Shown here: positions 1 through 64,000 of the stretch, piece after piece
Position numbering within the stretch: position 1 is the first letter of the stretch
Layout: each line of letters opens with the position of its first letter
NCBI GenBank assembly: GCA_051313645.2
Contig: JBNRSN020000021.1
Coordinates: 66,464,001 to 66,528,000 of the forward strand
Reading direction: 5' to 3'
DNA from: Centroscyllium fabricii
Taxonomy: Eukaryota
Length of the DNA stretch: 64,000 bases
Position numbers and translations under genes: made by a program
Notes under the pieces: model-generated
Seen by the model: only the letters and a program-made list of their open reading frames with translations
Told to the model about the DNA's origin: nothing
Databases searched by the model: none

Positions 1-300
1 CAATTATCACGAGGCAATAGGTTTTATCGTGTGACTGGGGAAGGGGTCCTGTAAAGTCAATTTGTATGTGCTCCCAAGGTCCCTTGGGCCTCGGCTGGTG
101 TCCCATTTTAATTTTTATGGGCCTTCCAGGGTTATGTTGTGCACATATCACACATTTTCTGTAAAATGTGGCAATATCTCTCTTAACCCCATGCCACCAC
201 CAGTCTTTACACATCACTCATCCATGGCCTCCCTCCCCGAATGAGAGATGCCATGATGTATTTTCTAACAAAGTCTGCTGTATGCATTCCGGCGCGACCG
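1..300 (-). pseudogene. Retroviral integrase remnant (HHCC zinc finger plus start of catalytic core), runs off window start
   Basis: Minus-strand translation by eye gives HHGISH...WWWHGVKRDIA..RKCVICAQHNP and HQPRPKGPWEHIQIDFTGPLPQSHDKTYCLVII; frame is disrupted. Confidence 0.85.
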
Positions 301-1349
301 CTTTACCTTCCTTTTGGCACATAACCGCAGCACATTGGTTAGTTCCCTGTTTAACCCACCTTTCTTTTTCAGTGTCTGGCGCTTTTCCAGCACTAGGCTA
401 CTAATTGGCTCTTCCTTTATCTTTGCTGTTTCTAAAGCTGCCTGTGCCGCTTCATCTGCGGCCCGATTACCTTGGTGATTTTACCAGTCTAGGCTGGTTT
501 TGTCTTACTCCCTCTGTTGTGCCTTTAACTAAATATTGCTGCCTGTCTTTTCTCCTATGTCTCATACTGATTGAATCACTTGGGGATATAGCAGCACCAT
601 CTCCCATTTGACCCTTTTGATGCGGGAGACGGATCTTAACTTTCCTGTTTTCTTAAAAGTTCTAAATTCTCAATTGGTGTTGTAATACTCCTGTTTCTAT
701 CTCGCACCCTCAATCACTTCCTCTCTCCACTTTACACATTCCATTAACTTTCACTCATATCTCATTCATGAGCCCTGGAGTAACTTTACTGTTTAGTAAA
801 ATATTTAAGATTGAAAACATATCAAACATTCTCACTTGGTCCAAGCTATTAACACCTTTTATTTATTGTTATTTTAGAGGATCTTTTATTTTTCCAAAAG
901 TAACCCAATATATATATATTGCCTGGGTCCAATTATCTCTAAATGTCAGGCTAAAGTTGTTGCTCGTTGAACTTAGACAACTGTCTGTGGAAAGGGTTAA
1001 CTTCTCTGCAGATTTTTAGAAGGTGGAGCTAAACAATCATGGCACACATAAGCATGTAACTTCACGTATCAAACTGCTTTGGAAGATTTCACTATAGCAA
1101 CCGTGTCTTCCAAGGTTAAATCTTAGACTGAAACTTAATCTTTTGTTGTTCTTCTCAGTTTTTTAAAAAATACCAGATTAAACTTAAATTAGTTCAAAGT
1201 TTTTCAATTCTTGAGGCACAATCTTATTCGCACATTCTTAAAATTTACAAAATCCAAAACAAGACAAAGGAGCTAAGTTCTTTTAACTCAGAGAAGTGGG
1301 AGGAGCTAAAACAAACATAACAGAATCTTCTTTTTTAAAGACAGATTTC

Positions 1350-1865
1350 TCAAGCAAAAGAAACACTAACTTCCTCAATATTCAGGAAAATATTCAGTTT
1401 TCCCTCTTTCTGGATCTCAGGGCTTGCTTTCAATCCTGCATCCCTAAGTGCTAACAGACGGATCCATGTATACTGTTTATCTCCTACCGTGAAGGCAAAT
1501 TTCTCCTGAGATCCTGGGTCCAATGGAAGTGCCCAGAATCCGTTAGCTATGTCTAAAACCGAAAATATCTTATGTTCCGGACCCAGTCCATTTAAAATGG
1601 TTGCTGGGCTCGCCACTATGGGGTGGAGTTTTGGTGTTACCTTATTTAAGGCTGTATAGTCAATTAAAACCTGGTATTCCTTCATTAGGTCATTCCCCAT
1701 TATTGTCCCTACGCTATTTTTACACACACAGAATTTCATTGGGATATACCATTTATCAATCTGTACTAGCTGTACTGTACTGAGATAGGCGGGTGTTTTG
1801 TCTCCCCCTGTTCTGGTAATAAAGATCTCATTGTAATGGGGCCATTGCCTCCTTGTCAATTTCAT
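1350..1865 (-). pseudogene. Internally deleted retroviral protease/RT remnant
   Basis: Protease C-terminal motif (GTIMGNDLM) joined to RT motif VLDIANGFWALPLDPGSQEKFAFTVGDKQYTWIRL, then directly to LRDAGLKAS; the LPQG and YxDD motifs are missing. Confidence 0.85.
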
Positions 1866-2577
1866 CTATCAATCATACGGGCGCTGAACCCCGTACGGGG
1901 ACGGTCCTATTCTCATTCTCCACTACAAGCCTTTTGTTCTTGATTTATTCCTTCTAAAATTTCTATCTTTTCATACTTGGCTGTCTGGTCTATGTTTCCC
2001 AGATTTTCTCTGTGGTCAGGTAATCCTGCCATCTGGTGGACTAATATGACTGACTGACTAACATCCCATCCGTCCTTCTGCATTTTCTCAATCAGCGAAC
2101 TTCTATCTGTCATATAAGCGCTAATGAGGGAACCCGGGGGGGGGGGGGCCCTGTTTAACTTCCTTACTGAACATCCTTGGCTCGCTTTATCGAACACTCT
2201 CCAGTAAACACTCACCGCCCCTTTGTGCTCGTTCGTCACCGCGGGTTCGTGACCTCGTTTACCGACGTGTATCGTTCTCTGACCACTCTCCAGTAAACAC
2301 TCACCACCCCGTGGGTTCGTGACCTTGTTTACCGACGTGTATCACCGCCTGGGGTTTTCCGGACTTCCCAAGCCTCGTGAAGGTTTAACTCTAGTTAACC
2401 TGCTTCTTTAAAAGTCTGAGATAAATGCAAAACACTTACAATGCTTTTCCGTACTCTTAATTATACCCGAGAGTCCCAAGACCAAACCCAGTAAGATACA
2501 CTCTCGCAAATTTTCCTCAGATTCTTTTTGATCAACGAGCCCACCGACACTTGATCAAGGTGTTCGTGGGAGTCGTT

Positions 2578-2595
2578 ATCCTGCCGACTACGCCA
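2578..2595 (-). promoter_or_regulatory. Primer binding site complementary to tRNA-Ser
   Basis: Minus strand TGGCGTAGTCGGCAGGAT is complementary to the vertebrate tRNA-Ser 3' end (ATCCTGCCGACTACGCCA) and lies 2 nt from the LTR end. Confidence 0.9.
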
Positions 2596-2597
2596 GA

Positions 2598-3258
2598 TGT
2601 AGTAGGAAAATTTATGTATTGATTAACTGAAGCCTGGCGGACGAACCGTGAAGGAACGTCGACGCTACTCAGCCTAATCACACAGAGTAATAAAACTCAA
2701 ACTCAGATTGTCTGTTCAAAATGCGAGAGTATATTTTATTCAAGCGGAGCTCCGGGAGATAAGTGCAAGTCACACTTTCTCAAAATAGCTGTTAGTCATT
2801 TTTATACAATATTTCAAAGCATTTGCGCGCGTTACATTTTCTTAAGTCAATCAATAAATTGTTTCTAGGCATATTACATTATTGTTAGCCAATTAACTCA
2901 ATAACCTCTAACCTACGTCAACAAGCTAACCTTATCTTGCACCTGCAACTACCCCCTAGCTTCTTCTAAGACCCCATTGTATTCTGTTTTTAGTTCGTTT
3001 CTCTATGTCCCTTTGTTGATTTACATCTTTAATTAACTTCTAATCTGTTTCCACAGTTGAAGCTCACTCCTCGTATCTGTTCCCATAGCCTTGGAGTTTT
3101 CAAACCGTCTAGAATATGCTGCAGTTGTATATTATTTAATTCTCTTTAAAACGTCCTCAGTATTACCCTGTTAACCCTTTGGCGGCGTTTCTTATGCCTT
3201 TTAAATTTAAAGAGTCCATTAAAGCTTTTAGTCCAAGCATCGAAAATTTACTCCAACA
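2598..3258 (-). mobile_element. 5' LTR of endogenous retrovirus (element spans <1..3258)
   Basis: TG...CA termini with imperfect inverted repeats (TGTAGTAGGAAAATTT / TGTTGGAGTAAATTT); minus-strand TATAAA near 2801-2806 and AATAAA at 2735-2740; adjacent PBS. Confidence 0.8.
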
Positions 3259-3264
3259 AGTCCA

Positions 3265-3353
3265 AGACTGGATCAGCCATGATCTTGTTGAATGGCGGAG
3301 CAGGCTTGAGGGGCCGATTCACCTACTCCTGCTCCTGTTTATTATGTTCTTAT
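3265..3353 (+). mobile_element. CR1-type 3' tail fragment next to the ERV LTR
   Basis: GATCAGCCATGATC...GAATGGCGGAGCAGGCT...CCTACTCCTGCTCCT matches CR1 tails elsewhere in the window. Confidence 0.75.
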
Positions 3354-3840
3354 GGATTTACCATCTGCTCCTTGTCCTTTGCTCCAGTTTAGATGGCCAC
3401 TCGTTCAGATGCTATGTTTCAGCCCTCAGAAACTCCCTGCTCAATTTCCTCTGCCTCTTTCACCTTCTGCTTTTAAAAATCTCTTCAAAACCTTTCTCTT
3501 TGAGTGTACCTTTGGTCCCCCACCCTACGCTCTTCATTTCTTCCTTTCCCCATCCTGCTCAATGTCCACAGTTTCTTTCCCTGCTTGTAAAGTATTTTGA
3601 GACATCTTCCTGCATGTAAGGAAAGCTGTACAAAAAGGTCAGTAAAATTGTGTAAATGAACAATCCACCAAAATTGGAAAGAATAGCAGTCAAATCTCCC
3701 CCCCCCCCCCCGCAAAAAGGCCCCAAAACTTTGCTAAATTTTGTTTTTGTGGCGTCGGAAGGAACAGGAGTGTATCTGGCTCCACAAAACAACTGTGGGT
3801 CATCCCCTCTCCTCATCACCTCTCCCTTCTTCCTGGACTT

Positions 3841-4237
3841 ACATAGAAACATAGAAACATAGAAACTAGGAGCAGGAGTAGGCCATTCGGCCCTTCTAGC
3901 CTGCTCCACCATTCAATGAGATCATGGCTGATCATCCAAACCCAGCACCCCGCCCCTGCCCTCTCCCCAAATCCCTATCGAGCCTGCATCGACACATATC
4001 CCACCCTATCCCCATATATTCAATCCCCCTAACACTAAGGGTCATTTTATCCTGGCCAATCAACCTAACCTGCACATCTTTGGACTGTGGGAGGAAACCG
4101 GAGCACCCGGAGGAAACCCACGCAGACACGGGGAGAATGTGCAAACTCCACACAGATAGTCACCCGAGGCCGGATTTGAACCCGGGTCTCCAGTGCTGTG
4201 AGACAACAATGCTAACCACTGTGCCACCGTGCCGCCC
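3841..4237 (-). mobile_element. HE1-like V-SINE (tRNA head, V domain, CR1 tail)
   Basis: Head GGGCGGCACGGTGGCACAGTGG with B box GGTTCAAATCC; V core TGTGGAGTTTGCACATTCTCCCCGTGTCTGCGTGGGTTTCC; tail (TTTCTATG)n. Confidence 0.9.
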
Positions 4238-4384
4238 TGTGAGCCTCGGTGCTGACGGAAATTTATTAGGCCCGGACAGTTGAACTGCATGAGGGTGCCT
4301 GTTGGCGACCGCAGCTCACCTGAATTATAATGATGAGGCCTGAGGACGAATTTAGTTCGGTCCTCAGGCCTCTCTGTTCAGGTG

Positions 4385-7300
4385 TTTTTTTTTATCCGTT
4401 GATGGGATGTGGGCATCACTGGCTGGCTAGGCTTGCATTTAGTGCCCATCCCTAATTGCCCTTGAGAAGATGGTGGTGAGCTGCCTTCTTGAACCGCTGC
4501 AGTCCATATGGTGTAGGTACACCCACAATGTTGTTCGGAAGGGAGTTCCAGGATTTTGGCCCAGCGACAGTGAAGGAGCGGCGATACAGGTCCAAGTCAG
4601 GATGGTGAGTGGCTTGGAGGGGAACTTGTAGGTGGTGCTGTTCCCATGCGTCTGCTGCCCTTGTCCTTCTAAGTGGTAGAGGTCGCGGGTTTGGAAGGTG
4701 CTGTTGAATGAGCTTTGGCGAGTTGCTGCAGTGCATCTTGTAGATGGTACACACTGCAGCCACAGTGCGCCGATGGTGGAGGGAGTTAATGGTGAAGGTG
4801 GTGGATGGAGTGTCAATCAAGCGGCCTGCTTTATCCTGAATGGTGTTGAGCTTCTTGTGTTGTTGGAGCTGCACTCATCCAGGCAAGTGGAGAGTATTCC
4901 ATCACACTCCTGACTTGTGCCTTGTAGATGGTGGAAAGGCTTTGGGGAGTCCGGAGGTGAGACACTCGCCGCAGAATTCCCAGCATCTGGCCTGCGTTTG
5001 TAGCCACAGTATTTATATGGCTGGTCCAGTTCAGTTTCCGATCAATGGTAACCCCCAGGATGTTGATAGTGGGCGATTCAGCGATGATAATGTTACTTGC
5101 CACTTGTCAGCCCAAGTCTGAATGTTGTCCAGGTCTTGCTGCATATGGACACGGACTGCATCAGTATCTGACGAGTCTCGAATGGTGCTGAACAGTGTGC
5201 AATCATCAGCGAACATCCCCACTTCTGACCTTATGATGGAGGGAAGGTCATTGATGAAACAGCTGAAGATGGTTGGGCCTAGGACACTGCCCTGAGGAAC
5301 TCCTGCAGTGATGTCCCGAGGTTGAGATGAATAACCTCCAACAACCACAGCCAACTTCCATTTGTGCTAGTTATGATTCCAACCATTGGAGAGTTTTCCC
5401 CTTGATTCCCATTGACTTCAGCTTTACCAGGGCTCCTTGATGCCACACTCGATCAAATGCTGCCTTGATGTCAAGGGCAGTCACTCTCACCTCACCTCTT
5501 GAGTTCAGCTCTTTTGTCCATGTTTGGACCAAGGCTGTAATGATGTCAGGAGCTGAGTGTCCCTGGCGGAACCCAAACTGGGCATCAGTTAGCAGGTTAT
5601 TGCTGAGTAAGTGCCGCTTGATAGCACTGTCGACGACACCTTCCATCACTTTGCTGATGATTGAGAGTAGACTGATGGGACGGCAATTGGCCGGGTCAGA
5701 TTTGTCCTGCTTTTTGTAGACAGGACATACTTGAGCAATTTTCCACATTGCTGGGTAGATGCCAGTGTTGTAGCTGTACTGGAACAGCTTGGCTTGGGGC
5801 GCAGCTAGTTCTGGAGCACAAGTCTTCAATACTATTGCCGGAATGTTGTCAGGGACCATAGCCTTTGCTGTATCCAGTGTCTTCAGCCGTTTCTTGACAT
5901 CACGTGGAGTGAATTGAATGGGCTGAAGACTGGCATCTGTGATGCTGGGAACTTCAGGAGGAGGCCGAGATGGATCATCCACTCGACATTTCTGGCTAAA
6001 GATAGTTGCAAATGTTTCAGCCTTGTCTTTTGCACTCACGTGCTGGACTCCACCATCATTGAGGATGGTGATATTTTTGGAGCCTCCTCCTCCTGTTAGC
6101 TGTTTAAGTGTCCACCACCACACACGACTGGATGTGGCAGGACTGCAGAGCTTTGATTTGATCCGATGGTTGTGAGATCGCTTAGCTCTGTCTATCGCAT
6201 GTTGCTTCTGTTGTTTGGCATGCAAGTTGTCCTGTGTTGTAGCCTCACCAGGTTGACACCTTATTTTTCGGTATGCCTGGTGCTGTTCCCAGCATGCTCT
6301 CCTGCACTCTTTGTTAAACCAGGGTTGATCTCCTGGCTTGATGTTAATGGTTGAGTGAGGAATATGCCGGGCCATGCGGTTACAGATTGTGGTTGAATAC
6401 AATTCTGCTGCTGCTGATGTCCCACAGCGCCTCATGGATGCCCAGTTTTGAGTTGCCAGGTCTGTTCAAAATCTGTCCCATTTAGCACGGTGGTAGTGCC
6501 ACACAACATGGCAGAGGGTATCCTCAACATGAAGACGGGACTTCATCTCCACAAGGACTGTGCTGTGGTCACTTCCACTATTGCTGTCATGGACAGATGC
6601 ATCTGCAACAGGTAGATTGGTGAGGACGATATCAAGTAGGTTTTTCCCTCTTGTTGGTTCCCTCACCACCTGTCGCAGACCCAGTCGGGCAGCTATGTCC
6701 TTTAGGCCTCGGCCAGCTCGGTCAGTTGTGGTGCTATCGAGCCACTCTTGGTGATGGACATTGAAGACCCCCACCCAGAGGACATTTTGTGCCCTTGCTA
6801 CTCTTAGTGCTTCTTCCAATTGATGTTCAACATGGAGGAGTACTGATTCATCAGCTGAGGGAGGGCGGTAGGTGGTAATTAGCAGGAGGTTTCCTTGCCC
6901 ATGTTTGACTTGATGCCATGAGACCTCATGGGGTCCTGAGTCAATGTTAAGGACTCCCAGGGCTACTCCCGCCCGACTGTATACCATGGTGCCTCCACCT
7001 CTGGTGGGTCTGTCCTGCCGGTGGGACAGGATGTACCCAGGAATGGTGATGATGGTGTCTGGGACATTGGCTGTAAGGTATGGTTCTGTGAGTACGACTA
7101 TGTCAGGCTGTTGCTTGACTAGTCTGTGGGACAGCTCTCCCAATTTTGGCACAAGCCCCCAGATGTTTGTGAGGAGGACTTTGCAGGGTCGACAGGGCCG
7201 GTTTGCCGTTGACGTTGTCGTTTCTGGTGCCGAGGTCGATCTGTCCGGTTTTACTCTTATTGTTTTTCGTAGCGGTTGTTTACAACTGAGTGGCTTGCTA

Positions 7301-7607
7301 GACCATTTCAGAGGGCATTAAGAGTCAACCACATTGCTGTGGGTCTGGAGTCGCATGTAGGCCAGACCAGGTAAGGACGGCAGATTTCCTTCCCTAAAGG
7401 GACATTAGTGAACCAGATGGGTTTTTACAACAATCGACAATGGTATCATGGTCGCCATTACTAAGACTAACATTTAATTCCAGAATTAATTTGAATTGAA
7501 TTTAAATTCCACCAGCTGCCGTGGTGGGATTTGAACCCATATCCTCAGAGCATTTGACTGAGCCTCTGGCTTACTAGTCTAGTGACATAACCACTACGCC
7601 AACACTG
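4385..7607 (-). mobile_element. CR1/L2-group non-LTR retrotransposon (decayed APE-RT ORF) with tRNA-like 5' head and no ORF1
   Basis: APE (LTNIWGL, LTEPYL, SDH) in 6466-7190; RT (QFGFR, LDIKAAFD, GVPQGSVLGP, FADD) in 5031-6435; C-terminal segments 4452-5103; short A-tail near 4385; A/B boxes at 7591-7601 and 7527-7537. Confidence 0.88.
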
Positions 7608-8289
7608 TTGTTGTTGTGAGCTGCTGGAATCATGCCCCATTTGGGGCACTCATGAATTTAGGCCCTGCTGTGCTTAATGCACATAAATGATGGTATGATG
7701 GCTTCAAACTTTAATTTTGATAATATCAGTAAGAAAAAGAGGGTCTTAAAGAAAGAAGTTGTCATATGATCTGTGCTTTTCTCTGGTCTGGATTGATTAC
7801 GCTGATTTCTGCTTGTTTAATGCAGGTTTTTATATGGTGTATGCTAATATGATTTGCAGGAAATTTGGATGTACATTTCCATCTGCAAGATCATGTTGTA
7901 ACTGACATACATTTCAGTGTAATTTCTGCATAAGCATGATCCAGGAAATTCAGGCCATTTATCACATTGGTGTGGGCTGGATTCAAACTGAATCCCAGTC
8001 ATACAAGGATACTGGGTCATGGACTATGATCCTTGATTCCTTCCATCTCATTGCACTGTCAAATCTCCTCCCAATGGATTCAGTTTTCAGTAAGCTTCCA
8101 TTCCCAATGGATACTCCAATTCATTCTGTGTAAAATTCCCATTCTGGGAACTGATTAATCCTGTCCGATTAAAGGATTTTAACATTTATTTTTGAGAAAC
8201 TGTGGAAATCACTTTCAGTCAAAAAACAATCTGACTGCAATCCTTGCAGATTGAGTCTTTATGAGATCACTCAACAGAAGACTTTATGG

Positions 8290-8440
8290 GATTGCATGCC
8301 CATAGCACTTTGACCTCTAGGTCTTGAGTTCAGATCCAGACAAGACCAATATGATCTTCCTCTTTGTTGACTGTAAGGAGCCTATGTGCAATGAGTTGGT
8401 ATTCTTAACCCATTCTCTATGGCACAACAGAATGGGAAGA
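8290..8440 (+). mobile_element. Ancient LF-SINE-like fragment
   Basis: Degenerate match from memory to LF-SINE motifs (TTTGACCTCTAGGT...GTTCAGATCCAG...GCCTATGTGCAATGAGTTGGT). Confidence 0.45.
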
Positions 8441-8629
8441 GGGTTGTAGGTGGGCATCTGTATCTTCTGCATTCTGTGCTCTGCCACCATTTTTGTAGGC
8501 AACTGTAGCATGTAAACAAAGACTGGCTGGTACTCACCAATACTAGCAAGAATTCTCTGTCATCGTACTCTTCCCAGCTGCTTTGTTGAAAGAAAGAGAG
8601 AATACAAACTAGTTTGTTTTAATTCCTAG

Positions 8630-9036
8630 ACCATAGAATCATAGAAACATAGAAACTAGGAAACTAGGAAACTAGGAGTAGGCCATTCGGCCCTTCGAGC
8701 CTGCTCTGCCATTCAATGAGATCATGGCTGATCATCCAAACCCAGTACCCCACCCCTGCCCTCTCCCTATCGAGCCTGCATCAACACATATCCCACCCTA
8801 TCCACGTAACCCCACATATTCAATCCCCCTAACACTAAGGGTCAATTTATCATGGCCAATCAACCTAACCCGCACATCTTTGGACTGTGGGAGGAAACCG
8901 GAGCACCCGGAGGAAACCCACGGCGACACGGGGAGAATGTGCAAACTCCACACAGATAGTACCCGAGGCTGGATTTGAACCCGGGTTTCCAGTGCTGTGA
9001 GACAGCAGTGCTAACCACTGTGCCACCGTGCCGCCC
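8630..9036 (-). mobile_element. HE1-like V-SINE
   Basis: Near-identical to 3841-4237. Confidence 0.9.
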
Positions 9037-9044
9037 ATGAGGGG

Positions 9045-10040
9045 AATAGTACAGCACAGAAGGCGGCCATTCGGCCCATCGAGTCTGCACTGACTCTTTC
9101 GAAGAGCAATCCAGTTAGTCCCACTCCCCCGCCCTTTCCCCATATTTCTGCAATGTTTTCTTCTTCAAGCATTTATCCAATTCCCTATTGAAGGCTACTG
9201 CTGCATCTGTATCCACCACCCGATCAGGCAGTGCATTCCAAATCCCAACCACTCATTGCATAAAACAAGTTTTTCCTCATGTTGCCCCTGGTTCTTTTGC
9301 CAATCACCTTAAATCTGTGCCCTCTCGTTAGCGACACTTCAGCCATTAGAAACAGTTTCTCTTTATTTACTCTATCTGAACCCTTCATGATTTTGAACAC
9401 CTCCATCAAATCTCCTCTTAGCCTTCTCTGCTCTAAGGACAACGCCAGCTTCTCCAGTTTATCCACGTGACTCTAATCCCTCATCCCCAGAACCATTCTA
9501 GTAAATCTCTCCAGATAGAGAGTAAAACATTTAGGACAGAGATGAGGAGCAATTTCTTCACCCAGAGAGTGGTGAACCTGTGGAATTCTCTACCACAGAA
9601 GGCAGTGGAGGCCAATTCATTAAATATATTCAAGAATGAGTTAGATATATTTCTTGCTAAAGGGATCAAGAGATATGGGGAGAAAGCAGGGACAGGGTAC
9701 TGAATTCGGAAGATCAGCCATGATCTCATTAAATGGCGGAGCAGGCTCGAGGGGCCAAATGGCCTACTCCTGCTCCTATCTTCTATGTTTCTATGTTTCT
9801 TCTGCATCCTGTCCAAAGCCTTCATGCCCTTCCTAAAGTGTGGTGCCCAGAATTGGACACAATACTCCAGCTAGTGTTATATATAGAGTTAGCAAAACTT
9901 CATGGCTTTTGTATGCTATGCCACTATTTATAAAGCCCAGGATCCCATATGCTTTATTAACTGCTTTGTTAACCTGTCCTGCCACCTTCAAAGATTTGTG
10001 CACAAGCACCCTGAGGTCTCACTATTCTTGCACCCCCTTT
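9045..10040 (-). mobile_element. CR1 LINE 3' fragment, interrupted at 9519-9798
   Basis: LEQRRLRGDLMEVFKIMKG...TRGHRFKV (ORF 9224-9466); continues after 9798 with further CR1 ORF2 sequence. Confidence 0.85.
9519..9798 (+). mobile_element. CR1 LINE 3' end nested in the opposite-strand CR1
   Basis: FRTEMRSNFFTQRVVNLWNSLP followed by CR1 tail and TTCTATGT repeats. Confidence 0.88.
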
Positions 10041-10406
10041 AAAATAAAAACCAGTTATAGGATGAACATTCAACCACATATACCCAAACATTATTGTAAT
10101 CAGCCACCACACTTTTCAAATATGATGGGGGGTGATTTTAGCTCAGGTGTGGGATGGTGTCGTGTTATCCGAATTTTGTGTTTACCACACGAATCTAAAT
10201 GTATCTGGGATATTGATGCAATTTTAATTCAATTGACCAATTGATTTTCAACGTGTGGGAAGCATTTGCAAAGGGATTTCTCATGACTGAAAATCCCCAC
10301 CGATGATGTCATCATTGCTGCTGCATTTCAGGTTCACAGCAAGCCTTGCTTCTTCTGCAGGCTTCCCAGCTTCCTCCATTTGGTGCCAGAGGGACCTACA
10401 GGAGAG

Positions 10407-12369
10407 ATGACAAATGGAAGGGCAAGAGCAGCTCCTTGTTTTGACGAGGTGGCACTGCAGGCATTGGTGGATGGGGCTAGGGCCAACAGGGAGGTCCTGT
10501 TCCCTTCATTAGGGAGGAAGAGGCCTTCCACTCAGAACAAGGCTGTATGGATGCAGGTGGCTGAGGAGGTCAGCTCCTTGGGAGTCACCCGCAGAACCTG
10601 GACACAGTGCAGGAAATGTTTTAATGACCTTCAGCGCACTGGAAAAGTGAGTATGAATTTCCCATCACCCTCCATCTGATCCCCATTGCCTTCCTTCACC
10701 AGCAGTCAGCTTTAGCAATCTCTTCCTCCACATCCCACTTGACACTGACATCCATGCACCCTTACCCATTCCCTCTCTCTCTATGCTCACATTCACATAA
10801 CTATTCGACCATGCCACCCTCACACTCCCTCTCACTCTGATGCTTTGAACACAACTGACAACACACAGGGAGGGCCCTTGGTCTTGCAATCTCACTTGAT
10901 CTTTGTCTCCTTCTAAGTATCTATGCTATGCAATCTCTACACTCACTCCTTCATTCTCACTCAACCTCCACTTGTCTCCCTCATTGCAGGAAAAGAGAGC
11001 TCACAACATGAGAGAGTGAGCCAGGACATGAGGAGGGCCACCCTCAATAGTCCACCTGACCCCCTGGGAGGAGGCCGTCCTGGAAATCATGGGCATTGAG
11101 GATGATTTGCGCATGGGGGATGGACAGATGGGTGCAACACAGCAAGCTGGTGACAGAAAAGTTTCCCATCTCTCTCTTTGACATTGGATGATTCGCTGAT
11201 AATGATTGCGAAGCTGTGACAGATGGACTTATGAGCATCTGCAAAAGGCTATGTGCATGTAGCCTTGGCATCATATCTTAACTCTTTCCTTTACTTCCCC
11301 ACAGGACCATCACAAGCATCCATCCCGCCTAGCCAGGAAGAAGAGGCTGAGCAGCCAGCCTCCTCAGAGGAAGCTGCAACCTCTGAGGGCACAGCATCAG
11401 CAGAATTCTGCGCACCCAGCACCAGCGCAGACACTCGCACCTCGGTGGGACCTTCGGGACATAGAGTAATATTGTCACCTGGGGTATCACAGCTCACAAG
11501 TAAGCATCAGCAGATTGTGGAGACAGGGACAGCAGTGGAGAGTCCTAGTCGGAGGGTGCAGGACTCTCCCAGCTCAGCTCAGCAACATGTCGACCCTTTG
11601 CCTCTGGGTCCATCCATAAGATCAGAGATGATGAAACTCCATGCACAAATGCAGGAGTCTCTGGCAGGTTTTGTCTCTAGGGTCACCGAGTGTGGAGCAA
11701 ATGGAGGAGTCCTTAGCAAACATGAGCAGAGCCTTCGTGGAGTTATTGGTGCATGAACGCATCACCACGGAAAGGATGGCTACCTCCGTGGTAAGGCTGG
11801 CTACCATAGAGGAGAGGATGGCTACAGTAGAGGGGAGGAGGGCTACGGCCATGGAGGAGCTTAGTCACCAGGGTATGGAAAACATGGGCATTGTTCAGAA
11901 TAGAATGACATCTCTTGAGGAGTGATGGGCATTTATTGAACTGAGAAACTAGACCTTCATGGAAGTCCTTCTGAGTAGAACTGCCATTGAAGATACGGGT
12001 CCCCATGGCTCCCCTGATGTGCAGCAAGGTGCTCTGCAGCCACCTACAGGCGCTGAGGGGAACCTGACCCCTGAGAGGGAGGTTGGTGGCAGACCTCAAA
12101 GAAGTGGGGGCTCCTCTCCAAGCTCTCACACTTCCATGCCACTGCACTGCCCTCGGTCAGAGCCCCGCCGGAGTCCACACCCAAGTGAGATAGATGTCTC
12201 AACCCCTGCACAGCTGCAGGAGCAGCAGACTGTTGACGAGCCCTCACAGGCTCCCAACCCCAGAGGATGCCTGCCAAAGGTGTCGAGACAGGAGCAGCAG
12301 GAAAGTGAGCAAGGGGCTTTTAATTATGCTGAAGCCACAGGGAAAGCTCGGTGTAGGAGCATGCATTAA
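10407..12369 (+). pseudogene. Harbinger Myb/SANT (trihelix) DNA-binding gene, 3 exons (10407-10646, 10990-11148, 11305-12369), disrupted
   Basis: RAAPCFDEVALQALVDG...W..VAEEV...RRTWTQCRKCFNDL; GT-AG introns; stop codon in exon 2 and frameshifts in exon 3. Confidence 0.82.
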
Positions 12370-12648
12370 GAGGAAAATAAAGCACTAGTAGTCACAATGG
12401 TTGTCACTTGGGTGAAATGTTGTGTTTATTGTAAAAATGCCATCAGTTGGTTCTTGTACATAAAAATTCTGATGGCAACTGTTGCCGTTTTGGCATCTGT
12501 CATTTCGCGAATGGGACTTTCACATTGAGGGCTTAAGATTAATTGCAGTTGTCAGTATGCTGGTCAAATAGCTAGGAATCCACAGGGTCTTGGCCACTGT
12601 CGATGCTCAGGTAAGGATCTGCGAGGCAAAAGTGTTTGATTGACTAGG

Positions 12649-13877
12649 CTAAGCAAATCTGGCCAGGATGAGTGCGTTCCTTGCATTCCGGGCAGCAATG
12701 TTTTCGCTTAATGCTGCCGCTGGTTGATGGGCCACTGCAGGATCTTCATTTTTGCCCTCCTCCTCCTCCTTCTCCTCCTCTGAGGAGGATATGTGAGGAG
12801 CCACTTGATCCTCAGGAATCCGCATGCTATGATGCTGTGCCATGTTGTGAAGTACGCAGCATACCACGATGATTCTGGAGACCCTGGCTGCTGAGTACTG
12901 TCGGGCTCCACCTGATCTATCGAGGCATCTGAAGCGCATCTTCAGCAAACCGATGGTTTGCTCTATAATGGATCTGGTGAAAATGTGGCTGGAGTTGTAG
13001 CGCTCCTCAGCTTCGTTGGCTGGCCTCCTCAACAGCGTCATTAGCCACGTCCTCAGAGGATAGCCCTTGTCTCCAATTAGCCATCCATTAAGTTGGTCTG
13101 GTGGACTGAAGAGTGGAGGCACACTAGACTGGCGCAGTATGAAGGAGTCATGACAACTGCCTGGGTACATCGCACAAACATGCAACATTTCCTTCTTGTG
13201 GTCACACACCAGCTGAACGTTGAGGGAGTGGAAGCCCCTGCTGTTGACAAAAATACCTAGATTGTGATGGGGTGCCCTAAGGGCCACATGTGTGCAGTCA
13301 ATGACACCCTGCACCCTTGGAAAGCCTGCCAGATGAGCTAATCCAACCGCTCACGCCGTGACACTTGCTTGATCCTTGGTGAAATGGATGTGATTGTGCA
13401 CGAGGGCAAAAGGGGCATCGGTTACCTGCGTGATGCAAATGTGTGCGGCTGCCTGGGAAATACCGCTGATGTTTGCTGCTGATCCCTGGAATGAGCCTGA
13501 AGCAAAACTGTTGAGTGCGGTGGTGACTTTGATGGCCACTGGTAGTGGTTGTCCACCTGGTCCTCTGGGCAGCAGGTCTTGCTGTAGCATTGCGCAGATG
13601 TCAGTCACTACCTGTCGCGAAAGTCAGAGCTGCCTTTGGCACTGCCACTCAGACATGTTGAGGTAGCTGACCCTGAGTCTGTAGACCCTGTTTGGGGTTA
13701 TCTCCTGCGCCAACGGGCTTCCAGGCCCTGGCCCCTTCTGGCCTGTGCAGCTTCAGGTGGGTGAGCAGCAGCCTGGTGCTCCTGCTGCTGCTGCTGTTGC
13801 TGCTAATGATGTTCCTGGTTCTCCTGGTGCTCGAGCTCCTCTAATGCCCAGATGGGAAGGAAATAAATGGCTCCCAT
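12649..13877 (-). pseudogene. Harbinger (HARBI1-like) DDE transposase, disrupted
   Basis: [49 protein letters not shown]; stops in the N-terminal half. Confidence 0.9.
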
Positions 13878-14469
13878 GCTTCTGGTGTATGCCTCCGTTG
13901 AGGAAGCGCTGAGTGAAGGTGGTGAGAGGGGTTTCCCAGGAGGTCACACTGGAAATGGGTGTGAGGCTCCAAACTTCCACAGGTGTGGTTAAGCCTTCTA
14001 AAAGTGGCCCCAGACCTGAGACCAATAAGTCCTGCCACCTGCAAATCATGGCTGTTCAAATCTCCTCTTTAATGGTTGACCTGCAGTTGATAGTCAGCAA
14101 TCCAATAGTGCTCCCAGCAGGTTTCACAGGCATGATTCCCACCAGGCGTGTTTTACGTGGGAAAAGGGTTAAAGTTGCAAGGGCCTGTTAAAATAGGATT
14201 ATAGAGGCCATTTAGTGGTAATTAAGTGTCATAAAGACCAGTCCTGCTTGTTGGATGCGGGACATAGTCAGGACCATCAGACACGCCTGAGTTAAAATTG
14301 CTCGGTGTCGGGAACCAGGCGGTGGTGGGGGGGGGGGGTGGCGTGGTGTCCTGCCCGCCAGACCCCCTGCCATTCTTTGCGATTTTAACCCCCCACACGC
14401 CTTAAAGCCCGCCTCACGGCCCAATGAAAATCAAGGCTGATGTCTTGCTTTTATTTTTCTTTAAATCTC

Positions 14470-14725
14470 CCTGATGGTTCAATGATTCAATCGAGTGAGT
14501 AGTTGAACCACACGGACCAGGAAGGTTCAAAGTTGAATCCTCAGTCTTTGCTGGGTTGGTTGGTCTCAGCTGGGGAGATGGTTGCAGCACAATTGGCCTC
14601 AGCACTCCTGGGTTAGGAAGGAGGAAATTGGCCTGGTTTTCTGATTGCTATCCAATCGCCTGCTGCAAGTGCATGTGTCTGGATTTTAGGCAAGAACAAG
14701 ATTGGGCTAAGCAGTGATACTCCAG
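14470..14725 (+). mobile_element. Old tRNA-derived SINE of unassigned family (partial second copy near 58310-58420, minus)
   Basis: Degenerate B-box region followed by TCTCAGCTGG...CAATTGGCCTCAGCACTCCTGGG...GCTATCCA; similar sequence reversed near 58320. Confidence 0.45.
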
Positions 14726-15405
14726 TGATTAAGTAGCTTGCCAACAATCACTGTCAAGACTTGCACCTGAATATAGGTAAAAGCCTTCAGGAAGAGAGGG
14801 GAGAAAATTGGCAAAAAAATACACATTTGTATTGAATTTCTGCCAAATAAGAAACAAACACACCATGTCAGTATCTTCCCATCATGTTTCACATCAATTA
14901 CAGGGTAATGAACTTATTGTGTAGAAGGTCTCCTGTAGAAACACAGAGCCCACTGAAACACAGAGAAACACCTGTTTAAGGGTTTTGGCAGGCGTGAAAG
15001 TGCAGCTGATTCAGTCATTCATTCTGAGCTTCGGTGTCTGCTGTTGGGTGGTTTATTAGCTATTGAATCTTTGTTCAAACAAAATCTCATTTTCTCACTG
15101 GTCTACAGGACAAATCATAGAATCATAGAATCCCTACAGTGCAGATAGAGGCCATTTCGGCCCATCGAGCCTGCACCGACACATATCCCACCCTATCCCC
15201 GTAACCCCACATATTTAATCCCCCTAACACTAAGGGTCAATTTATCATGGCCAATCAACCTAACCCGCACATCTTTGGACTGTGGGAGGAAACCGGAGCA
15301 CCTGGAGGAAACCCACGCAGACACGGGGAGAATGTGCAAACTCCACACAGATAAATGCAAGAAGTCACACAACACCAGATTATAGTCCAACAGTTTTATT
15401 TTAAA

Positions 15406-15443
15406 TCACAAGCTTTCGGAGCTTCTGCCCCTTCGTCAGATGA
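15406..15443 (-). ncRNA. Minimal hammerhead ribozyme motif
   Basis: UCAU CUGACGA A GGGGC-AGAA-GCUCC GAAA GCU U GUGA. Confidence 0.7.
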
Positions 15444-15860
15444 AAGAGAGACTGACTTAAAGAACGCACATGTGTGATGAAGAGAGAAATCTGATATCTC
15501 CCACATCTCACCTCAGTAGAGCTAGACACACAAAGGCTTATTAACATATTTTAAGTGTTTCATTTAAACATAGCATATACAGAGAGAGATAACAATGTGG
15601 TCTCTCCAGTTGTTTCACATCACACCTCAGCTGAGGGACATCAAAGCAGTCAAAGGTTTTCCAACATATCAAAGGTTGCAGTCACAAAGGGTCAAACTGG
15701 AGAGACCACATTGTTATCTCTCTATATATGCTATGTTTAAATGAAACACTTAAAATATGTTAATAAGCCTTTGTGTGTCTAGCTCTACTGAGGTGAGATG
15801 TGGGAGATATCAGATTTCTCTCTTCATCACACATGTGCGTTCTTTAAGTCAGTCTCTCTT

Positions 15861-15898
15861 TCATCTGATGAAGGGGCAGAAGCTCTGAAAGCTTGTGA
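15861..15898 (+). ncRNA. Minimal hammerhead ribozyme motif
   Basis: UCAU CUGAUGA A GGGGC-AGAA-GCUCU GAAA GCU U GUGA. Confidence 0.65.
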
Positions 15899-16993
15899 TT
15901 TAAAATAAAACTGTTGGACTATAATCTGGTGTTGTGTGACTTCTTGCATTTGTCCACCCCAGTCCAACACCGGCATCTCCACATTATGTCCACACAGATA
16001 GTCACCCGAGGCCGGATTTGAACCCAGGTCTCTAGCGCTGTGAAGCAACAGTGCTAACCACTATGCCACCGTGCCGCCCTGTGGCAAAGAGGCTTTCAGG
16101 TGCACTGCAAACCAAACCCCACCCATTCTGCAATCCCCACTTCAGGATGGATCTCCTGTGCTTCAACATGTCAAATATGTTAAAAAGTTAAAGACTGAAA
16201 GAGAGAGAAACATAATGCAGTGAAAGAGACAAAGGATAGAGTGCAAAATGCAATTGGACAGCAGCATTCTAGATCTCTAAGTTGTTGCATTCTGTGCTCC
16301 TCCAAATCATTACCCGAGGTCTATATTCAACAAACATTCAGTAGCTACCCAGAGATCCAAGACAGAAAGAGAAAGGCAGGGCAAAACAAAATAGGGAAGT
16401 AGAGAGTAAGGCAAGAGAAACAGAGACAGAGAGAGCCTTGATGTGGAAGGAGAGATGGAAAGAAAGGAAACACCCCCAGAATATTTACAAATATATATTC
16501 AAATTATTGAAAAAGTTGTAAGTATATGACTAATTTGTACACAATATAAATTTAAGCTGGATAATATCAGAACAGATAAAACAAATATATACCTTCATTA
16601 ATAAAGAGCTGACTGTTTTGTTGATCTGCTAACATTAAAATTGTAAATCTACCGCAGTAGACTGCTTGGGAAATGTTTAAGTTTTAATTCTGGTTTTATT
16701 TTGGTTGCAGTTATAATGAAGTTATCTCTCACACTTGGAGCCAAAAGCCAAGCCAATGGTGGTTTGGCTGCAGTTAGGATGCACAGTTTGCATTTCTGTG
16801 AAGCTGAAACCGATCTGTATCAATACACAGCAAACTACCCTGCAAAACTCTTTACTATAATCATTGTATTGGCACTATCTAATGTTCCTTTTGTTTTGCG
16901 AAAGTAATACCTTGGATAATTTCAGTTCTGGTGCATGGGAAATGCTTTTATTTTTTTGCCTTGGGTTGAGATAACCTTTAAAAAAACCACATT

Positions 16994-17755
16994 GGCCCAG
17001 AAATTGCAGTGGAGCCTTCGTGCGGGTGCAGTACCTGCTTAACGCACATGAACTGCCCATAATCAGGTTTGCGTTTTTGCACTCAGAAATTGCAGTTAGC
17101 CCAGCCTGTCAGAGCTCCCTGCGAGTTTCATGGGCATCTGAAGGGCGTAATTAGTGCGAGATGGCTTTTGAGACCACGTGATTGGCAGGGAGCCAATCAG
17201 TGGAACCAATTCTCCGTTCAAAACTTCCACTGAGAAATCTGTGCGAGTTCTGAAAGGAGAGATTGCCCAAAAGACATCTAAACAAAAATAAAATTTTACA
17301 AACACCACATTTTTTTAACATTACCCCAACTAACACAAATAACCTATTTTAAAGAAAAAATTAAAATTTACAGAAATTTTTTTCAACTTCCAACAGGTCT
17401 AAAAAAATACTTACCTGTCTTTAAAGTTATCAACAATTAAAAACCTGAAAAAACAACAATTAAAATCAATAAAATACACACTTACCAGATAAAAATGGCT
17501 ACTTACGACTGCTTTTTCCCAGCGTAGAAAATCCTGGTCTTGGTCCGTAGAAAAACGTAAAAAAAATATTGGAATGTCTGGACGCACCCGTAGTTCGATG
17601 CTTCCTGCGCTGGACCTCACAGGAACTCCAACCCCCCCGCTGGCCAGCATAGAAAAACCCGAAGCTGCGCTACCGTCTGCTTCCTGCGGGTTTAAGCTCT
17701 GGTGCGCTTGCACCAGAGCTTAAACCCGATATGGGCAGACTGGAATTTCTGGCCC
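16994..17755. mobile_element. Harbinger-like MITE
   Basis: TIRs GGCCCAGAAATTGCAGT and ACTGGAATTTCTGGCCC; no coding capacity; CpG-rich. Confidence 0.75.
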
Positions 17756-17887
17756 AATATCATAATTAAAGTTCAGTAGTGAACTCCTGAGCACAAGCCA
17801 AGTGTACTGATCAAGTACCGCAATGCTTTGGAATGGGTCATCTTGTGAAGGAAGAAGCCATATAACCTCTTCAGAAAAATACACTAA

Positions 17888-18608
17888 TCTGGGTGTCCTT
17901 GTGCACCAGTCGCTGAAGGTAAGCATGCAGGTGCAGCAGGCGGTTAAGAAGGCAAATGGTATGTTGGCCTTCATAGCGAGAGGGTTTGAGTACAGGAACA
18001 AGGATGTCTTGCTGCAGTTGTACAGGGCCTTGGTGAGACCACATCTTGAGTACTGTGTGCAGTTTTGGTCACCTTATCTGAGGAAGGATGTTCTTGCCAT
18101 AGAAGGAGTGCAGCGAAGATTCGCCAGGCTGATAACTAGGATGGCAAGAATGACATATGAGGAGAGATTGGGTCGATTGGGCTTATACTCGCTGGAGTTT
18201 AGAAGACTGAGAGGGGGTCTCATTGAAAAAAATAAAATTCTAACAGGACTAGACAGACTAGATGCAGGAAGGATGTTCCTGATGGTGGGGGAGTCCAGAA
18301 CCAGGGGTTGCAGTCTAAGGATAAGGGGTAAGCCATTTAGGACAGAGATGAGGAGGAACTTCTTCACCCAGAGAGTGGTGAACCTGTGGAATTCTCTACC
18401 ACAGAAGGCAGTTGAGGCCAATTCATTAAATATATTCAAGAAGGAGTTCGATATATTTCTTAAGGCTAAAGGGATCAAGGGATGTGGGGAGAAGGCAGGA
18501 AAAGGGTACTGAGTTTGGATGATCAGCCATGATCTCATTGAATGGCAGAGCAGGCTCGAGGGGCTGAATGGCTTACTCCTGCTCCTATCTTCTGTGTTTC
18601 TATGTTTA
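17888..18608 (+). mobile_element. CR1 LINE 3' fragment
   Basis: LYRALVRPHLEYCVQFWSP...FFTQRVVNLWNSLP followed by CR1 tail. Confidence 0.92.
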
Positions 18609-20099
18609 TGAAAGAATTCTGGCCTTATTAAAACACAATAAACTGGGTTTGGAAATTTAGAAACCTAACTATGAAATAGATATGAAAGAATTCTGGCTAT
18701 TGAGATAAGACAGTTGTTGACCCTGAATTAATAACCTTATTGAAACAGAAGGTGCATGGCTCTGACAGGCTGACCTTTGGGAATAAAAACAATGGTTCAC
18801 CTTGGATAAGGTGTTCTAATTTAAACTTCGTAAAGATGGCACATAAGATAAGAAACATCTGCCCTCGTAAAGATGACATAAAATAAGGAACACCTGCCTT
18901 TCACACCATTCTATATGTTCACCTTCGAACACCTGGAGATGAAACAAGATTCTGGCTGATGTAGCAGTAAGAATTGCAGAGGTTGGCAGAAAGAGGAATA
19001 GGGATAATCGACTTGCATCAGCAGAAAACCTTAAAGGAATTACAACTGGAAAAGGGTATAAATATTGAAGTTTCAAATCTGATATCAGACTCGCTTTAAT
19101 CAGGCAAAGCAATTCTCAACCACAGAGGCGGCTCTGTAGTCTCCAACTCTTCGTACCTCGGGGACCAAACGTATTTGATATTGATGGATATCCTTTATAA
19201 GGAACCTTTAAAAACTGTAATATTATAGCAAAGTTAATATTTAAAAGTAAGATTCCCTGCTAAAAAGATTGTATGTTTTCTCTTTATAGAACTGTTAATG
19301 TTGCGATTGACTGATTCACCAACTGTAAATTGCATATTGGTTCTTTTAATAGATCACTATATATTTTTAAAATTGTCTCACATAAGTCTTCTGTAACAAA
19401 AATTCATGAACTCAATCGCTGTACACTCTTTGGTGAAGAGTTTCATTTCTGGGGAAGTTTTCCAGATGCTCATAATATCCGGAACGTTACAGCCTAGCTA
19501 AACTTATTAAAAGTGCTACATGGAGGACAGTAAAATTTTCAGGTTGTTCCTATCCTTTAGGGAGAGATAGCCCGGACCTTTATACCCAATTAAGCATCTT
19601 TAGGATTTGGCTACCTCAAACTTTAGTTGAAAATGAACGTCTGAGAAATATGCCTGATCCGGGGTAGCCTTAAAGGGGCTAGGGCTAGTAAATATCCCTT
19701 CAATCTGCAAGGATGCAGTGTTTCATTACTAGATGTGCCATTGCTGCTTTAACATAGAACTTCGTTTTATCCTGCTTCTGGGCACAGACTGGATGCTGCG
19801 CAGGTACCGTGCGCCCCAACTGGGAGGCCTGAAACCAGTGCAAAATTGGACATTGAGCCTCATTAACATTTTATGTGCTAGCGGACACCACTTGTCACAC
19901 CTCCACAAGCTGCTCGTGCATTGCCGATGCCAAATTTCAGGCAGCCTGCCTCACTGGCATCAGCCCGAAGGTAAGTCCCAGGCGAGAGGTTGGAATGGGA
20001 AACATGGATGGGGGGGTGCGCAGGTGATGGATCACAATAACTGTGGAGGCGGGGGAGCACACCTGCTCCTCCTATCTCCATAGACAGGTTTATTTTTAT

Positions 20100-20410
20100 A
20101 GCTGTTCTGGAACAGCTTGGCTAAGGAGATGCCTAGCTCTGGTCAGCAGCTCTTCAGCACCATATTCAGGATGTTGTCAGGTCCCATAGCCGTGTCTGTG
20201 TCTACTGCACTCAGCTTCTTTTTAATGTTACATGTTGTGAACCAGATTGCCTTGACATTGGCGTCAATTGTGTTGGGTGCTTGGGAGAAAGCCAAGTAGG
20301 AGCATTGACTCAGCACCTTTGGCTGAGCTTACAAGCACTTCAGTTTTGTCTCTTGTATTCATGTGCTAGGCTTTATCATGTTTGAAGATGTGGAGGTTCA
20401 TGGAGCCTGC
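20100..20410 (-). mobile_element. Decayed fragment related to the 4385-7607 LINE
   Basis: Aligns by eye with 5772-6085 (CTGGAACAGCTTGGCT...GATGTTGTCAGG.CCCATAGCC). Confidence 0.65.
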
Positions 20411-20994
20411 TAGTTAGTTACCTATTTGTAAAATGGCAGCTTCCATACTGAATTTGATTTTGCTAATCATATTAAAATAAGCAGCTGCATGGTCAGTTTT
20501 CTTTTTACTGAATGTTTGCTCATCAAGGTGGTAAATGTTAATGGATCAAATGGAACATTTTATCATTTTAGGTACTCATTGTGAGTACCAAGTTTGGGTA
20601 AAGCCCCTCTACTTTGCCCATAAAATGTGCCTTAATGCCAACCTCAGAAAGCATCTGTCTCCCTTGTCATTGCGACATTCCACTGACAGCCATTCTATGC
20701 CCTTTTTGAGTAGGGCAATTTAGTTCCAATTAGTGCCAGATTAAGGGCAGTTTTGTGCTTTGAACTATGCCCTCCAGGAGCTGAGTTGAAGCTGTCCAAA
20801 TTAATTTCAGTTTGGACCCTTATGGCCTTACTGTATTGATATAGCATTGTGTTTAAATTCATGTATCTGCAGTACTGACAGAGCAAATTTGTAACCTTCA
20901 ACTTGTGGACAAATGCCAATTGTACTTCTTATGTAGTGAGTAAAGTGAATAGGTGGCAGGAGAGGCTACACTTGTAAATGATTATGGTGGGTGG

Positions 20995-21057
20995 ACTCCC
21001 GTGCTCTTTTTCAAATAGTGTTATGAGATCTTTTACATCCATCTGAGAGAGCAGACA
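20995..21057 (-). mobile_element. Deu-domain SINE segment (continues at 32490-32517 and 36157-36278)
   Basis: Reverse complement of Deu core GTCTGCTCTCTCAGATGGATGTAAAAGATC...CACTATTTGAA; compare the copy at 57020-57430. Confidence 0.7.
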
Positions 21058-21707
21058 AATAGGCAGGAATGTTCTGGCGTCCATGCGGGCTGGATTGGAG
21101 GCGGGTCTGGAGGGAAATTTGAAATAACTTTAGTGGGTCGGAAACCCGCCGTCATCCTGCCCCCGTGCACCTTTCCCTCAAGCATGTTTGCCAGTGTGGC
21201 AGCAACCCGAACGGCAGAGGCGGCAGAGGTAATTTAGATCATTATGAGGTACTATCAGATCCTTAATTGTCATTTTAACTTTACCTTACAAATTTCAAAT
21301 TTCCCTGGATGACCACGGGAATCACACAGCTTGGGAATCATGTCTGTGAACCTGAGGCGGAAGTTAAGTGGCTATTGATTCAGCTCATTAGTGCACAGCA
21401 TGAAAAGCACAATTAATACTCCCACCTGACACCTAGTTACTTTCCCAAGGCAGATGCTGTTCCTGACTGCATTGTCAGCACAGCATTAGCTTTCTAGAGG
21501 TTGCAAGTCTTTTCAGCAAAGTGGGGATCCACTGTCACCTCATTGGTACCACCTATCACACCATTGACAGATTGCTTCTGTCATCGCTACTTGACCTGCC
21601 ATCTATTACATAAGCATGGGTGCTGTTTATACTGTCTCGCCTTGGTCCTCAGAATCGGACCTTGATGAGCTCCAACACCAGCAGCACCAGGCACACCAGC
21701 AGGACCA

Positions 21708-22111
21708 ACATAGAAACATAGAAGATAGGAGCAGGAGTAGGCCATTCGGCCCTTCGAGCCTGCTCCGCCATTCAATGAGATCATGGCTGATCATCCAAAC
21801 CCAGTACCCTGTCCCTGCCTTGTCCCCATATCCCTCGATCCCTATCGAGCCTGTACCGACACATATCCCACCCTATCCCCGTAACCCCACATATTCAATC
21901 CCCCTAACACTAAGGGTCAATTTATCATGGCCAATCAACCTAACCCGCACATCTTTGGACTGTGGGAGGAAACCGGAGCAGCCGGAGGAAACCCACGCAG
22001 ACACGGGGAGAATATGCAAACTCCACACAGATCGTACCCGAGGCTGGATTTGAACCCGGGTCTCTAGTGCTGTGAGGCAACAGTGCTAACCACTATGCCA
22101 CGGTGCCACCC
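21708..22111 (-). mobile_element. HE1-like V-SINE
   Basis: Same head, V core and CR1 tail as other copies. Confidence 0.9.
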
Positions 22112-22840
22112 AACACCACTAACTTTCTCCTCACCAACCTGATGCTGCACAGGACAGAGGGCATCTGCGCAAAGTTGCACCATACTGGAGGCGATATCCC
22201 AACACAGGGTATACAGGCAGAGGATGAGCTTCCTCAACATGACTGAGCAGCAGTGCCAAAGGAGGCTCAGGCTATCACGCCAGGTCATCGCAGACATTTG
22301 CAGATTGCTGGAGGAAGACCTGGAGTCCAGAGGAACGGGTGGACACACCTTACCAGTGGCTGTCAAAGTCACCAGCACCCTCAACTTCTTCACCTCAGGC
22401 TCCTTCCAGGGATCTGCAGCAGACATCTGTGGCATCTTGCAGTCGGCCACCCACAGATGCATCACACAGGTCACTGATGCCCTGTTTGACAAGTCAGCCA
22501 ATTATATCAACTTTGCCACTGATGAAGTCAGTATTACTGAGCGGGCACTCGACTTTGCCACTCTGGCTGGCTTCTCACAGGTGCAGGGTGTCATCGACTG
22601 CACACATGTGGCCATCAGGACACACCATCATCATCACCCAGGAGTCTTTGTCAACCGCAAGATCCTCCATTCCCTCAATGAGCAGCTCATCTCCAATCAC
22701 AGTAAGATCATCATGCGTTTGTGGGCCAAATTCCCTGGCAGCTGCCGTGATTCTTTCGTCCTGTGCCAGTCCACCCTCCCTCAGCTCTGCGCTCCTCCAA
22801 ACAGACTTTCTCGCTGGCTGCTTGAAGACAAGGGCTATCG

Positions 22841-23250
22841 ACGGTGGCACAGTGGTTAGCACTGCTGTCTCACAGCACTGGAGACCCGGGTTCAAATCCA
22901 GCCTCGGGTACTATCTGTGTGGAGTTTGCACATTCTCCCCGTGTCTGCGTGGGTTTCCTCCGGGTGCTCCGGTTTCCTCCCACAGTCCAAAGATGTGCGG
23001 GTTAGGTTGATTGGCCATGATAAATTGACCCTTAGTGTTAGGGGGTTTGAATATGTGGGGTTATGGGGATAGGGTGGGATTTGTGTCGATGGAGGCTTGA
23101 TAGGGATTGAGGGATATGGGGAGAGGGCAGGGGCGGGGTACTGGGTTTGGATGATCAGCCATGATCTCATTGAATGGCGGAGCAGGCTCGAAGGGCTGAA
23201 TGGCCTACTCCTGCTCCTAGTTTCTATGTTTCTATGTCTATGTTTCTATG
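22841..23250 (+). mobile_element. HE1-like V-SINE
   Basis: Same family, plus strand, inserted just after DKGY. Confidence 0.9.
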
Positions 23251-24684
23251 ACACCCCTGAGGAGGTCAAGTACTGAGGCCGAGGAGTGATATAATGAAAG
23301 TGACATTTCAACCAGCAGTGTCATAGAGCAAACAATAGGCATATTGAAAATGCGCTTTAGATGCTTTGATAGATCTGGAGCAACCCTTCAGCACACAGCA
23401 GCCAGGGTCTCCAGAATCATCATGGTCTGCTGTGTCCCGCACAACATAATGCAGCAGCGAGGATTAGCGCTGCATGAGGAGCAAGGCTCTGAGCGCACAG
23501 GAGGAACCTGCGGTCCAGATGTCACCAGAATCCGAGCATATTGTTGCCCGGAAGGCCAGGGATGGGCTCATCATGGCCCGATTTATTTAACTTCATGCAT
23601 TACACCCATATGACTACCACATGCTGTGCCAGGTTCCTGCTGCCCCACAGCAACACCATAAAGCATCGCTACCATGACCAGACCATTCCAATCACACTGA
23701 CAACCATTGCTGGAGGTAACATTATGTCTCACCATTCACTCCAACTCACTAAGCCACTTCCAAAGTTGCAGACACAATTGGCACAGTGGTGAAAATAAGA
23801 ATTTTTATCTGAGACATCTCATTGATGGAAACTTCACACAAATAGTTATTAAAACACTCAAGTGCTTAACCTTGTGCATCTACTTGAGTGTTATCTTTCC
23901 CTTATGCATGCTTCTACGAGGTGCTACCCCTATGGCTTCAGCAGAGGTAGAGGCAGTCTGCTCACTTCCCCGCTGCGACTGCATAGACACTTTTGGAGGA
24001 TGTTCTCTGGGTCTTGAAGCCTGTGATGGCCCCGCCAAAGTCTGCTCCTCCTGCGATTGGTCGGGAGCAGACTTGGCCATCGCGATCCCGGGAGGCATGC
24101 GGGGCTCTGACTGCGGGGGAGTCAACAGGGGTGAAGCGTGAGCACTTTGAGAGGAGCCCCCACTTCCATGTTCCCTCTCACAGTCATCCCTCTCATGGGC
24201 CACCCACACTTCCCTGCTAGTAAGGGGCTGGGGAGCACCTTGCTGCACAGCAGTGGGGCCATGAGGACCCAAGTGTACATTGACATCTCTCCTAGAGAGG
24301 AGGTATATTAGCGTCTGCTATCTATTCTCCATAGATTCCATGTGTTCCTGTGAGTGGTACATTAACTGCTCAATGCAGGTGGCCATCCTATCCATCGAAG
24401 AGCCTACAGTTGCCATCACCTGTGACATGGTGGTGCTCATGTTGGTGATGGACTCCTCCATTCTCTGCACATTTGCAGACATCGCAGTTGCAAAACCTGC
24501 CAAAGCCTCCTGCACTTCTTGCTGCACGTCCAGGATTGCCCTTTTTCTGGAAGGCCCTCAAGGCTCAGCGTCTGAATGCAGCAGAGCAGAGCTGGGAGTG
24601 TCCTGCGCCCACTGGCGAGGAGTCTTCACTGCTGTCCCTGTCGCCACCATCTGCTCTTGCTCACTTGTGACTCATAGAGTCATA

Positions 24685-25457
24685 GGGCTCGAATTTCCCA
24701 GGGCCGTGGAGGCAGGAATGGAGGCGTGTGGGGGGTTAAAATTGTGAAATCCGGGGGCACGAATCCATCCCGCCCCCAAACCACCTCTATGCCCGTTTCC
24801 CAGGAGGCGGCTACCCGACCTGTGCTGGGAGCCGCCACCCCGAGGCGGGAAGGGGATTAGTGCCAATTAACTGCCTGTTAACAGGCAGTTTTTAGCATAA
24901 TCTCTATTTTTATCCCTGAAGTGTGGAATTCCCGATGGCTCCAAACCACGCCAAGTTAGCAAGGTGGGCCATCGGGCTGAAGGACTTGGAGGGTTCGAGA
25001 TGTCCAGTGTTCAGGTGAGTGATGGGTGCATGAATGCAGAGGTAAGTGTGTTTGGTGTGTGGAAAGTGTTTAAAGAAGTTTTACTTACCTTTACTTACTA
25101 ATGCAGGCTTCCTTCCTTTAGGTCTCTGGAGTCCCTCATCTCACTGGCACAGAAAGCAGAATGGCCACGAGCTGTCAAAATCTGCAGCCTCTGCTTTCTG
25201 TTCTGGAGAGATCTCTAAATCATCCTGAGAGGAAGGAATTAACTTAGAGTACCAGCTGTCAAACACTGATATTTCATCTGTCAAAAGCTCTTGACAGATG
25301 AAATGTCAATCTGTGATGTCACCTGTTAATGGGCGGGCTCAACAAGGTCAATCAAGGGAAAATCGAGTGGGTTGGCTGGAACTTGATAGAGGCGGGACTA
25401 CAACCACAAAAGTTGTAGTCCTGCCTCCTACTCACCTCCATTGATAAAATCCAGCTC
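24685..25457. mobile_element. Harbinger-like MITE A (ATA target duplication)
   Basis: Termini GGGCTCGAATTT and AAAATCCAGCTC, each flanked by ATA. Confidence 0.75.
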
Positions 25458-25468
25458 ATAGAGGCATA

Positions 25469-26324
25469 GGGCTGGATTTTACTCACTGAGATGAGTTGGG
25501 GGCGGGACTTCTACCTTCCGGGTTTTAGTCCCACCCCCAGCGACATCCAACACACAGACGCTATGTTCCCCTGATTGGCCTTGTTAAGCCCGCCCTGAGG
25601 GCTTGCTGGTCAATTAAGAGAAAGCTGGTGTCAGATGACATCAGTTGATGACGCTTCATCTGCCGGTTTTCCTAAAGGCACATGAACCATAAATTTTTGA
25701 CAGATGATTTGACAGTGCTTGACAGCATTGAGGTGCTGTCAAACACTGACAATCGCTGTACAAAGGTGAGCCCTTGCACCCAGGCTCTGCAATGATTTTC
25801 TCCTTTGGATGAAACAAATGGCAGCTGCAGGTGAGGGTACAGAAGTGATCTGTCACTTTTCCCATTGAGGTGAGGCCACAAAAACTCTTCAAAGCTTGTC
25901 ACCTACAGAAAAATCTAAATATTTAAACAATAACATTACCAACATTTCCTTACCTCTGATACTCACCGGTGTCCCATTGCAACCTTCACACCACTGCTGC
26001 AGCTGTCATCTGTACACCAACAGTACAACAGACCCACCGCACACCTCACTTACCCTGGTGGGGTTTCGCAACATTGGGAAGCATGCAGCAGATGTCTAAA
26101 AATGGGAAAAAGTCTGTTAACTACCTGTTAACAGGCAGTTAAGTGCCTATAATCCTCTTCCTGCCGCTTGGAGTCGGGTCCCTGTGCAAATCGGGGACCT
26201 GACTCCTGGGAGGATTGGTTGAAGGCTGGCTGGGAGCGGGTTCAGGACCTGCTCCCATTCTTCTTTACTTTCCCAGCAGTCCCACCTCCAAACCCGCCTC
26301 CTCAGGGCTAGTAAAATCCAACCC
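25469..26324. mobile_element. Harbinger-like MITE B (ATA target duplication), related to A and inverted
   Basis: Termini GGGCTGGATTTTAC and GTAAAATCCAACCC, each flanked by ATA; shares the CCTGTTAACAGG palindrome with A. Confidence 0.8.
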
Positions 26325-26699
26325 ATAGAGTCATAATGACACAGAAGGAGGCCATTCGGACCATCGCATCTGTATCGGCTCTCTGTAGAGTAATCCAGTC
26401 AGTCCCATTCCCCCGCTCTATCCTCATAGCCCTGCAAGTTTATTTCCCTCACGTACCTATCCAGTCTTCCTTTGAAAACATTGAGTGTCTCCGCTTCCAC
26501 CACTTCCATCGGCAGCGAATTCCAGGTCATCACCACACGCTGCGTAAAAATGTTTTTCCTCATATCCCCCTGTATCTCTTGGCCAAAACCTTAAATTTGT
26601 GTCCCCTACCATCAAATAGTGGGAACAGCCATTCCCCGTCTAGCCTATCCAAACCCATCATAATCTTAATGTCTCTCAATATCTCTTAATCTCCTCTGC

Positions 26700-26897
26700 C
26701 TTCTATCCTGTCGCTGACCTTCCCTTTGTTATTTCAGCCCCACTCCCTTTCCCCAGCCCCAACCAGCTTTCAAATATATCCCCTCTCCTGGTTTCTCCAG
26801 TTCTGAAGAAAGGTTATCGACCGGAAACATTAACTCTGTTACTCTCTCCACCGATGCTGCCTGGCCTGCTGAGTTTTTCCAGCGTTTTCTGTTGTTA
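26700..26897 (+). mobile_element. Penelope-like 3' end (second family) with degenerate hammerhead near 26800-26834
   Basis: GTTCTGAAGAAAGGTTATCGACCGGAAACATTAAC followed by GATGCTGCCTGGCCTGCTGAG tail shared with 37052-37140 and 38975-39030. Confidence 0.7.
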
Positions 26898-27273
26898 CAG
26901 GTACACAATCCCTTATCCACAACTCCAAAAACCGAAAAGCTCCAAAAACCGAAGTCCAGTGTTGCGCCAACATAATCATTTTTTTCTTAAATAAATTGAA
27001 GCTGCAGCAGAAAAAACACGTTCCTACCCCGATCTCGTGCTGTTGATGCCGTGCTGAGGGAAAAAGCGGCTGATCTCCCGCTGCAAACGGCCGATCTCCC
27101 GCTCCAAACGGCCGATATGCTGTTTCCCGACTGCGAACTGGGCCGCAAACACAGCAATGCACATGCGCATGCGATCGGCGCATGCGCACTGGGGCCAACT
27201 CTATAAACCGTATTTATCCGAAAACCGAGATCCGCCTGGTCCCAGGGTTTTCGGATAAAGGGTTGTGTACCCG
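26898..27273. mobile_element. Tc1/mariner (Tigger/pogo-like) MITE
   Basis: TIRs CAGGTACACAATCCCTTATCC and GGATAAAGGGTTGTGTACCCG with TA target duplication. Confidence 0.85.
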
Positions 27274-28334
27274 TATTTCCATCATAATCTTATACACCTC
27301 TATCAAATCACCCCTCAACCTCCTTTGCTCTAATGAAAACAAATCCAGCTTCTCCTTGTAGCTAAGATCCCCCATCCCCAGAACCATTCTGGTAAATCTC
27401 CTCTGCACCCTCTCAAGGGTCTTCACATCTTTCCTAAAGTGTGGTGACCAGAACTGGACACAATACTCCAGTTGTAAAGTTTCAGCATAACTTCTCTACT
27501 TTTGTGCTCAATACCTCTATTTATGAAGCCCAAGATCCCATATGCTTTGTTAACCACTCTCTCAATATGTCCTGCCACCTTCAGGGACCGATGCACATTA
27601 ACTCCCAGGTCCCTCTGTCCCTGCACACTCTTTAAAACTGTGCCATTAAGTGTATATTGCCTCTCCCTGTTCCTCCAGCCAAAATGCGTCACCTCACACT
27701 TCTCTATATTAAATTCCATCTGCCACTTGTCTGCCCATTCTGCTAGCCTTTCTATGGCCTGTTGCAGTCAATTGGTATCATCCTCACTGTTTGCCACATC
27801 TCCAAGTTTGATGTCATTGGCAAATTAATATTTTTACGCTGTATTTCAATATCCAGGTCACCTATATATAGCAAAAAAATCAGTGGCCCCAGCACTGACC
27901 CCTGGGGAACACCACTGTCCACCATCTTCAAGTCTGAAAAACAGCCATTTACCACAACTCACTGTCTTCTGTCCTTAAGCCAATTCCTTATCCAAGCTGC
28001 CACTAACCCATCTATTCCATGAGTCTCAATTTTGTTAATTTGTGAGACAGCAGGTGACAACACTACTCGATCTCGCGTTGGACCCACCGAGGTGTGCGTT
28101 TCTGCATTGGTGCTGGGTGTTCTTATGTCTGGTGATGCTGTACCTTCAGAGGCTGGAGTCTCCTCTGAGGAGTCATCTTCCTTTTCCTCCTGGACAGTGG
28201 TGGGGGGGGGGGGGGCACTTGATGGACCTGTGGGAGAGTAAAGAGATAATTTATAAATGTCATATCATGAATGGGTAACAATACGTTTATGCACATGATG
28301 AAAATTCACTGGCTGCTGACATCAGTCCCCATAT

Positions 28335-28995
28335 AGAACATAGAACATAGAACATACAGCACTTTACAGGCCCTTGGGCCCTCAATGTAGTGCCGCCCTT
28401 AGTCCGTCTCTGATTTTTCCTGTCCCCCCTACTGTTCCTTCCCCTCCATGTACCTGTCTATCATCCTTTTAAAAGCACCCAGACTGTCCGCATCCACTAT
28501 TTCAGATGGTAGCCTATTCCATTCCCCGACCACTCTCTGTGTAAAGAACTTGCCCCTGCCATCCCTTCTGAATCTTCCTCCTTGAATCTTGTGCTCGTGT
28601 CCTCTTGTTGTCGTTCTTCCCGCCCGGGGAAACAGTCTTTGCACGTTTACTCTATCGATCCCCTTCATCATTTTAAACATCTCTATCAAGTCCCCCCTCT
28701 TCCTTCTCCGTTCCAGGGAGAAGAGTCCCAGTTCCCTTAACCGTTCCTCGTATGACTTTCCCCCCATTCCCGGCAGCATCCTGGTGAATCTCCTCTGCAC
28801 TCTCTCCAGCGCCTCCACATCCCTCCTGTAGTACGGTGCCCAGAACTGCACACAGTACTCCACGTGTGGTCTCACCAGTGACCTGTACAGCTGCAGCATG
28901 ACCTCCCGGTTCTTAAACTCTATTCCCCTGTTGATGAAGGCCAATACACCATAGGCCTTTTTTACTGCCTTGTCCACCTGGGTGGCAGCCTTCAG
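28335..28995 (-). mobile_element. CR1 LINE 3' fragment (GC-rich family)
   Basis: Open frame VRPHVEYCVQFWAP...FFTQRVVGEWNRLP; (TTCTATG)n tail. Confidence 0.9.
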
Positions 28996-29495
28996 TGTGA
29001 GTGTTGTATGCCATGTGGCTGTATGAGATGTAATTCTGTCACCAGGTTGTTGAGATGACCCCCTCTCACCGTCTCCCACCTCCAGCTACTCTGCGACTCC
29101 TGAGACTTCCAGGGTGACCTCCTCTGCTGCAGTTAAGGTGGCCAATGATGGTTCTCTCCCTCTCCTTATTATGGGTACTCTTTTCCTGCAATGAGGCAAT
29201 GAAGAGAAGTTTGAGTGAGAGCGATGGAATGAGTGTAAGGAATGAATGGCCTACATCTTTAGAAGGTGACTATGAGGGAGTGTTGTGCCAATGACCTCCT
29301 TATGTGTTGTTAGTTGGTACGATTGCATTAGGATGAGGGTTAGTGTGAGGGGTGGTTAGTCAGATGGAGATGTGATATATAGATAGAGAGAGAGGGATGG
29401 GTGGATGTGCAAGGTATGTTGGTGTGAGGAATGATGTGCAGGATAGGGTAGGGAAGGCAGAGTGATAGGGATATGATGAGACGCACAACAGGATG

Positions 29496-30964
29496 TGTCA
29501 TAGATGGAATTCTCCTTTAAGGATTCCACCTTTAAATTCTGTGCTCCGTCTCCCTTAAATTGGATAATACCTCATTTACGAGTGCAATACACCTTTATTG
29601 TACCTCGTTTACTAGGACATTACCTGATTGGACGGTCCTGATCAATCAATTTAGCTTGAGCTGTATATAAGCTTTGGGTTGGCAACAGGAGAGGGCCGGA
29701 TAGTTAAATCTGCAACTAGGAAACAGATGTGCTGTCCTAGCTCTGGGGAGACAGTCGGATTGTGGGGTGTACCTACTTGTAGAAGAAATGGATTCTCCTT
29801 CTGAAAACTCTGTTGGAGTTAGTCCCCTCGGTGGAGCGGAACCTGGAGAATTGCTGTTTCTGCATTCTGGACTGATTGATCTCTATCACCTGAACTCTGG
29901 TTTGGACATTAATTCTGTTATTATGATGCTCTTGGCTGAAGTAGTCGTAGTAAAGGGTTCTGCTCACAGAAGAAAACTTGTTCTGTTCCTAAAACTCTCT
30001 GATGAAGTAGTCGTTGTAAAGGGTTCTACTCACAGAGGAAAAACTTGTTCCAGTTCCTACTCTCTGATGAAGCAGTCGTTGTAAAGGGTTCTGCTCACAG
30101 AAGAAAACTTGTTCTGTTCCTAAAACTCTCTGATGAAGTAGTCATTGTAAAGGGTTCTACTCACAGAGGGAAAACTTGTTCCAGTTCCTACTCTCTGATG
30201 AAGCAGTCGTTGTAAAGGGTTCTGCTCACAGAAGAAAACTTGTTCTGTTCCTAAAACTCTCTGATGAAGTAGTCGTTGTAAAGGGTTCTACTCACAGAAG
30301 AAAACTTGTTCCAGTTCCTACTCTCTGATGAAGCAGTCGTTGTAAAGGGTTCTGCTCACAGAAGAAAACTTGTTCTGTTCCTAAAACTCTCTGATGAAGT
30401 AGTCGTTGTAAAGGATTCTACTCACAGAAGAAAACTTGTTCCAGTTCCTACTCTCTGATGAAGCAGTCGTTGTAAAGGGTTCTGCTCACAGAGGAAAACT
30501 TGTTCTGTTCCTAAAACTCTCTGATGAAGTAGTCGTTGTAAAGGGTTCTACTCACAGAGAAAAAACTTGTTCCAGTTTCCTACTCTCTGATGAAGCAGTC
30601 GTTGTAAAGGGTTCTGCTCACAGAAGAAAACTTGTTCTGTTCCTAAAACTCTCTGATGAAGTAGTCGTTGTAAAGGGTTCTACTCACAGAGGAAAAACTT
30701 GTCCCAGTTCCTACTCTCTGATGAAGCAGTCGTTGTAAAGGGTTCTGCTCACAGAAGAAAACTTGTTCTGTTCCTAACTCCCTTGATGCTCTTCGCTGAG
30801 TGTACTGGGGGCCCGAAGCGTATTATGAATGTCGTTGATCTCTGTATTGTAATAATTGACTTTATGTGTATATATTGTTTGGCAACTCTTGGGAAATAAA
30901 GGAATCTTAGTTCTAGACTGTTGTCCAGTGTCTTGCATTTGGGCCCCACCACCAAACCGTTACA
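29496..30964 (+). mobile_element. Solo LTR (1469 bp)
   Basis: TGT...ACA termini; perfect 5-bp TSD GGATG (29491-29495, 30965-30969); TATATAA near 29664; AATAAA at 30895-30900. Confidence 0.85.
29937..30780 (+). repeat. Tandem array of 13 units of 64-66 bp, alternating A/B (~131-bp dimer), inside the LTR
   Basis: Units start at 29937, 30003, 30068, 30134, 30199, 30265, 30329, 30395, 30459, 30525, 30591, 30657, 30722; the last is partial. Confidence 0.95.
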
Positions 30965-31404
30965 GGATGAAGCTGAGTGTGGCTTTGCTCTCAGCTTTCC
31001 GGATCTAATGAGATCATTGGAGTGTTTCTAGTACTGCACCCAGGTCCTCCTTAAAACATCCCTGCTGTTGATCTCTATTTGCTATTTGGAGCCAGGCTCC
31101 TTTCATCTGCTGGGGTGGTCTCTTCTGCCACTCAGAAGGGAAGAGGACCTCCCTGCATACTCTGACTCCCTCCACAAGCATATGGAGGGAGTCATCTGAG
31201 AACCTGGGTGCAGCCTTTGCCTCTGTGCAGTCATGTTTGGACCACGCCAATGGTGCAGTGCAGTGTCTGCACACTCCTAGATGGACCTTCAAATGCAATG
31301 TGGTCATAGCTCCTTTAAATATCCTGGCTGAAAACGTGTTATTGATGACATCATCAGACCCACACCAATTAATGGGGCTGGGTAAAGCGCAGGGCTGCCT
31401 TAAT

Positions 31405-32370
31405 ACTAAACTTGACACTAAACTAGGAGGGGGTTGGGCGCTGAAGAGGATGTCAGGAAACTCCAGTGCAATTTGGACAAGTTGGGGGAATGGGCAGATA
31501 CATGGCAAATGCACTATAATGTGGATAAATGTGAGGTTATACACTTTGGGGGCAAAAACAGGAGGGCAGATTATTATTTAAATGGTAATAGATTTGGAGA
31601 TGGGGAACTGCAGGGAGACCTGGGTGTTCTTGTGCACCAGTCACTGAGGGCGAGCATGCAGGTGCAACAGGCGGTTAAGAAGGCAAATGGTATGTTGGCC
31701 TTCATATCAAGAGGGTTCGAGTATAGGAATAAGGATACCTTACTACAGTTGTACAAGGCACTGGTGAGACCACACCTTGAGTATTGTGTACAGTTTTGGT
31801 CACCTCATCTGAGGAAGGATGTTCTTGCCATGGAAGGAGTGCAGCGGCGATTCACCAGGATGATACCTGGAATGGCAGGAATGACCTACGAGGAGAGATT
31901 GTGTAGTTTGGGCTTGTACTCGCTGGAGTTTAGAAGATTGAGAGGGGATCTCATCGAAACATAGAAAATTCTGACAGGCCTGGACAGGTTAAATTCAGAA
32001 AGAATGTTTCCAATGGCGGGGGAGTTCAGAACCGGGGCCACAGTCTAAGGATAAGGGGTAAACCATTTAGGACAGATATGAGGAAGAATTTCTTCACCCA
32101 GAGAGTGGTGAGCCTGTGGAATTCCTTGCCACAGAGGGCAGTGGAGGCCAGTTCATTCAATATATTTAAGAGGGAATTGGATATATTTCTTCAGGCTAAA
32201 GGGATTAAGGGTTATGGAGAGAAGGCGGGGACGGGGTACTGAACTTGAAAGATCAGCCATGATCTCAGCCAAAGATCAGCCATGATCTCATTGAATGGCG
32301 GAGCAGGCTCGAAGGGCTGAATGGCCTACTCCTGCTCCTATCTTCTATTTTTCTATGTTTCTATGTTTCT
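31405..32370 (+). mobile_element. CR1 LINE 3' fragment
   Basis: WADTWQMHYNVDKCEVIHFG...LVRPHLEYCVQFWSP; CR1 tail. Confidence 0.92.
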
Positions 32371-32558
32371 AATAGGCCCCATTAACAGAAAGTTGATCTC
32401 AGGACCGGAATGGAATGAGCAGCGGGGTCGCGACCTGCCACGGCAACCACCTACACCCGACCCGCCCAGATACAGAAAATTCCGGCCACAATGACTCATC
32501 TGAAAGACTGTACCTCTAAAAGTGAAGCAATCTGTTACTGTTGGTGCAACTGAACGTC

Positions 32559-32872
32559 GCTCGAAGTCCCGCTCCCGGGTCTGGCCTTTGCCTCCTCCGC
32601 TGCTCCTTTGAAGCCTGCCGCTCTGCTCGAAGCCCCGCTCCCGGGTCTGGCCTTTGCCTCCTCCGCTGCTCCCTTGAAGCCTGCCGCTCTGCTCGAAGTC
32701 CCGCTCCCGGGTCTGGCCTTTGCCTCCTCCGCTGCTCCTTTGAAGCTTGCCGCTCTGCTCGAAGTCCCGCTCCCGGGTCTGGCCTTTGCCTCCTCCGCTG
32801 CTCTTTTGAAGCCTGCTGCTCTGCTCGAAGTCCCGCTCCCGGGTCTGGCCTCTGCCTCCTCCGTTGCTCCTT
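32559..32872 (+). repeat. 66-bp tandem repeat (~4.7 copies) at the Rex1 5' end
   Basis: Units start at 32559, 32625, 32691, 32757, 32823. Confidence 0.95.
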
Positions 32873-35800
32873 TAGTTCAACCTGTTGCACCTCTCATGGC
32901 GGCGCGTGTATACGCTGCGGCTTTTGGTCCCGCCAGTTTTGGCAAACTAGTAGTTATCTGCATACTCATCCACGGACTGCTCGCCCAGTACAGCAGCACC
33001 AATCCATTTTACACCAGACATGAGCTTCTGGTCATTGGAATACATGTCGGATCGCCGGATATTACCATCACTTTCGACGGTCCCAGTGACATCGTCAGAC
33101 AACCGGGCTCACCGGGTCTGTTTACACTGCCTCCCCGGTCAAGGAGGCCCCATAGGCGGCGGAGAGAACGCAGGCAAAAACAAGGCTGCAGAGGAGGCGC
33201 TCGAGGGAAGCTAACCCAGGCTCCTCACCGCACCCCTCTCCCCAGCCTTCTCCTTGCTAATGTGCGGTCTCTGGTGAACAAAATGGATGAACTACGTCTA
33301 TGGATTACAAACAACAAAAGGATTATGGACACGAACATTCTGATCTTCACGGAAACATGGTTGCACGATGGTGTTCCAGACAGTGCGGTTGGGCTACAAG
33401 GCCTACACTGCAACCGCTCGGACAGAACAGCTGACTGTGGTAAGATGCGCGGAGGAGGTCTGTGCATTTATGTTAACAACTCCTGGTGTACAGACACCAC
33501 CACCATCGATAGTCACTGTTCTGCCCACTTAGAATTTCTCATGGTTAAATGTAGACCCTTCTACCTGCCCAGAGAATTCACATCCATTATTACAACCGCA
33601 GCTTACATACCACCGGACGCTAATGCTAAGCTAGCTATGAAAGAACTGCATGCAGCCATTAGCAAACAACAGACACGACACCCGGAGACAGCCTTCATCG
33701 TTGCTGGAGATTTCAACCACTCCAACCTAAAGTCTGTTCTCCCCAAATTTTACCAACACGTTTCCTGCCCCACAAGAGGAGATAAGACCTTAGATCATGT
33801 TTACACTAACATCAAAGACGCATACAAGGCCCTCCCCCTTCCCCACCTGGGTCAGTCAGACCACACCTCTCTGTTCCTCCTACCAAAGTATCACCCCCTC
33901 ATCAAGCGAGTCAAGCCCTCAGTCAAGACAGTGAAAGTCTGGCCTGAGGGGGCAGACTCAGTACTACAGCATCAGCTCCAGTACACTAACTGGAGTAACT
34001 TCGCTGCAAAAGCCACAGTGGACTCACACACTGACATCGACTCCTACACCTCCTCTGTCTTGGATGTCATCAATACTAACATCAATGATGCCACCATCAT
34101 CAAACGAATTGCAATCTTCCCAAACCAGAAGCCGTGGATGGACGGGCAGGTCCGACAACTGCTGAAGGCACGCAACATCGCCTTCAGGTCAGGGGACGCA
34201 CAGGCCTACAGTCTAGCCCGGGCTGACCTGAAAAGGGGCATCAAAAGGGCTAAGCACAGCCACAAGCTTAAGGTGGAGGAGTACTTCAATGTCTCTGACC
34301 CTCGGCGCATGTGGCAGGGCTTGCAGGCCATCACTGACTTCAAATCCACCCACGCTTCCCCCCCCGACCACCGACTCCTCCCTTCCAGATGAGCTAAACG
34401 ACTTCTATGCTCGTTTTGACAGGGACAACCACGTGATGGCCACCAAGGCCACTATCCCTGCAAACCACCTTCCCCTCACACTCTCCCCCACAGATGTGTA
34501 TGCTGTACTGAGCAGGACCAACTCACGTAAGACTGCTGGCCCTGATGGCATCCCCGGACGTGTACTCAGCGCTTGTGCTGAACAACTGACCGGGGTCCTG
34601 ACCGACATTTTCAATCTGTCTCTGGCCCAAGCAAAAGTCCCTACGTGTTTCAAATCGACCTCTATTGTGCCTGTTCCTAAACACGCCTCCCCAGTGAGCC
34701 TCAACGACTACCGACCCGTGGCACTCACCTCTACCATCATGAAGTGCTTCGAGAGGCTGGTCTTGGCTCATCTTAAATCATGCCTCCCATCCACACTTGA
34801 CCCCTATCAGTTTGCCTACCATCAGAACAGGAGTACGGATGATGCCATCTCAGCAGCACTACACCCTGCCCTCTACCATCTGGACCAGAGCAACACCTAT
34901 GTGAGACTCCTGTTCATTGACTTTAGCTCGGCATTCAATACTATCATCCCCTCCAAATTGATCACCAAGCTTGTTGGCCTTGGCATCGACCCCTCCCTCT
35001 GCAATTGGATACTGGACTTTCTGACCAACAGACCCCAGCACGTCAGACTGGACAAGTACAAATCCTCGTCCCTCATCTTGAACACTGGTCTCCCACAGGG
35101 CTGTGTGCTGAGTCCCCTTCTCTACTCCCTCTTCACGCATGACTGCAATCCTGTCTATGGCTCAAACACCATTGCCAAGTTTGCAGATGACACCACAGTG
35201 GTTGGGCTCGTCAGCAACAACGACGAGACGGCATACAGGGAAGAGGTCCAGCACCTAGCAGAGTGGTGTACCAACAATAACTTGGTACTCAACACCAAAA
35301 AGACCAAGGAGATTATCGTGGACTTCAGAAGGAACAAAAAAGGCACGCACACCCCCATCCATATCAATGGGGAGGAGGTTGAGTGTGTCACCAGCTTTAA
35401 GTTCCTGGGAGTTCACATTTCTGAAGACCTCTCCTGGACGACCAATACCTCAACTCTGGTCAAGAAGGCCCACAAGCGCCACTTTTTCTTGAGGAAACTG
35501 GCTAAACTTCACCTATCCTCTCAGGTGCTGATGAACTTCTACCGCTGTACCATTGAGAGCATCCTTACCACCTGCATCTCAGTCTGGTACGGCAACTGTA
35601 CCATCAGCGACCGAAAATCATTGCAGAAGGTGGTGAAAATCGCCCAACGCATCACCAAGACCTCGCTCCCATCCATCACTTCAGTCTATGAGAGGCGGTG
35701 CTTACGGAGGGCACGTAACATCATCGGAGACGCCTCTCATCCCAACCATGGACTGTTTATCGCCCAACGTGGCACTCGCACTGGGTCACGCTATCGCAGC

Positions 35801-35893
35801 CTCCCGGGCAGAACCAACAGGACTATTAACAGCTTCTTCCCCTCAGCTGTCAGACTGTTGACAAAGAACTCCACCCCGTCTCATACGGCCTAG
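32608..35893 (+). CDS. Rex1 APE-RT polyprotein, split only by one +1 frameshift at the C8 run 34358-34365 (true start uncertain)
   Basis: ORFs 32608-34392 and 34289-35893 fuse into one frame ([16 protein letters not shown]) if one C is removed. Confidence 0.75.
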
Positions 35894-36156
35894 CCCTTGA
35901 AGATCATGAGATGCTATTATGTTCATAACCTGTTTGTACATAAGACCATAGCGAATATAACTTTTATATAGTGTATTTTTAACGGCATTTTAACCTACTG
36001 CACTTATTGTATATACTCTTTTACTGTATATTATTATTATATATATGCATATAACTGCTGTTTGCACTCTGGTTGGACACACCTAATTTCGTTGCATTTT
36101 ACTTGTACTGTGCAATGACAATAAAGCGAATCCAATCCAATCCAATCCAATCCAAT

Positions 36157-36278
36157 CTCTCAGTACTGCACTAAACTGTCAGCCTAGATTATGTACTCAA
36201 TTCTCTGGCGCAGGGCTTGAACCTGCTATCTGCTGACTCAGAGGCAAAGTGTGCGAGCACTGAGCCAAGGCTGACACC
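36157..36278 (-). mobile_element. tRNA head of the split Deu-domain SINE
   Basis: Minus strand GTGTCAGCCTTGGCTCAGTG...GGTTCAAGCCC...GTGCAGTACTGAG matches the start of 57020-57430. Confidence 0.75.
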
Positions 36279-37051
36279 AATGCAGTGTAATTTCCGCTGG
36301 GGACTGGGTTCAGACTACCCAAAATTGATAGCATTTAGAACCATTCTAGCTAGCTGAGAGAGAAGAATTTCATTGCAGCAGTCTGGTCCGAATTTAAGCT
36401 AAAGTCTTAATAAGTCAAATGATGGTGTGGTAACCCACTGCATCATAAAATGCCCAGATAATTCTTTTGAGAGTCGTATAGGGAAGGGATGTGCTCTCAT
36501 TTGATGTCAAGCTGGATTAACTAGACAGCTTATGTGTGCAGCCTGATCTCTCATAATATGTTTCTGTCAAAACACAGTTGGTTATTTTTTGCATCTACAC
36601 TGAAGCATCTGACATTTCAATGGAGTGGGAAAGAAGAGGGAAAATTGGATGTGAAAAGGATCGGCATTAAATCATTTGTAAATGAAATACTGTAATATTT
36701 TGGTGTTACTGATCTAATACAAACAGGGTTAAGTGATTCCTGTATAAACTGAGAACCAGATTCTACTCAAACACGTTTGTTTAGTTATTTATAGCAAACG
36801 TTTTTCTAAGTGAAACTCGTGGGATAAAACTGATAATTTTTTTTCGAATGTGCTCAGCTTATTCTGCATGTCATCATCACAACCGAGTGGGAACAAGATG
36901 ACAGCAATTGGCTAAATGCGGCCGCCCCTGCTTGCTGACCTCTTCATGATGAGAAGTAAATAATATATTTTCTAATCAAATTTACTAAAGGTTCCTAGAC
37001 CTCCACTCAATCCAGCAAGGGCTGCAAGAAATGGATTTATTTGTACGATAG

Positions 37052-39030
37052 CAAAATACTGCAGATGCTGGAAATCTGAAATAACAACAGAAAATGCTGG
37101 AAAAACTCAGCAGGCCAGGCAACATTTATGGAGAGAAATATAGAGTCGATGTTTCAGGTTAGGACCCTTTGTCAAGACTAAAGCTGGGGAATGAAACAAG
37201 CAGGAAGGCGGGGGGAGGTGAAAGGGAAGAGCACAAAGAGAAAAGACTTTGAGAGGTATTCAAAATGAGGTGAGATGCTGTGGACAGGAGACAGCTGCAG
37301 ATTAGGTGTAAAAAAACCTCTGGCAGAATGGGAGGTGGCTGCCACAATGGAGAAAAGAAAGGACAAATAAAAGGTGTGGATAGAAAGAGGTAAAAATATA
37401 ATGGGGGCCGAAGTTAAGATCTGAAATTGTTGAACTCGATATTGAGTCCGGAGGGCTGTAAAGTGCCTAATCGGAAGATGAGGTGTTGCTCCTCGAGTTG
37501 ATGTTGATTTAATTATTTTCCCTTCGCCCGGCACCTTTCCGTGCAATCGCAGGAGATGCAACACCTGCCCTTATATCTCCCCCCTTTCCACTGTCCAGGG
37601 CCCCCAAACACCCCTTCCAGGTCAAACAGCGATTTACTTGTACTTCTTGCAATCTAGTATACTGTATTCGCTGCTCACGATGCAGTCTCCTCTACATTGG
37701 GGAGACCAAACGCAGTTTGGGTGACCGCTTTGCGGAACACCTCCGTTCAGTCCGCAAGGGGGACCCCGAGCTTCCGGTCGCCTGTCACTTTAATTCTCTG
37801 CTTCACTCCCACTCTGATCTCTCTGTCCTTGGCCTATTACATTGTTCCACAGAAGCTCAGCGTCAACTCGAGGAACAACACCTCATCTTACGATTAGGCA
37901 CTTTACAGCCCTCCGGACTCAATATCGAGTTCAACAATTTCAGATCATAACTTTGGCCCCCATTATATTTTTACCTCTTTTTATCCACACCTTTTATTTG
38001 GCCTTTCTTTTCTCTATCGTGGCAGCCACCTCCTGTTCTGCCAGAGTTTTTCACACCTAATCTACAGCTGTATCCTGTCCACAGCATCTCGTCTCATTTT
38101 GAATACCTCTCAAAGTCTTTCATCTTTGTGCTCTCTTCTCTTTTTTTCCCTCCCACCTCCCCCCGCCTTCCTGCTTGTTTCATTCCCCAGCTTTAGTCTT
38201 GACAAAGGGTCCCAACCCGAAACTTCGACTCTGTGGGGGGGGGGGGGGGGGGGGGGGGGGGTGCAATCCGGCGGGGCGGGTCGGGGCCTAAAATCACAAC
38301 CGGGTGGTCGTGACCCCTCTGCCGGATCGCCGCCGGCTTGTCAGTTTCGAGCGGCGTGTCCCGCCATCCCAAAACTTTCCCGCCCGCCGCTGGTGGGGAT
38401 GCTAGTTGAAGTAGTTGATGGCCCTTAATTGGTCTGCATAATGCCATTTTAAGGGCCCTCACCTATTTTTGACTCCTTCCCACACAAACCCCGCCATCCT
38501 GAAACCGCGCTCGTGAAACCCAGCAGGAGCACAGTGGTCTTGGTAACTTTCTCCTTCAAGGTATTGAAGGGCCTAGAGCAGAATGCTTTCCAGGCCTTCA
38601 ACACCCTGGATGTGTAAGTGACTCCCTTGGGTGAAGACCAGCTGTGTGAAAAAAACTTTAAAATCTTACCTGACAGCTCCATTGACAGACAGTCCCTAGC
38701 TGTCAAAGATTTGCAACCCGCTTGTCCACCTGTCACTCAAAGCACTTGGCCATTCTGATTGGCTGCATTCCACTGTGATGTCACAATGGAGTGTCACCAT
38801 GGAAACTGTCAACACCCAGTCCCTGCAAATGCCTGTCAAGCTGCTCGGTCCCGCTGGAGCTCCCTAATTGCCCACTGGATTGAGTCAATTACCGAGATTT
38901 TAATTGATTAATTTTTGGAAAATAGCGTCCGGTTTCCAGGCCCTTGGGCGGGACAGGAACCCGCCCCGACCAATCCACCGATGTTGCCTGGCCTGCTGAG
39001 TTTTTCCAGCATTTTCTGTTGTTATTTTGG
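37052..39030 (+). mobile_element. Penelope-like element: GIY-YIG fragment, 3' UTR and inverted 5' duplication, interrupted by a MITE
   Basis: NLVYCIRCSRCSLLYIGETKRSLGDRFAEH...GLNIEF (37520-37950); 37142-37500 is an inverted copy of 37865-38230; tail resumes near 38975. Confidence 0.88.
38250..38972. mobile_element. GC-rich non-autonomous DNA transposon (Harbinger-like)
   Basis: Interrupts the Penelope 3' UTR; inverted subterminal motif CGGGGCGGGT / ACCCGCCCCG; exact TIRs obscured by a poly-G run. Confidence 0.55.
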
Positions 39031-40169
39031 ATGTATTTGTATGTTGGGTGAGAGCAGCTTTGGAATTGGCCGCAAAGGCCTCCCAACCAAATATTTGAAG
39101 AGTCCACTGATCTTCCCTTTTCCGATTCACACATGAGGAATGGCCAGTTGGGCTGGTACTGAAGGACTGCTGGCATTCATGGAACTGCAATCAGCCCGAG
39201 TCACCAGAGAGAGAGGTAAGTGAAATAAACTAGCAGAAGGAAGTTTCAGGAATATAAATGAATTGTGGAATGTTTGTATTCATTTAATTTGCTCGCATCA
39301 GATTGTGCTTAAGGCGTTTGCAACATCTGGCTCCGTTGCATTAAAATAATGTAAAGCGTGCGCTGTGAACTATAAGTAAAAGGTGGATTACCTGACTGCA
39401 TTAATAAGATCATAAAATACCAGTGCAATTGGGGCTGTTATGTGTTAAGATCAGGGGGAATCTGTTTTAATGGGAAAACCAGTTCTTATTCAATTTCAGA
39501 TGGTACCTGTATGTTAGTTAGGGTCAATGATCAATACAATAAGTCGAAGCTTTCCCCCAGGGGCTTTACTCAACCAGTAAAGTTGCGTTCCGTGTACCTT
39601 GTGTACCTTCCATTTTACTTTGCTAACATCCCCAGTAAGCCTTGCCCTAAGGCATAGCCGCGAGGCAGACCACACAGAACTCACAGTGAGCAGCGGGGCC
39701 TGTCAATCAGTTGTAGGAACCAGGTGAAGATTCATACATACCCTCAGCACCGCAGTCGGCTTGGATGTGTCCATTCCGTGTTTTGCGGATCCGGCCATTG
39801 TTCATTGGATTTCTTGGACGGTAAGCAAATCATTTTTTTTTTGCCTTGGGTCTGAAGTTGTACAATTTTATTAATGGGGCCATCAGACGTCCAGAGACGG
39901 ATAGGAGAGAATGAAAATCATTACACACGCAGTAAAGGCAATGTAACCATGGAAATGATGGCTATAATTATAAAGACATAAGACTTACAAACCAGAATGG
40001 GAAGCCAATGCGAAAATTAAAACTCGGATAGCAAGCCGCATTTACCGAGCGCATGGCCCCCTGTGTTCCGCATGCAGTGACCGTCTTTATGCGGGTTATA
40101 GAGAAGTAAACGCCAAATAAATCGGAAGCGTGGAGATAATTTGTAATCCTGGGTGGATTCAAATAAGTC

Positions 40170-40383
40170 AATCAATTCCTTCAATTCAATTCAAGTTTTA
40201 TTGTCATTGCAGAGTACTAGTACAATACAACGAGACAAGACTCGACTCTCCCAAGAGTAGTGCAAATAAAAATAAATAAATTACATGCAAAATGCATACA
40301 GTAGAGTACATTATCAGGCGTACAGGTACCGGAGTTTCTTTTTAGAGTTCAGGAGGCTGACAGCCCTGGGGAAGAAGCTGAAT
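40170..40383 (-). mobile_element. Rex1-like 3' end fragment
   Basis: Minus strand SFFPRAVSLLN, then GCAATGACAATAAA and (TTGAA)n, as in the 3' end of 32518-36156. Confidence 0.75.
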
Positions 40384-40494
40384 CACTTCATAAAACAAAA
40401 GAGAAACACACACAGCAGCTCTGAAGCAAGTGGAATAATGTTCGGGAATTAGGAGGAGAAATCCAAACGTGAATCCTAAAATAAAAGACAGGCA

Positions 40495-41035
40495 TCAGCA
40501 TACACACAGGCTGACTGATATGTTAGAACACCTTTGATTGCTTTGATGTCTCTCAGCTGAGGTGTGATGTGGGACAGTTGGAGAGACCACATTGTTCTCT
40601 CTATATATATATATGCTATGTTTAAATGTGATGTGAAACAACTGGAGAGACCATATTGTTATCTCTCTATATATATATGCTATGTTTAAATGAAACACTT
40701 AAAATATGTTAATAAGCCTTTGTGTGTATAGCTCTACTGAGATGAGATGTGGGAGATATCAGATTTCTCTCTTCATCACACATGTGCGTTCTTTAAGTCA
40801 GTCTCTCTTTCACCTGACGAAGGGGCAGAAGCTCCGAAAGCTTGTGATTTAAAATAAAACTGTTGGACTATAACCTGGTGTGTGACTTCTTGCATTTGTC
40901 CACCCCAGTCCAACACCGGCACCTCCACATAAATGAATCTCGTCACTTGACCTGAGGAAGGAGCAGCGCTCCAAAAGCTTGTGATTTCAAATAAAACTGT
41001 TGGACTATAACCTGGTGTTGTGTGACTCCTTACAA
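40495..41035 (+). mobile_element. Two tandem Penelope-like 3' ends with hammerhead motifs at 40810-40847 (intact core) and 40948-40984 (GAAA changed to AAAA)
   Basis: Same sequence family as 15354-15988. Confidence 0.85.
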
Positions 41036-41815
41036 TCATACACACATCAGCAGGGACCGTTGATTGAATTGCAGCATCCTACTCTCTCTGAAGCATATTA
41101 TTTTACGCGTTGCTGTATAACACTTGTTCACTCTTTAATCCCCCTCCCGTGGATTTGTTTTTAATATTCTACAATAAGCAACTGAATAACCTTGTGATCG
41201 GATCTGCTTTCACCTCCCCCTTTGCCATCCCAGCAGCTGTCGGCTCACCATAACTGGAATTCCGAGAAGTCACGAAAACGAGTTCACTCGTCACAAAATC
41301 CGGCAGTCCTTCCATCTTTCAGCCTTTGCACGTGGCTTACATCCGCCCACCTTCCTTGTCGTTTGGGAAGTGAAGAGCGTGGCCGTTAGAAGATGCATAA
41401 AGTATTTTTTTTAATCAGTTATGATACGGGTATTGCTGAGCATCTGAACACACACTGTATCCAACGATTGTGGGACATGAACATCTAATAATATACCTAG
41501 TGCCCGGCTAGTATTCGAGCTGTGAATTGTATTCACATAATGATTGAACTTGGATAACTTATTAAACTACCGATACTCCTGACAAGCCGATATCTCTAGC
41601 CCGATGTGCAACCCGTAACCCGGAGTTATACTGCTGGTTTCACTTGCCATTGAAGTTAGAAATCTCATATTTGAATGCATGTATATTCCCTGGACCGTTG
41701 TTTTTTTTAACACAGTGAGACGCACGTTAAGGTAGCATGGACACCGACCATAGTGTGGGTGCAAAACAGCTTTGCCTCCCTGGAGGATGGAATCTTACTC
41801 AGGTCAAGTTATGAA

Positions 41816-42189
41816 ATCATAGAACATAGAAGCAGGAGTAGGCCATTCGGCCCTTCGAGCCTGCTCCACCATTCAATGAGATCATGGCTGATCATCTAAA
41901 CCCAGTACCCCGCCCCTGCCCTCTCCCCATATCCCTATCGAGCCTGCACGGACACATATCCCACCCTATCCCCGTAACCCCACATATTCAATCCCCCTAA
42001 CATTAAGGGTCAATTTATCCTGGCCAATCAACCTAACCCGCACATCTTTGGACTGTGGGAGGAAACCGGAGCACCCGGAGGAAACCCACGCAGACACGGG
42101 GAGAATGTGCAAACTCCACACAGTCACCCGAGGCTGGATTTGAACCCGGGTCTCCAGAGCTGTGAGGCAACAGGGCTACCGCGCCGCCC
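41816..42189 (-). mobile_element. HE1-like V-SINE
   Basis: Same V core and CR1 tail. Confidence 0.9.
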
Positions 42190-45096
42190 ATCAAACCAGT
42201 TGTAGCCTAAAAGCAATCCATGCCAAAGTTAGGAAGTTCCCAGAAGATCCAACCGACTGTAAGGACATTTTTTTAAACGTGCCCGAAGTTATTCCACCCT
42301 CTGGACAAAGGCCGAGCGCGCGGGACTATCTACTAAACATGATCTCACACTATCTGGCTTCGGTGCACTTGGGAATGAGATTGGGAGCAGGCTCGCCAGT
42401 TATACGGCCATCCTCGTCTCCATGCTTAGGGGAAACTGCTTGGCGTCGCACTAATGCGAGTATAACGGCAGACATAGAGCGCAACATCACAACATTATTC
42501 GCCGTTTTCCATAATTCCATGTTTATTATACGAGACAGTGAGGAACGTTTATACGTAAAAAAAAAAGGTCATGCTTGGATCTGAATTATTTTAAAGCAGA
42601 ATTTTATCGAGAATGGGGATCGCTTGCTTGGGAAACGTTTCGATTGTTCGTATTGTGCTGGGGTGCATTTAGTTACGTGCGCATCGGTTTGATTTTATGT
42701 GTTTAATTATATGTATATTTACGATAACATTAAAAAACCTGTTTGTCAATTTCTGTCCACGTTGACTGTGTGTATCAAACGATATATGTGCAAGTATTGA
42801 AGAGTTGAGTAATGCTGCGTCCTGATGTGTTTCCAGCTTATGCTCCAGATACACCGCTAATTGATCGACTTCAATCAAATGCAACATCGTTCGCTTTCAT
42901 CTTTATTGCTGCAATACCCTTCTTCCTGCGTCTCAGTTAATTGTGTAGTTTTATCAGCTATAATTATTTTCCTTTAATGTCCCTGCAGTTATTATTCCAT
43001 TCTTTTAACATGTTATTGCAGCGATTTTAAACAATAAATACAATAAATAATATAAATAAATACAAAGCCCCAATCAATTAAAATCAGTAACATTCGCGTA
43101 TAAATGATGCAACCTTGCGATTACTTACTGGTATTGCTGATCCTTGCAGACGGTTTTAAACATTTCAAGGTAATAAATAACAATTTTAATATTAACCAGC
43201 AAGCAATCCCTTTTCCATTTTTAGAATTACCGCGCTACACGCCACTTCTCAAATAACCGCAATCAAATAGCGGTGATAAACATCACAAAGATAAAGGTGA
43301 GCATTATTCGTTTACTTCCGGAGTGTGATGGCGCAATGTTCGATTTCCACCCCAGACCCGCCAGCGACACAAACAGACACTCGCGGCTTTCAGGTATCCG
43401 AACGCGACCTGGTTTCGGCAGAAACATTCGTTTGAAAAAAGAAAGTCTGGCCCTCTATTTCTCCAGTTCCACCTTTAGTTCGTAATTGTCAGTAGTTATT
43501 TGTGTCTGATTACGCTCTTGTGAAGCGCCTTTGGGCCATTTTGCTCGGCTAGGGGCTCTATATAAATTCAAGTCATTGTTATGCTGGAGTTTTTGAGGGA
43601 GGCGGAATTATTAGATACTGTGATCGCGGCGGCTCACAGCAAAGCCCAGTGTGCAGAAAACTTGACATTTCAATCCTTTTTCATTGGATTTGACATCAAT
43701 ACTTGAACTGTACTCCATTGGAATTCATAAATTGGCGTCTTGGGCAGAAACTAAACAGTATTTATATGTATGAAATATTACTGTTTAAAATTGAGGACAC
43801 AGCGAACAGAGGCGGTGATATTACCCCCTCCCTCCCGCCGCAAGAAGAGATGTCTGTAAACAGCGAGACATGGCGAGTTTTGTAAGTAAATTCAAGATGT
43901 TGCAATAATAGCAAACAAGAGTAGGCTCCTGTACTGGGGCATAGGGACCACGCGGAGTTGCTTAAAACAACTGCAATAGATTCGTTAGTTCAGAACAGAT
44001 TTCATGTTTATAGCATTTGTGTGTTCAACGTACTCTGTAACCGTTTTTTAGAAAAGAAACAATGATTGTGCGGTGATATTTAATGAACTAAATATGCATT
44101 AAATACGAGGTATTTCCAGGTTTAGTTGTTGTAGAAGGTCGGTTGTGGGTTAAGCTCGACGACCACAAGATATCGGCGTTCTTGACCATTTTGCGGCAGA
44201 TTTTATACATGAAATTACTGGAATCAATAAGAACGGGTTGTGCAGGTGCAGCTGTGCAGAATACTTATGGTTCCGTACAGAGGGGGCAACTAATCTCCAC
44301 AATACACGGCGTCTTAGATACTTTGCAAAATCAGCATTATCGGGTGATCATTTTGTGAATTATTGGTTTTTTTTTATCACGTCTTTTAGAAAAATGTGGG
44401 TGCCGTTAAAGTCCTCCGGTAACGGGAACTAATCCTGATGGAGTGGGGAGAGGAAAGGCAAACATTATTTTTTTTAAACAAATATTTCAGCATACCTGAT
44501 AAAGTACAAATAAATATAAGCTATACGATGAATCAAATCAACGATGCCCATATTTATAAAGTGATTACAGTACAACAAAGATCAAATAGAAATTCAGAAT
44601 ACTATTTTCAGACAAATTATTATGTCAAACATTATATGAATTTAGTGGCGGCTGTAAACTATCCCCACCCGTTGGACCTCTCTGGGATGGTCATTTGAGT
44701 TTGTATAGAATTTATTCCAACCCAGCCAGCGTGGTATCGCCGGCGGGAGGCCCCTGATGGTTCTTACCTCCTCCACTCTGCCCTCCCCTTCCTCTGTCAG
44801 TTTCGGAATGAATCCGGTTAAATATTCAATCACAAATTGTTGCGTGATTCGGTTCACCCCATTAAGTAAACGCAAATTAAAAATTCGCTGCTGTGATTTA
44901 GCAGATTTGAAAATAAATGCAACTAACTAGGAATAAAATATCTAGCGCAAGTCCCAACTGTGGCCTCAGTGTCTAGAAATAAACTTTTTACAAAGTCCAG
45001 CTGATTGTAAACTATTCCCAAAATTTTATTTGGGCTAGTAAGCACGGGTGAGCCAACAAAAAAACCACAAGGAAATAAACAACTTTAATTTGAACA

Positions 45097-45281
45097 ATTG
45101 TAAGAAGTCACACAACACCAGGTTATAGTCCAACAGTTTTATTTGAAATCACAAGCTTTCGGAGCGCTGCTCCTTCATCAGATGAAGTGATTTCAAATAA
45201 AACTGTTGGACTATAACCTGGTGTTGTGTGACTCCTTACAATTGTCCACCCCAGTCCAACACTGGCACCTCCGCATCATGG
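45097..45281 (+). mobile_element. Short Penelope end with inverted duplication; hammerhead motif at 45149-45185 (minus)
   Basis: 12-bp TSD TTAATTTGAACA; UCAU CUGAUGA A GGAGC-AGC-GCUCC GAAA GCU U GUGA. Confidence 0.82.
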
Positions 45282-48200
45282 TTAATTTGAACACAAGCAG
45301 ATATTCCCCAGGGGCCACTTTGAGTTGGGTCGTGTTAAAGGTACTTGTACCCCTTAACTTGCCCTCCACCGCGAACTTTGGCAGGTTTTGTTTCGTCTTT
45401 TGTGCTTCTGGCCACAGTTCTGGGCGCCCCCAGCGCAATGCAGAAAGTGCACCTCTTTGCTAGCCCGACGCGTCCATCGTGACTCAGGTCCACATTTAAA
45501 GCTGGAACCCAGCAGAAGGCACACATCTGCACGTCCACTGTCTGCAATTATTTCCAGTAAGTTCCAAAAAACATGTTTTACCAGTAGTTGTTTGGCCGAA
45601 GTCCTCACATCTAACCCAGTCTAAATACACAGCCCAGATACTCCGTGGTTATAAACACTGGACGTTGTCAACACTGCTTCAATTCAGATGTAATAATGTT
45701 CACCAATGTTTATAAACCACTCCTTGTCCTCTGTAATTGACACCAAGGAGTTTTAGCGATAATAATTTTAGGGAAAAAATTGTAAAAAGTATAAAAGGTG
45801 AAAAAATAGCAACGCGCGCAGTTTACTAAATGAAGGGACACAAGTGATCTCCTGTTTTTGCCGTCTCCCAGGCCACAAAGTCAATACAATCATAGCACTG
45901 ATCTCACAAGGGCCTGTAAATAAAGAAAGTCACACGGGGCAGGCCGTCACATTTAAACAATAATAATTTAGTAAATATTATTTAATGGGCGGGATGTATT
46001 CACAATCACGAACTCAATGAAAAACAGTTAATTAACATTGAACTAGTCTCTTTGTGAAACATTTACCTCGATGTTCCGTTCAAAGTATATACATAAATAT
46101 AGCAGTGAAATGAATCTACGCCTCCAAACGACAGTTGAAATGGGGCAACGTTTAAAATGTAAAAAGTCTTTGTTTGGAATCACGGCACAATAACTTCGAG
46201 CAAATATCATGACTGACTTTTACAATAACAATCTCAATCAAAGGAGTCAAACTACGATACTATTATAAATTCATAATTTATAGGGCACTTGGGGAAACCA
46301 CTCGATCTTGTCAACACAAAGACGATCTCAACGCACATTGAGAAGCTGGCTGCTCTGTCCTTGGGTCAACCTGTCCTTATGCACAGTTCCAAGAATGTGC
46401 CAGAATCTGCCAGAAACACACGTTGCATAATCGATTTTTGAAAACCATTTTTTTGCCGTTGAAAATAAGCTTCAAAACCTAACTGAACGGCGTCATTCCG
46501 AACGACCGTGTCGCAGAGTCCACGGCAGCCAGTTTAACGCTTTAAAACATTTCTCCTCATGTTCTCTCTGAAAGCGAGATTGAATACATCAACCTGACTT
46601 TACAAGGGAGTCAGTCAGATTCGGGTAAAAAGGCCATGATAGTGACTTGAAACTGAAAGCGCCGACCTGTCGCTGCTCTTTGCAATGCAACCACGTGGAA
46701 AGGACCGCTTTAGGTCAACTGGAGAATTAGAGGACAACTTTTGTAAAAAAAAAGTGCACATAAATAAATAGAACGTAAAGCAAACGGGAAGATTACGAAG
46801 TTAAAAAGGGAAGAGACAGTTTACCGTAATTTTCGACGTCATTTATACATTTATGGGGAGGGAGGCGACAAGATAAGGATGTTCACTCACCCTGATGTGA
46901 AAGTTGAGATAAAGATCCTCTTCTGAAGGCCAGCACCGCTCGAACACAATTTTAACAGAAACAATTCAATCTGGCGCCGACTGCCAGTAATCCTTCACAG
47001 CTGGTTAGGAGTCTTACCCCCCTCCACCCCATCCGCCCCCCCGCCAGACTTAATTTCTTAAACGTTTTCCTTTTAATCCTGCAAACTGAAATTCAATCTC
47101 TAAAAAAAAATCAGGTGTCTGGCCGCGGGGCGCTTGAGATTTATGTCACTCCTCTCCCCTCCCCCCACACTTTCTTTTTACTTTGCTCACTTTAAGGTTT
47201 GAACCTACCGGTAATGATCCCGGTGTTACTTTACCTGCTTTCTAGATTAACGGATTCACAGAGGGTCTGTAAAGAGTCGCGGAAAATAACGGAGCAACTT
47301 TCCAGTTAAAGTTGGGTTGTGGATTCGGAGTTTTTGCACTGGCTATTTCTTATCCTGGCCTGCCTGAGTGTGGACAATGCACCACAGACTGTCCAATGCA
47401 CAGTCTAGTCAACGCCAAGCTTAGACATAAAATATAAAAACACCGCTTTCATTCAGACGCTTCTGTGTACATATCTACCCTGTATATTTCCTTCTACAAA
47501 TGATTACTCTACATAGGATCGGTAATTTCGTGGCTAATAATTCTCTGGTAAGTTTTGCTGTGAATCGAGTTTGTGAATCGACTCAGGAGGACCACTCGTG
47601 TTAATATATCCAATTATAGTAATATATTACATGCGCTATAGCAAACGTCACGCCAACCAACCCCCGATCTCTGCGTATTATAATGATTCCGCTAATAAAA
47701 AACACAGCGCTTCGACTAAAAGTTCTGTTACATTATTTTCTCGGCTTCAAGACTACTTAACAAAACCCAACAGGAGACAGATTTTACCGGGGGGAGGGGC
47801 GGGGTGATTTTTCTAATAAATTGCTTCGAGTGAACCGTTTAAATGCTGGACTTGACATAGGGTAAAACTTGACGTCGATGTATGAGCTGGAACAAATCAT
47901 TTCTCTGCACCAACACAACTCATAAACCGTATCATTTGAAAAAAATCACCGTTAAAACTGAATTGCGTGCGGCGTTTCGTTATTATTTACGACGCCGAGT
48001 TGTGAGCGGTTTGTGTTTTTATGTACTGTATTTTGGGCTTTGGTTACTATCATCTCCCAAACAATGAAACTCCATTGCATCCGAGTGCATTACTTTCCGA
48101 TCAGAGCCTCACTATAATTCCAATGTCTGCCAGTATTGTTGTCATCTCCCTGGACTAAAACAAAACCCCAAATGCGTGTTGTAATTCTTTCAGTGATTAT

Positions 48201-49436
48201 TTCCTTTTGCAATTCTTTCAGTGATCATTTCCTTCAGGTTTTTTTTGTGGGCATTTGCCGGTGGCCAAATGAATAACTGGTGGAGTTTTGAAAGCGTTAC
48301 ATTTTTTTTTTGTGATTGGATTTGCTGTTATTCGGTCACGGATATATCTTTACACACTTGCAAATTGATATCGTTTTCCAAAGCATGCGGCCGAAGAAAT
48401 ATTCTAAAGCTTTTTCCTGATAATAAGTGGTACAAAGTTACAACTGGCCGTGAAATTTATGAATTGAACACATGTCTAAAAATGCAATCGGTGCACATTG
48501 TTCAGCACGGTTAGAATAGAAACAGCTTGCTATCTATCTCACTGGTACTAAACTCCGCGGGCCTCACTTAACCAGAGCCAAGAGAAGTTGGGTCGCTATT
48601 ATTATGGACTGCACTTAACTTGCGGCCTGTTGTAAAACATTTTGTTCTGAGGGGATGGGGTGGAGAGAAATCAATTCATCCAGATAATTTTCTTTTTAAA
48701 TGTTTTCAGATTTTATTACAGCAATCTACACTGTACAACCCTGCTTCCGAAATGCCACCAGGAAGAGCAATCGGCCATCGTTTTTGACATTGACCGGAAG
48801 TGGAGAATAGCAAAGATAGTTCAGCTTTTAAAACATATATAGATAATATTTATACTCTCCGTTGGGGTTTAAAAAATCTATCCAGTTAAAAGCAATTCTA
48901 TGTAAAAACAGTCAATTTTTTATAGCATGCTATTTTTTTTAAATTCGAGTTATTTTCATTTTTGGGTGAAATAATCCCAGACTAGAGGTAGGTTTTCTTT
49001 ACTGTGTTAGGAATGGCGATAATTTATAACATTCCTTCATCTGAAGTACAGCAATAGACATGCAATTTTTTTTGTTTGTTTAAACATTGTTTTAAACTTT
49101 ATATTTATCAACGTATTGCAACATATAACAATAATAGAATTGATTTCTATATATACACAAATCCACTTTCAATTGTTCAGTATTAATAGTAAACTTAAGC
49201 TTAAAAAAACGTTCACGGATACCCGGACTACAGTACCCAACTGAATATTTAAAAAAAAACGCACTCAAGTTCTTGAAATTAAATATATTTTTTCTGAGAA
49301 TGGAACAGAATGGTGATTGAAATCCAGGAGAGTGGCAACCCGCACACGCCATTAAAATGTTGCAATAAAATCCTATTTTACTGGAGCTTTTTTTCCCCTC
49401 TGTGAGTCTGCATCAAATATCCAGTTATTTTGCATA

Positions 49437-50015
<579 letters not shown>

Positions 50016-50512
50016 TTAAAATGATCAATGTTGCACTCATAGATAATGCACGGGGCTGTCAGCGATGCAGAGCAACAAGGCGAAAGAAACTGGGTCTACT
50101 GATTAAAACAACCGAATTCGCAGAAACACATCACAAAGAGTTTGGCAGTTCATAAGTTTTTGGAAAAAATGCTTAAACTTAGAATGCAAACACCTTCACT
50201 GTATCCATTTAGATGATCCTTTTATGGACTTGTGTTGAAAAACGTGACTTGAGTATGGACACTCCGGAGGAAGAGATCGTATAACCGCATGAATATCAAA
50301 TGATATAAATGTTCAGAAGAAACCCGTCGATTTGAAAATGTTAAGAGATGTCAACAGAAGCCGACAGATTGTGATGTATTTTTGTGCAATTCGACATTCC
50401 ATTCAAACTACTGCTAAAATCTAAACTGCCCTTCGCTTGTATCTTGTTTCCATCTCTTAGGAGGTTTTCTTTTGAAAGGGTGGGATCTGCTGCCCGCGAT
50501 CTTTATGTTTAT

Positions 50513-50624
50513 GATGCGGAGGTGCCGGTGTTGGACTGGGGTGGACAATTGTAAGAAGTCACACACCAGCTTATAGTTATAAAACTGTTGGACTATAACC
50601 TGGTGTTGAGTGACTTCTTACAAT
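50513..50624 (-). mobile_element. Short Penelope end with inverted duplication in pitx1 intron 2
   Basis: GGAGGTGCCGGTGTTGGACTGGGGTGGAC followed by inverted TTGTAAGAAGTCAC / GTGACTTCTTACAA arms. Confidence 0.75.
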
Positions 50625-52319
50625 GATCTGTTTATAGAGAGGGTTAAACCTGATAAGCACCAAGATGGTTGGTTCTGAATTTAATTGAACTGATCAACGG
50701 GCGCTCCGAAAAAGGGTTAAAAGCTGAATTTCAGAGAAACGGCTTCGCGTCCTTTCGAGAACAGTCCACTATTCAGATCGGAAACCTTCTGCCTGCTTTA
50801 TAATGCAAAATATTTCGACCCCTCTGAATGCAGAACACGGCAAAGCTCATTATAAACTTCCCACCTGCGAATATTGTCACTTCGAGAATCATTGCACTAC
50901 TGACACAGCTCATTGTGTTTCCGGGAAAGAAGGTAACGTTGAACAAAATTCCCAGAATCATATGTGAACGCACAATCAATTCTTAGTAATGCCCGCCTGG
51001 CCGGACAGTACATGGTTGTTGTAACAGAAATATAAAGAGCGCCAACTGGCGAAACCCACCCGATTTGCTTCAGTTAAAACCGCGTTTTATTTATATAAAT
51101 GATATAAGGAGAAAGCTACATTGCCAGCAGAGGTTCTTGAATAAATCTCTTTTCAATGGTAGCGTTTCCCACGGACCTTCTAGTAAGCTGCATTTATGTC
51201 GAAAATAAATCAATGAACCTATAATTATGGAAGCGCTTTTTAATCTACTGGGCTGTTCTACTATTCTTCTCGCTGAAAATTAATAGAATATGCCATTGAA
51301 ATTAACTGGATAATTATTAGTTTCAGGGAATGTTGTAAGATTTCGTAATAGCAGGGTTAACAGAAACTGCAAAACATTTGTGTCTAATTTTACGGTCTGA
51401 AAAATACTAGACAATGGGGTTATTGTCAGTATTCCAGGTGAAAACAGACTGAGAAATATATAGGTGCTCATTACCCGCTCACTAACACGGGTTGTTTCCC
51501 TGGTAATGGTTGTAAGCGCCGTGAGCACAGTTTGGCTTGTAGGAATACAAATATATTGCCGAGCAGTTGTTTCTTCCATCTATAGAGCTGACACTGCAAA
51601 TGTTTGGAACACATTAAAACTTGTTTGGTTACCAGTCAACAGAGTTCTCAGGGGCAAACACGCGAGTTTATTTAAAGGCAAAGTGCATGATGTAATCATC
51701 TGATGTGGATTATAACATAGTATTGGTGCTCACTGAGCTTCATCAGCAGGGCCTCCACGAGTATGCGCTTTGAGAGCTCGGACAGTTCACTCTGATTAAA
51801 CAGTCTTAATAAATCCTCGGGACAGTATTGGAGTTCGAATAGAGCTCCAAAAGGCAGTCATGTTGGGGAAAGGCATGGAATTGTTCATTTTTCACATTTT
51901 ACTATAAATGGCGCTTGACCGATTGTCTGAACCGAATGACCACTTTATTTGGGACCATAGCGCGGCAAATGTCCCGTGTGATTCATTCCCATTGCACTAC
52001 TCCAGACCTACTAGTCCACCTCGTTCAATCTCATAAGCATCACTGCAGTAAATAGTATTTCCATATATAAGGCACTTTAATCCCACATTGTTCCAATGTC
52101 AAAAAATACTGCGATATCTACTAGCTAGACACATCTAACCGTATGCCGAACATTTTTAACAACACTATTTAATTGTAGGTGGACAGTGAGTATATATTTC
52201 ATTTGGTTACAGCGTGGATCACATGGTTACAGTATGTATATGGATCCCTAGCTGTGCAATTTAACCCTTGCTGCTATCAGTTTTCGGTCAGTATTTAAAA
52301 AAATAAATGGAACTGATCA

Positions 52320-52808
<489 letters not shown>

Positions 52809-53618
52809 TTACAATAACTCGGCCCCAACCTGATAAAAATGCGGTGTTGCAATTGCCAAAGAAAACAGTTAATTATTATGGACACAGTGCGTTTATCAGT
52901 GATCTAACGTCATCATAATACCAGGCTGGCTCAGGAGCAAGACCGGCAATACTAATGAGCGATCATTTTTTGACAGTGGCCAAGTGTCAATATTATTATC
53001 AAGATTGGGCTGTTTATGAATTGCTCTTGCATTTGATTTAAGACACGCGGATTACTGTCAGGAAGAAAACACGACACGGTCATAAAAAGCTACCTAGTTA
53101 ATGAGAGTTTATAAACGGTAATGTTCAGTTGTACACTGACGGTTCAGAGCACACAGCGCGGCTACATGTCACTCATCGGCTCTGACGAACTCGCTGATCA
53201 ACAAGGAACCATTCGCAAAACAGCCCCAAAACGGCAGTCATGTGTTCAACACATAAACCTGGTTCATTCTGTCACTCTGTCAACGAACTGGGTTAAACAT
53301 TAACGTTTAACATTTAACAGAACAAAATGTGATTTTATGATGACAGCTTTCATCCCTCGATCACGTATTTATCTCGCTTTATCATGCAATGAACAGAAGG
53401 AGGGTTGGCAAAAAAAATAGCTGCACGGAGATCTGCCGTTTACTTTTAGATTTAACTGGTTATCATTCCTTTCATTTCCACACTCATAAATCTTGGAGCC
53501 TGGCTTTATTCCGGAGGGTTGATATCAGAGACGGTCGGAAGGTCATTTTCTGCCCCCCCTCCACCCCCACCCCCGAGCAGTATTTCTACCAACCGAGGGA
53601 ATTCGGTGCATCCATTAC

Positions 53619-53766
53619 CTGCGGTTTCCGTGTCCGAAGACTCGCTCGCCGTGTTTTCTAATCGTTCTCTGCTTTCACCCGACCGCCGCAGCAAAGGGAA
53701 ACTGGAAGCAGCCATGTCACAAGCAGCCGGGGATCTGCCGCTTTCAGCTCGTCGCTCCACATTCAT
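53619..53766 (-). CDS. pitx1: Pitx1 coding exon 1
   Basis: MNVERR...RERLENTASESSDTETA resembles Pitx1 (MSLERL...REPLENSASESSDTE); donor GCAG|gtaatg, phase 1. Confidence 0.9.
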
Positions 53767-56700
53767 CGCACCTTGAAAAACAGTTCACCGGTCTTTTACT
53801 ATTTCATCGATTTTTCGTTTAACTTATATCCACAGGAGAAGATCCGAATGTTCAGAGACAATAAATATATATTGGGGTTTCCTTCAATGAAACATGATGC
53901 CCTTTTTCTAACAGTCAGGCTGAATGCTTCAGCCGAACATTTGAAGCCCGTGTGGATTGTGTTGGGGAGGCAGGCGCTGGATTTGTGCACTGTGCTGAGG
54001 GCAGGAATGATCCGCCTGGATAAGGTGGCGGAGCTGATATAGAACTCCTCCCACTGCCAGAAGATTCCTCCTAGTTTTTGCTGAAGAGTCACCACCCACA
54101 AAACATCAGAACGCGACTGAGCTAATCTGGGGAAACAAGCTCCCAGCGTCCGCCAAATCACAAGACACAATTCACCTCACCAGGGCCGTTAAACAAGCCC
54201 AATTGTAAAGTGGCGATTAAGAATTTTCTTTCCAAATTCAATAAAGCGACAGGTCGACAATAATTACAATTTAACATTAGAGATTATACAGTAAAGACCC
54301 AGAGAATCAAGATTTCAGAATTCCTAAAACCTTGTATTTCTTCAGTCAATTAATTATGTACCACACTCATAATTAATGTACTATGAATGATAATTTGATG
54401 AATTGCAATATTCCCAGAAGTAAAATCGAGGATTCCGGCAGCCTACCATTCATTATTCTGGTTGTAAAACAGTTTGAATTAATAAAATAATTCAAAAATA
54501 GGCTTTTATATGAATTGAATAGCGTTTAGTGCACTTTATCACTCGCCATGACATTATCTGATCTCCTTCTCGTTTCCCTTCAGAAATCGTGACACTCTTC
54601 AAAATCCCCTAAATGTGGATGAAGCACTGAATTCGCTGGCCTTTCATATCAATACCCAGTTACAGCCAGTCTGATCCGTTCTTAAGATTTGTGGCTCAAT
54701 ATAACCACATAGAAATAAAAACAATCTTAATTATTTCCAGTAATGAAGTTCGTTTGGTTTCCCCTACAAGGACAACAATGCGTTCAAACAGATGTGTTTT
54801 TAAAAAAATGATGTAAAATGAGCAGGATGACTAAAAAATAAATCAAACTTCTGCTGGGTTGAGTTTGAGGCTGGGGGCTCCATTCATCATAACATCTGCC
54901 GCAGACGGGGTTTGGGAGGGTGGGGGATGGGGGGCTGGTGGCGTTGGAGGCTGGCTCATATTCGAGTTACCGGGACAGAGGAATTAGCCAGAAAGTAGTC
55001 CTAGCTCTGCAGCTGAATATACTTATGACTTCACACGTGTGAAAATATGATTTATATTCCCACAGTTTTGGGGCCACATGTGTGATACAGGTATATGGAG
55101 AAAGTAGACAGCGTAAAATATGCATTACCATAATTATCCGCTGCCTAGATTTAACATATTCAAAATGTTCCCGTTGTACGTTGTTTCTTAGAAGGGGCCA
55201 AATTATTGGCTGTTTTAGGTTAAAGAAGTGGCTTAACAACGGAGTATAGTACCAGACCCTGCATGATAATTACAAATAGTGACATGGGTACAAGATTTTC
55301 AACCAGTAATGAGTGATTTGTCACAGCTTTAAATTCAATTAATTTATCTTGTGCAGTTATAATTAGCTTGATCTGCTCTGTTTTTAATTTTCATTTATGC
55401 ATATGTAAATATATATATATATATGTACGAGAGACAGGAAAGTGGGGGACAAGGAGGGACAGTGTCAGAAAGTGGAATCATACAATAAATAACTGATGTC
55501 TGGAATTTTTTTTTACAATGGGTTCATATAGCATCATAAATCGTGAGAACAAAGCTTGATAGCGGATTGTAAAGTCATTTGATCCTAGCATTGTGTTGCA
55601 GCCAAAATGCTTACATTTTTATACAGTTGTGTAAAGTAGTAAATAGATTCGCAATCGTTGGGAATGTTTAAAAAGTCGCGTTGTCTTTTCTTTGCAGTTG
55701 TGCAGTATGAGTTTTCTGCAGCAGCTTTTAAACTGTTCGGAAACACACACGTGTTCTTTCATTTCATTCGTGGCATCCATATAAGCCATATTGTGGAGCA
55801 ATTGTTCTTGCAGTGCAATACTGGATCTTTCAGAGCTCTGCATCATCACAATACAGTAACACTCGACTGACTGGCTAATCACCGACCCACCCAGTGCAAA
55901 TAATCCACGGAACTCTTCCAACACAATTTCAGATTTTATATAAGTAACAATGTGATTTAGTTAGTTATGTCCTAACTAGTTATGTTCAGTCTTTCCAGAG
56001 AATATTTGGAGTTGAGGTTCTGCTTGAGGTATGATTGACTCATGTAAGCATTATAGCTTCCCCGGGATAGCTCGACGTTATTTTCTTTTCTTAATGTGGC
56101 TTCCTGGCTGCAATTGTGTTTGTAGAAAACGTGTCCAATATTGTCGCCATTACTTAGAGCATTACACGGCGTGGGATTTAGGAATACTGAGGAGGAGCTG
56201 GGATGGTGTTGGATATTTGGGATCTTAGCTTGAATTCTTTGGGTGTTTCCTTGGCTGCATATAATTTATTTAAAGAGTGGGAAGATTTAGCTGCATCATA
56301 AACACAACCCTGGACACTAATTCTAGTGCTGTGGTTAATCACATCCATGTAAAGTATTTCATTTGTTAAGATTTTAAATGGTTTTGCCCCAATGCAAACC
56401 CCGACTGAATAATTCAAATGCTGTTTTCATGACATGAAATTCAGGGATTGTCACCGTTTTTTGGGGGGGATCAAATTCTATCTATTTATTTATCTATGTC
56501 GGAATAAGCCATAGTTTGTTTTTATTACATGGGATTACAGGATTTTATGGGACATTACTGATTTTTAGGGGGACCTTATCATGTGACATTCATTTTTCAC
56601 GGAAACTACAAATCGGTGACCTTAATATCAAAGTAATACTAATGATCCTCTCTTCGCGAGAAATGTCTGCTGACCCTTTTGTTGCAGTAGCTGAAAAAAA

Positions 56701-57019
56701 TGCTTCATTTTCTTCACGGTGATAACACGAGTGACTTGATATGTATTTTAACACAATTTTGTTCTTTTACACAATATTGGAAGGGTTGTCAAAACACATT
56801 TTCATTAAGATAGTGTCCATCTAACATAGAATATGAGATTAATGCCTGAAATCTTCAGATTCTGTGATTAGTAAGAAACACTGCAGTCCAGATACAGTGC
56901 AATGATCAGGAATTACAAAAATATATATATTAAAAATGCTAAAAATGTTTTAATGCAGGCTACAAAATTAAAACGAGAACAAATATCAATTTTGGAAATG
57001 AATGCCCCCCCTCGGATCT

Positions 57020-57430
57020 TAGAGTGTCAGCCTTGGCTCAGTGGTCGCCTAATCCAGACTGACACTTCAGTGCAGTACTGAGGGATTTTGGACTGTTGGA
57101 GAGGCCGTCTTTCAGATGAGATGTTGAACCGAGGCCCTGCATGTCCTCTCAGGTGGATGTTAAACATCGATGTTCCCTTTTGAAGAATTGTAAGAATTCC
57201 CTTTTGAAGAAGAGTAGGGGATTTCCCATGATGTCTTGGCCAACATTTATGCCTCAACCAATATCACTAAAAATGAGCCATTTATCTGATTACTGTTTGT
57301 GGGACATTTCTGTGAGCAAGTTAGCTGCTGTGTTTCTCTACATTACAACAGTGGCTTCATCAGCTGTGAAACACTTTGAGGTGACCTGAGGTCGTGAAAG
57401 GTTCTATGTAAATGCAAGTTCTTTCTTTCT
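57020..57430 (+). mobile_element. Deu-domain SINE (SacSINE1/AmnSINE-like)
   Basis: GCCGTCTTTCAGATGAGATGTTGAACCGAGGCCC...CTCTCAGGTGGATG core; tail AAATGCAAGTTCTTTCTTT. Confidence 0.85.
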
Positions 57431-57639
57431 TACTCTGCGATTAAAAATAATAATTTGATGCAGCAAGAGTGAAGAAGAATTGAAGGTTGTCAGCAACTGA
57501 TATCTGCAGCGTGAGACATTTTCAATTATAATCATGTAAGAAAAAAATCAATTTTTTTGGACCAAACGGAATATCAAAAGGAAATGGACGCGGCCCCAAT
57601 AAAAGATGAGATCGGCAAAAGAAAGTGGAGTTGGGTCAG

Positions 57640-57894
57640 TCATAGAAACATAGAAACATAGAAGATAGGAGCAGGGGTAGGCCATTCGGCCCTTCGAGCC
57701 TGCTCCGCCATTCAATGAGATCATGGCTGATCATCCAAACCCAGTACCCTGCCCCTGCCCTCTCCCCATATCCCTCGATCCCTATCGAGCCTGCACTGAC
57801 ACATATCCCACCCTATCCCCGTAACCCCACATATTCAATCCCCCTAACACTAAGGGTCAATTTATCCTGGCCAATCAACCTAACCCGCACATCT
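57640..57894 (-). mobile_element. 5'-truncated HE1-like V-SINE
   Basis: Tail and distal V domain only. Confidence 0.88.
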
Positions 57895-59980
57895 GCTGAG
57901 GATCAACAGAGAAAGCATTCCACTTGCAATCCTCAAATGGATTCTAATTGGCAGGAGGCGCATGGAGGGGAGCTTGACTTGGGAAGAATGGTTGTACCAG
58001 AGTGAAGTAAATTGGACTAGCAAATCTGATGGAAGGACTGTAACTCATTGACAACAGGAGGGAGCCCATCATTACCTTCTCGGGCTAAGCACGAGTACGA
58101 AATGTGGTCCTGCCAGCGTTTCTTACACCCTGAGAACAAATAACTAAAAATAAATAAATTGATCGCCCATTGTTACCGACTCCTCAATCGCAGGAGTCAG
58201 TCTTTTTTTTATTCACTCTATGAAAACCACCATCCACAACTTTCAAAACCTCCACCAGGAAGGAGCCTGTACACTGGCTAATTCTTCACCTTGCTCGTCC
58301 AAGGACACCACCATCATTCCAGCTGAGATCAGTTAGCTTTGCACAGACCAGGAACTGGCCTTGGAAACTTCTTGGTCTTCAAGGCTCGGCACCGCGCCAT
58401 TTAGGGCCTGAATCATCAGGTTGATGCTATCACATATTCATTTTCAATAGACATGATTTTAATGATTTTCTCCCCTACTGTTTTGACATACAAAACGTTG
58501 GGTGCCGTTATTTCAAAGTAAAATTCAATGCATGTACAAGTGTTTCAACAAACTAAATTAATAAACAAGCTCAGAAGCAAAGTTACGAGTCTAAAACGAT
58601 GCTGAGAAATAATGGTTGCATTCTCGCCATTGTGCTGGGTTTAATTTAATTCGTGGTTCTTACTTTTAGATATATTTTGGTATATGTCACAAAACGGCTT
58701 CAGACTCAGATGGGTTTTAATCTATAGATGTTGATCCCAGGTGCATGCCTGTGGCCACGTGGCTGTTCTCAAACCCTCACAATGCACATTTCACTCTCTC
58801 ACGCTCTGAGGAAACAGCAGCACTTTAAAAATTCAAACAGAAAGAGCTGAACATGGAAAACAGCACCGCAGTATATTGTGGAAAAGCCTGAAGAATTCAA
58901 ACTCGTTAAACAAAAGCGATGCAGATCCGGATTCGATAATTGCATTATTGAATATAGCTGGGTTGTAACTTTGAAAGGCACACTGTGTTTACAAACTAAA
59001 TGGTAAAAGGTAGGACAGAATTTGATAACACGTCCTCCTTATTTTAATGAAAATAAATTTTTAAAGATGTGATAGAATTACATTTTGAAATCTAAAATAA
59101 AGATCAATATTAAGGAGGTATTTATAGACAACGACCATTCGGAAAGCCTTACCTCAGTTATTTTCTGACATGGGCCACTCACATATGTCAAAGGAATTAA
59201 CTATTTTAAGCAAATGGTATTTGCATTAGTGCTTCAGATTTCTATGCTGTGTAATCCTAGCAGTTAACTGTAATAAATCAGACAATATTCCTTGTAAAGG
59301 ATTTACCACGGGGAGTGTACCTACATTGTCTTACATTTCAGAATGCTCAAAAAATATTTACTTAGCCAAAAATGTTCTGCATGAATTCGGATTATGCTGG
59401 GATCATATACTTATAAACTCGAGCTAATAATATCCTTGTACCACAGTCAGTTTAATCGGCCATTCGGATCAGATAGGAAGCCTTGGCAAACGTCAATTTT
59501 ACACAACGAAGGAGTCGAACATCGGCCGGTGTCTATACACATTACAGGAGATGGACGTTAAACACGAGTAACGGAGAATAATGCCTAGTTTAAAAAGATC
59601 AGGATTTAAACTTTACATTATTGGGAATTCATTGCAATGCAACGGATCTGAATCGGAAGTTTGGATTCCGTGTTTGATCAGGTAGTGTATCTGATCGACT
59701 ATATTCAGAAAACCCGACTCCCTGCTGGTAATGGACTGTGCATCTTCTCGCCTTTTCTTTTGCTGAACCTTATTTCTCGCTTTCTCTTCCTTCTGAGGTG
59801 TTTGGGAAGGTTTAGAGGTGAAATTGCCCTGAAACCTCTAATTTGGCTACTGAAATCTCTACCTATGTTCTTCCAAAAAAAAAAGTTTTATGCCTTTTGA
59901 ATTGCGGATCATTCTGAAGCGAGGGGCCAGCGCCGGCCGGCGCAGAGTGGTGGGGAATGGTGGGCTGCTAACTGTGGGGG

Positions 59981-60105
59981 AAATGCAAGAAGTCACACAA
60001 CACCAGATTTATAGTCCAACGGTTTTATTTACGTTGGACTATAAATCTGGTGTTGTGTGACTTCTTGCATTTGTCCACCCCAGTCCAACACCGGCACCTC
60101 CACAT
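59981..60105 (+). mobile_element. Short Penelope end with inverted duplication
   Basis: 11-bp TSD TGTGGGGGAAA; inverted arms 59981-60021 and 60033-60072. Confidence 0.82.
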
Positions 60106-61229
60106 TGTGGGGGAAAGGCCAGGGTGAAGAATGGCACAATCTTTAAAACAAAAAGAATGAAGTGGATAGATTATATGGACTGGCCACGGGGAAGCGATAT
60201 TCTCTCTCTTTTTTCCCCACAAAGGTTGTTTCATGAATCCTGTGATGCGGGTTGCACCATGCGAAGAGCAGCACACAAGGCGTTTCGCAAACCCGCAGGT
60301 TTACGACGATATTTGACCCTACGGCCTGGAAAAGCAGGGAGTCAAATTAGACTAAATCCTTAAATTGGGTCTCAAACGGCGAAATAAGTAAATGAGTAAA
60401 TTATGCAGTAATTTTCTTGTCAGAGTTGTGGAGAGATTGTTCTCCGGCTATTTTCTTGGATCTTCGGGCGATCCCGGTAAACAGGGAGTGCACTGGCCCC
60501 CATTCAGTGCACTTTAATTACAGCTCGTCTGTTCAGTTGTCGCTACAAGGCTAGCAGGCTGTGGCAGCGAGGGCACTGCCGCACGACTGTGGGGAAAGTT
60601 GATACACTGACACGATATAAAAATGGTCAGAGTATAATTTCTATTTAAAACATCCTGATGGGGCTCAGGTGTCCCCCCCCCCCCCTCCCACCCCACAACT
60701 GCTGCTGTGAATCCCTGTGTCGCACCCATGGTTTGTGCTGAATGAACAGAAGATGTATTTATCTCTCTGTGCTGCGACCTACAAGAAGTCAAAAACACAG
60801 AATCAAAATCTAAACATCTGCTGAATGTTTGTTTTACAATATATGTATGAGTTGGCCAGACAGAATCCTTTGATTTATGTATTTCTCTTGTCTCAGCGCG
60901 TCGTTCAACTAATAATATTGTAAAGTTATTAGTATCGGTAATGGTTCCAGCCTCAGCAGACGGTGGAAATAGAAAGTCTAGGTCAACTTTTGGCGCAGTT
61001 TCAATCATGTATCAAAATGGCATGGACTATATTCATCATTAATGTATAAAATATTAACACGCTGTGCTGATATTTGTTCGACAATATGGAACAATACATT
61101 CAAATGAGATTTAATGGAGTTTCAAAGAATAATTTCGCTTCCAGCAAAAATAATCTGCTTTATATGAACCACAGAATCAATTGATTCGCCCGTTTAACAC
61201 GGAGATCTGTCTGTCTGTATACAGCCCGT

Positions 61230-61478
61230 CTCTGCCGCGCCTTCAGCTGTCCAGGCCCGAAGCTCTGGAAATCGCTCCCCAGATTTCGCAACCTCTCTAC
61301 CTCTCTCCTCCTTTAAGGTGCTCCTTAAAACCTATCTCTTTAAAGGCCAAGATTTTGGTCATCTGCCCTAGTGTCTCCTGATGTGGCTCGGTGTCAAATT
61401 GTTTGACAACATTCCTGTGAAGGCCTTGGGACGTTTTAGCTCGTCGAAGGCTCGATATAAATACAACTTGTTGTTGCA
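61230..61478 (+). mobile_element. L2-like LINE 3' end
   Basis: RAFS...LW..LP and LLKTYLF-like remnants; tail GTGAAGGCCTTGGGACG...TATAAATACAACTTGTTGTTG. Confidence 0.65.
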
Positions 61479-62714
61479 GAATATTCGTTTTAAATACCTT
61501 AATTTTGGTGCAGCAAATACACGGTTTTATCCTTCACCCGAGGAATCTTACTCCGGTGGCTACCGCTATGTTTTCTTGGACTCGGGTCTGTAAACTCATG
61601 GGATGCAGAAGGGCCTTTCTGGTGGGTGCGAGAGGCGAGCGAGCAGCGGTTGTAATTTATCATCTCCTCACATGCCGGGGCCACTCGATCTGATCCGTAT
61701 GGGGAATCCATAATTACAGTAGAGGAGCTTGTAAGATCCAAGATCCTGTATTACTTAATACAAGGTTTCAAACATTTGGACTCGTCTTAATTTGTTTTCA
61801 TGTTAAATAATCTGGAAGTTTACAGTTGCCTTGGATGTATGAGCAGTAACAGGTTCCTGGAGATAAATTAAATGTTCAACTGTACCTCAAAAAGGGAAAG
61901 CGCTCCATAATTGACGAAGTGGCTGTAATTTGGACCATTTCTCGTCTGTGAAATTCTGTTTAACTTTTTTAAAACTTATTTTCCAATTTCAGATCATTTT
62001 TACCCGTTAGAAAGGAATGTTGTGTCTTGCGTTATCCAGTGGATAGTTCGAATGATCCCAGTGTTGCCGGGCTCTGCACACTTAACTAAATATTAACATC
62101 TCACTTGTTTTCTTCATGACAGCAAGAGTACGCAAGTGGGATTTAGTGATCAATGTTAACAATAATATCCTGGGGGGTTAGGACATTACTGTATAGCCAT
62201 TTTGTTGAAAGCTATATTGCAATAAATCAATCACAATGGGAAGCAGCTCAGCAGAACAACAGGTGGTCTAGGTGGTCCCAGAAATAGATTGTTTTAATTT
62301 TATGTAGCAATCATTTCGGAAAAAGTAACAGAATCTTTAGCGAAAAGGGTGTCCTTCAGTGTTCCTGATATTTTTACAGCACCCACAATACTTTCTATAC
62401 TGGCTCTCCCATTCTATGGGACACAGTCTGCAATCAGGCCGGTCTTTTGTAAATGTAGGATTGATTTGGGGGTTTCCAATAGAAATATAATTCCCCAGTC
62501 GGTAAAATTTGGCGCCAGCATTCCCTTAGCTCTATCTTCCCTTTTGTCAAATTTAGAAAAATTTCCCGCTGAATAATTTATCTTTTTTTAGACTCTTAAG
62601 ATTATAGCAACACAAGGAGTGTAGGGAAGTTGCGTTAAGATATGATTAGTCATTATTTTGACCGGCTATCTTATAGATGGCAAATGTTTGGATGATCTTA
62701 ACATTGTCATTTTA

Positions 62715-64000
62715 AAATGCAAGAAGCCACACAACACCAGGTTATAGTCCAACAGTTTTATTTTAAATCACAAGCTTTCGGAGCGTCTGCCCCTTCGTCA
62801 GGTGAAAGAGAAGTTGATTTAAAGAACGCACATATGGAAGGGAGAGAGAAATCTGATCTCCCACATCTCACCTTAGCAGAGTTAGACAGAGCACACAAAG
62901 GTGTATTAACATATTTTAACATATCAGTCTGAGAGCAATGAGGCACAGTCACAAGGGGTCAAATGCTGCAAAACACACAGAATGATTTAAAAAAAAGGAA
63001 TTTCCTTACAAGACAAAGATGTCTCTGGTCTGGATGACTCTACGTCAGGCAGGCTCACATGTAGCATGACATGAAGCCGATATCACGGTTGAGGCCATCC
63101 TCATGGGTGCGGAATTTGGCTATCAGCCTCTGCTTGACAATTTTGCGTTGCCGTGTGTCTCGAAGGCCGCCTTGGAGAATGCTTACCCGAAGATTGGAGG
63201 CTGAATGTCCTTCACTGCTGAAATGTTCCCTGACTGGGAGGGAACAATCCTGCCTGGCAATTGTTGTGCAGTGTCCGTTCGTCCGTTGTTGAAATGTCTG
63301 CAGGATGCGAGGGCATCCTGAAACCCATCGTACAGAGAACCCCCAGCTTTTGTCGCGACACTACAGACTTCTTACAAAAACTCAGCACCCACGGACCAGT
63401 CGAACCAGGAACACTCCTTGCCATGATGGACGTCTCGGCACTCTACACCAGTATCCCCCACGATGATGGCATTACTGCGACAGCTTCAGTACTCAACATC
63501 AACAACAGCCAATCTCCAGACATCATCCTACAACTCATCCGCTTCATCCTTGACCACAATGTTTTCACCTTCGACAACAATTTTTTTACCCAAACACGCG
63601 GAACAGCCATGGGGACCAAATTCACACCCCAATATGCCAACATCTTCATGCACAAGTTCGAGCAAGACTTCTTCGCTACACAGTAACTCCAACCAACGCT
63701 ATACACCAGATACATCGACGACATTTTCCTCCTGTGGACCCACGGTGAAGAATCACTGAAAAGACTACACGATAACATAAACAAGTTCCATCCCACCATC
63801 AAACTCACCATGGACTACTCCTCAGAATCGGTTTCATTCTTGGACACACGAATCTCCATCAAAAACGGACACCTCAGCACTTCCCTCTACCGCAAACCCA
63901 CGAACAACCTCAGGATGCTCCACTACTCCAGCTTCCACCCAAACCACGTTAAAGAAGCCATCCCCTATGGACAAGCCCTGCAAATACACAGGATCTGCTC
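62715..64000 (+). mobile_element. Penelope-like element: inverted 3' segment (62715-63290, GIY-YIG C-terminus, hammerhead 62768-62805) then RT, runs off window end
   Basis: RT motifs MDVSALYTSIPH, GTAMGTKFTPQYANIFM, YTRYIDD, FLD (one stop at 63684); minus strand LPVREHFS...THEDGLNRDIG. Confidence 0.9.

Follow-up and report, generated by a model that had tools for sequence, protein, structure and literature searches.

The minus strand of the window (the whole 64-kb stretch of DNA analyzed here) carries, from position 7601 to 4385, a decayed copy of a 3.3-kb repeat family, in which a tRNA-like head with A and B boxes is followed by a leader of ~240 nt, an APE-RT reading frame and an A-tail. Its parts are the following:

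7517-7601, minus strand: tRNA-like head; the boxes are seen in it, and seven published Zenon consensuses from elasmobranchs open with the same head at their first base
7591-7601, minus strand: A box, TGGCGTAGTGG, read directly in the window sequence
7527-7537, minus strand: B box, GGTTCAAATCC, read directly in the window sequence
7423-7512, minus strand: AT-rich spacer of the 5' leader, differing between subfamilies at 16 of 90 columns
7282-7422, minus strand: 140-nt ultraconserved leader core, differing between subfamilies at 1 of 140 columns; Deu motifs absent
7286-7311, minus strand: hairpin predicted by RNA folding, with a 7-nt anticodon-type loop CUAGCAA (7301-7295)
4452-7279, minus strand: remnant of a single AUG-less ORF, now broken, with a basic N-terminal extension, an APE endonuclease and an RT
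6560-7182, minus strand: APE endonuclease domain (PF03372 and PF14529), 3' limit approximate
5034-5706, minus strand: reverse transcriptase domain, limits approximate (PF00078 in two pieces, split by a stop, a frameshift and a deletion)
4385-4451, minus strand: 3' UTR with an A9 tail that ends at 4385, common to the LINE and the short elements

The A box, the B box, their spacing, the endonuclease motif, the RT and the tail all lie where the original prediction had placed them. From the B box, ~345 nt without poly-A lead to the K codon (7182-7180) of the endonuclease motif KVLLTNIWGL, and the Pfam matches to the EN and then the RT follow downstream of the head, ahead of the 3' UTR and the A9 tail. 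The stretch after the head had been called a SINE-like body: its ~330-345 nt without poly-A are indeed present, but they do not match the published Deu domain. The absence of an ORF1 is borne out, because in every complete copy the ORF is preceded by no more than ~330 nt and no ORF1 fits in the window copy.

The window copy is dead. Its 5' end lacks the first ~10 nt of the family, its frame is interrupted by two stops (TGA at 6468-6466, TAA at 5373-5371), by frameshifts at 7239, 7199, 5360 and 4856, and by a deletion of ~75 nt near 5089, and the GDFN motif of its endonuclease has become GVFN (Asp-to-Val).

A repeated unit in a published family

When positions 7100-7610 were queried against the 7.2-Gb genome, all 40 scored matches (the window copy itself among them) spanned the head to the EN at 94-97% identity; the junction of head and ORF, whose copies the original prediction had proposed to count, is thus not unique to this locus. 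The upstream flanks of 30 fetched loci are unrelated to each other, with similarity ending at the head, and the same letters stand just before the A box in 23 of 29 copies. These 29 best full-length matches, each ~3.3 kb long, are as best matches biased toward intact copies. Flank matches of at least 9 nt were found for 9 of 25 complete copies, versus 25 of 600 mismatched pairs; clean TSDs were recognized by eye in five copies (L033, L037, L044, L050 and L059), and the flank matches of L039, L041 and L057 may be flank repeats. In an older subfamily, 77-87% identical, the head continues into the ORF in 12 of 25 loci. Together with the seven published consensuses, these observations indicate that head and ORF moved as one element, and no full-length member with a normal ORF1 and 5' UTR turned up among the complete copies. 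Head, leader, APE-RT frame and A-tail are therefore one repeated unit, shared by the two subfamilies of this genome and by five further elasmobranch species, for which the comparison covers the first 400 nt and the total length of the consensuses. The window copy has no clear TSD around it, as might be expected if a SINE had landed by chance beside a 5'-truncated LINE at this locus; the recurrence of the same junction in every scored match, in both subfamilies and in the five other species refutes this explanation, to which we assign a negligible probability.

Two side observations concern the copies and their relics. Six copies (L044, L046, L047, L056, L064 and L069) carry a T run directly before or within the A tail, which could be a built-in Pol III stop or a by-product of insertion. 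In addition, eight shark gene models from public databases (P0001, P0010, P0015, P0016, P0023, P0029, P0035 and P0038) contain pieces of the ORF at 67-88% identity and are probably annotation errors or exonised copies. Together with the identity of the family, these models point to an elasmobranch host.

By its sequence features the family is the elasmobranch Zenon (CR1-Zenon) LINE of Stuart et al. 2026 (PMC13343379), as that element appears in the main text and consensuses of the paper. In that paper Zenon occurs in elasmobranchs, coelacanth and hagfish; none of these elements has an ORF1, and all end in poly-A, a tail unique to Zenon among CR1-group elements. The window family likewise has a single ORF with APE and RT (972 codons), no ORF1 and an A-rich tail. 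A quick RT tree, which contained no labelled Zenon reference, groups it with single-ORF relatives of 930-980 aa (SH-aLRT 92-93). The published elasmobranch consensuses (CarCar, HypSab, RhiTyp, ScyCan Zenon-1 and SquAca Zenon-1/2/3, from four sharks and one stingray) resemble it in length (2.9-3.3 kb), in lacking ORF1 and in having a poly-A tail, and all seven begin with the same head and leader, as judged by eye and by motif search over their first 400 nt. They differ in an out-of-frame ATG that was lost in the young subfamily here. The head was not seen in the first 400 nt of three hagfish and coelacanth Zenon consensuses, two of which are in low-confidence letters there.

The missing ORF1, which the original prediction had taken for an oddity, is normal for Zenon (PMC13343379); the oddity is the tRNA-like head. 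The main text of that paper does not mention tRNA, Pol III or the start codon, and SINE occurs in it only in a reference. Thus the feature is real and family-wide, in a family already published, and the head is unremarked in the main text of its description. In the openly available full-text papers searched, no description of a tRNA-headed autonomous LINE was found.

Horizontal transfer involving invertebrates, which had also been raised, finds no evidence here, the closest invertebrate relatives being only about 40% identical. No similarity to head or leader was found upstream of 80 metagenome loci or of 26 contaminant contigs in prokaryote assemblies, relatives that are 23-46% identical and many of which lack 5' ends; the viral contigs searched gave no match. 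In two Zenon-like contigs of the AUG type, each with 22 T4 runs, the 700 nt upstream contain no B box. The invertebrate Zenon-like relatives mostly start with AUG and have no A or B boxes where their DNA was seen; the head would quite probably have been gained after the split from the relatives seen here.

Reading frame, head and leader

At least 950 codons are open in 10 of the 29 best copies, intact copies having 972, and the reference copy L038 shows the PF03372, PF14529 and PF00078 domains with intact catalytic motifs. Over the 485 codons compared between the subfamilies there are 65 synonymous versus 32 non-synonymous differences. These comparisons indicate that the frame is under purifying selection, and it is so without a usable AUG: the first in-frame Met of L038 is residue 286, past the endonuclease, and ACG stands at codon 4 in 28 copies, besides AAG. 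The leader contains ten AUGs, the last of which is in frame but is then followed by TAG and TAA, leaving a mini-frame AUG-GCC-UAG at the leader end; the out-of-frame ATG of other species is replaced by ATA in all 29 young copies.

The long form could in principle be non-autonomous itself, its AUG-less frame remaining untranslated and another LINE mobilizing it, in which case the lack of an in-frame AUG before the endonuclease and the change of ATG to ATA would be unsurprising. Purifying selection, intact catalytic motifs and the long open frames all argue against this, as does the fact that the tail shared with the SINEs is the LINE's own, and we regard it as very unlikely. For most of the closest invertebrate relatives a Met is predicted some 5-40 residues ahead of EN motif I, and some start inside the motif; because most start with Met, the lack of an AUG looks like a derived state. 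L243:40-2900, an intact Zenon-like ORF of 953 codons that begins with AUG and has 58 nt of upstream sequence, came from a bacterial assembly, where it is probably host contamination.

We next consider the head. Neither ARAGORN nor Rfam called a tRNA in it at normal thresholds; with relaxed thresholds, which also give false folds, ARAGORN produced a cloverleaf with a long variable arm. Between the subfamilies 1 of 11 columns differs in the B box and 15 of 53 between the boxes; 2 of 11 differ in the A box, a comparison that rests on few old copies (minimum 4) and shows conservation no better than chance would allow.

Depletion of T4+ runs on the sense strand had been proposed as a check on Pol III transcription. 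All eight intact ORFs tested contain none, versus 2.6-3.4 expected from codon shuffles (P 0.009-0.043 each), a modest test since the copies share one ancestor and hence are not independent; T3 runs number 7 versus 15.6 expected (P 0.001). The zero observed against about three expected in intact ORFs extends to 21 of 26 complete copies, which have no T4, and to the first 2 kb of the old subfamily, and the single T4 of the window copy stems from a C-to-T change that also created its stop. As controls, none of 60 distant LINE ORFs was free of T4 (median observed/expected 1.04), and a LINE of the same genome that we take to be Rex1-like has 7-8 versus 7.6-8.9 expected. The strongest depletion among the 60 was in L143:585-2111, from a LINE with a microsatellite tail and a missing 5' end, with one T4 versus 14 expected, and the AUG-bearing relative L243 has one versus 3.8 expected (P 0.057); poverty in T runs is therefore not specific. 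Weighing the scarcity of T4 and T3 and the conservation of the B box against L243, L143 and the shared ancestry, we lean toward Pol III as the transcribing polymerase.

If instead the element is transcribed by Pol II, the head would be a relic or would serve the short elements only, capped RNA would come from leader activity or host read-through, and the ORF would be reached by leaky scanning or reinitiation. Such a reading accommodates the strongest conservation, which lies in the core and not in the boxes, the in-frame AUG-GCC-TAG at the leader end and the low T4 of L243 and L143; moreover, other Zenons are described as having no Pol III promoters (PMC6740152). It does not readily explain why copies begin at the tRNA 5' end, with the same 5' letters in 23 of 29, why neither subfamily has T4 although the part compared shows 65 synonymous changes, or why the B box is kept, and the ten upstream AUGs would impede scanning. 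We therefore consider Pol II transcription rather unlikely and retain Pol III as the preferred polymerase. Contigs from four runs that may be RNA cover the head and the EN, a few of them bridging both, and are silent on strand, start and polymerase.

The leader behaves differently from the rest of the element. Between the subfamilies the ORF differs by 5.6-8.6% and the head and spacer by 18-20%, while the core differs at 1 of 140 columns, which points to strong constraint and makes the core a candidate translation or RNA-packaging element. In the predicted hairpin, with which the core ends, the loop CUAGCAA matches the tRNA anticodon loop in form, and its letters are complementary to an in-frame GCU at 7273-7271, which follows the last stop by three codons. 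All seven published elasmobranch consensuses contain GCTA, by eye, in the part compared. The loop/GCU feature, defined after it had been seen, occurs in 9 of 5000 shuffles, and the bases of the proposed pseudoknot can also pair in a competing 8-bp helix. No covariation supporting the loop/GCU pairing was found, leader and core fold no more stably than shuffles (core z -0.2), the list of predicted core helices contains no clear nested pseudoknots, and an Rfam IRES search of the leader gave no match at E≤10.

It is instructive to set the core beside the type 6 IGR IRESs of dicistroviruses, which are 126-205 nt long and start at a non-AUG codon, often GCU, by means of a pseudoknot that mimics an anticodon (PMC10516663). 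The core lies within this range at 140 nt and has a predicted anticodon-type loop at its end near an in-frame GCU, an arrangement that recalls their PKI, and the frame after it is AUG-less; it differs in having no Rfam match and no covariation, nested PKII/PKIII and L1.1 motifs were not recognized in it, and its predicted loop would pair with the GCU itself. In PMC3894237, such IRESs in non-LTR elements are raised only as a possibility. From the sequences, translation from a non-AUG start, probably directed by structure, is the likely mode; reinitiation after the mini-frame is a possible alternative to an IRES-type start, since the in-frame leader AUG is followed by TAG and TAA. In the common short forms the leader is retained up to and including the GCU codon, a hint that this codon marks the end of the working RNA element.

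The leader was also considered as a Deu domain, and this was rejected: the three Deu motifs are absent at one mismatch, only TGCCGTCC being shared, window matches are at chance level, and the leader has only an 8-10-nt word in common with the published Deu alignment (PMC7245038). The Deu-SINEs as published (SacSINE1, LmeSINE1 and AmnSINE1) resemble the present elements as tRNA-headed shark repeats with a conserved middle, but the middle domain, judged by that alignment, is a different one.

Taken together, we assign a probability of roughly 0.6 to the reading that the locus is a dead copy of a Zenon with a tRNA-like head, likely transcribed by Pol III, with a leader-directed non-AUG start and with SINEs arising from it by internal deletion. 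The head would, on somewhat better than even odds, act as an internal type-2 Pol III promoter, the T4-free element letting Pol III read through 3.3 kb. The RNA, uncapped if made by Pol III, might then load ribosomes via the 140-nt core and start near 7273 without an AUG, a step to which we give slightly less than an even chance; that an anticodon-mimicking pseudoknot is the specific start device is doubtful. By analogy with other APE LINEs, the protein would almost certainly nick DNA and reverse-transcribe from the 3' tail. Because the promoter is internal, a deletion keeping both ends would very probably yield a ready-made SINE. The boldest version, an autonomous SINE in the sense of a Pol III-made coding retrotransposon with a viral-type anticodon-mimicking IRES, kept through shark and ray history and repeatedly giving birth to SINE families, seems improbable to us.

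Short forms and the probable birth of SINEs by deletion

Exact 29-mer counts, which are lower bounds from words of differing mutability, are 16,754 for the head, 13,118 for the leader/ORF start, 4,124 for the EN and 38,087 for the tail, with 0 for reversed controls. The 13,118 leader/ORF-start matches cannot be taken as long copies, because the EN count and the fetched loci show that most are short forms. All 20 fetched loci (9 picked for a nearby tail match, 11 for head and leader matches only) are short elements of ~400-490 nt made of head, leader and tail. They fall into five junction classes, in L038 numbering:

344 to 3170 (9)
357 to 3199 (8)
360 to 3188
349 to 3200
345 to 3189

A sixth junction, 328 to 3238, had 116 exact matches for the pattern used, and further junctions occur among old short copies. 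Most breaks fall in the first codons of the ORF and rejoin within its last codons.

The short copies retain the A and B boxes and carry the subfamily-specific letters of the LINE. The identity of young SINEs is 97-98% to the heads of young LINEs and 83% to old SINEs. A tree of 30 rows, which retained 5 of the 20 young SINEs and 5 of the 11 young LINEs, unites the young elements of both kinds in a single branch (support 100/99) and requires a minimum of two changes in the SINE label. The many junctions and the grouping by age with the LINE indicate that the short elements are likely internal-deletion derivatives of the LINE, with repeated birth as the simplest reading. The derivation of short SINEs by internal deletion, as originally predicted, thus agrees with the six or more junctions, the shared subfamily letters and the grouping; the copies of head plus 3' tail that were to be looked for exist, also carry the leader, and outnumber the long form.

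The history could also have run the other way, a template switch having passed the head and body of an independent SINE on to the LINE, so that the short elements would be the parent SINE, kept matched by recombination. Exchange of modules among SINEs is well described (PMC5499810, PMC7245038, PMC5786205), the one-time source of the head must have been a tRNA or a SINE, and short forms are more numerous than long ones. Such a history sits badly with short forms that break at six or more points, mostly in the first ORF codons, and rejoin in the last codons, and with young SINEs that match young LINEs and not old SINEs; we judge it distinctly unlikely. A one-time ancient capture is compatible with these points.

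Deletion derivatives of this layout have a known counterpart. Lepidopteran Zenon and its SIDE Persaeus form a similar pair, the abundant derivative joining 5' UTR and ORF start to ORF end and 3' UTR (PMC6740152). Persaeus is described as lacking both a Pol III promoter and any homology to tRNA, whereas the shark LINE and its derivative both carry A and B boxes; since both bear the promoter head, the shark derivatives are structurally SINEs. They also share with tRNA-derived SINEs (SINE2), including the bipartite ones derived from RTE and Vingi, a tRNA head with a LINE-derived middle and tail (Kojima 2018, PMC5786205). In the SINEs covered there the head sits on a non-autonomous LINE remnant, while here it sits on a full coding element. 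The same source states that SINEs are unable to encode a protein, and finds only RTE and Vingi among LINE 5' parts in SINE bodies. An A/B-box head is present in both forms here; being short and non-coding is true only of the ~400-490-nt derivatives and not of the long form.

Under the usual division, LINEs code and use Pol II, and SINEs are non-coding and use Pol III. If the preferred reading is true, a coding LINE on a tRNA promoter breaks this division and would provide a natural 3.3-kb Pol III messenger. It would also offer a direct route to the birth of a SINE, with head, body and tail from one parent, and a testable reason for an ultraconserved SINE body, namely that this body has a working role in the leader of the parent. 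Since intact copies occur naturally, both the promoter and the non-AUG start are open to ordinary reporter assays. If Pol II proves to be the polymerase, there remain an annotation point and an AUG-less LINE with many deletion derivatives.

Other elements in the window

At 20096-20411 the minus strand also carries a fragment, 65% identical, from a more distant Zenon-like lineage. On the plus strand, 32554-35890 is a young LINE with APE, RT and PF09004, whose 5' end bears a 66-nt tandem repeat and of which many copies exist at 99-100% identity; from its domain set we take it to be Rex1-like, and it is the LINE that served above as the T4 control from this genome. A DDE_Tnp_4 transposon, presumably Harbinger-like, is represented by two diverged copies (68-74%) at ~10700-13800 and at ~22100-24700 with 28000-29450. 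An abundant tRNA-headed SINE of ~400 nt with a CR1-type tail, which we assume to resemble shark HE1/V-SINE and which is unrelated to the Zenon head, is found at 3842-4237, 8640-9036, 21707-22112, 22841-23250 and 41815-42178. A tandem array with a period of ~131 nt and a sub-period of ~66 nt occupies 29929-30788. Palindromic MITE-like repeats are present at 15350-15988, 40516-41036, 45091-45280, 50511-50631, 59971-60109 and 62715-62919, and one palindromic MITE-like copy is inserted into a SINE at 15161-16083.
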